Shown here: positions 1 to 51,734 of the stretch, in pieces
Layout of the letters: every line of letters begins with the position of its first letter
How positions within the stretch are numbered: position 1 is the first letter of the stretch
DNA from: Tubiluchus corallicola
Taxonomy: Eukaryota > Animalia > Priapulida
Length of the DNA stretch: 51,734 bases
Assembly: GCA_030141605.1 (NCBI GenBank)
Contig: JAQGDQ010001255.1
Span: forward strand, 1-51,734
Direction of reading: 5' to 3'
Made by a program: the position numbers and the translations under genes
The notes under the pieces: generated by a model
The model's database searches: none
The model's input: the letters and a program-made list of their open reading frames with translations, nothing else
What the model was told of the DNA's origin: nothing

Positions 1-2059
1 CCAGAACAATGTTAGCATCTTTGAATGGAGTATGAAAAAATACATCCTTTAAAAAGAATAGTAACACTTGTTAATATAAGAATGGGGAGAGTTTATTAAT
101 AAATCTAAAACCTGGAAAAATTATATTCATTATAACAATAAAAAAAAGTCTGAGCTTCTTGCAAGGAATCGAACCAAGAGCTTACTAACTGATGATCAAA
201 CATCTGAACAAGCTGCCATCTTAACAATATGTCACAACATCATTCGTAGTTTTATGCAGAAATGTCATTGGCAGCAACTGCAGTGAATAAATAATATGTT
301 ATTTTATTATTTAAGTAAACTAATTACTGTAATTAGCAAACTGTCGCATGTCTATCTTCCGATATGGTCTAACTGTTTTTATAAAAAAATATTAAAAAAT
401 GTTTACTAAACAATTTTAAAGTCGAAACGCACAATGACAATAAGACAATGACATACACATGGCGCAGCGCCATGGCAGCACAGGTTCTGAGAAGTAGCAT
501 GCCGGACGTTCGCATCTGGTCCGATCCACGACCTCCCGAACTGCCTTTCCTTTTCTGTACAGTTTGACACTACAAATCAAGATTCAGCGCTCAAAATAGG
601 TGGTCCTACTTAATGAAAACAGTTGTGGCAGATCCGGAATATGCTCAATTCTTTAAGATGAGATGGTAAATGGGGAGGTGTGTTAGTCATGCTCGGATGT
701 ATGATTGTACAGATCCAACCTTATTCAAACAGATAAATGATGGGAGGCAGTAATTTCCAGAAGGAAATCACCTATCCATCCATTCATCAGATCAGATGCT
801 GCTTCAAAACTTTGATGGCTTAGGAAACACCCTAGCCCATTACAACCTTCCCTTTCCTCTCAACTTTTGGTTGTATTTTTTTATGAACTCTTCGTTCACC
901 CGCTACACTGCAACCTTTGTTCAAGTATTCAAGTTATACATAATAGATTGTGAAACCATGTCTACAAAAACCAGCCAGGAGTTTTTATAGCAGTATCATG
1001 GATTGTAGTTCAGAACTGGTGCAAGCAACTGCACAAAGGTGAAATAGGGTTATAAATGAGATGCTTATAGCCTTGGCTAAATGCAGGTTACTCTAATGGA
1101 CCTCCATCTTGCAGCTTTAACATGGCTAAGAGAGCTTTGCCAATTTTGTGTGTTCCATGACATCCCGGGGAATTATTTCTAATAATGAACTAGCTTTCAG
1201 TGTTACCACCACGCCATCTGCATTGGGTAGACTCTGCCGAAGAATAACAAATATCAGCTTACATTGCTTTAGGTGTATAAAAAAGTAGTTCGTCTAAAAG
1301 ACTCAATATGTCATTGCCGGTGTAAGTTCTAGCAAATCTGCTTGTACAGTTTCTGTTCTTTCTTTCTTCATCATTTTGTGATTCTTGCTGTGAATGGCTC
1401 AGTACCTTGGGCACTTGTAAAATGCTGGTTTAATTCAGTTTTGGTTTATTTTATCTCATCAGGAAGATGTCACCAAGATCAAGTACCACGTCAGAGTGCA
1501 TTTCTATGATATCACTTACAGACAGTTTTTTGGGAGGTCGTGGATCGGACCAGATGCGAACGTCCGGCATGCTACTTCTCAGAACCCGAAGCTGCCATAC
1601 AGCCATGTATGTCATTGTCTTATTGTCATTGTGCGTTTCGACTTTAAAATTGTTTAGTAAACATTTTTTAATATTTTATAAAAACAGTTAGACCATATCG
1701 GAAGATAGACATGCGACAGTTTGCTAATTACAGTAATTAGTTTACTTAAATAATAAAATAACATATTATTTATTCACTGCAGTTGCTGCCAATGACATTT
1801 CTGCATAAAACTACGAATGATGTTGTGACATATTGTTAAGATGGCAGCTTGTTCAGATGTTTGATCATCAGTTAGTAAGCTCTTGGTTCGATTCCTTGCA
1901 AGAAGCTCAGACTTTTTTTTATTGTTATAATGAATATAATTTTTCCAGGTTTTAGATTTATTAATAAACTCTCCCCATTCTTATATTAACAAGTGTTACT
2001 ATTCTTTTTAAAGGATGTATTTTTTCATACTCCATTCAAAGATGCTAACATTGTTCTGG
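1..2059. repeat. Long inverted repeat (arms 1-537 and 1532-2059, spacer ~1 kb); possible foldback or long-TIR transposon
   Basis: 1-537 is the reverse complement of 1532-2059; outer ~455 bp look identical by eye, inner ~80 bp differ; left arm runs off the window. Confidence 0.9.
1836..1909 (+). other. tRNA-like (SINE head) fragment inside the inverted-repeat arm, mirrored at ~151-224
   Basis: B-box GGTTCGATTCC with a degenerate upstream A-box; no intact cloverleaf. Confidence 0.4.
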
Positions 2060-2517
2060 TGGTTGAGCTGGTGGGAACATTACCTCAAAGTGACGGTTGT
2101 ACTAAGCTATTGTCGTGTGGGTGGGGACTGTTTAGATTGTTTGGTTACCGTGGCGACATGGTTGACGTTGCAAGTAACAAAGCTTCACGCTCGCAAAGGT
2201 AAAGGAATTAAAGCTGTTGATATTCCATGTCCACGAGCTGCTAAGCATTAGCAATATCCTTGTATCCTTTATTTTAATAAGGTATAAATTTATGATTTTC
2301 TTAGACAATTATACTTCAAAACTTTTTGTTAATGACTGCATTCATTTACACAAAAGCAGTTCTTTCTCGGTTACATTATTTCATGCTGCTAGCACAGTTT
2401 TGTTTAAACTGTTTTCGTCATGACATTACATTGAGACATATTACATAACATTTTATAGAACAATGACATCTCATTTTAATTTTTATACCTTGAATTTTTT
2501 ATCATTTCACTTTTTAG

Positions 2518-2729
2518 TCTGGATATGTACACTGGTTCACCCAGAGCTTTGTTACGAATGGAAGATCCCATAGAGGGTAATCCGGATTTATCGGTCATTC
2601 CCGGTTGTCGGTTTGTCTTCAGCATACGAACGCATCAAGCCATGCTTCGGGTGGCTCACCTTGTTCCTGAAAATGTGCTGTTGAGTTCCACGGAGGCGGT
2701 GCCTGGAATTGTGCCGAATTCAGCCGGTG
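2518..2729 (+). CDS. NPHP4: NPHP4 exon ([12 protein letters not shown]...[10 protein letters not shown])
   Basis: ttttag acceptor; resembles NPHP4 YHGTPRALL...LPENLLVS. Exon could end at 2726 or 2729 (both phase 1). Confidence 0.85.
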
Positions 2730-5700
2730 GTATATTGATTCTCTTTTCTTAAGTGTTTGTAGTGTACTGACTGTGGTGTTAATCTTTGCTAATGTTTTTA
2801 ATACAGTTCAGTACTCTGCAAACTGAAATCTAGCTCCAAGTGACAGGGCTTGCTCAATGTAGATTATTGTGGCATGACTGGGACCTAACCTTTTATGAAG
2901 TGCTAGAGAGTAAAATGAGACACTGAACCAGCAGAGGTGTCTCCATCTTGTTTGGTTACCTTTGCTATTTACATTATCTCTCAGTAAGGTAAATACCCAA
3001 GTGCAGCGTGACGTGCAAAATAGCATCGATCTTGGAAGTCACTCTTCTATCTCCTGACTAAGCTCAGTGTTGCTTAACTTCTGTCACTGAGCACATGCAA
3101 TTAGCACGCACCTAATTACCTTGCTCGTTTTGTTGCTGCTAGTTGAATAAATTATGCATTGAGCAGTTGTTAAGGAATGGTCTTTTGTTTCAGTTTTGTG
3201 CAGCTGCTTATAATTACTTACATTCGCTGAGTAGCTATAAGGGTAAATGCTGATAAAGTATGCTGTACTGCTGGCCTACATTAATGCATTAATGACATGT
3301 TTCATTGTCTGAATTAATGCAACATAATTGATTGACTTGTAGCCAAAATTTTTCATAAAAATTTGTATGGCGTAAGTAACTTTTTAAAGAAATATGATGG
3401 TGTCAATTCGTTAACAGCCTCAGTGCTGTACTGTATGAATTTTCAACTTTTTGCAAGACTGTATTTACATTTTAGACTATATGTCGAAACCGAAACTCTC
3501 AAAAAAGATTTCCTGCTCCATAGAAAAACTCACCATAACTCTCTATCCAAGCATTGATAAGTTTGAGGATGCTCTGCGTCGGCATTTAAGCGAAGATAAA
3601 CTTAATCTAGAAAATGCTGCCGGCGACGACAGTCTGCTTAATATTGTTGAGCGCCGAGTGCGAGTAAGTATGTGTTAATAAACTAGAAGTGTTGTATGTA
3701 TAAAAAGGGTGAATTGCTTAAGATTATTGAGGGCAGGCATAAATTTTGTGGCTACAATAGATGAGGTAAAAGCCAACGGGGCTGTAATTAGAATACTTGA
3801 TTATTAGATTAGACTAGATTAGATTCGATTATTATTTTATTTTGACAGCTATGTCATAAAGTACATAAATTTGTAATTACAAATTTCTGCTATTCTTTGT
3901 AATAACTTGGAATTTGTTTGTCAAAGAAAGCTACAGTACTGTTAATCCTAATCTTAATTCATTCTTGCTCGATTAACGAAGATTGTGTGGATCACTTAGC
4001 GTCTCATACAGGGGCGGATACAGGCTTTTGAAAATGGGGGTCCCAACAAAAAAGCAGTTAGGGGGTCTAGGAGCTGCTAATGTATATTACTGCATTTGTG
4101 ACCATGTTTGTGACTGGTAGAAGTTATTTCCTCAAGTCATTCAGATGTTTAAGACTCACGTCACCTCAAACTTTTAACTCATAATTACACACCAAGGTAT
4201 TGGTATTGGTATACAGTGTACATGATGTGCATAACTTTTGTGTGTTTTGAAAAAAACCCTTGTGATATATCATTCTTACAGGTGTTAAATTTTAATAAAG
4301 GCACAATTGAATTTAGCAAATCATTTTAATGCTTATGGGCTCACCCCCTAAATCTGCCAATGTCATGAATGATAAAGTCATTGAAAATTCACTTGAGGTA
4401 ACAGTTGTTTTCTGTTTTCATCATCTTCTACACAAACACATGCGTATCAGACAGAATGCTTTAAAATTAAGCTGTTTAGCGTTTGAGGTGTGGTCAAATT
4501 TGGCTATGATAATGCCTGCAGTAGGAGTTGGTTGAAAGAATTTTGGGAATTGAATACCTTACATTCAAGGTGATAAGCGTAAGGAACACTATTTGTGATA
4601 AGAACATATTTTCATTTTCACAGAACCTTAAATGTTGATATTTAAACCCGGAATTTGCAGTCTTAGCTCTCTGGGAATTCATACCATCAAGTGCTCAGAC
4701 TTTAACGTGTTGACAACATTTTTCGCTGCCCATATTGGGTTCCGTTTTCTCAGAGAGCTGTCGATGTATTGTGAAAGGAGTGTAGCGCCACTAAGTAATT
4801 TAGTAGTCTGACTGTAGCGCCACTTAGTATTCTAGTAGTCTGCCTTGCTTACGGAATAACATCAAATCACAGCAGGCATTGTGAGACTCGAACTCACGGC
4901 CTTTGGGCTACAGTTCAAGCACCTAACCGAATGAGTTGCTGAACAAGGGCAAGTTCGTACTTAAAGTAATGAAGTAACAGTGCATCTGGTTATTGTGGTC
5001 AGTAGGCTATAATGGATGCCTGCAGAATACCACAGCTGTAGAAAAGTAAATCTTTTCTCCCTTTTAATATATGACATGTTTTGCAATTCAGATTGGTGTA
5101 CATAATGGCTGGTGCTACATCGAAGAACCCCAGATCGTTCACTTGCAACAGGAAGTGGAAGGTGGCGCCATCAGACGGGATAATTCCATGCTTCGTCGCT
5201 CGAGCATGTTCCGATCGCCAAGCTTGAATAAATCCGTCCGGTTGAGTCCAAAAAACTCTTCCGTGTAAGTCGTTTCAGTTTTTAGTTGCTTTCTCGGGAA
5301 ACCCACCTTTTTTAACTGCGTTGATGTGCACATTACGTTGGTCCACTTGCTGTAGGCCAATGTATTGTATCATTTAACTTCTGTTCTTTCTTAAGTGGGA
5401 GAGTCGGCGTAAGAATGGTGAAAAGTGAAGATGCACGGCTGATCAATGGAAGAAAGTGAACGGATTTAACTTAAGAACTTAACAATTTGGCAAGAATAAC
5501 AAACTTTATTGTTCAATTTATTCTTCTAGACATTTCAGGTGTCCCAACAGGCATCTTCGGCTAACTTCAACTGAAAAGAATCCTTGAAGCATCTTAGATT
5601 GTCTGTGTTAACACACTTAATAAGAATTTATTCTTGTCGATTTAGACTAGAAATTGTATTTAAATTTACAGTGTTCCCTCGCTACTTCGCGGTTCGTTTA

Positions 5701-8700
5701 TCGCAGACTTGCTATTTCGTGGGTTTTCAAAAATATTAATGTAAAATATTTATCGCGGTATGTTCACTGTTTTGCGGGTTTTTGCAGTACTCCGTCTAAA
5801 GTATTTTTGCACATGCGTAGTACGTATTGTACAGTAATGTATAGATTTGATGAATTTTGTATAAAAAAATCACAAAATGTATAAAAATATATTAAAAATA
5901 TTAATTCTAACATTAAAAGAATATTATAGATCATAAAAATTACCATTTGCAGTAAATAGTGTATTTATTCGGCGGATGAATACACAGCAAAAATGAAATG
6001 TAGTACTTGCGTCCCTACTTCGCGGAAATTCACTTATCGGGGGTGGGCCTGGAATGGAACACCCACGATAAGTGAGGGAACACTGTAGTTTTAATTCTAG
6101 ATTTATCCTACTCAGTGATGTGTTCAGTTTCAAAGGATATTAATTTAATACATTGACAGTAGATATTCTAAATTGCAATGAAATTTTTGATAGGAAATTA
6201 TGTTTGTTTTTAGATCTACTCAAGAGTGTAAGAATCTAGTCATGAGAAACAAATTTCATTTAGAAGGGCTAGTAAATGATCCACTGTTTGCCGTTGTTTT
6301 CACCTTGGAGTACATCATCTCACATCCGTTACCTGCAGAAAATCAACAGGTAACACGCACTGATTAGTGATTTTTTGCAGTTTATCCAAGAAAAATCACC
6401 TGGCATCCTAGTTGAATGCCAAGCTCTTTTTGTATAATACACTGCATTAGTTCCAAAACTACACAACAAGATAGGAATTTGCCGAATTAATAGGGATGGT
6501 GTGATTCCTAGATCAGCTGATGATTTTTCTGTTTCGCAAGCATGATTTAGCAGTATTGACCAAGCAAGGCACTGAGTGCTGCTTATAAGTGTTCCGACAA
6601 TAACATACAGTGTACTGTGAATACAGTGACCAATAATTCATAGCTATACACACAGTTTAATAATCTAATTTTACCATAATCCCACAAGGGTCATGTTTGT
6701 CTATTTCCTATAACTATTAAAAAGTTGATCTGATATTCGTTAATAGATTTACTACCATAGGAGCTATTGTTAAGAAAATCCGATTATTAATACCAGTGCA
6801 CCGTTTGATAAGGCCACATTTTCAGCAATAAGTGACAAGAGCAACAGCAAAATTATTTTTGGTATTTTGTGTATTTTTTAAGATATGCATTTGAAATTTA
6901 AGCTGTTTACTGGATTAACATGTTTTTAGTCAAAGTGACACTGAAAGTTAAAGTTGATGGTTTCCTCATAACTGTTCTGCATGTACGCCTGCTGAACAAA
7001 ATTTTAGTCTGTTGAATGAATGTGAATCATTGTTGTATGCTTCAGTCATTCTGTATGCATGCGAATGAGGTAACTGTATGCTTAATCGTCATAACGTTAA
7101 TTAGGATGAAGCGTTTGTGTACTGTACTTTGTTAAATACACAAGCTTACAACAGGCACTGCTGCATAATAAAATGGCCACTCATTGCTGATGATTTTATT
7201 AAGCAGCAACTACTGTGACTTGATAAAATGAAGGATATTGTTTCGGTCATTTAAGTAGACAGAAGCTATACTTTAGATTTTTCTGGCAAAATGGCTGATC
7301 TGGGTGAATTCAAATGTATTTTAGTAGATCACGTGCTGTGCATTATTTAACAATCTATAATAAACAGAACTTTGTTTACTGTTCAGCACCATATTTTAAT
7401 GATTAGTTTAGTTTGAATGTTTGAAGGTCCCTTATTAACAATATTTGACTGCTCTATGCACAATTTTAGTACTGTCACATTTAAATGGCTCACACGTATG
7501 TTACACTTAAATGGCTCACTTGTATGATCAATTTGTCATGTTAATTTATCGAAGCTGCTAAATTGATGCTTTTTTTGTCTAACATCTGCAGCTTGGTCAC
7601 AGCGTTCTTCATACGGAAACGTTTACTGTACCGTTGCGCTGGGTAGCCTGGTGCCCCTTTGCTGGACCTCCCGAGCACGCTGTCTCTTTGGAACTCTGTG
7701 GTGGTCCATTGCCCCATCCTGATGCAATACTAGTGTACAGAGAAATGGATGTTATTGGTAACGAGTCATCTAAATCATCTCCTGGGTTATTACAGCTAGT
7801 CTGTGGTTTGCATCCTGCAGAGGTATGAAATATTACTAGCTTCTTGCAAATTAGCGTAACATGTAATGATGTGTGCAATAATGTAAATCTGAATTGAAAA
7901 CTGTTTTCAAATCTTTACAGATTTAAAGATTTTACTTTTAAAGTAAAATACTACTTTTTGATTTTTTTAATGGGTAGCAGCTTCTGTAAATATTTAATTA
8001 TCAACAGAAATATATGTATGCTAGCATAGCAAAATCGTCCATGTCGACAATTAAGCTTTTCTAGTTATTCACGTATCCTGTGAATCTCCATTTCATGAGG
8101 ATCATTTTGATACCAAGCTCATCGCTCTATGTTACCTCTAAGCTGAGATAATCTAGGTTGAAGTTGAGGTGCAGGCTACGCGCTTGAGATAACTTAATCT
8201 TGAGAAAACGCTGTTAAAGTCAGCCATTGTTTTTTGTCGCATTTCTACAAAACACCTAGCAACTGTACGAGAGTGTGGTTGCCATGGATTTTACACGAGC
8301 AAATTGAAGTTACGTTTAAATCCAGTAGATGGCTTTTCCACGAGCTACAATTGGAGTTAGAAAATACAACTTTTTTTACAATTGCAGTACTAGTTTATAG
8401 GCAGAAAAATGGGTAAGGAGTTATAAAATGAGATTTTTAGTATTTTTTGGACATTTTCCTGATAATTTAATACTAGAATATAAAAGTCCAATATATTTAG
8501 CATTTGCTTTCATAAAAAAATAAGAAGTCGGCATAAGACGAAAATTTTGGTGCTTTCTACTTTGAATCATCATAACGTAGTTTTAACTATGCCGACTTCT
8601 GGACGCTTTTGATTTGCATATACACATATGTGATGATATCTGTATTTTTATTAACTTTGCTTAGTGGCAAAGATAATTTTAAACTGAACCTGTAAAGAGT

Positions 8701-11700
8701 AAAGAGCACATTTTTGTTTTTATGTTTGCAGGAAAGCTCCACTCCTGATCGTTTTTCTACTGCGGTAGACAAGGCCTTGCCTTCACAGTTACTAGGCTTG
8801 CCTTTAGATGTGTAAGTATTTCTCAGTTGTGAACGAAAATATCCAGGAAACTTCTCTTTTTTGACGAATTCTGTCACTTCGTCAGTCACGTTTTGAACCA
8901 AAATATCGAGGAAACATCTCTTATTTGACGAATCATGATGACTTTCTGAGCGTTGCACAGTTTGTTGTGAAACGTATAATAAAGTAGCTTATTTGCTTAT
9001 TTTGATAAATGTGCCAGAGGCATTACATGATTTTGTATTTGGATCTCCCATATAATACATAATGAATGAATGAATGAATTACCTGTTACGCGGTGTTAAT
9101 AAAAGCCCTCTTAACTATATACACTTTTGCTTGTTAACATTTGAAACGAAAGATTTGGTGTATGTCTGGACATCTTTGCCATCAGTTTGAGTATTCAATT
9201 AATAAAAATGATGTGGAACTTACAAGTTAATTCCCATTCATTTCACAATACTCAACAATTATAGTAAAAAAGTTGTATGGCTAAAACTAATATAGATACA
9301 TAATTTTATAACTTTATTATTATTTGTTTATTTTTGATATTGCAGTAGTTTATCATCAGTAGGAAATCACAGTACTGTCCCAGATCTTCAGCTGTCACAA
9401 ACTCAACAGTCCCTCCGTCTGCTGCAAACACCCAAGATGGCCGCCCAACTCCGACCGATGCAACCGTATACATCTACTCCGTATGTTCATCCCATGGATA
9501 GATCTGCTGTACCGATGGAGATACATCATTTTCAAGGGGTAGAGTGTGATGAAAGCTTTTAATTGGTTTAGGATGTTGTTTATTTTTCACAGATTTTTTA
9601 CTTCCAAAGCATTCTAATTTTTTGGAACTTTGAAATTTTGCCTAATAAGTAGAGTTCTGCCTTTGAACCTTGAAATCTTGCCTTATAAGCAGGATTCTGC
9701 TTTTGAACCTTGAAATCTTGCCTTATAAGCAGGATTCTGCTTTTGAACCTTGAAATCTTGCCTTATAAGCAGGATTCTGCTTTTGAACTTTGAAATTTTG
9801 CCTAATAAGCAGAGTTCTGCCTTTGAACCTTGAAATCTTTCCTTATAAGCAGGATTCTGCTTTTGAACCTTGAAATTTTGCCTAATAAGCAGAGTTCTGC
9901 TTTTGAACTTTGAAATTTTACCTTATAAGCAGAGTTCTGCTTTTGAACTTTGAAATCTTACCTTATAAGCAGGATTCTGCTTTTGAATCTTGAAATCTTA
10001 CCTTATAAGCAGAGTTCTGCTTTTGAACTTTGAAATTTTACCTTATAAGCAGAGTTCTGCTTTTGAACTTTGAAATTTTACCTTATAAGCAGAGTTCTGC
10101 TTTTGAACTTTGAAATCTTACCTTATAAGCAGGATTCTGCTTTTGAACCTTGAAATCTTACCTTATAAGCAGGATTCTGCTTTTGAACTTTGAAATTTTA
10201 CCTTATAAGCAGGATTCTGCTTTTGAACCTTGAAATCTTACCTTATAAGCAGGATTCTGCTTTTGAACTTTGAAATTTTGCCTTATAAGCAGAGTTCTGC
10301 TTTTGAACTTTGAAATCTTACCTTATAAGCAGGATTCTGCTTTTGAACTTTGAAATTTTGCCTAATAACCAGAGTTCTGCTTTTGAACTTTGAAATTTTA
10401 CCTTATAAGCAGGATTCTGCTTTTGAACCTTGAAATCTTACCTTATAAGCAGGATTCTGCTTTTGAACTTTGAAATTTTGCCTAATAAGCAGAGTTCTGC
10501 TTTTGAACCTTGAAATCTTGCCTAATAAGCAGAGTTCTGCTTTTGAATCTTGAAATCTTGCCTTATAAATAGGGTTCTGACTTCTTGAACCTTGAAATCT
10601 CACTTAAAGCAGGGTTTTGACTTTTGGAATTTTGAAATCTCGCTTAAAGCGTGGTTCAAATGCACAAAATGTTTTTTAGATCAGTAACTGAAGGAAAAAA
10701 TGTAAAAACAAGAGATTTTGTTGCAACATTAGACTTTTAGAATCTAGAACAAAAATCATTCAAAAAGAGAAGGAGGACCATTAGTCACATCCTACCACAT
10801 TTTGAACTATGATCTATTTTATCAGCTTTAATGCCAAAATGTTTCTGATAATTAATTATTGTCTTAGAGTCTTAGTGACCAGCATTCCACAGCTGGCGAT
10901 GACAGCGCAAGAAGGAGTAACTTTCTAATAAGAGAAACATTCCATGAGCGTGTTACATGTTTTTGGGACCACAAGATTTGAAATGTATAATATTGACTAT
11001 GATATATCATACATGTGATGTGTAATGTAATGTTATGTGATCTGATGCGATGTAATGAAATGCTGTGTGGTTTGATGTGATTTAATGTTATGTTATGTGC
11101 TTGGATGTGATGTGATGACATCCTGAAATGCCGTGTGGTGTGACGTAACATAATACAATGAGATATGATGTGAATCGTTTAATGTGATCAATACAGTAAT
11201 GCATGTTATTCCATTTTGTAGCCTGTATCAGCTGAGCAGGACAGAGCAAGCGGAGAGATAAAGGAGCTTCCATTCACGCCGGTCCACGCACCTATAATGG
11301 TCACAGGGCCTCAGTCTAACAGGTTTGGCAGTTTATGACAAATTGGTGTTGCAAAAATTTCAGAAAATATCCTAAACTTTTAGGAACTAGTGAGTTTTTA
11401 TGCCGTTTTTTTGAATATCTGTGTTAAAGAACAGATTTCCCATTGTAATGTGCACTGATTTCTCTTTAGTTCATGATCTTGAAATTAAGGTTAATAAGTT
11501 ACCCACTAATTAATTCAGACTCCAAATTAATTATGAAATTAATGTAATTAATAAATATTATGTTAAAGCACAAGAAAACCCTTCATCAATATAAATATAA
11601 AAAATTTGTCTTGAAATTTTAGACCACTTACGTACTACCTTTTCGTATGCATGGCTTGCATTGGCCGTAACACTGTACAAAACGTCTAAATTTAAACTCC

Positions 11701-14700
11701 CGGGATGACAGTTAGGCGCAGCCATTTTAATAGTAGGTCGTTTGAAACAAGTTTTGAGTAAAGTTTAAAAAAATAATCAGAGCATTCGTAGCATACATGT
11801 TGCTAAATAAGTAAAATTTTGAATTACTGTATCTTGTCAATATGATTAAAAATACGTTTTTTGGTCAGTGAGTGGCGCACCCTGGAGGGTGAGTCAGCAA
11901 CATTTTACCAAATGGCACAAACATTTTAAATTATTATTTCTAGTTAAATAAGTCTTTTCAGTAGGTGCGCGATAAGCCAAGTAATATAGATTTGCACGGA
12001 AAGTGTTTTGGGTCATAATTTAACATTGCCTTTTCTGCCCCTGATTTACATTTGCGTAGTGACGTCATGTAATGGCGCCGTTGGAACAGTATTGGCGGGA
12101 GATTTAAAATGAAAACAAACAAAAATTCCTTTTAACGCGAATACGATATACGCATAAAATTGCTATAAAGTAGTATTATTTTTTAAGGCGATTTTTCTGA
12201 AACCTACTTCAGGTGCCCCTTTTCTTGTCCTTTAAGATGCTAGCATACATAAATTAATACTTAAAATATAGGATGGACTAAATTAAGTATTCTCCTAATC
12301 ACAAAAGACTATCTTATCTTGTAATTAAGATGTTTGGTTTGTCATGCAAAAGCCTTTGGCGGAAATCCAGCTTTCTCACTTCCTTTTTTTGATCAAATTT
12401 GATTAGTTTAATTTTCCTTTTTTCATTCAAATTTGATTAGTTTATCAATCAAATTTGATTAGTTTAGTTTTTCTTTTTTCGATAAAATTTTATTAGTTTA
12501 ATTTTCGCTTTTCAATCAAATTTGATTAGTTTAATTTTTTCTTTTTTCTATCAGATTTGATTAGTTTAAATAAATTATCTATTAATTGCTCATTTTTTAC
12601 CATTTGTGGATTGTCTTGAGGTAAAGACTATGCATGATTAATACTTTTTTCACATGGATTTTTCAGAGGTCACGGTCTCTCCCGAGCAGCGTACGCTCGA
12701 CTGTTTTCCGCCGGATTTCCTCCCGTGTTGGACGTTAATGGAGAATCCCCTGAAGTAATTGATCCAGCAAGTTATGCACCGTTTGATCAGCAGAAAGAAA
12801 TCAGTGATTTACTGCAGTGCAATGAAATTATAATACAATTCCTGGCTTACTCGAGGTTACTAAACACTACTGGCATTCTGTTTTACTATAATATGCATTT
12901 TGCCCTCTATGAAATTAAAATCGATAAAAATGTGTTTTTATATAAATATCCCTGCTAGAATTCGGCAGCAGCCAACTTGGTGTGATATTTGTGGCATGAC
13001 TGGAAACTAACTCATTATCAAGAACGAGCCACTGAACCAGCAGAGATGCCAGTTTGAACCACATTTGAAAGTATACACCTTTCCTCAACAAGAATAATTT
13101 CAACAGCCAAGATGAGTATAGTGAATGAACCAAAGTGCCTTCACCATAAGATTTTTGCTATTAGAGTCACTAAGGCTTTGTGAAAGCTATGTGAATCAGT
13201 AAACCATTTTGATCAAGGACGCCACCAATTCAAAACAAACTACATTAGACTGAAGCTTATACAGACAAGCTCTATATTAGCAGTTCTCCTACCAAATGAC
13301 AGAAATAAGTGAATTGGATGGCTAATTTTTGTTAGAGCAAAATTACACATTTTTCATTGTTGTCAGCAGTTTTAAAGTCGCGCCTAGCTTCTTGTTTAAA
13401 TATTGTTTCCAGTACTATTTGTAACTGATGATCAACTGCAACCCTGAGGTGATTTCGTAACCTTGTGACTTAACAAAGTCCCCTTTATAGCTACCATGCA
13501 GCAAACTTCAACACTTTCATATAGTATGTTTAAGGAGCCAAAACCTTTTTGCTGTTGTTTTTTCAATTATACAAAAAAAGTTGTACATATATAAGTTGTA
13601 TTATTGTAGTTTGCTTATTTGCTGGTGAAATAAACTGCTTTTGAAAAAAAACTGTGTTCGTTGTAAAAGCAACAAACAATGCAAAATTTTTTTTTCTTTT
13701 ATTGATATTGGATGGAGATTTTATTGTTTTTTTTTCTATTGCAGGATGATATCTCTGGCTGGAAGAGGTGACAGGCAGCACAGCACAGTTTTCTTCACCT
13801 TCCAGTTTTACAGATTCCCTCAAGTCACAACGGAAAGGTTTGTCAATTTATTGTGATTTTCCAATGACGTTTGCTGCTTTTTTATTTTTCAAATTTACTG
13901 TCAGTAGTAGTTGTTAGTTTTTAGTTGCCAAGTAGGTTTTCTTTTCCATGGTACTCAAGCTAGTTAAGTAGGTTTTATTTTCCATGGTACTCAAAGCTAG
14001 TTGCTAAATAGGTTTTCTTTTCCATGGTACTCAAAGCTAGTTAAGTAGGTTTTTCCATGGTACTCAAAGCTAGTTGCCAAGTAGGTTTTCTTTTCCATGG
14101 TACTCGAAGTTAGTTGCTAAGTTGGTTTTCTTTTCCATGGTACTCAAAGCTAGTTAAGTAGGTTTCCTTTTCCATGGTACTCATAGCTAGTTGCTAAGTA
14201 GGTTTTCTTTTCCATGGTACTCAAAGCTAGTTGCTAAGTAGGTTTTCTTTTCCATGGTACTCAAAGCTAGTTGCTAAGTAGGTTTTCTTTTCCATGGTAC
14301 TCAAAGCTAGTTGCTAAGTTGGTTTTCTTTTCCATGGTACTCAAAGCTAGTTAAGTCGGTTTTTTCTATGGTACTCAAAGCTAGTTAAGTAGGTTTTTTC
14401 CATGGTGCTCAAAGCTAGTTAACTAAGTTTTTTCCATGGTACTCAAAGCTAGTTAAGTAGGTTTTCTTTTCCATGATACTCAAGGCCATTTAAGTAGGTT
14501 TTCTTTTCCATGGTACTCAAAGCTAGTTGCTAAGTAGGTTTTCTTTTCCACGGTACTCATAGCTAGTTGCTAAGTAGGTTTTCTTTTCCATGGTACTCAA
14601 AGCTAGTTGCTAAGTAGGTTGTCTTTTCCATGGTACTCAAAACTAGTTAAGTAGGTTTATTTTTCCATGGTACTCATAGCTAGTTGCTAAGTAGGTTTTC

Positions 14701-17700
14701 TTTTCCATGATACTCAAAGCCAGTTAAGTAGGTTTTCGTTTCCATGGTTGTTGGACTACATCGTCACAATGGTACTCAAAACTAGTTGCTAAATAGGTTT
14801 TCGTTTCCATGGTACTCAAAGCTAGTTGCTAAGTAGGTTTTCTTTTCCATGGTATTCAAAGCTAGTTAAGTAGGTTTTTTCCATGGTACTCAAAGCTAGT
14901 TGCTAAGTAGGTTTTCTTTTCCATGGTACTCAAAGCCAGTTAAGTAGGTTTTCTTTTCCATGGTACTCAAAGCTAATTGCTAAATAGGTTTTCTTTTCCA
15001 TGGTACTCAAAGCTAATTGCTAAATAGGTTTTCTTTTCCATGGTACTCAAAACTAGTTGCTAAATAGGTTTTCTTTTCCATGGTACTCAAAACTAGTTGC
15101 TAAATAGGTTTTCGTTTCCATGGTACTCAAAACTAGTTGCTAAATAGGTTTTCTTTTCCATGGTGCTCAAAACTAGTTGCTAAATAGGTTTTCTTTTCCA
15201 TGGTACTCAAAACTAGTTGCTAAGTAGGTTTTCTTTTCCACGGTACTCAAAGCTAGTTAAGTAGGTTTTTTCCATGGTACTCAAAGCTAGTTGCTAAGTA
15301 GGTTTTCTTTTCCATGGTACTCAAAGCCAGTTAAGTAGGTTTTCTTTTCCATGGTACTCAAAGCTAATTGCTAAATAGGTTTTCGTTTCCATGGTACTCA
15401 AAGCTAGTTGCTAAGTAGATTTTCTTTTCCATGGTACTCAAAGCTAGTTGCTAAGTAGGTTTTCTTTTCCATGGTACTCAAAGCTAGTTGCTAAGTAGGT
15501 TTTCTTTTCCATGGTACTCAAAGCCAGTTAAGTAGGTTTTCTTTTCCATGGTACTCAAAGCTAATTGCTAAATAGGTTTTCGTTTCCATGGTACTCAAAG
15601 CTAATTGCTAAATAGGTTTTCTTTTATATGGTACTCAAAGCTAATTGCTAAATGGGTTTTCTTTTCCATGGTACTCAAAACTAATTGCTAAATAGGTTTT
15701 CTTTTCCATGGTACTCAAAACTAGTTGCTAAATAGGTTTTCTTTTCCATGGTACTCAAAGCTAGTTGCTAAGTAGGTTTTCTTTTCCATGGTACTCAAAG
15801 CCAGTTAAGTAGGTTTTCTTTTCCATGGTACTCAAAGCTAATTGCTAAATAGGTTTTCTTTTCCATGGTACTCAAAGCTAATTGCTAAATAGGTTTTCTT
15901 TTCCATGGTACTCAAAACTAGTTGCTAAATAGGTTTTCTTTTCCATGGTACTCAAAACTAGTTGCTAAATAGGTTTTCGTTTCCATGGTACTCAAAACTA
16001 GTTGCTAAATAGGTTTTCTTTTCCATGGTGCTCAAAACTAGTTGCTAAATAGGTTTTCTTTTCCATGGTACTCAAAACTAGTTGCTAAGTAGGTTTTCTT
16101 TTCCACGGTACTCAAAGCTAGTTAAGTAGGTTTTTTCCATGGTACTCAAAGCTAGTTGCTAAGTAGGTTTTCTTTTCCATGGTACTCAAAGCCAGTTAAG
16201 TAGGTTTTCTTTTCCATGGTACTCAAAGCTAATTGCTAAATAGGTTTTCGTTTCCATGGTACTCAAAGCTAGTTGCTAAGTAGATTTTCTTTTCCATGGT
16301 ACTCAAAGCTAGTTGCTAAGTAGGTTTTCTTTTCCATGGTACTCAAAGCTAGTTGCTAAGTAGGTTTTCTTTTCCATGGTACTCAAAGCCAGTTAAGTAG
16401 GTTTTCTTTTCCATGGTACTCAAAGCTAATTGCTAAATAGGTTTTCGTTTCCATGGTACTCAAAGCTAGTTGCTAAGTAGATTTTCTTTTCCATGGTACT
16501 CAAAGCTAATTGCTAAATAGGTTTTCTTTTCCATGGTACATAAAGCTAATTGCTAAATGGGTTTTCTTTTCCATGGTACTCAAAACTAATTGCTAAATAG
16601 GTTTTCTTTTCCATGGTACTCAAAACTAGTTGCTAAATAGGTTTTCTTTTCCATGGTACTCAAAACTAGTTGCTAAGTAGGTTTTCTTTTCCATGGTACT
16701 CAAAGCCAGTTAAGTAGGTTTTCTTTTCCATGGTACTCAAAGCTAATTGCTAAATAGGTTTTCGTTTCCATGGTACTCAAAGCTAGTTGCTAAGTAGATT
16801 TTCTTTTCCATGGTACTCAAAGCTAGTTGCTAAGTAGGTTTTCTTTTCCATGGTACTCAAAGCTAGTTCCTAAGTAGGTTTTCTTTTCCATGGTACTCAA
16901 AGCCAGTTAAGTAGGTTTTCTTTTCCATGGTACTCAAAGCTAATTGCTAAATAGGTTTTCGTTTCCATGGTACTCAAAGCTAGTTGCTAAGTAGATTTTC
17001 TTTTCCATGGTACTCAAAGCTAATTGCTAAATAGGTTTTCTTTTCCATGGTACTCAAAGCTAATTGCTAAATGGGTTTTCTTTTCCATGGTACTGAAAAC
17101 TAATTGCTAAATAGGTTTTCTTTTCCATGGTATTCAAAACTAGTTGCTAAATAGGTTTTCTTTTCCATGGTACTCAAAACTAGTTGCTAAGTAGGTTTTC
17201 TTTTCCATGGTACTCAAAGCCCTTTAAGAAAATGAAATAGTGATAAGATAAAAGAACAAGTGTTCATTATTATAACCTTAATATCAAGATTATTATTACT
17301 GGTAGTGCAAACTCACAATTAATCAAAATGTAAAAACTTAACCCAATTAATTAATTAGATTCCCCCTAATGTGAGTGATTTAACATTAGAAATTGCTGAA
17401 TTTGGTTGACAATCTGGTTTTGATGAACTTTGAACTGCCTTGTCAACCGGGGAATACGGTCGCCTAGCGGTCTATGCCATTTGCCTGTTCCCTGGTTCGA
17501 ATCCAGACTGCTTCCTAACTTACTCACATTTCCTGTCTTTTAAGTTTTTTTTTATCAAATTACAGTTAATTGCAGACTTGTTCGATTATTAACAAGGTCT
17601 TTTTGTGCCTAAAAAGGTGTCTTGTTAAATAAATATATAAAATGTGAAAATATTACTAAGTATATTAATAATATTACTTAGCAGTATCTCTGGATAAACA

Positions 17701-20700
17701 GTCAAATGCAGCAGTCTCTTTGTGCACAATCCAAATCTACACAGTGCACAAGCCTCGAAGTTTCTTATTCTCTTGTGCAAATGTCATTTAATTGACGATT
17801 GACAACCATAATTTTGTCCTCTCGTTTTGTAAAACTTTGTCAAATAATTATTTCAATTCTTCAGACTGTTGTTAGGTTTGCCGGAAATAGAGTTATCAGC
17901 CGATCCAAATGCAGCACCTTCCATTTTACAAAGACTGGACAAAGATGGATCTTTACTGCAGGGACCTCCGGGATATCAGGTATTTAAAAGAACCAATTGC
18001 CTGAGTATTTAACTTACGTATCATGAAAATACCATGAATTAAACGATGCAATAACTCAGTACCACAATGACTCAGTACCACAATGACTCTGTACTACAAT
18101 GACTGAGTACGACAACGACTGAGTACCACAATGACTGAGTACCACAATAACTCAGGATCACAATGACTCAGTACCACAGTGACTCAGTACCACAGTGACT
18201 CAGTACCACAATGACTCAGTACCACAATGACTCAGTATCAACAAGAACTCAGTACCACAATGACTCAGTATCACAATGACTCAGTACCACATTGACTGAG
18301 TACCACAGTGACTCAGTACCACAATGACTCAACACCACAACGACTCAGAACCACAACGACTTAGTACCACAATGACTCAGTACCACAATGATTCAGTGCT
18401 ACAATAAACTATTGAAAAGATCATGGAAAACGAGATTTTCAGCTAGTTACCTTGATTTTAATTTTGGATAAGTGAAAGTAACTCCATACAGTGGCCATCA
18501 CGAAACAAGTTTTATCTTTTCCGGAAGGTTTGCAATTTTATTGGAAATAAATACCCGCTTTTCTTATTATACATCATAAGCTGCAGGAAAATGTGTCCGC
18601 ATTTGTTTTTCAAATTTCTCGTACAGTTACGTCAGTTAAATACAGTAATGCCTTTTCACATGATAACTTAATAAGAAAGTAACGTTCTAGTAAAACTCAA
18701 GTTGCCTAGAAGTAGATTTGCTTTATTTCTGTGCCAATTTTTTGTCTCAGGGTATTAAGCAAACCTAATGAACCGGAATCCCCTCAGAAATGTGCTACAC
18801 AGATAAATCAGCTATACTACTTCACTGCTTTTGATGTCCATATACTGCTTAGCAATGATTAGATTTTTTATAAGCTGCATTGAATTTTTTTCTGCAGGTG
18901 AAATACGTTGTCGATCCTCGTTATATGAAAGCCGGTGAAACTCGACTGTTTGTGCGTCATCTTTGTTCGCAGACACTTCACATCGATGTCTGGGACGGTG
19001 ACAGCTTGCTTCTCATTGGCTCTTGTGCAGTGGAACTCAAACATTTGTGTAGACAGGGCAGATTGGCTGTTCAGGTAATTTGAAAATTATTAGCCTCTGG
19101 CAGGCCAAATACATTACACAGAATTATTGGAAGGGAAGAAAAGTGTTTTTTAATGCAAGTTTTAGAAAAAAAGAGGTTCAAAAACTACATTGGTTAATAT
19201 AAATCTTTCGAACATATATTACTTGTGTTAACAAACATTTCCATTTGTTTTTGTTTTGAAATTACGTGTAAAACTACTGCATGTGCATCATTATATTACA
19301 GTGGAGTAGTTTTGCAGTGGTATAGTGAACAGCGGAGTAGTGTTAAAGCAGAACAGTGAACAGCGGAGTAGTGTTAAAGCAGAACAGTGAACAGTGGAGT
19401 AGTGTAACAGTATAATAGTCAACAGTGGAGTAGTGTAACAGTACAGTAGTGAACAGTGGAGTAGTGTTACAGTGCAACAGTGAGCAGTGGAGTACTGTTA
19501 CAGTGCAATAGTGAACAGTGGAGTAGTGTTACAGTACAGTAGTGAACAGTGGAGTAGTGTTACAGTACAGTAGTGAACAGTGGAGTAGTGTTACAGTACA
19601 GTAGTGAACAGTAAAGTAGTGTTACAGTACAGTAGTGAACAGTGGAGTAGTGTTATAGTACAGTAGTGAACAGTGGAATAGTGTTACAGTACAGTAGTGA
19701 AAAGTGGAGTAGTGTTACAGTGCAACAGTGAGCAGTGGAGTAGTGTTACAGTGCAATAGTGAACAGTGGAGTAGTGTTACAGTGCAATAGTGAACAGTGG
19801 AGTAATGTTACAGTGCAGTAGTGAACAGTGGAGTAGTGTTACAGTACAGTAGTGAACAGTGGAGTAGTGTTACAGTACAGTAGTGAACAGTGGAGTAGTG
19901 TTACAGTGCAGTAGTGAACAGTGGAGCAGTGTTACAGTACAGTAGTGAACAGTGGAGTAGTGTTACAGTACAGTAGTACTGAACAGTGGGGTAGTGTTAT
20001 AGTGCAGTAGTGAACAGTGGAGTAATGTTACAGTGCAGTAGTGAACAGTGGAGTAGTGTTACAGTACAGTAGTGAACAGTGGAGTAGTGTTACAGTACAG
20101 TAGTGAACAGTGGAGTAGTGTTACAGTGCAGTAGTGAACAGTGGAGCAGTGTTACAGTACAGTAGTGAACAGTGGAGTAGTGTTACAGTACAGTAGTACT
20201 GAACAGTGGGGTAGTGTTATAGTGCAGTAGTGAACAGTGGAGTAATGTTACAGTGCAGTAGTGAACAGTGGAGTAGTGTTATAGTACAGTAGTGAACAGT
20301 GGAATAGTGTTACAGTACAGTAGTGAAAAGTGGAGTAGTGTTACAGTGCAACAGTGAACAGTGGAGTAGCGTTACAGTGCAATAGTGAATAGTGGAGTAG
20401 TGATACAGTGCAACAGTGAACAGTGGAGTAGCGTTACAGTGCAACAGTGAGTAACAGTGAACAGTGGAGTAGTGTTACGGTGCAACAGTGAACAGTGGAG
20501 CAGTGTTACAGTGCAGTAGTGAACAGTGGAGTAGTGTTACAGTGCAGTAGTGAACAGTGGAGTAGTGTTACAGTACAGTAGTGAACAGTGGAGTAGTGTT
20601 ACGGTGCAACAGTGAACAGTGGAGTAGCGTTACAGTGCAATAGTGAATAGTGGAGTAGTGATACAGTGCAACAGTGAACAGTGGAGTAGCGTTACAGTGC

Positions 20701-23700
20701 AACAGTGAGTAACAGTGAACAGTGGAGTACTGTTACGGTGCAATATATATTTATTTTCTTACTATAAATTATTCTATTAAGAACCATCATCACTTAATAT
20801 TAGTGACCGTCTTTCTCGTTTGCTGAAATACAATTAAATTTCAAGCTTCTCACTATGTTAAAGCTGTTTATTCTCAGCTCACAAAAGTTACGTAAGAATG
20901 TCTTCTTATCCTTCCAGGTATCTCATGAGGTAGACGTGGTCACAACGGAGTATGCCGAGGACCTGGGAGGCCTCGTGGGTGACCTCACCCGCACGGGCAG
21001 CGTTCGTCCGGTGGGGTCAAATACGGTCGTAAAAGGTCGCCTGCATTTACGGCTTGCTAATGTAGGTCATCCGGTGGATCTCAGAAGCTTGAGTTTAGCT
21101 GAAAATCAGGAAGCCATGAGAGTCATACGACCACCTGCTGATGGACAGCATCAAGGTGTTGAGAACTTTAAAAAACGAAAGAATGTAAGCCTGATGGAAG
21201 AATGTATATCTTATATTTATCAAACTTTTGCAGTAATTTGGTAAAATTAATTAAAACAGTAACGGCTACAAAATGACTGTGTAACTAGAATAATTTTTAT
21301 GCAAAATCGTGAAACTATTGCAGTATGCAACAGTATTTCAATAAGTAACTGCAATTTACAATTTAATAAAAGTAAAGAGTAAGCTTATAGACTCATATGT
21401 CTTTAATTTATGAGTTAACCATTATCGATTTTTGCTACTGGAATGCAACTGAATGGAATTTTATACTACTTCCTGTGAAAAACATGGCTTCATTTAACCA
21501 TGTTTCGCTGGGACACCTTAAAGTGTTTTTGATTTTTAGTTTTCGTGCATGTTATGATGCATTTACTCAATGTTACAAACAAGTGCACAGGATCGTATTA
21601 ATTTTATTGTGTACATCTAGCAGCATAGACATAGGACCACAAATAGTGCAATTACATGCAACACTTTTTCAACTCGCCCCTAGGCATCAGACAAAAATCA
21701 CTCAGTTACCATAGCAACGCCAACTTTACCAACAACCAGTCTGCACTGTTTTATTACAAGCTACAGCAGGACAATGCACAAGTCTGTGTGTTGTCACAGT
21801 GGCAACCTCTTGTTTGGACTAAGCTGTGGTTTGCCTCTGTATGAAATTGTACGATTTTTTTTTTACAAATATCGTTATGCACAAAACAATCCATGTTCAA
21901 GATTTACATAAACAACAAATTCTGATTGGATATTTCTTTAGCTATTGGAGCATATTGGCTGTTTTTATTCAAATATTCAGATAATTTAACTGTTTGAGAA
22001 AAATTCGTCAACACGCCGTGAAAAATGCTTCATTTAAGATTCAAAACAGGATAAAATATGCACTTAAAACACACAAATTCGGGCAAAAGATCTTGGCATA
22101 AAAATGTGATCATTACAAAACTTTAGAACCCGTATTAACTGATCCGTTGACTGTTTTTACTTGCATTTAATGATTGCAACAAAATTAATGAACATTGTGT
22201 AAAAAGTGAAATTTCTCAATGGCCCCAAGTTAGTCAGGTACAACAATGAAACTTGTAATTTCACTGTTTGCAGTCGCTTTCCAAAATGTACGTAAAACGT
22301 TAATTTTCTGCAAATAGTGATAAATGTGTGAGAGTAATTTATGTAGAAAGTGACCTTTTAAGTTAAATAGTTGAACATCACAATCTGGCCACAGTAACTG
22401 ACTGTGTATTTTATTTCTGTCTTTAACAACGTCAGGTTTCTCATGCTCGACCTTTGACCGAGGTCAACCGCGAGTTGTCCACTGTGCTGTCGCTACAGAG
22501 AGATCCGACCAATGTCGCTGAAGAGTCCTGGAGCGGGAACGTGGAGAGGAAACGCAAGCTGGCTCGAATGATAGCCGTACGGGAAGCGGAAACCGGAGAA
22601 CAAATTCATCCCAGTTTGGTACAAAATTGTTTCACTTTACTATTATATAAATTCAGTGAAAATAGTTTAAATTATTTTATAGAATATGTTGTGTATAATA
22701 CTTGTGTACAATTTCATTTTGGTTGTGGTTTTTGTATACAAATTTCTAAAAACAAAGCCAATCAAGGTTATATTGAAAACATGAAGTTGTGAATCCTGGA
22801 TGTTACAATATTTTTGCTTAGAATACATTTCTAGAGAACAAAATTCATGTAAGTAAATTATTAGTAATAGACGATATCTGTTGATATTCTTTTTGCATTA
22901 AGTGAGGGGGGGAGTACAGTCAACCTCGAGTATAAGGTACTCCCTTATAAGGGACCACCAACACCGGTCCCGATTTTTTGTATAAAAATCTTCATATAAA
23001 AGGTACTCGGATATAAGAGACTTTCGGTTATAAGGGACGATATCTTCAGGTCCCGCATAAAAGAAACCCAGGTAAATTACCTCACATATAAGGGAGCCTA
23101 TGATGAAAGTGAAATTGATCGATTTTTAAAATCAATTTTTCCCAAACAGCCTTCGAACAGCTCGGTTACCACTGTCACATACATCTCGCATCACTGAAGG
23201 AGCTTCCTACATATCGTTTGCAATGAATGTGTAGCAATAATCCATAAAAATATACGTAAAAGTACAGGTCTAGATACAACCTCGGTCTGACTCAACTTCG
23301 GCTATAAGGGACATCAGATATATGGGACGATTTTTTTCGGTCCGGAGGAGTCCCTTATATTCGAGGTTGACTGTATTTTCGGGGAAGCAATTTTCTAGTA
23401 AGAAATTCCACAGATAGCAGCTCAAGGAAAAGCACTGGATATTATAGGCTGTTGTTGTACAGTTAATAAGCCCATGAACAATAGGAGAAAAAACGAATAC
23501 TTTGTACTGTATCTGTCTTTCTACTATATCTAGCGAGTATGGAGTACCAAGAATACTGATATTTCGCCTTTCTATTGTTTTTTATATAGTTTGCTCTCCG
23601 TAAGCTGCGATCTAGAACTCGGCAGCAGGACCAGAACGTATATCATTATCAGGAATAATTCGTTAAGTTGAGACACTGAAGTGATGCCAATTTAGAAAAT

Positions 23701-26700
23701 GAACTTGGCTTGTACATAATCTTACATGTTTATGCCAAGCTTATATTTCTTCTCGGTGTCTTTTTATGCGAAAATTTGGATCAATTTTATTTTAATAGTG
23801 TTCTTAATTATTCACAATCTTAAATTCAAGATTGTAATTAATCTACAATTATTAAATTCTGGAAACAAACTTATCCTGAAGGAAGGAACTGTAAAAAGGT
23901 CGAGATATTGGTTGATAGCAATAACGCTTGAATTGGGACCTGTCGAGATTGATGGGCCAGAAAAATTTAATGGTCTTGATGTTGATCTTGTAACTGAAAC
24001 TTCCCTGGTTCAATTCCAGGTTCTGTCCTAGACATTTCACATTTCCTTTTTTGTACAAGTTTGCTTTCAAAATTCAGCAATGTGGGGTTGTTCCATCACA
24101 CACTAAACTATAATGTATCAGTGTATTAATACTTCCTAGATTCCATTCTGCTGCTATAAATCTCATATCTGTTATTGCCTCATTTGCTTGGAATTTGTTT
24201 TTCAGAATTTGTACTTTTTGACGATTAGGCAGTTCTCTTGTTTTCGACACTGCTGTCTTGATCTTATCAACTAGACTGTACCCGTTGTTTTTTCCAGGTG
24301 GCGCGACAAGCGAAGGTACAGAGGTCACGTGACCTACACACTATTGGTGTCTACCGCGAGCGTACGAAACACGACGGGATACTGAATATACTTTCGCAGT
24401 CGATTACCACGAAGCACACAGTGTATGCCATGTTGGGACACGTAGAGTTTTTTGAATTTGTGTTGAAAAATCCGTACAATGTTGAGCACACGGTTACCAT
24501 AGAAATTAATGACAATGATCTGAGGTATACTTAAAATAGTTTATGTCTGCTTCTCTTTGAACTGTAAAATTTTTGCCAGAAGCTTTTTGCTTTGAACGTA
24601 TTTACTAAATTTAAGTATATTTCCTTTTAATAAGCTGCTGCTTGCTGCAGTCACTCATAAACATTTTTTTATTACTTAAAGGAAAACCGGATGAATGTGT
24701 AAATATTAGTTCAGAATAAAGAATGCTCTAAAATATTGAAAACTACAATAACGTTTTTTTAAATCAAAGGTTAGATTAAATAATAACTGCCTCGGATACT
24801 CAAATTTTATTAAACTTTCAAAAGCTACGCTCAGCTCAGTGAACCTACCAAGATTTGTAACGACGCCTTTTTTCACATTCGCGTGGCCGACAAATAGAAG
24901 GCGGTACTGTGATAACCATGATCATGAACGGCTGTGTTAGTTTCATGACGTCATATGACGTAAACCTCATTTTTCATGACATCATGCATTTAAACAGTAC
25001 TGTAACGCTTACGCAAATGTGCTTGACGCGCAAGGGAAGACGCCTGTCATTGCACAAACTGTGGTTAGTTTCTGACTTAAGCAATAGCTGTGTTCGGTTG
25101 CCGTTAATTAACTTTCTATGCTAATTATTCAAATGTAAGAAACAATTGCTAGCTTTTATAGGCAAGAAGATGTGTATTTTGGACAGTAAATTAAAATGAA
25201 ATTAAGTCTAAGCAATAATCCGGTTTTCCTTTAATGACTGTTCAAATGTGTAGTTGAGTTAAACTTAGACATTGTTTTAATAATTAAGTTTTTTAATTTA
25301 TTCAGAACTTGCTTTATTCGATTAAATTTTTGCTCAGTTTTAATGAGAATTGCCGTAATAAACTGAGGAAATAGATTACATCTTTGTTTTAATGGTCACT
25401 CCGATGTTGTTCTTCATGGAAAGGATTGAACAATGTTGATCAGTTTATTTTCATCGTACTTGTAATCTATTCAATTGTAAATGAAAGGGTAAAAATTAAG
25501 TAAATAGAAAAAATGACCTAGCCTGAACAAAGTAATTATATGACAAGCAAATCCGTTTTTGAGAATTTAAAATTTGATTAAATTACCTTGAATAGTTCTA
25601 CAAATCACTTAGTCAGAACATTTGATGACTACTTTAAGAAAAGAATTGAACGATAGTCGTTCCAATAAAACGGGTCTTGTGAGCATTTCAGCGTGTTTTT
25701 TGCAAAACCAATACCGGCAATCTTTTCGACGAAATCCCAACACTAAAGGAGGCACCATCAGATGCGATGTGCCACTCTACTGCACAATACAACCCCAACA
25801 TGAACTGTTTAGATTGAAGTACTTTAAACTTGTTGACTTTTTGTTGAAATTCTTTTCATACGGTATAGATGAACTCCCATTAAGGGGGGTGGGGCTTTGC
25901 TGTAAATGAATGTCTGCTTGTAGTTGCTCATTTTTGTGTTTTTCACTAATCCACAAAGATATTAAACCACTGCATGAACTCGTTTTTTGACGTAGATGTA
26001 AGAAACGCATCAAAATTATCAATAACTGCCTTTACTGAGATAAATTTTGTCTACATCATTATCAATTTATCATGTTGATGAAGAAGCCATCAAGGAGCAT
26101 CTGCTTGTCTGTCCAATCAGACCTAATTGTTGNNTAGTGGGATGCTGAATGCAAGTACATTTACAGTGTTCTTTTACATCCAGGGCCGTGTCAAGACTCA
26201 ACAACGCCCTAGCCTGATAGGTCTGTCCCGTCCATCTCTATTGTGAATTTATAATTGCTTATGTACAGAACAGATTAAGCAATTACTTGTGGTGTATTAG
26301 TAATACTATTATCCTAGTTTCTAAATGGTCGTTATCAATAGTGTGTATATCAGCTGCACCATATGCAGCAGGCTGAGCAATTGTTTGTTGTGTAGTGCCT
26401 TGTACTTGTTTGTTATATGGCACTTATATAGCAAATGGTCTCCGTAACTGCCTGTGGTGTGTTATAAAATGCTTGTTTTACAAGAATATGAATGGATACA
26501 CATTTACCGAGGAGAATAAGAATAAGCCTAAAATGTGGCGACCCTCAAACTTTGGCGCTCTAGGTTATAGCCTAGTTAGCCTATTGTTTAATACGTCCCG
26601 ATTCATATCTGCATCTGACTTTACTGGCTTATCATTACAGTGTGTGTTTAAGCAGTTTATGTGTCAGCTGGTCTTTATACGTAATGCGAAAATTAAGTTC

Positions 26701-29700
26701 CAGTTAATTAATGTTGTTTTTTTTGTAGTGTGATAACGGATGCTAGAGAGTGGAGACATTACAAGCAACTATTTGATGTACACACTCCATTAGAAGAAAA
26801 CATGTTTAATTTAGATCCTCTCACCGGAGCATCTAGAATATTCCTTAAACCCAAGGAGACTGTTTATATTCCGTTCAAGTTTTTGTGTTTTCACGCAGAT
26901 GATACCGTTACTCCTCAGGTACATAAATCTTGAAATTTTACACATGGTTAACCCTTTCACTTCGGAAGGTGGCACACTGCCGCCTATGTTTTTCATGCAA
27001 GGGACGGAAGGCGGTAGACTGCCGCTCAAGCTCAGCACTAAGCGCAGTTACCCAGGTCTGTTTATTTCACTTCTACGGCCATGCAAGGACATTGTAGAAA
27101 AGTTTAACATCTGTGGGATTTGGGTTGCTTTGCAACAAGCAATGCTAACCAGCCAATCAGCATCTGAAGCCAGGTGCATTCCATAATACTATACTGTATA
27201 GTGTGTTCTCGTGCAAAGTTGCTTGTTGATAGTTGGTGAAACGTGTTTAGTCACTTGTTCTGCATTCTTATGAAATAATTGCGTATTATGGATTAGTAAT
27301 ATGACTTTTGTGAAAATTGGCTTCTAAATATAAGTATGTGCTTATTTGTGTGGGTGTGCACGGGCGTGCATGCGTGCATGAGTGCATATATGTATGCACA
27401 GATGTGTGTGTATGTGTATAAATAAAACTAATATTCTATATTATTGTTTAATAACAATTGGCTAGTTGTTTATGGACATGATTCTGTTTTAGTAACACTC
27501 TACAAGAAGTTGTTGTCAAAAGCTAATGCGGCCTAGTTAAAAAGCAACTACGTAGTGAAAGGGTTAAGACAGAATAAACATGTAATTGGGATCTTTTTGA
27601 AGCCTACCTCAAGTCCGAAGAAGCCACATTTACCATTTATATTCTTAGAATTACAGTTTGTAGGATCGTAGTCTTCAAAGTGTACCGAGGTCCAGAATGT
27701 GCACAAGTATATTTGAAGAAAAAAGTATGAGGAATGATACAGCGCGGCACCCAGCATCCAAATGACATTCTATACTGCTCTACTTAAGAATTTTAATTTC
27801 ATCCGTCTATCATCGTTACTGTCGTTAGTTCTTTGGTTTATTATTTCTATTTCTTTGTATTATCTTAGGCTCCTTCTGATCCATTCCGTCCAAGAAGAGC
27901 AGGTGATACAAGACAGAGGGATACGTCACATTCGAAGTCTGTTAAGGTATTCTGATAAGACCATATGTGTGCTTGCATAGCAAAATCGTCCATAAGTCGG
28001 CACATACCTTGAATCTCCATTTCATGGGGATTATTTTGATACTAAGTTCATCGCTCTATGTTATTTCTAAGCTGAGATAATCTACGATGAAGTTGAGATG
28101 CAGGCTGCACACTGAAAAACATAATCTTCGTTGAGAAAAAACGCTATTAAAGTTGGCCATTGTTTTTTGTCGCGTTTCTACAAAACACTTAGCAACTGTA
28201 TGAATGATTGGTTGCTATGGACTTTGCAAGAACATGTTGAAGTTATGTTTAAATCCAATAGATGGCTCTTCCTGACGAAGACCTGGGCTTGGAAACAGAG
28301 AAAACCTGAAGCAAAATTACTTCAACGAATTACTATCGAAGTTTAAAAACACAAGTCTTTTACAATTGCAGTACTAGTTTTTAGGCACAGAAATGGGTAC
28401 GGGATTATAAAATTAGATTCTTACTGTTAAACATTTTCTTGACAATTTGGTGCTAGAATAATAAAAGTTCAATATATTTAGCATTTGTTTTTACAACAAA
28501 CAAAAAATTGACATTTGACAAAATTTTTGGTGCATTCTACTTTGAAGCATCACAACGTAGTTCTAACTATGCCGACTCATGGATGGTTTTGACTTGCAAG
28601 CGCACATACGGAGATTTCTAGGTCCTTTTACGATCATTTAAAATGTGTCATTGTAAGAAAATAAGCACCCATCCATTTACTGGCTTTGCTGAGCAGCTCT
28701 GAATTACTTAGTTTAGCAGCAAGCTTTGAATGCTGCAAGCAAGCAAGAATGACTAGCCATTTTATTTGCTTTTAAAAGCCTATAGGATTAATTGCTGTTT
28801 TCCTCTTATGTTTTAATGCAGGAACTAGTGCAGACTCATTTAACAGGCATCCTTATTGAGTCATCTTACGTGAGTTTCGCCCCACCAATGGCTTCATCTG
28901 GGACTATAAGCAAATCAGATATAACATTATTCACCGAAACCCAGTTATATGAAAGTTACATGGGTTATGCATTGAGTATTAGGTATAAACGTTTCAAAAA
29001 ACTTACCCGAATTCTACAACATTTTCGGAAAAAGTTGATTATTTACAGAGAACTAATTTAAAAGTTTGCACTGTGATAGGAAGCCATAGCTTACTGTATA
29101 CAAGCCTGCATATGCACTGTGATAGGAAGCCATAGCTTACTGTATACAAGCCTGCATATGCACTGTGATAGGAAGCCATAGCTTACTGTATACAAACCTG
29201 CATATACACTGTGATGAAGCCTTTAGCAGCATGAAACATGTCTATTCTCTTTTAGTTTATGTATTTTACACATTTTTATGTCACCTCTTTGATGTCACCT
29301 CTTTCTGACGTTAACATCGCCTTTGTTTGCTTCTCAGTAAGTGCATTAACTAATCGTATGATGTTAATCTATTTAGGTGAATTTTGTCACTAAAGAAGGC
29401 AAGCAGCTTTCCATACTTGATGTGAGTATAGAGTACCAGCCACACGTAATCGATCAAACGTTTCGTTTTCATCATCCTGAGCACAGCTTCCTGAAGAAGA
29501 GCATCAGGTTGCCACCTTGGCATACTCTACCGGGTAACGTGTGTGTTCGTTCTGACTTGTTTCTTATTCAAGTACATGTCGCCGAAAGTGATTACGTTTT
29601 GCTAGGTCATTCATACTTAATTACACGATAATCTGTGTTTAGTAATGGTGAGCCTCAAATGTTTGAATTCAATTCAAACTAATTTTTTTAATTCTATATG

Positions 29701-32700
29701 GACTTGAGGCTAAAATTGTAGATTCAAATTTTGTAAAACATTTCAATTACATTCATTTTTTACAATTACACCGTTCAAAATGTTGCACAATCTTCACAGT
29801 CTTTGTGCACAATGTTTTTAGCTTCATTGTCATCATATCCCCGTTACATTTACTGTAGATTCTGGGCAGGCAGTATTCTAAAATAAAAAAAGAAATTTGC
29901 CCTGAAGACTGTTAAACACCTCGGTGATCCAGCAAAAAATTAGACACTGTGACTTGTGACCAGCACAAAATTAGATACCAGTGACTTGTCAGCACCATCT
30001 CCAAGCTATGATGGAAATTACAAATTATTTTTTAGCAAATTACAGTTCTCAACGAAGTGCATGCAAGACTGTTCTTTAATTTTGCCTTGTCTTTAAAACT
30101 GAATTCCAGTAGTGAATACTGAAGTTCAATTTGGGTAAAATTTGTAAACCAAAATACATTTTGATCCAAATTTGATTTCTGATAGCGTGTGTTGACACGT
30201 ATTCCTCGTGTTGATGATTGCAGACTCACTTACTGATTCTGATTCATGCCTGCGAGTCGTTTCACTATCTGAAGATTCTTCGTTTTTTTGCAGGTGCTCC
30301 CGTGGGCGGTCCAACCCAGCAGCAACTGTACGTGAAATGCAGCGACGCAACTGTGATATGCGAATCTAAACCCGTCCAAGCTGGAGAACCTCACGACATA
30401 TTTATCAAGGCAATTTAACAGCATTTTAAAAACAACTTTTTGCATTAATGTCATCCTAGTTTTCACTGCTAAACCAAACTTGCTGTTTCTGTTTGGTATT
30501 TCTTGTGTTTACGTGGAGATCAGTAGTAAATTTTCTTGTTACATGTTAGATTATCTGGCATATTGTGACAAGTTGCATCAAAGCACACCCAGATGTTGTT
30601 ACTAAGTGTAGATTTACAACTTGTTTCGAGTCTATAATTATCTATTGTCTATGTCTTGCAAACCCTTTAATGTTGCAAGCAGTGATGTTAACAAGTGATT
30701 GTTAGTCAATGAATTGTCGTATAGTTTGCTTAAAGGATTTTATTGTAATATTCCTCCACCAGGTGGCATGCGGTGCATCACCTCAAATTAAACGATTCTT
30801 CGTTTGTATATACCTGGATCCATTCCTCAGTAAGCCTGTTCAGACGTGGCAGTTCTACGTTCATTCGCTGCAGAGAGTTGATGTCGCGTGTGTTGAAGGC
30901 CAGACCAATCGGTTTTCTCTGATTGTGAGGTAAAATGCTATTATCTTTGTGTTTTGTAACTGTACAGATTCATCATAGTGTTATGGCTAAGTGGCTCTTG
31001 CAACATGCAAGACATAATAGTTTCTTAATTTTGGTTTAATAAATTACTAATATTTTTTTGAAAAATTTGGCTCTTTGCAACATAGAACCTAGTATTCAAT
31101 GGCAGGGCTTACTCAATTTGAATGATTATGATGAACTGGGAATGCAGCAAGATGAGCCACTGAACTAGCAGAGGTATCTTAACAAATTTTTGGATGTGCG
31201 TACATCTCCTATCTACGAGGTGAACAGCCAGAATCCACATGGTAAATGAAGCCGCTTAGAGCGAATGTTGAAATGGTTGATTATCCAGTCAGTGAGTAGA
31301 GAGTGAGCAGTTCTTGACATTGTTCGCCATGACTACTCGGCTGTGCATCTGGTCTCAGTTGCTTTCCAAACATTTTTCTGCATTCGATGCAAAATTGTGT
31401 TCATTACAAATGTGTAGAATACATTTTGCGGATACTACAAATGTATTCTGTAATTAAACTAAGTTCTATACTATTCTAAGAACTATGATTTTACTAATTG
31501 CACGAGGCGCTTATCACACTTTTATTAATAAACCCTTGTAACAGTTTTCGCAAACATTAAAATAAGCTTAACTTCTTAGAAGACTTGACTTTTCCTTTAA
31601 CTGGTGTATGAATTCAGCATTAACTGCACACAGTTATCAATAGTGAATCAAGAGGAAGTTAAAATGTCCGTAAATCTCAAAAACTCTTTATTGCGATTCC
31701 GAAAGCTTCTGAAGAAAAAATAAAGAATTTTTGAGATTTACGGACATTTTAACTTCTTCTTTTACGATTATGACTATGACAAATCTCAGAAGGGCACTAT
31801 CTCATTTTCAAGGTAGTAGCAAATCAAGTTCAGAAGAAAAATCTTGTTCTTTGACAGTTAACTTAATTTTGCTTGTGTGATTAATTAAATTCCTAATTCT
31901 TTGTGATTAGGCTGTTACTTTTAATTGTTTGCAGTGCAAATTACTAGTACTGACTGCTGTTAACTGAAGCTTTACGTCAGTTTTTTTTACTTTTTTAATG
32001 TTTTTTGTTGGCATCCTTCTGTCTCGGAAGACAATGGAATGTGCGCCAAGAGAGTCAGTTATTGATCACATTGATGGAGCTGCAGCATTTGCTGTGGTTG
32101 AGCAGTGCGATCCTTGAACGTCTCCAGAGCGCACGCCTGGGCAAGGTGTATGGAGATCCTGAGTTGCCCAGACAACAGCAACCCCTCTCTTCCTCCCTGG
32201 TGTAGTCTAAAGGAAAGCGGAACAATACGTTTGGCACGAGGTTGGCTGTAGGAGCTCCCGGAGTCAGTGAGCATGCTGCACTGGTCCGCCTTCGGGGCTC
32301 CACTCCTGATTTGGAAGGTTTAATCCTCTACACATGGCCATTGGGTCACTTGACCTCCTCCACCCTCTAGCCGTTGGCTGCTTGTGCAGCTCCTCCGCCT
32401 AGTGTCGAGATACAGTGTGGGCATCCCGCAAGCCTACAGCACCTGGTATTCCTAGGCGGTCACCCATCCAAGCACTAAGCAGGCTCTATGTTGCTTAACT
32501 TCGGTGATCAGACGAAAACCGGTGTTTTCAACGTGATTTGGCCGCAGTTTTTTTTAAATATAATATCTCATATATTACTGCTGTAAACCTTTAACCAAGT
32601 TTATTGATTTTTAGAGGCACTCAAGCATCCAGGTTTGTCTGTGCTTATTCTTCCCATCCTGCAGAGCTCCAGTTGCAGCCCAGGGAGCCGTTTATGTTGA

Positions 32701-35700
32701 CTGCTAACACGGTTCACGAGATACACGTCGGAGTCAGACCGCTGCAGACCGGGACGCGATTTTTGTAATTAATTAATGAATCGTTTGTCGGACGTATTTT
32801 GCGCAACACGTAGAACGATTGTAGGCTTAGATGAAATTGTTTTAGTAAGACAGATTAGCCAGAAAACGATTCCACGCAAAGTTGCATGTGATGTTTACTC
32901 CAAGATAGGAACAGATATGGGGAATTTCAGGACAAAATGCAAAAAATCAATAATATTTTGTTCTCTAAAATGCAAGTAGTATTTTGAGTGCATTGTGTGA
33001 TGGTTAGTAATGATGTACCATTGTAGTAATTCAAATTTATGTCACACTGAGTCACATGGCACATAGTTACTAGTGTTGCTCCGGGTATCCGATTTGTATC
33101 CGAAAATGGTGATATTCGCGAGATTTTGCTGATATTCGTATCCGATATTATCTGATAGTTATAAAAATTAAATATTCGCTATCCGGTTTTCGTAATGTGC
33201 AATTGAAAACGCTTTTCAAATAATTTAACAGCCGAGAATAAATAAAATATTACCAAAAAACTTACAGATCATTTTAGCCTATGTCTGAGTTTTCAAGACG
33301 AAAATTAAAAACATCTATTTTTGTTTGTGTGTAATAATACGGTGTATCTTCGGGCTAGGTTCCTTTAAGATGATAGACTAAACGAAAACGCTAAAGTTTG
33401 CAAACATTTACTAATTTTTCATCATCAGAACTGATCCGCATATTTGATCCGAATTTAGCTAATCTATCCGGGTATAATCCGAATCCGGAAGTCAATTTGA
33501 GGACATATTTAATGGTATCCAGTATCCAGCAAAAAAGTGTATCCGTAGCAACACTAATAGTTACCAAGTTTGCAAGTTTATGTTGAAAATTTCATGGTAC
33601 TGTATACATAGCTCACAAAGTGTGCAATTTGTATGTTCCTACTATTTTGTATGTTTTATCTGGCATTGTCTGTCTTTGCTAAAAGTTTTCTATTTTTTTC
33701 ATTTTTGACTTCTTTAATTTATTGGTTTGTGTCTCACTGGTTTGTTTTTGTTATTTTTGTAGGTTCGTGAATGTCGTTGATGTCGAATTCCATCAGCTGT
33801 TGCGCTCGTGGCTCGTCTGTGTGACATGTCAACCGCCTGTAATTACCAAGGTGTTTGAGCTGCAGTTACCTGCGGGCGGGGGTCATGGTTCAAACAAGGT
33901 AGGTTTCAACCCCCTGTAATTACCATGGTGTTTGAGCTGCAGTTACCTGCGGGCGGGGGTCATGGTTCAAACAAGGTAGGTTTCAACCGCCTGTAATTAC
34001 CAAGGTGTTCGCGTTGCAGTTACCTGCGGGCGGGGGTCATGGTTCAAACAAGGTAGGTTTCAACCGCCTGTAATTATCAAGGTGTTTGAGCTGCAGTTAC
34101 CTGCGGGCGGGGGTCATGGTTCAAACTAGGTAGGTTTCAACCGCCTGTAATTACCAAGGTGTTTGAGCTGCAGTTACCTGCGGGCGGGGGTCATGGTTCA
34201 AACAAGGTAGGTTTCAACCGCCTGTGATTACCAAGGTGTTCGAGTTGCAGTTACCTGTGGGCAGGGGTCATGGTTCAAACAAGGTAGGTTTCAACCGCCT
34301 GTGATTACCAAGGTATTTGAGCTGCAGTTACTTGTGGGCGGGGGTCATGGTTCAAACAAGGTAGGTTTCAACCGCCTGTAATTACCAAGGTGTTTGAGCT
34401 GCAGTTACCTGTGGGCGGGGGTCATGGTTCAAACAAGGTAGGTTTCAACCGCCTGTGATTACCAAGGTGTTCGAGTTGCAGTTACCTGTGGGCAGGGGTC
34501 ATGGTTCAAACAAGGTAGGTTTCAACCGCCTGTGATTACCAAGGTATTTGAGCTGCAGTTACTTGTGGGCGGGGGTCATGGTTCAAACAAGGTAGGTTTC
34601 AACCGCCTGTAATTACCAAGGTGTTTGAGCTGCAGTTACCTGTGGGCGGGGGTCATGGTTCAAACAAGGTAGTTTTTAACCGCCTGTAATTACCAAGGTG
34701 TTTGAGCTGCAGTTACCTGTGGGCGGGGGTCATGGTTCAAACAAGGTAGGTTTCAACCGCCTGTGATTACCAAGGTGTTTGAGCTGCAGTTACCTGCGGG
34801 CAGGGGTCATGGTTCAAAGAAGGTAGGTTTCAACTGTTTGTGATTACCAAGGTGTTTGAGCTGCAGTTACTTGTGGGCGGGGGTCATGGTTCAAACATGG
34901 TAGGTTCCGTATCATTTAATTTTTTAGTACTTTTTCACAGTGTTGTCACATGTCACATTGTTTTCACATTACTGCAACTTGGAAATTTTGCCGGTGATCG
35001 TTATAGTTTTTTGAAGATTATTTATTTTTGTATAGTGTAAAATCCTTATAAATACATGCTTGAACGCTGTACAGAGTGGCAAAAGAACATAAAGCTAATA
35101 CTAATGTGATCATTTAAAACAGATAAATAATACAAAATTTTGCAAGAAAAACTGTGTAAAATAAAATATGTGTTATAAAATAGTTAATCAAGCCGTTAGG
35201 AAGAAACAGTTCACTCCATATCAGCTTGAAATGTGAAAATCACAGTAAAACTCCCGCATATTTCCATCACAATAATAACAATAAAATTCGATTTGGTTAT
35301 AGAACTGCAAAACTTTATTAGTAACATTTTTTTTCATTGGCTTCGTTTATGCAGTGCTGGTGACCCAGAGATTTGTTAGCAGATGATGTTTTTGTTTCAA
35401 TGTACGTCATACATGACGATTTTGTTCATAATGCAAAAGAGTGACGGAAAAACAAATAAAATACTACGAACCAAAATAAAACAGTCTGTTTTCTCAAATG
35501 TTGCCTTTCGTAGCTTCTAACATCAAATTAATTAACTTCATATGAAGCTTGACAAAATGAAGCTGTTTTTGCTTACAAACATATATTGTATGTGATATTC
35601 ACTGTGACTAAGTGTGGGAGTATCAAGTTCCATTATTACGCATACGTTTTGATATTGCAGAAGATAACGTATACTAACCCATACGCTCAGAGGCGAGTCT

Positions 35701-36267
35701 TTCATCTCAGAACAAGTCGGAGTGATCTAGTTCAGTTTAAAGAGGAAAAGATGGATATTGCAGCAGGGGAGTCGTATACTATAGGTGTGTAACTTATCTT
35801 TGTTGTAGATACCTTATCTTACCTTACCGTGCTTTGTGTGCATTACATAGGATAAGTTACTAATCATTAATATTATTTTTAACAAGTCAATATACCAAGG
35901 CATGATGAATGCCATTATAGCACACTTGTTATGAAAGCATAACGTTTTGACTGTTCCACAACCTTGTTCAAATGATACTTACTTCTCTAGCAGCCATTAG
36001 AGAAGTGAGCGTCCTCTCGGAGAGTAAGTCGCGGCAAGTTTTGTTCTCTAATCTGAATGCGCCGTAACATACGTAATATGTATACATATTGTCTTTATAT
36101 ACTTATCGTATTTCATATGCTTGTCATTTAATTTGCAAAATACTTGTATTTTAGGTCTGAAATTTATGCCGTCCACATTTACTGGTGCTGCTGAGATTCT
36201 CGTATTCATCAACGACGAAGATGATAAAAATGAGGAAACTTTCAGTGTACGTGCTACTTATGTTTAA
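2518..36267 (+). CDS. NPHP4: Nephrocystin-4 (NPHP4) orthologue, 24 coding exons, 5'-partial
   Basis: Translated exons carry hallmark NPHP4 segments ([88 protein letters not shown]). Exon phases chain without frameshift: 3796 nt = 1 nt + 1265 codons including the stop. Confidence 0.96.
2860..3095 (-). mobile_element. Old dispersed SINE-like repeat, related copies near 12985-13140 and 31120-31350
   Basis: Shared core gag(c/a)cactgaac(c/t)agcagag; this copy is preceded on the minus strand by a 5S-like GAAGTTAAGCAAC segment. Confidence 0.45.
3476..3663 (+). CDS. NPHP4: NPHP4 exon (DYMSKPKL...[10 protein letters not shown]...IVERRVR)
   Basis: tttag acceptor, GTAAGT donor; matches TLYPSLEKFE and ILERRLR. 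Confidence 0.92.
4009..4362. mobile_element. Degenerate hAT-like MITE
   Basis: Termini CAGGGGCGGAT ... ATCTGCCAATG; no clean TSD. Confidence 0.4.
4873..4949 (-). other. tRNA-derived SINE head fragment
   Basis: Minus strand reads ...ttcggttaggtgcttgaactgtag...GAGTTCGAGTCTC (A/B-box spacing). Confidence 0.45.
5092..5264 (+). CDS. NPHP4: NPHP4 exon ([14 protein letters not shown]...)
   Basis: ttcag acceptor, GTAAGT donor; GVHNG motif. Confidence 0.92.
5669..6085. mobile_element. Tc1/mariner (pogo/Tigger-type) MITE
   Basis: TIR CAGTGTTCCCTC ... GAGGGAACACTG flanked by TA on both sides. Confidence 0.88.
6214..6349 (+). CDS. NPHP4: NPHP4 exon ([28 protein letters not shown])
   Basis: tttag / GTAACA; matches HPAFAVIFQLEYVF. 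Confidence 0.9.
7592..7822 (+). CDS. NPHP4: NPHP4 exon (LRWVAWCPF...LCGGPLPHP)
   Basis: tgcag / GTATGA; matches VRWAVWNP...LQGGIQPNP. Confidence 0.9.
8011..8630. mobile_element. MITE with ~40-bp imperfect TIRs, copy 1
   Basis: Colinear homologue at 27962-28610; ends (c/t)atatgt...gcatagcaaaatcgtccat / tgccgact...ttttga.ttgca...cacata(t/c)g. Confidence 0.8.
8732..8811 (+). CDS. NPHP4: NPHP4 short linker exon ([26 protein letters not shown])
   Basis: tttgcag acceptor, GTAAGT donor. Its phase 0-to-2 is what the flanking exons require; no recognisable homology. Confidence 0.75.
9346..9538 (+). CDS. NPHP4: NPHP4 Pro/Ser/Gln-rich exon (SLSSVGNH...PMEIHHFQG)
   Basis: ttgcag acceptor, open frame, GTAGAG donor, phase fits both neighbours. 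Confidence 0.75.
9621..10650. repeat. 40-bp minisatellite, ~25 copies (CCTTATAAGCAGGATTCTGCTTTTGAACCTTGAAATCTTG)
   Basis: Direct 40-bp periodicity. Confidence 0.97.
11012..11175. repeat. Degenerate pentanucleotide microsatellite (ATGTG/ATGTT/ATGTA)n
   Basis: 5-bp periodicity visible. Confidence 0.75.
11222..11322 (+). CDS. NPHP4: NPHP4 exon ([15 protein letters not shown])
   Basis: ttgtag / GTTTGG; ELPFTP.HAPI motif. Confidence 0.9.
12391..12570. repeat. Short tandem repeat with core TCAAATTTGATTAGTTTA, ~6 copies
   Basis: Core recurs every 22-37 bp. Confidence 0.8.
12667..12855 (+). CDS. NPHP4: NPHP4 exon ([15 protein letters not shown]...[14 protein letters not shown])
   Basis: tttcag / GTTACT; matches LQSNEMVLQFLAFSR. 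Confidence 0.92.
13745..13837 (+). CDS. NPHP4: NPHP4 exon ([17 protein letters not shown])
   Basis: ttgcag / GTTTGT; FTFQFYRFP motif. Confidence 0.93.
13921..17222. repeat. 40/36-bp satellite, ~85 copies (CTAGTTGCTAAGTAGGTTTTCTTTTCCATGGTACTCAAAG)
   Basis: Direct periodicity; 36-bp variant lacks 4 nt; 865-bp higher-order duplication. Confidence 0.98.
17449..17516 (+). other. Degenerate tRNA-like / SINE head
   Basis: A-box-like GTCGCCTAGCGG and B-box GGTTCGAATCC; anticodon arm shortened. Confidence 0.4.
17865..17979 (+). CDS. NPHP4: NPHP4 exon ([10 protein letters not shown]...[14 protein letters not shown])
   Basis: ttcag / GTATTT; matches RDGTFDAGSPGFQ. Confidence 0.88.
18049..18405. repeat. 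16-bp minisatellite, ~22 copies (ATGACTCAGTACCACA)
   Basis: Direct 16-bp periodicity. Confidence 0.95.
18898..19074 (+). CDS. NPHP4: NPHP4 exon ([18 protein letters not shown])
   Basis: ctgcag / GTAATT; strongly conserved motif. Confidence 0.96.
19298..20742. repeat. 31-bp minisatellite, ~46 copies (AGTGAACAGTGGAGTAGTGTTACAGTACAGT)
   Basis: Units at 19510, 19541, 19572; 220-bp higher-order repeat (19971 vs 20191). Confidence 0.97.
20918..21184 (+). CDS. NPHP4: NPHP4 exon ([12 protein letters not shown]...[15 protein letters not shown])
   Basis: ttccag / GTAAGC; conserved motif. Confidence 0.94.
22436..22618 (+). CDS. NPHP4: NPHP4 exon (LTEVNRELS...[12 protein letters not shown])
   Basis: gtcag / GTACAA; matches RRRKLERMRSVR. 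Confidence 0.9.
22917..23373. mobile_element. pogo/Tigger-type MITE
   Basis: TIR CAGTCAACCTCGA.TATAAGG ... CCTTATATTCGAGGTTGACTG, TA TSD, internal repeated TATAAGGGAC motifs. Confidence 0.9.
24298..24524 (+). CDS. NPHP4: NPHP4 exon (YRERTK...[21 protein letters not shown])
   Basis: ttccag / GTATAC; conserved motif. Confidence 0.95.
24680..25230. mobile_element. Kolobok-type MITE (TTAA target)
   Basis: TTAA|AGGAAAACCGGAT ... ATCCGGTTTTCCT|TTAA. Confidence 0.82.
26181..26600. mobile_element. Degenerate hAT-like MITE
   Basis: Starts CAGGGCCGTG, ends AATACGTCCCG; GCCCT/GCGCC subterminal motifs; TSD not clear. Confidence 0.4.
26729..26918 (+). CDS. NPHP4: NPHP4 exon (VITDAREWR...HTPLEENMF...IPFKF)
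   Basis: ttgtag / GTACAT; conserved motif. Confidence 0.94.
27869..27946 (+). CDS. NPHP4: NPHP4 exon ([26 protein letters not shown])
   Basis: tcttag / GTATTC, phase 0-0, 78 nt; position matches the linker ending TKHAK in the vertebrate protein. Confidence 0.8.
27962..28610. mobile_element. MITE with ~40-bp imperfect TIRs, copy 2
   Basis: Colinear with 8011-8630; TIR catatgtgtgcttgca...gtcggca / tgccgac...tgcaagcgcacatacg. Confidence 0.8.
29067..29215. repeat. 46-bp tandem repeat, ~3.2 copies
   Basis: gcactgtgataggaagccatagc at 29068, 29114, 29160. Confidence 0.93.
29377..29533 (+). CDS. NPHP4: NPHP4 exon ([32 protein letters not shown])
   Basis: tttag / GTAACG; conserved motif. Confidence 0.95.
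30294..30409 (+). CDS. NPHP4: NPHP4 exon (GAPVG...[11 protein letters not shown]...GEPHDIFIK), ends at a GC donor
   Basis: ttgcag acceptor; homology and phase place the donor at AAG|GCAATT. Confidence 0.9.
30763..30929 (+). CDS. NPHP4: NPHP4 exon ([13 protein letters not shown]...[15 protein letters not shown])
   Basis: ccaccag / GTAAAA; conserved motif. Confidence 0.95.
31651..31760. repeat. Intronic palindrome / hairpin with 42-bp arms
   Basis: 31651-31692 is the reverse complement of 31719-31760 with 2 mismatches. Confidence 0.9.
31990..32547 (-). mobile_element. 5S rRNA-headed SINE (SINE3 type) with LINE-derived body and A-rich tail
   Basis: Minus strand 32547-32430 is a near full-length diverged 5S rRNA (CACGTTGAAAACACCGG...GAAGTTAAGCAAC...GGATGGGTGACCGCCT.GGAATACC.GGTGCTGTAGGCTT). 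It is followed by a ~420-bp GC-rich body and an A-rich tail, with CAGTTTTTTTTA on both flanks. Confidence 0.88.
32615..32764 (+). CDS. NPHP4: NPHP4 exon ([18 protein letters not shown]...IHVGVRPL)
   Basis: ttttag / GTAATT; matches GTQTVRKVRAFTSHPQEL. Confidence 0.93.
33071..33556. mobile_element. hAT MITE with 8-bp TSD
   Basis: ATAGTTAC|TAGTGTTGCT ... AGCAACACTA|ATAGTTAC; repeated (T)ATCCG subterminal motifs. Confidence 0.92.
33763..33898 (+). CDS. NPHP4: NPHP4 exon ([18 protein letters not shown]...GGGHGSNK)
   Basis: ttgtag / GTAGGT; conserved motif; its 3' 70 nt seed the 77-bp array. Confidence 0.94.
33829..34906 (+). repeat. 77-bp tandem array, 14 copies of an NPHP4 exon 3' end plus splice donor
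   Basis: Unit tcaaccgcctgtaattaccaaggtg...caaacaagGTAGGTT; 14 x 77 = 1078 bp; copy 1 is coding. Confidence 0.97.
35661..35784 (+). CDS. NPHP4: NPHP4 exon ([16 protein letters not shown]...GESYTI)
   Basis: ttgcag / GTGTGT; conserved motif. Confidence 0.94.
36155..36267 (+). CDS. NPHP4: NPHP4 terminal exon (LKFMP...[24 protein letters not shown])
   Basis: ttttag acceptor; matches the NPHP4 C-terminus EILIYINDHEDKNEEAF; TAA stop. Confidence 0.95.
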
Positions 36268-37228
36268 CGAGATCGAATACGGTCTATTTAGATGCAAAAG
36301 ATGTGCTAACATGTTTCTAACATCATCAACTATGCACAATGTTACAGAGATTACGTTTGAGTGTTGCTTCTGCATTTGTTAATTTATTCATTCATTAATT
36401 TATTCACTTATTCTGAGTGATAGATAGGTCGACACACATTCTTTTGAAGTTCTGTGAATGTAGACTTGGTTGCGTTCATGCAGTGCCACATTAACAGCGC
36501 ATTATATTTACATGTGACTATAGTGTCATCTCATCCGTCCAGTTAATATTTTACACGTTACTTTAGTAACATGTTTTGAAAGAATTTTTGCTTTCTCGTA
36601 TTTTATACCTGAGGTTTTAAGACTGCAGTTGACCACTGTGTGTCGCCACTTTCCCTAATTGCCCCTGAACAAACCCATTGGGGATTGTGATGTAATGATG
36701 ATTTTATATGACTGAAAGAAACGTGTTACCGCTTACTTAGTTAATGTGTAAGTGCAAAATACAAACGTATTTACAATAAGAGAAAACTGATATATCATTA
36801 ATTTCTCTTGTGTAATTCCCAACTGCCAGACAATAATTTACTCAAAACAATAAAATCGTTTAAGTTCCCAAAATATCATTTCAGTTTCCCTAAATGAAGT
36901 GTTAATTCTGGTAATTTTGGAAACACCTTTTTCAGCTGTAGTCTTTGATTTCTTAATCAGCATTGGGTAACTGTGAATTATGAAAAAACTATGTAAGTTA
37001 AAATCTGTTTAGTCTACAACAGGCATGTAATTTTGTTTTATTTTTAATAATATTAATGAAACTTATCATTTTGAAAAAGTTGAATATATTTGCATAGCAA
37101 GTCTGTACTTAATGTAAAACAACTTACATTGTATTACTGTATATGTATAATAGTCTTACTTTTTATAGACATTTTTAGAACGACAACATTATCGTATTTA
37201 GAATGTATTGGATTGTAAAAATATGATA

Positions 37229-37285
37229 ATTAAACATTTCATAGCTTTCTGAAGAATTTGCTTTGTTTTGTTGTGTCAGTTTGCT
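37229..37285 (+). terminator. Candidate NPHP4 polyadenylation signal
   Basis: ATTAAA at 37229 followed about 30 nt later by a GT/T-rich tract; alternative AATAAA at 36849. Confidence 0.35.
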
Positions 37286-38055
37286 AATAGACTTTGAGCT
37301 TTGATGATACGGTGTTTAATCTGTGGTGACAAATGTAAAAACTTAACAACATTTCACTGAAAATTGATGCACCATTTTAACTCTAATTACACAACTATTT
37401 GATACTTAACACAACATAATTGTGGAAAGTTGTAATGATGATGAGAAGTGGACAATGTCTGTGTGTAAGTTTCTGCTGACCAACACGGATTAATACTTAA
37501 CTCATGTACACACAAAAAATTGCACATAAACCCACGCCACTATATCCTTACCACCCACACCACGCCACACCCACCATGCTACCCACACTACACCACACCA
37601 TCATGCCACTGCCATTGCAGATGATGATGATGATAAGATTGATGCAATTTGAAATTGTGCAATGAAAAACGCTAGACCATCCACCAATAATTAGAAATGC
37701 ACACTGCTTCCATAATGACGGTATTGCAACCTAGGTTGCTAACTCTTAACAGATAGCTTTATACAGCCAACATAAAACTGATGAAACAGTCTGTAGGTAG
37801 AATATAATGGGTGACATCCAACAATGGATAACGCCCTACGCAATCCACATTTCGTAGTTCGCAACTCGCACTGAGAGCTGCAAAAAAACAAAAAAAAACT
37901 AAGTTTGAGTAAGGCCGCGTTTCCACTGCGTCCGCACAGACACAGACTTTTCTATCCGCACGTGTTACATCCGCAAAAGTTGTTTCCAATGGGACCGCAA
38001 TCATTCGTAAAATACGCCATCAATGAGCCAAAAGTTTGGCGCGAAATTCTAAACA

Positions 38056-38369
38056 TGAGACTTTCTAGAAGAAAGAAGATTTTTAATTTGCCGTGGTGGT
38101 TAAAGAAAAATGCAAGTAAGCGATACAGGAAGCAACAGCCACATTTTTGGGTACATCCAATATTTGAAAACTGTGGGCAGCTAAGTGAATATCATCATTT
38201 GTTGCAACAAGTTGTAATGGATGAAGAAAAGTGCCTTGGTTATTTGAGAATGCAACCTGCAACTTTCCGAATTTTACTTGATTTGTGTTCTGAATATCTT
38301 AAGAAACAGTACGCAAATTTTCGGGATTGTATTTCACCAGAACAGCGCCGTGTAGTTACGCTAGGGTAA
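38056..38369 (+). pseudogene. Harbinger transposase N-terminal fragment
   Basis: FWVHPI...EYHHLL...YLRMQPATF..LLDL...LKKQ..NFRDCISPEQR.VVTL is the typical Harbinger/HARBI1-like N-terminus; DDE core absent. Confidence 0.82.
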
Positions 38370-38689
38370 ACAGAGTCAACAACTAATTAACTGTATCTTA
38401 GCATGAAATTATTATTCAAATTTTCAGAAATATTATTACACGTGTACTATATATAGTTAATGTCTAATTTTAATTATTATCGAGACTTTCAATTTACATT
38501 AACACTTACAATTCACATTTACATTCCACAATAACAATTTGGTTAGCATACATGTGCGTTATGAAACTCGAAACAAAAGAAATGTTGTAATCTTGTGCTT
38601 GCGTTATGCAACAATATAGGTTTCAGCACTGGATAATGAATTCTTGCCTAAGTATTTGGGCTAACAATGGACATCATTCCACCACCATA

Positions 38690-39365
38690 CTCTGGTGCAT
38701 TTTCTTTTACACTTCAATACGAAACTGCAAGTTCTTAAATGGGTCAAGTTGCCGCATCATTGGCACTAAACTCTGAAAAAAGCTCGTGACAATTTTTCAA
38801 TTGGTTGTGAAGACAAACGGTAGCACTTTCAATGAAATCTTGTGCTAAGCCTTAAAATTATCTACTGTAGCGTTTCTCCTTCTTATTACTAATATGTTGC
38901 AGTTGATTATGATTTTGCACGTCCATATGTTGCAATTTTTGCAACGTGTTTTCTAAGGGAATTTAAATAGACTAGTTGAATTCACTTCAAATAAAAAAGT
39001 GGCTTTTATTATAAAACTAACAATGTTTTGAAGCTTATTATTTTCTCCCTGTAACAGCGCAACAAAGCAATGTAATTTTCAGGGCAAAATCGAAATATTG
39101 TGGCAATAGAGAGTATAAGTACATGTATATACTACAAATGTAAAAAATGCATGCATCATAGCATCGGAAAATCAAGCCTAAATTTACAGGAACGTTAATT
39201 TAAAAACAAAACTACATAATAATTATATTCTATCTTGAGTATTAAGCTGAAAGGCCTCTTCGGCCCACAGCTATCTTGTAAAAACCCTGTGGCAGCATTT
39301 GGGATTACTTTTGTCATACAAAAAGGTCTGATCTCCACAGCGTGTACGAACTGTTCGTCCTCCAT
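38690..39365 (-). pseudogene. Harbinger accessory gene remnant (MADF/Myb-SANT N-terminus, BESS-like C-terminus)
   Basis: MEDEQFVHAVEIRPF/YDKSNP...LWAEEAFQL (with frameshift and stop) and FQSLVPMMRQLDPFKNLQFRIEV* at 38780-38709. Confidence 0.6.
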
Positions 39366-39619
39366 TATAAAAACGAGCTTATCCGTCCGCACAAAAAAAG
39401 GCCAAACAATTAAAGTGCGGAGCCGTGCGTATACATGGCTTTCCGTGCGGACGCAGTGGAAACGACATACACGTAAAACAATGGTATTCAAAGGCAGGCC
39501 ATTGTATCAATTTTTCCCGTGTGAGTCATATGAAAAAGTCTGTATCTGTGCCAGCGCAGTGGAAACACGGCCTAACTCCGCCACATTATCGTGTAGCCCA
39601 ATTCTTCCTCTTTCCAAAG

Positions 39620-40112
39620 AGCTATATATTTAGATATATTTATTAGTGTCGAAAATACAAACAAGGCATACGTACAATTTTGAAATATACAAAAAAAAAC
39701 AAGACATATATACAATTTCAATTATGAAATATAATGACACTATAATTATACAAACAAAACAATTACTAATACAACAAATATTATTAAATCTTCCTGTTAG
39801 TTATATTAGTTATTTAATGAAAAGTGTAATGATTAGTATTTAAAATAAATTGTCATTCATTAGGCCTCATTTTCAATGATACTACATAACATAGTATGTT
39901 ATTCATCATGTCTTAAAAAAGCTTTTTCAACATAATCAATAATTGCCTTAATTACTTCTAAATCATTACTTCCCATCAGGAATAAAAAGTTATCAGCATC
40001 GCTCGTAAGGCGAATTCTGGAATAATTACATTGATGTGCTTATATCATTTTCTCTAAGATCATTGTAATATGGACATTTTATAAGAAAGTGTAATTCGTC
40101 TTCAATTTCATT
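39620..40112 (-). mobile_element. 3' end of a LINE (ORF2 C-terminal Cys/His motif plus 3' UTR), RTE-X-like
   Basis: Minus strand EIEDELHFLIKCPYYNDLRE, then AT-rich UTR ending in AATAAA near 39640. Confidence 0.7.
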
Positions 40113-41387
40113 TCTTAACAGTATGAGCGATGTATATATCTCCCTTTAACACCCCAATCAGTTGCCGTACGGATGTCTTTCCTACGCGTTGTTCCCCTTC
40201 AGTCAAAACTAGAAAAACATCGGCTAGTTGCTGGACTGTGGACACCACGCGGCCTTCCCGGGATGTCCAAATACTCCTACTACACACATCTTTGAGCAGG
40301 CTAACCACCCATTAGCCATCACCGGTCCTCTCGAAATAAAAAGTAAGTTTTGCAGAAAAAACACGGGAAAATGGCCAGTTGTTGACGTTTTTGGTCCTCA
40401 CTTCCTCCCGGTGGACTCGTCGAAAAATGAACCACCAATGTTACAACCTTGGACTGATGTACACCATAGTTAAAGAAAGGACGTCACTTTGCATATAGGA
40501 TTATGTCATGTTACAGCTTTACATAGAAATGTAGAAAGATACATAACAAAAAAATTGGAAAGAACTGTGTATAGAGCATGAAAATTAAATAACTTATACT
40601 GTAAAGCCGCTGTAAAGACATTTTCAGGTAACTGACATTCATTCGAAAATTGTGACGTAACTGGTGGACTTCGTGGCATTTCGTGAATACATAGTGGTTT
40701 GCCGTAAGCGCGTGCTTAAATTATTCACACTTCTGCAACTTACTCAACGTTTATGGAAAAATATCACAAAATTAGCTATCTAATTTTTTTGCAAAAACTG
40801 GTACTTTTGACAGAAGTGCCCTGCTTTTCTTCATGCCAATGAACGATGTTATTTATTATTGGTGGAAGAAGAGCGTTCAAAATGGGAGCAACAAGCGCTT
40901 TAAAGTAATTATATAAATTAAACGATCAAGGCGCCTATCTCACTTTTCTACTTCGCAAAAGGATTAGGCTTTTGTTTAACCTGTAAGCAGCATAGTGTAA
41001 TATTCTCTAAAAAATATAATCATCGGAATTTTAATATTGTTTACACGCACTATGGACGCAGCCATTATGGATGCTCTTATGTTATGCACATCTTCGCTAT
41101 TCGGTGAGCACACCAGATGCTGACCGAAAGATAAACACAGGGCGATGAAACTTTAGAACCCGGTGAATTCCCGGTTTGGAAAACAAGAAAATAAAAACAA
41201 AAAGGATCAAACATAAGCTGATAAATTAGATTAAATGTAGACAAACATATGCGCTGTTAAAAAAGAGCAAAACAAATTGATGAAATTATAATTAGAAGAC
41301 TGAAAGTAACAAAGTGTAATGAACAGCCCACCCCTCGGTTACAATGCACAATCCATGGTAACTTAGCGACGCCGACGCTCAGGCGGC

Positions 41388-41395
41388 TATATAAA
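41388..41395 (+). promoter_or_regulatory. LTR TATA box (TATATAAA)
   Basis: GC-flanked CTATATAAAGGG, present in both LTRs. Confidence 0.7.
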
Positions 41396-41477
41396 GGGAG
41401 GGCCAGGCCATTGACCACACACATCCGAACACTTTCAAAGTGATAAAGAACTACAGCAACTAAAGATTCATCTAAAC

Positions 41478-41500
41478 ATGGAAAAGAAGCAGGATGAGAA
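41478..41500 (+). CDS. Predicted first coding mini-exon of ORF3 inside the LTR (MEKKQDE+AA)
   Basis: First ATG after the TATA box, context AAACATGG, followed by donor GTAAGC (GTAAGT in the 3' LTR); phase 2 matches the acceptor at 49057. Confidence 0.65.
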
Positions 41501-41569
41501 GTAAGCTTTAACTTACTAGATAAAGCTAGCTTTCAAAACTAGCTAGGATGTGTCAGAATCTAGAACCTA

Positions 41570-42466
41570 GAAAAGAGTTCCAGAAATGAAAAAAGTTCCA
41601 GAAACACTAGGTTCTAGAAACCAAAAGAGAAGCTAGAAAAGGGTTCCAGGATTAAAGCAGTTGCAGAGACAAAAATAGTTCCAGAAAGTTTCTAGATTTA
41701 AAAGAGTTGCTGAGAGTTCCAGGAAAATCCAAGGTCAAAACAGTTCGAGAAATTTCCTGGAATTAAAAGAGTTGCAGAAATTTCCAGGAATTAAAAGAGT
41801 TGCAGAAAGTTCCTGGAATTAAAAGAGTTGCAGAAAGTTCCTGGAATTAAAAGAGTTCCAGAAAGTTCCTGGAATTAAAAGAGTTGCAGAAAGTTCCTGG
41901 AATTAAAAGAGTTGCAGAAAGTTCCTGGAATTAAAAGAGTTCCAGAAAAAGAGTTGCAGAAAGTTCCTGGAATTAAAAGAGTTCCAGAAAATTCCTGGAA
42001 TGAAAGAGTTCCAGAAAACTCCTGGAATGAAAGAGTTCCAGAATTGAAAAGAGTTGCAGAATTAAAAAGAGTTCCAGAATTGAAAAGAGTTGCAGAATTA
42101 AAAAGAGTTGCAGAATTAAAAAGAGTTCCAGAATTGAAGAGTTGCAGAATTGAAAAGAGTTGCAGAATTAAAAAGAGTTCCAGAATTGAAAAGAGTTGCA
42201 GAATTAAAAGAGTTGCAGAATTAAAAGAGTTGCAGAATTGAAAAGAGTTCCAGAAATGAAAAGAGTTGCAGAAAGTTCCTGGAATTAAAAGAGTTGCAGA
42301 ATTAAAAGAGTTCCAGAATTGAAGAGTTGCAGAATTGAAAAGAGTTGCAGAATTAAAAAGAGTTCCAGAATTGAAAAGAGTTGCAGAATTAAAAGAGTTG
42401 CAGAATTGAAAAGAGTTGCAGAAAATTCCTGGAATGAAAAAGTTCCACTTGAAAAAAAGTTGCAGA
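41570..42466. repeat. Satellite array inside the 5' LTR, core AAAAGAGTT(G/C)CAGAATT, 17-18 and 29 bp units
   Basis: Direct periodicity. Confidence 0.95.
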
Positions 42467-42979
42467 TCACAAGTTAGCTAGCTATTGATCCGGGGTTATT
42501 CGAGATCTTATACAAATAAGTGAAAGAAGAGACTGGATCATAGTTTTGCTCACTTTTAGTTAAATATGGAACAGGAACATAGTACAAATACACAGGATTG
42601 GCATGAAAATTGCAACTGCTTAATCTTACTGAAACCTGGACTCTAGCATTCTTTGCATGACCAATTGCAATTGCTATAGAAGATTTCTTTAACTAGAAAC
42701 AAGAATAGTATTGATGATTGTGGATTTTACCTAACTAAAATTAGCTGTATTTTATAGTAAAGCCAATAGAATAAATTATTTTTAATCTTAGTTCACTTGT
42801 TGTTGCTTTTACTCAGTTTAAATTTGAATTACAAGTAGCCTCAAGATATTGTCAAAGCTGAACCCAACATTTTTTTTATGTAAAAATAAAGTAAAATAAA
42901 GTTAGTTGCAGAAGTCAATGATAGGTGGCACTTTAACCTAATATCATACCCTTAAGCCGAGCTGTGCCACACTACATTT

Positions 42980-42997
42980 TGGGGGCTCGTCCGGGAT
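42980..42997 (+). promoter_or_regulatory. Primer binding site, tRNA-Pro
   Basis: TGGGGGCTCGTCCGGGAT is the 18-nt complement of the tRNA-Pro 3' end. Confidence 0.95.
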
Positions 42998-43067
42998 TTT
43001 GAATTTTGTTTTGAGGCATTGTGATTCAAACTGAGTAAGAACGGCAAGCTGTAATAAAATTGGTAAA

Positions 43068-44495
43068 ATGACAGCTATATTATCCTACTTAAAATCCTTT
43101 CTGACTTCCACTCCTAAAAGTAGCACTGATACAATTGTGGGAGCACAAAATACAGAGGTCCACACAGAAAATGCTATGCATAAGATGGAAACAGATGGAG
43201 CAGAACAAGATAGAAAATTCAGCAAGAGAAGAGCAACACTCCCAGCAGCACTGCAAAAAGAAGAAAGCTTGCAGCCGACTACATTACAGATAACACCATC
43301 TGTAAAACCAAAAACAACTTTATCCAATCTCGGTACACCTAGTACTGAAAGCAAGCGAAAACGTGCGAGACATACAGGCTGGATTGAAGCACCACCTGTA
43401 GAAGTACATTCACCATGGTCAGAATGGTCAACAGAGGGAAATGCATCAGAAGCTGGTGAAGAAGTAGAACCAAGATGGCCACATATAAGTTATACAACAC
43501 CAAATCAGCCTGAAGTTGGATGGACACCACTGCCCCATCTTACCAGACAGTCAACTCCAACTGCGACAACACAAGCAAAAGGAGCAGGCAAAATACGCAA
43601 AGAAAAGAAGCCTCCTACTTTTAAAACAGGAGATGGCTTGCAGTTCAGACAATTTATTGCAAAGTTTGAACTAGTTGCAAAACACAACAATTGGCCAAGA
43701 ACTGAATGGGTTACCCACCTACCCTTATGCTTGGAAGGGGATGCACTTGAAGTTGCCATGGAAATGGATTTGGATTCTGGTGAAGTGACTTACATGTCAC
43801 TCATCCAAGCACTGGGTAAACGCTTTGATCCGGCTGAACGCATGCTACAACATCGCAGTGAGCTGAGGCATCGAATGAGAAAATTAAGTGAAACTCCGGA
43901 AGAATTTGGAGCTACAGTTCGACGTTTGTTTGGCTTAGCCTATCCTGGTTTGTCAAAAGAAGCTAGTGAAGCTTTACTAATTGATAAATACCTGGAAGGA
44001 CTTGGTGACATAGAAGTCAGAAAGCATGCCAGCCTCCAGGAACCAAAAACGCTTGAGGATGCAATAACAAAAGTTGCACAATATGAGGCAGTGACTAAGG
44101 AGGCCGCCGAAGCTAGAAGCAAGAAGCCGCTACAACCGAGAATCAACCAAGTGAATTATACACACAAAGCATCATCAAGCAAAGAAATAACTTTGGAAGA
44201 AATTATGAAAGAGCTGAACAGTGTAAAATACCAGCTGCGTGAACTCACTAATACTGAAAAACAAGAAAAGAAGTTTAATGTTGAATCAAATATGCAAAAA
44301 CAAAATGAGGTGAGAAATCAAAATGACTGGCGTGCGAAGGTTGAATGTTACTACTGTCACAAGCCTGGACATGTGATGAGATTTTGCAGAGAAAGATTTC
44401 CCAAGATGACACAGTTTTCGATAGCTACATCTCCAAAAAGACCAAGAGAAGAAGCTGTTGGTTCTGAAAACCAGGTACGCAAGCAGTTAAACTAA
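43068..44495 (+). CDS. gag: Gag polyprotein (475 aa)
   Basis: Capsid-like FIAKFELVAKHNNW...LEGDAL segment; CCHC knuckle CYYCHKPGHVMRFC. Confidence 0.93.
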   Translation: MTAILSYLKSFLTSTPKSSTDTIVGAQNTEVHTENAMHKMETDGAEQDRKFSKRRATLPAALQKEESLQPTTLQITPSVKPKTTLSNLGTPSTESKRKRARHTGWIEAPPVEVHSPWSEWSTEGNASEAGEEVEPRWPHISYTTPNQPEVGWTPLPHLTRQSTPTATTQAKGAGKIRKEKKPPTFKTGDGLQFRQFIAKFELVAKHNNWPRTEWVTHLPLCLEGDALEVAMEMDLDSGEVTYMSLIQALGKRFDPAERMLQHRSELRHRMRKLSETPEEFGATVRRLFGLAYPGLSKEASEALLIDKYLEGLGDIEVRKHASLQEPKTLEDAITKVAQYEAVTKEAAEARSKKPLQPRINQVNYTHKASSSKEITLEEIMKELNSVKYQLRELTNTEKQEKKFNVESNMQKQNEVRNQNDWRAKVECYYCHKPGHVMRFCRERFPKMTQFSIATSPKRPREEAVGSENQVRKQLN

Positions 44496-44572
44496 AGGAG
44501 ACCGGGCACGGGGCCAGTGTCCCGGTCATGAATACACAGGCCTCAGGAATACTACCTTGCACTGGCCCCGTG
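44486..44572 (+). promoter_or_regulatory. -1 ribosomal frameshift signal with pseudoknot
   Basis: G TTA AAC, 7-nt spacer, stem 44500-44506/44521-44527, loop 44507-44519 complementary to 44560-44572; pro is in the -1 frame and open to this site. Confidence 0.75.
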
Positions 44573-47500
44573 ACGGGAAAGCAAGAGGTAGTTGTAGCTC
44601 TGAACAAAGAAGAAGTAGTTATTCCTCCTCACTCCGATCTGATAAAGAAGAGAAGTGAGAACATTGTAGTTCTACCAGTAGATTATAAATATTGTTGGCA
44701 TGTAGAATTATTAATCAACAGTTTAGATGTAGATTTTGTAATCGATAGTGGAGCCAGTGCTAGCATATTAGATGTTTACATGTATTATAGTATTCCGGAA
44801 GAAGAAAGACCAGTCTTGAAAAGCGCTGAAAAGAATCTTCAAGCAGCTAGTGGACACACACTGATTCAAATGGGAGAAGCTGAATTCCAAGTTATATTAG
44901 CTGGAATAAGTCACACTGATTCAAATGGGAGAAGCTGAATTCCAAGTTATATTAGCTGGAATAAGTACCACTAGTACAATGATTGTCGCTTCCATTGGAG
45001 GGCCTTTCGGAATTTTAGGATTAGATTTTCTTGAACCAAGAAGTGCTGTGCTAGATATGCAGCAAGGAATTCTCCATATTGGTGAAGTTACTATACAATG
45101 TTTCAAGAATTCAGTGGATAGTTCAGACTATGAACATGAGTCTTCTTCAGATAATCAGATTGACTTAGTGTTGCCAGAAAATATTGGTGAAAGGGCAGCT
45201 CCAAAATCTCTGCTCCCTGAGCACTTGCATCAACTAATAGAAGAAATCAGCTCTAAGCTTTCACCTAGTGAGCAATCTTCTCTCATAAATTTGATACAGG
45301 AATATCAGGATATATTTGTGGGGCCCGATAATAAATATGGCAGGACAAACTTGGTAAGACACGTTATTGACACTGGTACTGAGCACCCAGTTAAACAAGC
45401 TCCGAGAAGACTGGCTGAACAGAAAAGAGCCATTGCTGAAGCTGAAATAAATAAAATGCTCAAAGAACAAATTATTGAACACAGCAACAGTCCCTGGGCC
45501 TCACCGATCGTGTTGGTGACTAAAAAGGATGGCTCCACACGATTTTGCGTTGATTATTGTCAGTTAAATGAAAAGACAATTAAAGATGGGTTTCCACTGC
45601 CAAACATTCAAGAGATTTTTGACACATTACGTGGGTCCCACTGGTTCTCTACTTTCGACCTAGCTAGCGGGTATTGGCAAGTTGAAATGGATGAAACGTC
45701 GAAGCCTAAAACAGCTTTTGTTACACGACAAGGATTATTTCAGTTTCGAGTGATGCCGTTTGGCCTTTGTAATGCACCAGCCACATTTGAGAGGTTAATG
45801 GAAGAAGTACTTAGAGGCTTACAATGGAAGAATTGTCTTGTCTATCTCGATGATATTATTGTTTTTGGCAAAAACTTTGAAGAGGCTAAAAATAATTTAA
45901 AGACAGTATTTTCTCGCTTGAGGAAAGCAAATTTGAAAATCAAGCCATCAAAAAGCACACTGTTTCAGACAAGTGTTCGGTTCCTAGGGCATGTAGTGGA
46001 TAGTCAAGGCATCCGATGTGATCCAGACAAAATACTGGCTGTAAAGAATTGGACATTCCCAAAAACACCTACACAAGTACGTAGCTTCTTGGGATTTGCT
46101 TTATATTATAGAAAATTCATTCCACATTTTGCCTCAATTGCAGACCCCCTTACTGCCTTGACAAAGAAAGGAGCAACATTTATTTGGAATGATTCATGTA
46201 TGGCAGCATTTAACACCTTAATAGATCTTTTAACACGAAGTCCTGCATTGGCATATCCAACACAGGAGGGAAAATTCATCTTAGATACAGATGCCAGTAA
46301 CTCTGGGATTGGAGCTGTTTTATCCCAGTTACAAGTCGATGAAGAGAAAGTCATTGCTTATGCTAGTAGGACATTAAACCAGTCACAAAGGCAGTACTGT
46401 ACTACAAAAAAAGAATTACTGGCTGTTATCACATTTGTAAAACAATTCCACCATTATCTATGGGGAAGACATTTTAGGATTCGGACTGATCATGCAGCAC
46501 TAACTTGGCTCATCAATTTCAAGAACCCAGAAGGTATGATAGCAAGATGGTTATCTATTTTAGACACTTATGATTTTAGTGTTGAGCATAGAAAAGGAAC
46601 ACAACATGGGAATGCTGATGGATTATCCAGAAAACCAAATACAAGGGTTAGCAAATGCCCAAGAGAGGACTGTAATGACGACAGGCATAAAGGCACGAAA
46701 GAAGCCCACAGTTCTAAAGAAATTAGCAAGAGGACACGTAACGATATTTTAAAAGTTCCAAACAATGCTGAGTGTGATTTTATCTATGCAATACCAGCTG
46801 GAAATGGAGAAGAGGAAAGCAGTAGTTTCAGAAAAGGTAAAGTAAGATGTAGAAAAGAATGCTTATGCATGGAAGGTAATTCCAGAAAGGGGGAAGATGG
46901 ACTTGACAATGTTTATGAAGACCAGGAAGCAGCGCACAGACTGTGCATAACAGAGGCACCTACTTGTGGAAAGGATGCAGCGCACGACTTGTGTTCTGTA
47001 GAGGCTCCTGGTGATATCAGGGAAGCAGCGCAGAAATCGTGTTTGGTAGAGGCTCCTCCTCATATGGAAGAAGCAGCGCACGATTTGTGTTTAGGAGAGG
47101 CTCCCTATATGGCTGAGGAAGCAGCGCATGGTTCATGTTTTGTAGTGGCTCCCAGCAGAATATTGGCAAGTCAAGAAATAGAGGTAGAAGATGAAGAAGA
47201 GAAAAAGTTTGTTTTAGATTTGTCAAGAGAAGATGTTATTAACATGCAACAGGAAGAGGAAGCAGTTTTGTTATTCAAGGAGTTGAAAGAAGAAGATTTG
47301 GACCGACCCAGCTGGAAAGATGTGAAAGATAAACACCCAGATTTCAAGGCATACTGGAACTTGTTTGATGTATTAGAGGTACGAGATGGATTGCTGTACA
47401 AGAAGTGGGAAACAGATGTAACACCAAGTGCTCCTGTATACCAGATGGTTGTACCAACTGCATTACGAAGGAAATTATTTAGAGCTTTGCATGAAACCAG

Positions 47501-48768
47501 AACTGGTGCACACCAAGGAATACAGAGGAGTCTGTCATTATTAAAGCAACGGTATTACTGGCCAGGTTATCAGGCAGACATTAAAAGATGGTGCCTATAT
47601 TGTGCTGCTTGTGCCAGAAGAAAACCTGGAAAAGGACCAAAAAGAGGTAAACTGCAACAACAGAGGGCAACTGGACCATTTGAAAGAATAGCAATAGACA
47701 TTTTAGGACCACTAGAAGAGACTGATAAGAAAAATAAGGTGGTGATGGTCGTCTGTGACTATTTTACAAAATGGGCCGAAGCCTATGCACTTCCTAATCA
47801 CGAGGCATATACTGTTGCAGATGTGTTGGTGACCGAATTTATATGCAGGTTTGGAGTACCAATTCAAATACATAGTGACCAAGGGCCAGACTTTGAGTCA
47901 AAGTTATTTCAAGAAATGTGTGCTGCTTTGCAGATTGACAAAACAAGGACAACCCCGTATCATCCACAATCAGATGGTCTCGTTGAGAGATTTATGAGGA
48001 CATTACAGCAAATGCTGGCTATATTTGTTAACGATCATCGTGATGACTGGGATGACCACCTCCCTTATGTCATGATGGCATACAGGGCAACCGCACATGC
48101 GTCTACCAATTGCTCGCCAAACTTAATGATGTTTGGTAGGGAAAACCATTTGCCATTAGATGTGATGGTGGGACCTCCACCACAGCCAGAAAGACCTACA
48201 CAGTGTCCACAGGAATACGTAGAATGGATAAGAGATGTTATAAAAGAGGCACACAATTTTGCTCGAGAATCACTGGGAAAAGCTGCAGAAAGACAAAAAC
48301 GAGATTATGATCAATTTGTGAAAAGGCTTAGCATTGATAAAGGTAACTGGGTATGGTACTGGTATCCACCAGCTACCAGGAGAAAATTAGGCCAAGGCTG
48401 GCAAGGCCCATATCTAGTACTAAAGAAGATTAATAATGTGACATACCAAATCCAGAGAGATGCAAAAGCTCCTGTTAAAGTAGTTCATATTGACAACTTG
48501 AAGCTTTATCATACTGATGAACCACCAATAGACTGGACAGAAATAGAGAAACTAGCAAATTCTGATGATGAACAGCAACTAGAAGAATTTGAATTGAGTA
48601 GAATTTTTCCTACAGTTAATGAAGAAGTAGCAGAGAAAGAAGAAATGTATACAACAGGAACTACCACAATTCAAGAAAAAAAATGATGAACCGTCCAGTA
48701 GCACTTCTGACACAATGCTAGGAAGAGGACAGCGGATGAGGAAACCTCCAAACAGACTTGACCTATAA
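44486..48768 (+). pseudogene. pol: Pol (PR, RT, RNase H, IN), frameshifted by a 55-bp duplication and in an A8 run near the C-terminus
   Basis: PR FVIDSGAS; RT SPWASP, MPFGLCNAPATF, YLDD; RH DTDAS, TKKELLA, RTDH; IN HHCC, IDILGP, HSDQG, GLVER, GPY. Confidence 0.95.
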
Positions 48769-49057
48769 CTTAACCATATTTTCTTCCTTTCCTCTGCTGC
48801 TGCATTAATTTTCTGTTAAAAGCTGTTATCTGGATTAGTTGCCCTGGGCAAGGCATTAAACTGCATCCAGCATAAGAAAAAAAAATATAGAAAAGTATGA
48901 GTTAGTGACACTTGATAATCACATGTCACTTAGAAATGTGTCACTTATTACAATTACAATGTAGAAAAAAAAGAAATAGGCAAAGGTACCTTAGTAAAAA
49001 AAAAACGTAACAGTGGAAAATGAAGTTATTAAAACACTGTTATTTTGTCTATTTTAG

Positions 49058-50006
49058 GAGGGAGACAGTGTACTGTTGTACAAACTGTGACTATAGGTCT
49101 CAAAGGACTGCCTATATGTCAAAACACTGGAAGGCATGTCATGGGAGTAGACAAATTCCCGCTACTTGGCCAACTAAGCGTCTTGAAAGGCCACCTCAGG
49201 CAACCTCTGTTGATAAAAGACCTCTGTCACCAGAAGGATCACCAAGATTGAGCCGCTCCAAATGGAGTACAACTAGTGACAGCAGTCTGGAAAGAAAAGA
49301 CGGGAAGAAAGAGCGAGATTTAAAGAGTCATAATCAGAGGTCGGAACAGGAAAGCAAAATCAAAACAGCAAAATCACCCAAAACAAAAAGAGGAACTTCC
49401 CCAGTTACAGTAAGGCCTGAGTTAAGTAATCCGAAGAACAGGGCCTTCAAGCCACCAACAAGCAACTCAACCTTCAGAAATTTCAGAAGCAGAAGTATTG
49501 TGAGGCAGAACAGCACCCATAACCTGACCAACCAAGTTAGAAAACCAACTAGACCTGCCTTACCACACTATAAACCATACAAGGAAACACAGTCGAAAAA
49601 TCTGCCAGTATTCCTTGCACCGCAGTCGGACAAGGTGCCACGAAAAGCTCCACCTCCATGCACAGAGCTAGATCAGATAGTCATGAGGGAAAAGATATTA
49701 AAATTAAAAAATGAGATCATGGAACTAGAGGAGCGATGCAGGGTAGCAGCTCTAAATAAGTGGGAAGCAGTTTTAGAGAAGAAGAGTAAAGAAATTACGG
49801 AGAAGAAAGAAAAAGAGTGGAATGAGGCAGTTGATCGTATGTATGAGAGAATGGAAACAACTGTAAGCAAGTTGGTGAGAAAGGAGGTGGAAAAGTTGGC
49901 TGAAAAGAAGAACACTGAAGGTCAACAACAAATGCCACCCACAAATACAGATATTTCTATAGATCTAGCTGTCTCCTCGGATGACTTCTCCAGTGAAGAG
50001 GACTAA
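49058..50006 (+). CDS. ORF3: C2H2 zinc finger, basic disordered region, coiled coil, acidic tail (not env); second exon of a predicted spliced mRNA
   Basis: Uninterrupted ORF 49020-50006; CTNC-x12-H-x4-H; no signal peptide or TM stretch; acceptor tattttgtctattttAG at 49057. Confidence 0.8.
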
Positions 50007-50445
50007 GGCCATGCAGCTACGTTCCAATATATATTCATACCTACGTTCAACCTACGTTCATATATACATTCCAATATTTCCTAGATAAATTAGATTAAAA
50101 ATTATATATCTTTTATATATATATATATATCATTTGAAGGAATATATCAGCATATCTACAACGGGTTGTTCCAGTATTATATACTTGCTTATTTACTTAT
50201 ATTGTTTACTAGAATGGTGCTATCAAGAATATGTATGGATGTATAAAAATTCCGTTATATTTTACAAGTAAATAAAGCTGTATTCAGTTTAGTAAGTATA
50301 TAAGCTGTATTGGATTTCAATATCAGGATGGCAAAGAAACAAAAAAAAAAAATTTTAAAGGAGCAGTCAACAAAACTCAACAATAGTTTGGTAAGCATAC
50401 CTGATGCTGACAGGAGACAGAGCACCTGAGGGCAGGTGCAGTTTT

Positions 50446-50458
50446 AAGAAAGGGGGAA
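50446..50458 (+). promoter_or_regulatory. Polypurine tract
   Basis: AAGAAAGGGGGAA immediately before the 3' LTR. Confidence 0.9.
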
Positions 50459-50459
50459 T

Positions 50460-51734
50460 TGTAATATTCTCTAAAAAAAATATAATCATCGGAATTTTAA
50501 TATTGTTTACACGCACTATGGACGCAGCCATTATGGATGCTCTTATGTTATGCACATCTTCGCTATTCGGCGAGCACACCAGATGCTGACCGAAAGATAA
50601 ACACAGGGCGATGAAACTTTAGAACCCGGTGAATTCCCGGTTTGGAAAACAAGAAAATAAAAACAAAAAGGATCAAACATAAGCTGATAAATTAGATTAA
50701 ATGTAGACAAACATATGCGCTGTTAAAAAAAGAGCAAAACAAATTGATGAAATTATAATTAGAAGACTGAAAGTAACAAAGTGTAATGAACAGCCCACCC
50801 CTCGGTTACAATGCACAATCCAGGGTAACTTAGCGACGCCGACGCTCAGGCGGCTATATAAAGGGAGGGCCAGGCCATTGACCACACACATCCGAACATT
50901 TTCAAAGTGATAAAGAGCTACAGCAACTGAAGATTCATCTAAACATGGAAAAGAAGCAGGATGAGAAGTAAGTTTTAACTTACTAGATAAAGCTAGCTTT
51001 CAAAACTAGCTAGGATGTGTCAGGAATCTAGAACCTAGAAAAGAGTTCCAGAAATGAAAAGAGTTCCAGAAACACTAGGTTCTAGAAACCAAAAGAGAAG
51101 CTAGAAAAGGGTTTCAGGATTAAAGCAGTTGCAGAGACAAAAAGAGTTCCAGGAAAATCCAAGATTTAAAAGAGTTGCTGAGAGTTCCAGGAAAATCCAA
51201 GATTTAAAAGAGTTGCTGAGAGTTCCAGGAAAATCCAAGATCAAAAGAGTTCCAGTAATTTCCAGGAATTAAAAGAGTTCCAGTAATTTCCAGGAATTAA
51301 AAGAGTTGCAGAAATTTCCTGGAATTAAAAGAGTTGCAGAAATTTCCTGGAATTAAAAGAGTTGCAGAAATTTCCTGGAATTAAAAGAGTTGCAGAAATT
51401 TCCTGGAATTAAAAGAGTTGCAGAAAATTCTTGGAATGAAAGAGTTCCAGAATTAAAAGAGTTGCAGAATTAAAAGAGTTCCAGGAATTAAAAGAGTTCC
51501 AGAATTAAAAGAGTTGCAGAATAGAAGAGTTCCAGAATAAAAGAGTTCCAGGATTAAAAGAGTTGCAGAATAGAAGAGTTCCAGAATTAAAAGAGTTGCA
51601 GAATTGAAAAGAGTTGCAGAATAGAAGAGTTCCAGAATTAAAAGAGTTGCAGAATTGAAAAGAGTTGCAGAATTGAAAAGAGTTGCAGAATTTAAAGAGT
51701 TGCAGAACTTAAAGAGTTGCAGAATTTAAAGAGT
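50460..51734 (+). repeat. 3' LTR (partial), satellite from ~51038 to the window end
   Basis: Direct repeat of 40996 onward with scattered substitutions and A-run indels. Confidence 0.95.

Follow-up and report, generated by a model that had tools for sequence, protein, structure and literature searches.

LTR retrotransposons are usually presented as gag-pol elements with or without env, and examples of element-encoded regulators are, to our knowledge, scarce (CERV, and VANC from a DNA transposon of plants). CERV, encoded by the Ty3/Gypsy element Cer1 of C. elegans in a non-env ORF situated after pol and before the 3' LTR, is described as a nuclear RNA-export factor made from a spliced mRNA, with a Cys-rich putative zinc site and a role in regulating its element's own RNA (PMC10309623). 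In the errantiviruses ZAM and Beagle, env is reported to begin, upstream of gag, with a first exon that is short and coding (PMC12992720). Since both errantivirus env (PMC12992720) and CERV (PMC10309623) are spliced third genes, the concept of a 'complex retrotransposon' is not new. The initial annotation of the locus described here had proposed such an element, with a spliced ORF3 as nuclear regulator in place of env: the gene itself is real, as judged from its open frame and signs of selection, and splicing from the LTR appears to be the best reading of the signals and of the relatives, but the idea had already been realised by Cer1/CERV (PMC10309623). We give about an even chance to the complete reading, in which an intact third gene, its mRNA likely spliced from an LTR exon, encodes a predicted 323-aa nuclear zinc-finger protein regulating the element's own expression.

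The window, i.e., the whole stretch of 51,734 nt analysed, contains on its forward strand (to which all features below belong) a Ty3/Gypsy LTR retrotransposon, with an LTR pair, a primer-binding site, a polypurine tract (50446..50458), and gag followed by pol in the order PR-RT-RH-IN. The 5' LTR (40996..42976; 1981 nt, TG...CA) was delimited by alignment to the 3' LTR and by a boundary in a contig of run X1, which at 42976 crosses from the LTR end into a different flank; because of this passage, X1, a run of unstated kind, looks like DNA. The 3' LTR (50460..51734) is cut off by the window end, repeats the TATA box, exon 1 (50945-50967), donor and array, and differs from the 5' LTR by 7 substitutions in 625 aligned nt. 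The TATA box (41388..41395) is the sole TATAAA within 41000-43100, and its context, CGGCTATATAA, is common to the LTRs of this element, L002 and L027. Candidate poly(A) signals at 42770, 42885 and 42895 (42770..42900), recognised by sequence, would put both donor and array within R. The primer-binding site (42980..42997), which we take to be of the tRNA-Pro type, is of the same type in L031 and L214. The gag gene (43068..44495) is Ty3 capsid-like (Pfam PF19259, E 2e-6) with a CCHC knuckle, and pol (44468..48686) carries a frameshift in the window copy, where a tandem duplication (44857-44966) lies within the protease region. The closest named integrases are from bivalves and gastropods (49-54%), and the integrase tree was built without reference elements of named clades such as C-clade, MolGy and CsRN1.

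ORF3, which follows pol, is supported as a real, conserved-looking gene. Its main exon (49058..50006) encodes one C2H2 finger (49077-49142), a basic, disordered middle rich in Ser, Arg and Pro, one long charged helix (49665-49922, by prediction) and an acidic tail. An open frame of 315 codons is expected from composition with P of about 4e-9, and the remaining five frames over ORF3 carry 10-26 stops. The X1 contig over ORF3 shows 10 substitutions, 6 of them synonymous (P 0.08 for this count by itself), and one 3-nt deletion; beyond ORF3, eight of nine indels have a length not divisible by 3. The finger matches C-x2-4-C-x12-H-x3-5-H with a hydrophobic core, but its Pfam match (PF23225, E 0.002, 18.2 bits) lies under the cut-off of 27, and it is of low confidence in a single-sequence structure model. 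Because no 19-residue stretch holds more than 10 hydrophobic residues, ORF3 is not an env; this identity was rejected also for want of an env family match in Pfam, and ORF3 thus differs from the F-type envelope glycoprotein described for errantiviruses (PMC12992720). A canonical coiled coil is likewise not supported for the helix, which is 49% charged and has a best period of 3.8 without a heptad period. Homologue searches with ORF3 gave nothing but one generic finger, all Atlas matches were below 0.9, and a viral contig search gave no match.

Splicing through a weak LTR donor probably removes array, primer-binding site, gag and pol and yields the ORF3 mRNA. The coding part of the predicted exon 1 (41478..41500; 23 nt, seven codons plus 2 nt, phase 2) starts at the first ATG 3' of the TATA box. 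The predicted phase-2 donor (41501..41506) has C at +6 in the 5' LTR and T in the 3' LTR, scores 3.1 and 4.7 bits, respectively, with the matrix applied here, and is the sole donor of at least 2.5 bits between TATA+25 and 44310. On the other side, a pyrimidine tract with its AG (49038..49057) ranks first among 738 AGs in 41510-49300 by a crude pyrimidine score, and position 49058 falls on a third codon position within the open frame 49011-50006, i.e., also phase 2. The predicted intron (41501-49057) measures 7557 nt, and the joined product comprises seven codons, one split codon and 315 codons, 323 aa in all. The ATG in its context, the donor in both LTRs, and the acceptor with its joined frame, all of which the initial annotation had proposed, were each confirmed by the sequence check; it did not mention an in-frame ATG at 49020, the pol frameshift or the weakness of the donor. 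When the 150 nt that follow TATA+25 were resampled 5000 times with a Markov model, the succession of a first ATG, an open frame and a phase-2 donor arose in 0.9% (5' LTR) and 0.4% (3' LTR) of cases. As for conservation, named there as a check, X1 contigs show no change at either ATG or GT, and dN/dS for ORF3 comes only from a related family (see below). One sister contig, diverged and inspected by hand, keeps a pyrimidine tract and AG before a phase-2 position despite a different upstream sequence; the conserved tract can also be read as a conserved short peptide. Contigs of X1 and X2 over 48700-51020, a region that includes the 3' copy of exon 1, and over 42470-49120 contained no joint to 49058, which counts neither way as contigs cannot show absence; X2 has no contig over ORF3.

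The predicted arrangement resembles that of env in the subclades of ZAM and Beagle, with a main exon after pol and a short peptide-coding exon upstream of gag (PMC12992720). CERV is described as a 517-aa protein from 5 exons, three of which are in the gag frame, with a putative C4 site plus a G-domain (PMC10309623), whereas ORF3 would have one intron, its first exon in the LTR, and a C2H2 finger; the searches made with ORF3 reported no homology between the two. Furthermore, CERV shares exons with gag, whereas the gag-frame donors of the window (44310 and 44475) are of phase 0, out of phase with ORF3, so that an in-frame Gag-ORF3 fusion was rejected. A third slot with swappable non-env cargo is also described in LTR elements of bdelloid rotifers; their cargo differs (GDSL esterase, DEDDy exonuclease, TM or coiled-coil), and the word 'zinc' is absent from the text (PMC5408684).

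In the reading that we prefer, a single primary RNA would start at the LTR promoter, and its unspliced form would serve as genome and gag-pol mRNA; there the LTR ATG opens merely an 8-codon uORF whose stop lies inside the donor. If the protein is made, we give a little less than an even chance to its acting as an activator or anti-silencing factor on the DNA or chromatin of the element's own LTR. In that role finger and basic region would bind, and the long helix would recruit partners or further copies of the protein itself; against this stands that a single zinc finger is a poor DNA binder. The obvious candidate target would be the tandem array of the LTR (41520..42470; 28- and 18-nt units), which lies downstream of the TATA box, inside the predicted intron. 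This array contains heat-shock elements (HSEs) of the canonical three-unit form, 3 perfect (starting at 41744, 41856 and 41982) and 22 with one mismatch; 41 kb of flank has 0 perfect ones, and the part of the 3' LTR within the window has 0 perfect and 12 one-mismatch elements. Through these elements the array might make the retrotransposon stress-inducible, and it leads one to expect heat-induced activity in the host, which is likely a marine invertebrate. The same HSE pattern was applied to Ty3 LTRs of Macrostomum lignano and to ONSEN, where 1-4 HSEs are described upstream of the start site (PMC12801592), unlike the 950-nt intronic array found here. As a model of the proposed function, the VANDAL/VANC system likewise pairs an accessory anti-silencing protein with a tandem motif in the element; VANDAL is a plant DNA transposon with an unrelated protein (PMC6719617), and the pairing of protein and motif in the window is only proposed.

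Alternatively, ORF3 might be spliced as proposed but act on RNA in the manner of Rev, Rex or CERV, binding unspliced RNA, perhaps at the R-region array, and enabling its escape from splicing or its exit from the nucleus. We consider this rather unlikely, even though Cer1/CERV provides the genetic logic (PMC10309623), the basic Ser/Arg/Pro-rich middle would suit an RNA-binding protein, and the intronic position of the array means that only unspliced RNA would carry it at the 5' end. The 3' R of both RNAs also holds the array, no NES-like motif was found in ORF3, no search reported a sequence likeness to CERV, and tandem fingers of relatives model like DNA-binding fingers: the two-finger module of one relative resembles those of Tramtrack/CTCF (best E 0.0045).

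It is less likely still that ORF3 starts at its own ATG (49020..49022; 38 nt upstream of the acceptor, in frame, A at -3), through an internal promoter or internal initiation, with the LTR ATG and donor serving only as a uORF and a U1 site that controls polyadenylation. For such a donor, foamy virus offers a precedent: its major splice donor is described in R, inside the LTR and upstream of the poly(A) signal (PMC3694450), although the donor in the window is preceded by an ATG and lies about 1.3 kb from the poly(A) signal. In the sister contig, too, an in-frame ATG precedes the acceptor, but at a place that does not match the window's, whereas the acceptor phase does match. Most relatives likewise have their own ORF3 ATG, but just after the acceptor, and the window's lies before it; L007 carries a TATA box immediately ahead of ORF3, but 48300-49019 in the window has none. 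The phase match of the first ATG with the only donor (P under 0.01) also speaks for splicing from the LTR. That ORF3 is a captured host zinc-finger fragment, a passenger without a role, is very improbable: its generic finger matches would fit, as would ORF3 families that are mutually unlike and scattered over the integrase tree (which forces at least 8 label changes), but against it stand the 315 open codons, the in-frame indel and the synonymous excess, a dN/dS of 0.17-0.19, already well below 1, among three copies of one related family (saturated pairs gave no usable value), which suggests purifying selection on the finger ORF3s of relatives, and a two-finger family conserved across seven elements, in which C/H and the N-x-x-Y motif are invariant.

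A comparison of 97 related families revealed a C2H2 ORF after pol on the same strand in 25, and on the antisense strand in none, with a strict finger pattern composed after the sequences were seen; it is quoted because a loose pattern gave 7-11 antisense matches per 97. That such third ORFs are common across the whole group, and that the LTR satellite is HSE-like, had been missed by the initial annotation; we found no such widespread class in the literature searched. After removal of L040 (a simple repeat) from the 31 loose matches, an in-frame ATG lies within 12 nt of the best acceptor in 12/30, compared with 30/388 for other AGs (10/26 where a stricter null predicts 4.2, P 0.003), and in 3/30 the finger follows the acceptor directly without an intervening ATG; for these three ATG-less relatives, the search for a coding LTR exon gave no clear candidate. 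Acceptor strength by itself did not exceed that of families lacking a finger ORF (P 0.13) or of far spacer (P 0.22). Four finger-bearing families, the window included, have both a whole LTR and, upstream, a plausible TATA box; in all four the distance from a TATA box to the best LTR donor downstream of it is 60-119 nt, but donor scores on the antisense strands of those LTRs were equal or higher; a general rule of a donor after the TATA box was not found across finger families, several of which have no good donor near it.

If a quarter of the group's families carry a selected, spliced C2H2 gene, self-regulation would be common, such ORFs have probably been taken for host zinc-finger genes in annotations, and many protein-LTR pairs would be at hand for testing self-activation of transposons or their escape from silencing. 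A bolder extension, which we regard as doubtful, is that this large invertebrate Gypsy group consists of 'complex' retrotransposons, each with a spliced, often swapped C2H2 regulator of varied tail recognising, in its own LTR, a sequence specific to the family; in the window's family the intronic HSE array would be the target, and regulator and stress together would switch from spliced to genomic RNA. Among the ORF3s, SUMO-interaction (SIM) and corepressor motifs (PxDLS, PxVxL) are not enriched. NLS-like motifs occur in 14 of 31 (8.9 in shuffles, P 0.016), and the tails across the group include a charged helix, BTB and a TatD nuclease.

The window holds one Ty3/Gypsy element, spanning 40996 to the window end, which comprises a 5' LTR (40996-42976), a PBS (42980-42997) that we take to be of the tRNA-Pro type, gag (43068-44495), pol (44468-48686; domain order PR-RT-RH-IN), a third open frame termed ORF3 (49011-50006), a PPT (50446-50458) and a 3' LTR starting at 50460. 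The two LTRs carry 7 differences over 625 aligned positions. The closest named integrases are those of Mytilus, Pinctada and Littorina (49-54%), which may point to a host resembling molluscs or to some other marine invertebrate. A tandem duplication (44857-44966) frameshifts pol of the window copy in the protease region; since a contig from X1, a sequencing run that looks like DNA, disagrees with the window here, the pol break is not family-wide, and the duplication is particular to the window copy or to the assembly. The RNase H-integrase linker (46925-47152) contains four in-frame 48-nt repeats. The element is CpG-poor relative to the flank (o/e 0.34-0.40 vs 0.64), which hints at methylation. 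The leader before gag (41415-43067; 1.65 kb) includes 14 ATGs, given which gag translation from unspliced RNA would need reinitiation, shunting or internal entry.

We consider ORF3 to be real and its splicing probable, and propose a function for it from sequence and by analogy. An open frame of 315 codons is expected by chance with P ~4e-9. Across ORF3 (948 nt), an X1 contig showed 10 substitutions, all transitions and 6 of them synonymous (P 0.08 alone), and a single 3-nt deletion; outside ORF3, 8 of the 9 indels among those listed were not multiples of 3. Among the gag and pol changes listed (40 of 91 rows), 15 of 32 were synonymous, and the synonymous share of ORF3 did not differ from that of this gag/pol subset (Fisher P 0.72). 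The predicted protein has one C2H2 finger (C-x2-C-x12-H-x4-H; Pfam E 0.002, below cut-off), a basic, S/P-rich, disordered middle and an acidic tail, and searches for ORF3 homologues found no specific one. A helix at 203-288 is predicted with pLDDT >90 over most of its length; its period of 3.8 and 49% charged residues do not support a heptad coil.

The initial annotation proposed that the ORF3 mRNA is formed by splicing a short LTR exon (41478-41500) to 49058, and its coordinates proved correct throughout: ATG 41478 is the first after the TATA box, a phase-2 donor follows 41500, the acceptor ends at 49057, 49058 is a third codon position, and the spliced frame has 323 codons. Although weak, scoring 3.1 bits (4.7 bits in the 3' LTR version), the donor is the sole one of at least 2.5 bits from TATA+25 to 44310; the two gag donors are phase 0. 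The acceptor ranks first among 738 AGs by a crude score, and a first ATG, an open frame and a phase-2 donor occurred jointly in 0.4-0.9% of 5000 resamples. Without splicing, ATG 41478 starts an 8-codon uORF whose stop lies inside the donor. An in-frame ATG at 49020, 38 nt upstream of the acceptor, counts against a start supplied by splicing. In a diverged sister (one contig, loose end before 49070), a near-identical pyrimidine tract and AG precede the finger region; read by hand over 30 letters, its acceptor is also phase 2, yet 12 nt further in, and it too has an upstream in-frame ATG, at a position not matching the window's. Candidate poly(A) signals at 42770-42900 would place the donor and the LTR array in R, as with the donor of foamy virus (available text of PMC3694450). 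In ZAM and Beagle, the start of env comes from a short coding exon that precedes gag (PMC12992720, available text).

An integrase alignment used as query retrieved 46 plus at least 80 loci, animal-type Gypsy DNA in prokaryote bins or metagenomes. Such contigs were numerous in prokaryote bins G001 (119 matches), G002 (9) and G005 (11), where they are likely host contamination; 72 contigs of G001 and 8 of G005, chosen from the match list, were added. The 195 sequences with an integrase C-terminus, including the window, formed 156 families at 85% identity, 97 of which (window not counted) had at least 900 nt beyond pol. Finger ORFs recur among them: in 25 of the 97 families a strict C2H2 pattern was found close to the beginning of an ORF that is on the same strand and at least 100 aa long (antisense, 0 of 97), and a loose pattern in 31 same-strand vs 7 antisense. 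Because 17 of the 25 strict families come from G001, the hosts are not independent. In a quick integrase tree (92 rows) the finger label was clustered, yet 14 changes were needed, 8 of them forced by well-supported branches; the window's group has 15 rows, 7 finger-bearing. Signs of selection are seen in three pairs among loci L011, L012 and L015 (ORF3 dN/dS 0.17-0.19; integrase 0.05-0.07), the remaining pairs being saturated or without an ORF3 call. In one two-finger family the C/H positions and an N-x-x-Y motif are invariant across seven elements; a search for named relatives of its own kind found none, and its model weakly matches Tramtrack and CTCF fingers. Third ORFs combine a finger with a BTB/POZ domain (L167, 7326-9089) or a TatD nuclease (L194, 9097-11439; also L195, 9115-11262, with a doubtful finger). 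At L007:2167-5373, a two-finger ORF3 has a TATA box directly before it and a 735-aa ORF rich in Arg/Ser after it, an arrangement that may represent an internal promoter and a fourth gene. Further long post-pol ORFs without Pfam match lie at L009:5921-6775, L022:6894-10067, L088:7301-11509 and L075:8440-9537.

Rotifer elements carry assorted non-env ORF3s (available text of PMC5408684). Literature searches turned up no account of animal Gypsy elements with a C2H2 third ORF; supplements, Repbase and subscription journals may contain some. The word 'zinc' occurs 0 times in PMC13524379 and in the available text of mollusc and annelid surveys (PMC6238403, PMC8556966, PMC8220671), and the accessible portions of PMC3383448 and PMC2774666 hold nothing further on such ORFs. 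The main value of the analysis is a widespread, overlooked finger-ORF3 class, together with the array of heat-shock elements (HSEs).

In 12 of 30 loose-pattern families, an in-frame ATG lies no more than 12 nt from the best acceptor (sought within 260 nt of the finger), and the corresponding count for other AGs is 30 of 388; under a stricter null, the pairing was observed in 10 of 26 (4.2 expected, P 0.003). A window-like acceptor followed by the finger, with no ATG in between, occurs in 3 of the 30, for which a search for a coding LTR exon gave none convincing. Taken by itself, the acceptor score in finger families exceeded neither that of families lacking a finger (P 0.13) nor that of far spacer (P 0.22). 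Where whole LTRs were delimited by hand, four elements (the window's, L002, L027 and L031) have their best donor 60-119 nt past a TATA box, the exceptions being L011, without a TATA match, and L016, whose TATA match is near the LTR end; several finger families have no donor near TATA. Among seven finger-less LTRs, four show a TATA match, and in a single case (L097) a comparable donor lies near such a match; donor scores are equally high on antisense strands. Taken together, the acceptor, ATG and donor patterns in relatives lend group-level support to predicted splicing into ORF3 and modest support to a putative first exon within the LTR, with a coding first exon seen in the window element only.

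We propose that the LTR would drive transcription, that the splice is quite likely used, and that the ORF3 protein would be nuclear and act on its own element. It may be an activator or anti-silencing factor binding the LTR, a reading we slightly favour, modelled on the VANDAL anti-silencing protein VANC, which works with a tandem motif (PMC6719617, available text). It could instead be a Rev/CERV-like RNA factor, CERV being the nuclear export factor of Cer1 in C. elegans that is made from a spliced mRNA whose end is a post-pol ORF (accessible part of PMC10309623); this seems rather unlikely, because the relatives' tandem classical fingers and BTB tails resemble chromatin proteins, and the LTR-binding factor is preferred for that reason.

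The LTR array (41520-42470) contains 3 perfect and 22 one-mismatch three-unit HSEs, compared with 0 perfect and 10 near ones in the 41-kb flank; in shuffled 28-nt units the probabilities are ~0.0004 for a perfect and ~0.01 for a near HSE. The 3' LTR part inside the window (satellite 50990-51734) has 0 perfect and 12 near HSEs. In flatworm Ty3 LTRs heat induction is driven by HSEs, which, unlike the window's array, are upstream of the start site (PMC12801592, available text). Four other satellites (9621-10640, 13922-17220, 19298-20708 and 33829-34906) contain no perfect HSE. Elsewhere, the window has a lone 5S rRNA match (32431-32549, minus strand; 90 bits), a weak tRNA-like match (23956-24028, plus strand) and two short frames without Pfam match (37875-38369 and 39198-39506), which by eye look like Harbinger transposon remnants.

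Follow-up and report, generated by a model that had tools for sequence, protein, structure and literature searches.

The Ty3/Gypsy element and its surroundings

The window, meaning the whole stretch of 51,734 nucleotides that was analysed, contained a Ty3/Gypsy LTR retrotransposon from 40996 to its end. The assignment was based on the LTR pair, the primer-binding site and the polypurine tract, which were all present, and all parts of the element lay on the forward strand. The 5' LTR (TG...CA; 40996..42976) carried a TATA box at 41388 and a tandem array of 16-28 nt units at about 41550-42460. It was followed by a primer-binding site (42980..42997, read from the sequence), which we take to be of the tRNA-Pro type. 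gag (43068..44495) encoded a Ty3 capsid-like domain and a CCHC knuckle. pol (44468..48686) encoded protease, RT, RNase H and integrase, and the Pfam matches gave the order PR-RT-RH-IN after gag, as in Ty3/Gypsy. The polypurine tract was read at 50446..50458, and the 3' LTR (50460..51734) ran past the window end. The unique parts of the two LTRs were 98.4% alike over 558 nt, so the insertion was young. pol was split in the protease region into ORFs at 44468-44938 and 44910-48686. This single frame break was absent from Logan contigs of the family from runs X1 and X4, indicating that it was particular to this copy or to the assembly. The nearest relatives by RT-RNase H showed 60-74% identity, one of them being in the pearl oyster Pinctada imbricata (64%). 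Many came from metagenome bins for symbionts of invertebrates, and we infer that these represent host DNA. The relatives thus make a marine invertebrate host likely.

Repeats were found at several places. An in-frame 48-nt tandem repeat of about four copies (46925-47153) lay in pol, in the linker that joins RNase H to integrase, and the copy number was not the same in one X5 contig. The LTR array (41550-42460 and 51020-51734) contained 27 two-unit and 3 three-unit motifs resembling heat-shock elements, and 12 STAT-like TTC-N3-GAA motifs. Elsewhere in the window there was less than one per equal length, and the array counts were inflated by repeat amplification. The element may be responsive to heat or immune signals, as judged from these motifs. 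Outside it, inverted-repeat-bounded elements lay at 1-2059 (396-nt arms, cut by the window start) and 37907-39578 (45-nt arms). A frame overlapping the latter resembled, by eye, what we take to be a decayed PIF/Harbinger nuclease. Satellite arrays occupied 9500-10700 and 13950-16200 (period 40 nt each), 18000-18470 (16 nt), 19170-20500 (31 nt) and 33675-35050 (77 nt).

ORF3 encodes a finger, a disordered region and a long helix

A third gene, ORF3, was located between pol and the polypurine tract, with its main exon at 49058..50006. The frame was open over 331 codons (49011-50006), whereas 1000 samples generated from the pol-to-LTR region with a first-order Markov model had no frame longer than 149 codons. 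The initial annotation had described ORF3 as intact in a copy whose pol was broken, and the 331 open codons beside a pol in two frames bore this out.

The N-terminal part contained a single C2H2 finger (49071..49142). The spacing C-x2-C-x12-H-x4-H was read at 49077-49142, in agreement with the initial annotation and with the classical spacing C-x2-4-C-x12-H-x3-5-H. The only Pfam match on ORF3 was a weak one to zf-C2H2 (PF23225; E 0.0047, below cut-off). The neighbours in the Atlas were mostly C2H2 proteins, all below 0.9. In the single-sequence AlphaFold2 model, only the helix of the finger appeared (pLDDT 40-46). The finger was followed by a basic S/P/T-rich region (49149..49658), predicted to be disordered from composition and model. 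The counts over residues 31-200 (numbered from 49059) were 23% K+R, 13% S, 14% P and 9% T, with 4 SP and 6 RS/SR. The K/R/S/P/T-rich stretch with SP motifs noted earlier was thus recovered over about 170 residues, and pLDDT was mostly below 50 for residues 1-160. The E/K-rich region that had been noticed before the tail was modelled as one helix of 86 residues (49665..49922; residues 203-288) with pLDDT of about 97, at a pTM of 0.30. The helix likely forms a coiled coil, which is an interpretation of that region. A homodimer prediction for the helix scored 0.00 and was uninformative either way. The protein ended in an acidic, Ser-rich tail (49929..50003) before the stop at 50004-50006.

The highest 19-residue hydropathy was −0.05, which meant that ORF3 had no signal peptide or membrane segment, as the initial annotation had also stated. 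By this measure the signal peptide and membrane anchor of Errantivirus-type Env were absent. No F-type or gB-type fusion ectodomain was matched in Pfam or PDB, and the model consisted of disorder plus one helix. These results supported ORF3 as a real, non-Env accessory gene whose product is probably nuclear.

The tail matches a SUMO-interacting motif only loosely

The initial annotation had compared the tail with a SUMO-interacting motif (SIM). Its description of a hydrophobic core (49950-49967) followed by Ser and acidic residues was accurate. The motif itself was not matched by the strict patterns: neither of two ELM-like SIM patterns matched the tail, and neither was enriched in relatives (3/20 and 2/20 complete ORF3s, P ~0.24). 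A looser pattern, drawn up post hoc after the tail had been seen, matched the window and locus L021, or 2/20 complete ORF3s against 0.14 in shuffles. The core was not conserved in sibling copies. Its second Ile was changed in the main contig of X4, and it was gapped in a diverged copy. One psi-K-x-E site was located within the ORF3 helix. Taken from the sequence, the tail is a weakly supported candidate SIM. The ORF3 of L021 (6746-7438), a two-finger protein of a distant family, had a C-terminal end close to the SIM consensus and would be a better test case for SUMO than that of the window.

ORF3 is likely expressed by splicing

The start at 49058 given in the initial annotation was the first base past an acceptor-like AG (49056-49057). 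This predicted splice acceptor, a pyrimidine tract plus AG at 49040..49057, ranked first of the 672 AG in the internal region by a simple score built on the consensus. Finger ORFs were then picked by hand, one for each of 24 families, and in 15 of them a similar site lay at most 15 nt before a Met or before the first Cys, with a threshold set after first-pass scores had been seen. Met codons inside pol served as the control and gave 3/269, or 0.7 expected against the 15.

The ORF3 exon opened with one base before a full codon, which requires an upstream exon ending in phase 2. The predicted coding part of exon 1 (41478..41500) fitted this with a strong-context ATG, seven codons and 2 nt. A donor-like GT followed directly at 41501. 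Its score was moderate (4.7, and 5.5 in the 3' LTR copy), and the unspliced reading would be an upstream ORF of eight codons. Eight GTRAG donors were found between the TATA box and ORF3, four of which had an ATG in phase 2. The first of these four was the donor at 41501, 113 nt behind the TATA box with its ATG 23 nt upstream, and the ATG of the other three lay inside gag or pol. By chance, one donor in three would be expected to match in phase. Ten relatives were examined for donors, and a clear strong donor behind the TATA box was present in only one of them (L002, at 76 nt); L046 had a moderate one. A Gag-ORF3 fusion through two GTRAG donors in gag was rejected, being out of phase with the gag ATG at 43068. 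The search for sequencing runs containing the element listed no RNA run. Run X6, presumed to be RNA, gave two small pieces, both in the LTR, which were uninformative either way.

These sequence features suggested that ORF3 is likely translated from a spliced RNA, with the in-frame ATG at 49020 as an alternative start. The exon arrangement would resemble that of the env genes of ZAM and Beagle, which start, according to the available text of PMC12992720, with a short exon that lies before gag and encodes a peptide.

ORF3 is kept in the main sibling contigs and is under moderate constraint

ORF3 was covered by Logan contigs from two sequencing studies (X1 and X4). The main contigs of both kept the frame, with no gaps or one 3-nt gap. 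For the comparison, the best-supported 40 of 114 rows of differences were taken, and one upstream of the acceptor was left out. Synonymous changes made up 18 of the remaining 39, against 21-29% expected at transition weights of 1-6 (P 0.0004-0.016). The excess in the diverged copy alone had P 0.01-0.10. This pointed to moderate constraint on ORF3, as expected for a mostly disordered protein.

The diverged copy, called B, was about 85% alike, was present in X1 and X4, and was alignable from 49070 on. Its upstream end was unaligned but had a T-rich tract and an AG 12 bases further on, with the phase kept. The same upstream stretch also contained an in-frame ATG, so that B was compatible with splicing and with an upstream start alike. 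In copy B, the gaps in the disordered region came to a net 45 nt and were in frame, and a gap of 17 nt lay over the SIM-like core. The net indels between finger and helix came to −47, not a multiple of three, and its ORF3 was therefore probably broken. One X5 contig joined across ORF3. It skipped the integrase also, which indicated a deletion derivative.

Among relatives, ORF3 dN/dS was 0.15-0.21 in four of six pairs, two of which shared L015, and saturated in the other two. The integrase gave 0.05-0.10. By these ratios, ORF3 in relatives is under purifying selection.

Finger ORFs follow pol in many related families

Direct searches with ORF3 gave no homologue: none of 1387 candidates, restricted to near lengths, and none of 1.84 billion representatives matched, nor did any viral or metagenome contig. 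There was only one match in PDB (E 0.65), and the best Atlas neighbour stood at 0.88. Since these searches were empty, related loci were collected via the integrase instead. Viral contigs scanned with a single-sequence integrase gave no match. The metagenome scan covered 25 of 64 parts and gave 506 confirmed matches. The final set of 132 integrase-anchored loci consisted of 51 from genome bins, one viral locus and the best 80 of the 506. tblastn of ORF3 against these loci gave only matches at E 0.03 and 0.8.

A usable integrase match was present in 131 of the 132 loci, and 64 had at least 1000 nt past the pol stop. Grouping at 80% integrase identity, with L096 left out (RT follows), gave 54 families, which contained a few distant or probably bacterial integrases. 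A finger ORF was counted when it had at least 80 codons and the strict finger pattern and lay within 2 kb after pol. Such an ORF was found in the sense direction in 18 of the 54 families, including two (L109 and L114) where its status as the main ORF was unconfirmed, and in the antisense direction in 1/54 (Fisher P 1.6e-5). Four loci with short flanks outside the count had one as well (L053, L054, L098 and L103). A looser finger pattern (22/55 sense, 5 antisense) was dropped because of chance matches within long ORFs. The initial annotation had taken the gene as particular to one element; it belongs instead to a broad class. The other 36 of the 54 families had no ORF with the strict pattern, and together with the indels of copy B this suggested that ORF3 is dispensable for some copies or lineages.

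To place the window integrase, a quick maximum-likelihood tree with a midpoint root was built on 37 selected rows. It fell inside a group of 20 rows (SH-aLRT 99), with its own place within the group unsettled. Seven of the other 19 rows had too little flank, and 7 of the remaining 12 had a finger ORF. The rest were L027 with a long RS/SP ORF, L126 with an ORF cut by the contig end, and three without an ORF. Lineages with and without a finger ORF were interleaved on the tree. The third ORF of L027 (6894-9749) encoded 951 aa, in which RS/SP repeats occurred along with finger-like but non-standard clusters of Cys and His and with a helix at the C-terminus. The cut ORF of L126, its sister on the tree, began like it.

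The integrase rows nearest to the window were L053 and L056, both in a family with two-finger ORF3s. Its full-length members (P0123, P0125, P0128 and P0129; 275-335 aa) shared the layout of the window protein, namely fingers, a low-complexity middle and a charged C-terminal helix. Two fingers, the low-complexity middle and the charged helix were read in L053, L056, P0128 and P0129 (287-335 aa). In alignments A3 and A4 of this family, the fingers were followed by an N-x-x-(Y/F)-(I/V)-D-P motif. The window ORF3 had one finger and lacked the motif. hhalign of the window ORF3 against A3 and A4 gave probabilities of 6.5% and 2.9% (range 3-7%), covering the finger only. Because of this low probability, we claim a common slot and design, not common descent.

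The fingers of the relatives matched Pfam zf-C2H2 and zf-H2C2_5, and were thus of the transcription-factor type. The middle was RS/SP-rich in the window ORF3, L059 and L027, and acidic, not basic, in several relatives (L014, L073 and L087). The ORF3 C-termini of L061, L073, L080 and L087 contained T-Q-T or V-Q-T, similar to sites bound by the dynein light chain LC8. A short C-terminal segment resembling a beta-hairpin was seen in these four and in L014, L059 and L097; the window ORF3 did not have it. Other genes also occurred behind pol. The ORF of L102 (2761-3492) looked by eye like an SGNH/GDSL hydrolase, with no Pfam match at E 0.01, and this type is one reported from rotifer elements. L113 had an ORF with a macro domain and a DTX3L KH-like domain (3216-4628), 1.8 kb past pol, which was either a host gene or cargo.

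Discussion

ORF3 may be a nuclear regulator that binds and switches on its own LTR, encoded as a spliced third gene of a widespread class. This is our leading proposal, held with a little less than even confidence. Transcription would begin past the TATA box at 41388. Splicing would then join a short exon of the LTR, with coding sequence (ATG 41478, donor 41501), to 49058 and remove the remainder of the LTR together with gag and pol. Two copies of the protein would pair by means of the long helix, and the paired single fingers with their basic flanks would grip repeated sites in the LTR, for which the tandem array is the obvious candidate. The acidic tail and the disordered region could recruit host transcription or chromatin factors. 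Made early from the spliced RNA, ORF3 might act in trans on copies with a broken pol, such as the window copy. LTR activation or anti-silencing was placed first because of the transcription-factor-type fingers of the relatives, the two fingers that pairing by the helix would give, and the long tandem array in the LTR, a feature also of VANC targets (PMC6719617). Every functional step of this mechanism is inferential. One finger alone reads few bases, which speaks against LTR binding. The array lies behind the TATA box and would also be present in the RNA, which likewise argues against a reading as DNA sites.

In a different role, possible though on balance unlikely, ORF3 would act like Rev or CERV. 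Made from spliced RNA, it would use the finger and the basic RS/SP-rich region to bind genomic RNA that is unspliced, multimerise, and let this RNA avoid splicing and leave the nucleus. The predicted intron contains the 5' array, the primer-binding site, gag and pol, so the genomic RNA must escape splicing, and the RS/SP-rich middles of the window ORF3, L059 and L027 suit an export factor. CERV of Cer1, also a Ty3/Gypsy element, is spliced, nuclear, phosphorylated and required for export according to the available text of PMC10309623. ORF3, however, has no likeness to CERV and its H, M and G domains in sequence or in Pfam or PDB matches. The acidic middles of L014, L073 and L087 argue against a basic RNA-binding role. 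It is also established that Env-bearing Gypsy elements splice without a known export protein. We infer that LTR activation or anti-silencing is the likeliest role, with export close behind.

Three further explanations have lower probability. An improbable one is that ORF3 counters SUMO-dependent silencing, the finger targeting the element and the tail titrating or redirecting SUMOylated silencing factors. The hydrophobic core before Ser and acidic residues at a free C-terminus, the closer motif in the unrelated L021, the post hoc pattern at 2/20 against 0.14 and the psi-K-x-E site in the helix would fit it, but both ELM-like patterns miss the tail and are unenriched in relatives, and the core is altered in the X4 main contig and gapped in copy B. 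More improbable still is that ORF3, instead of regulating expression, tethers integration to chromatin or forms part of the particle. A finger and a long helix could conceivably bridge chromatin and integrase, but ORF3 is a separate gene unfused to integrase, and in the integrase tree the lineages that have it are mixed with those that lack it. It is most improbable that ORF3 is a captured host fragment or a chance frame without a role for the element. The initial annotation had named as grounds for doubt a host fragment missing from siblings or a Gypsy ORF already characterised. The absence of a sequence homologue, the broken ORF3 of copy B and the X5 contig that joins across it are in favour of a captured fragment. 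Against it stand the open frame, the synonymous excess, the acceptor site, the siblings in X1 and X4 that carry ORF3, and the recurrence of this slot and design across many families; the X5 contig, which skips the integrase too, is a deletion derivative. This explanation is largely refuted. No earlier characterisation of such an ORF was found in the literature searched.

A C2H2-finger class of ORF3 was not described in the full-text literature searched, and entries in Repbase, Dfam or GyDB may already note such ORFs. The term "zinc finger" was absent from the available text of a survey of env-bearing invertebrate elements (PMC13524379). Non-Env third genes are already known, from the available text of PMC5408684 and from CERV. 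A third of the scorable related Gypsy families had a finger gene in the env slot, which provides a broad candidate set of element-encoded animal regulators. We suggest, more tentatively than for ORF3 itself, that a large share of animal Ty3/Gypsy elements, so far undescribed, has the organisation of complex retroviruses, each element with its own spliced, fast-evolving C2H2 regulator that recognises repeats of its own LTR and activates the element or lifts host silencing. In a 2019 review, as far as its text was available, transposon-encoded anti-silencing was described only in plants, and none against piRNA or KRAB-ZFP pathways (PMC6719617). If true, our suggestion would mean that animal elements have equivalents of plant VANC, specific to each family, that mirror the zinc-finger repressors of the host. 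Finger ORF3s would also be a possible route for zinc-finger genes between transposons and hosts. In addition, the position of a third ORF past pol is alone no basis for annotation as env.

Comparison with known systems

Tat, Tax and Tas/Bel1 are spliced, early, nuclear LTR regulators encoded 3' of pol. To our knowledge, none of them is a classical C2H2-finger protein. ORF3 has no homology to them, and the likeness consists of the slot and the proposed role.

Among animal Gypsy elements, a single tested precedent was found, namely CERV. The available text of PMC10309623 describes a protein of 517 aa from five exons, three of them shared in frame with gag, with three folded domains, a putative C4 zinc site and a coiled-coil domain. 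CERV and ORF3 are both accessory proteins other than Env in animal Ty3/Gypsy elements. CERV is made from a spliced mRNA and combines a putative zinc site rich in Cys with a coiled coil, as predicted for ORF3. CERV is a nuclear regulator of its own element, a role that ORF3 may share. In contrast to CERV, ORF3 follows pol in the element, its finger is of the C2H2 type and most of the protein is predicted to be disordered, the architectures being compared by description.

The env of the insect errantiviruses ZAM and Beagle occupies the same slot between pol and the 3' LTR, with splicing from a short exon predicted, in the available text of PMC12992720 and PMC13524379. ORF3 is not an Env: it encodes neither a signal peptide nor a membrane anchor, and its product lacks the fold of a fusion protein. 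In bdelloid rotifers, the third slot takes non-Env, family-specific genes, typically with spliced messages, and the available text of PMC5408684 lists GDSL esterase, DEDDy exonuclease, coiled-coil and TM types. No zinc-finger type is among them, and "zinc" is absent from the main text of that paper.

VANC of Arabidopsis VANDAL elements is likewise an element-encoded accessory protein that acts on its own tandem motif (available text of PMC6719617 and PMC12859917), and its anti-silencing depends on that motif within its own element (PMC6719617). It belongs to plant DNA transposons and is an unrelated protein. Anti-silencing was shown for VANC, and ORF3 might act in this way on the tandem array of its own LTR.
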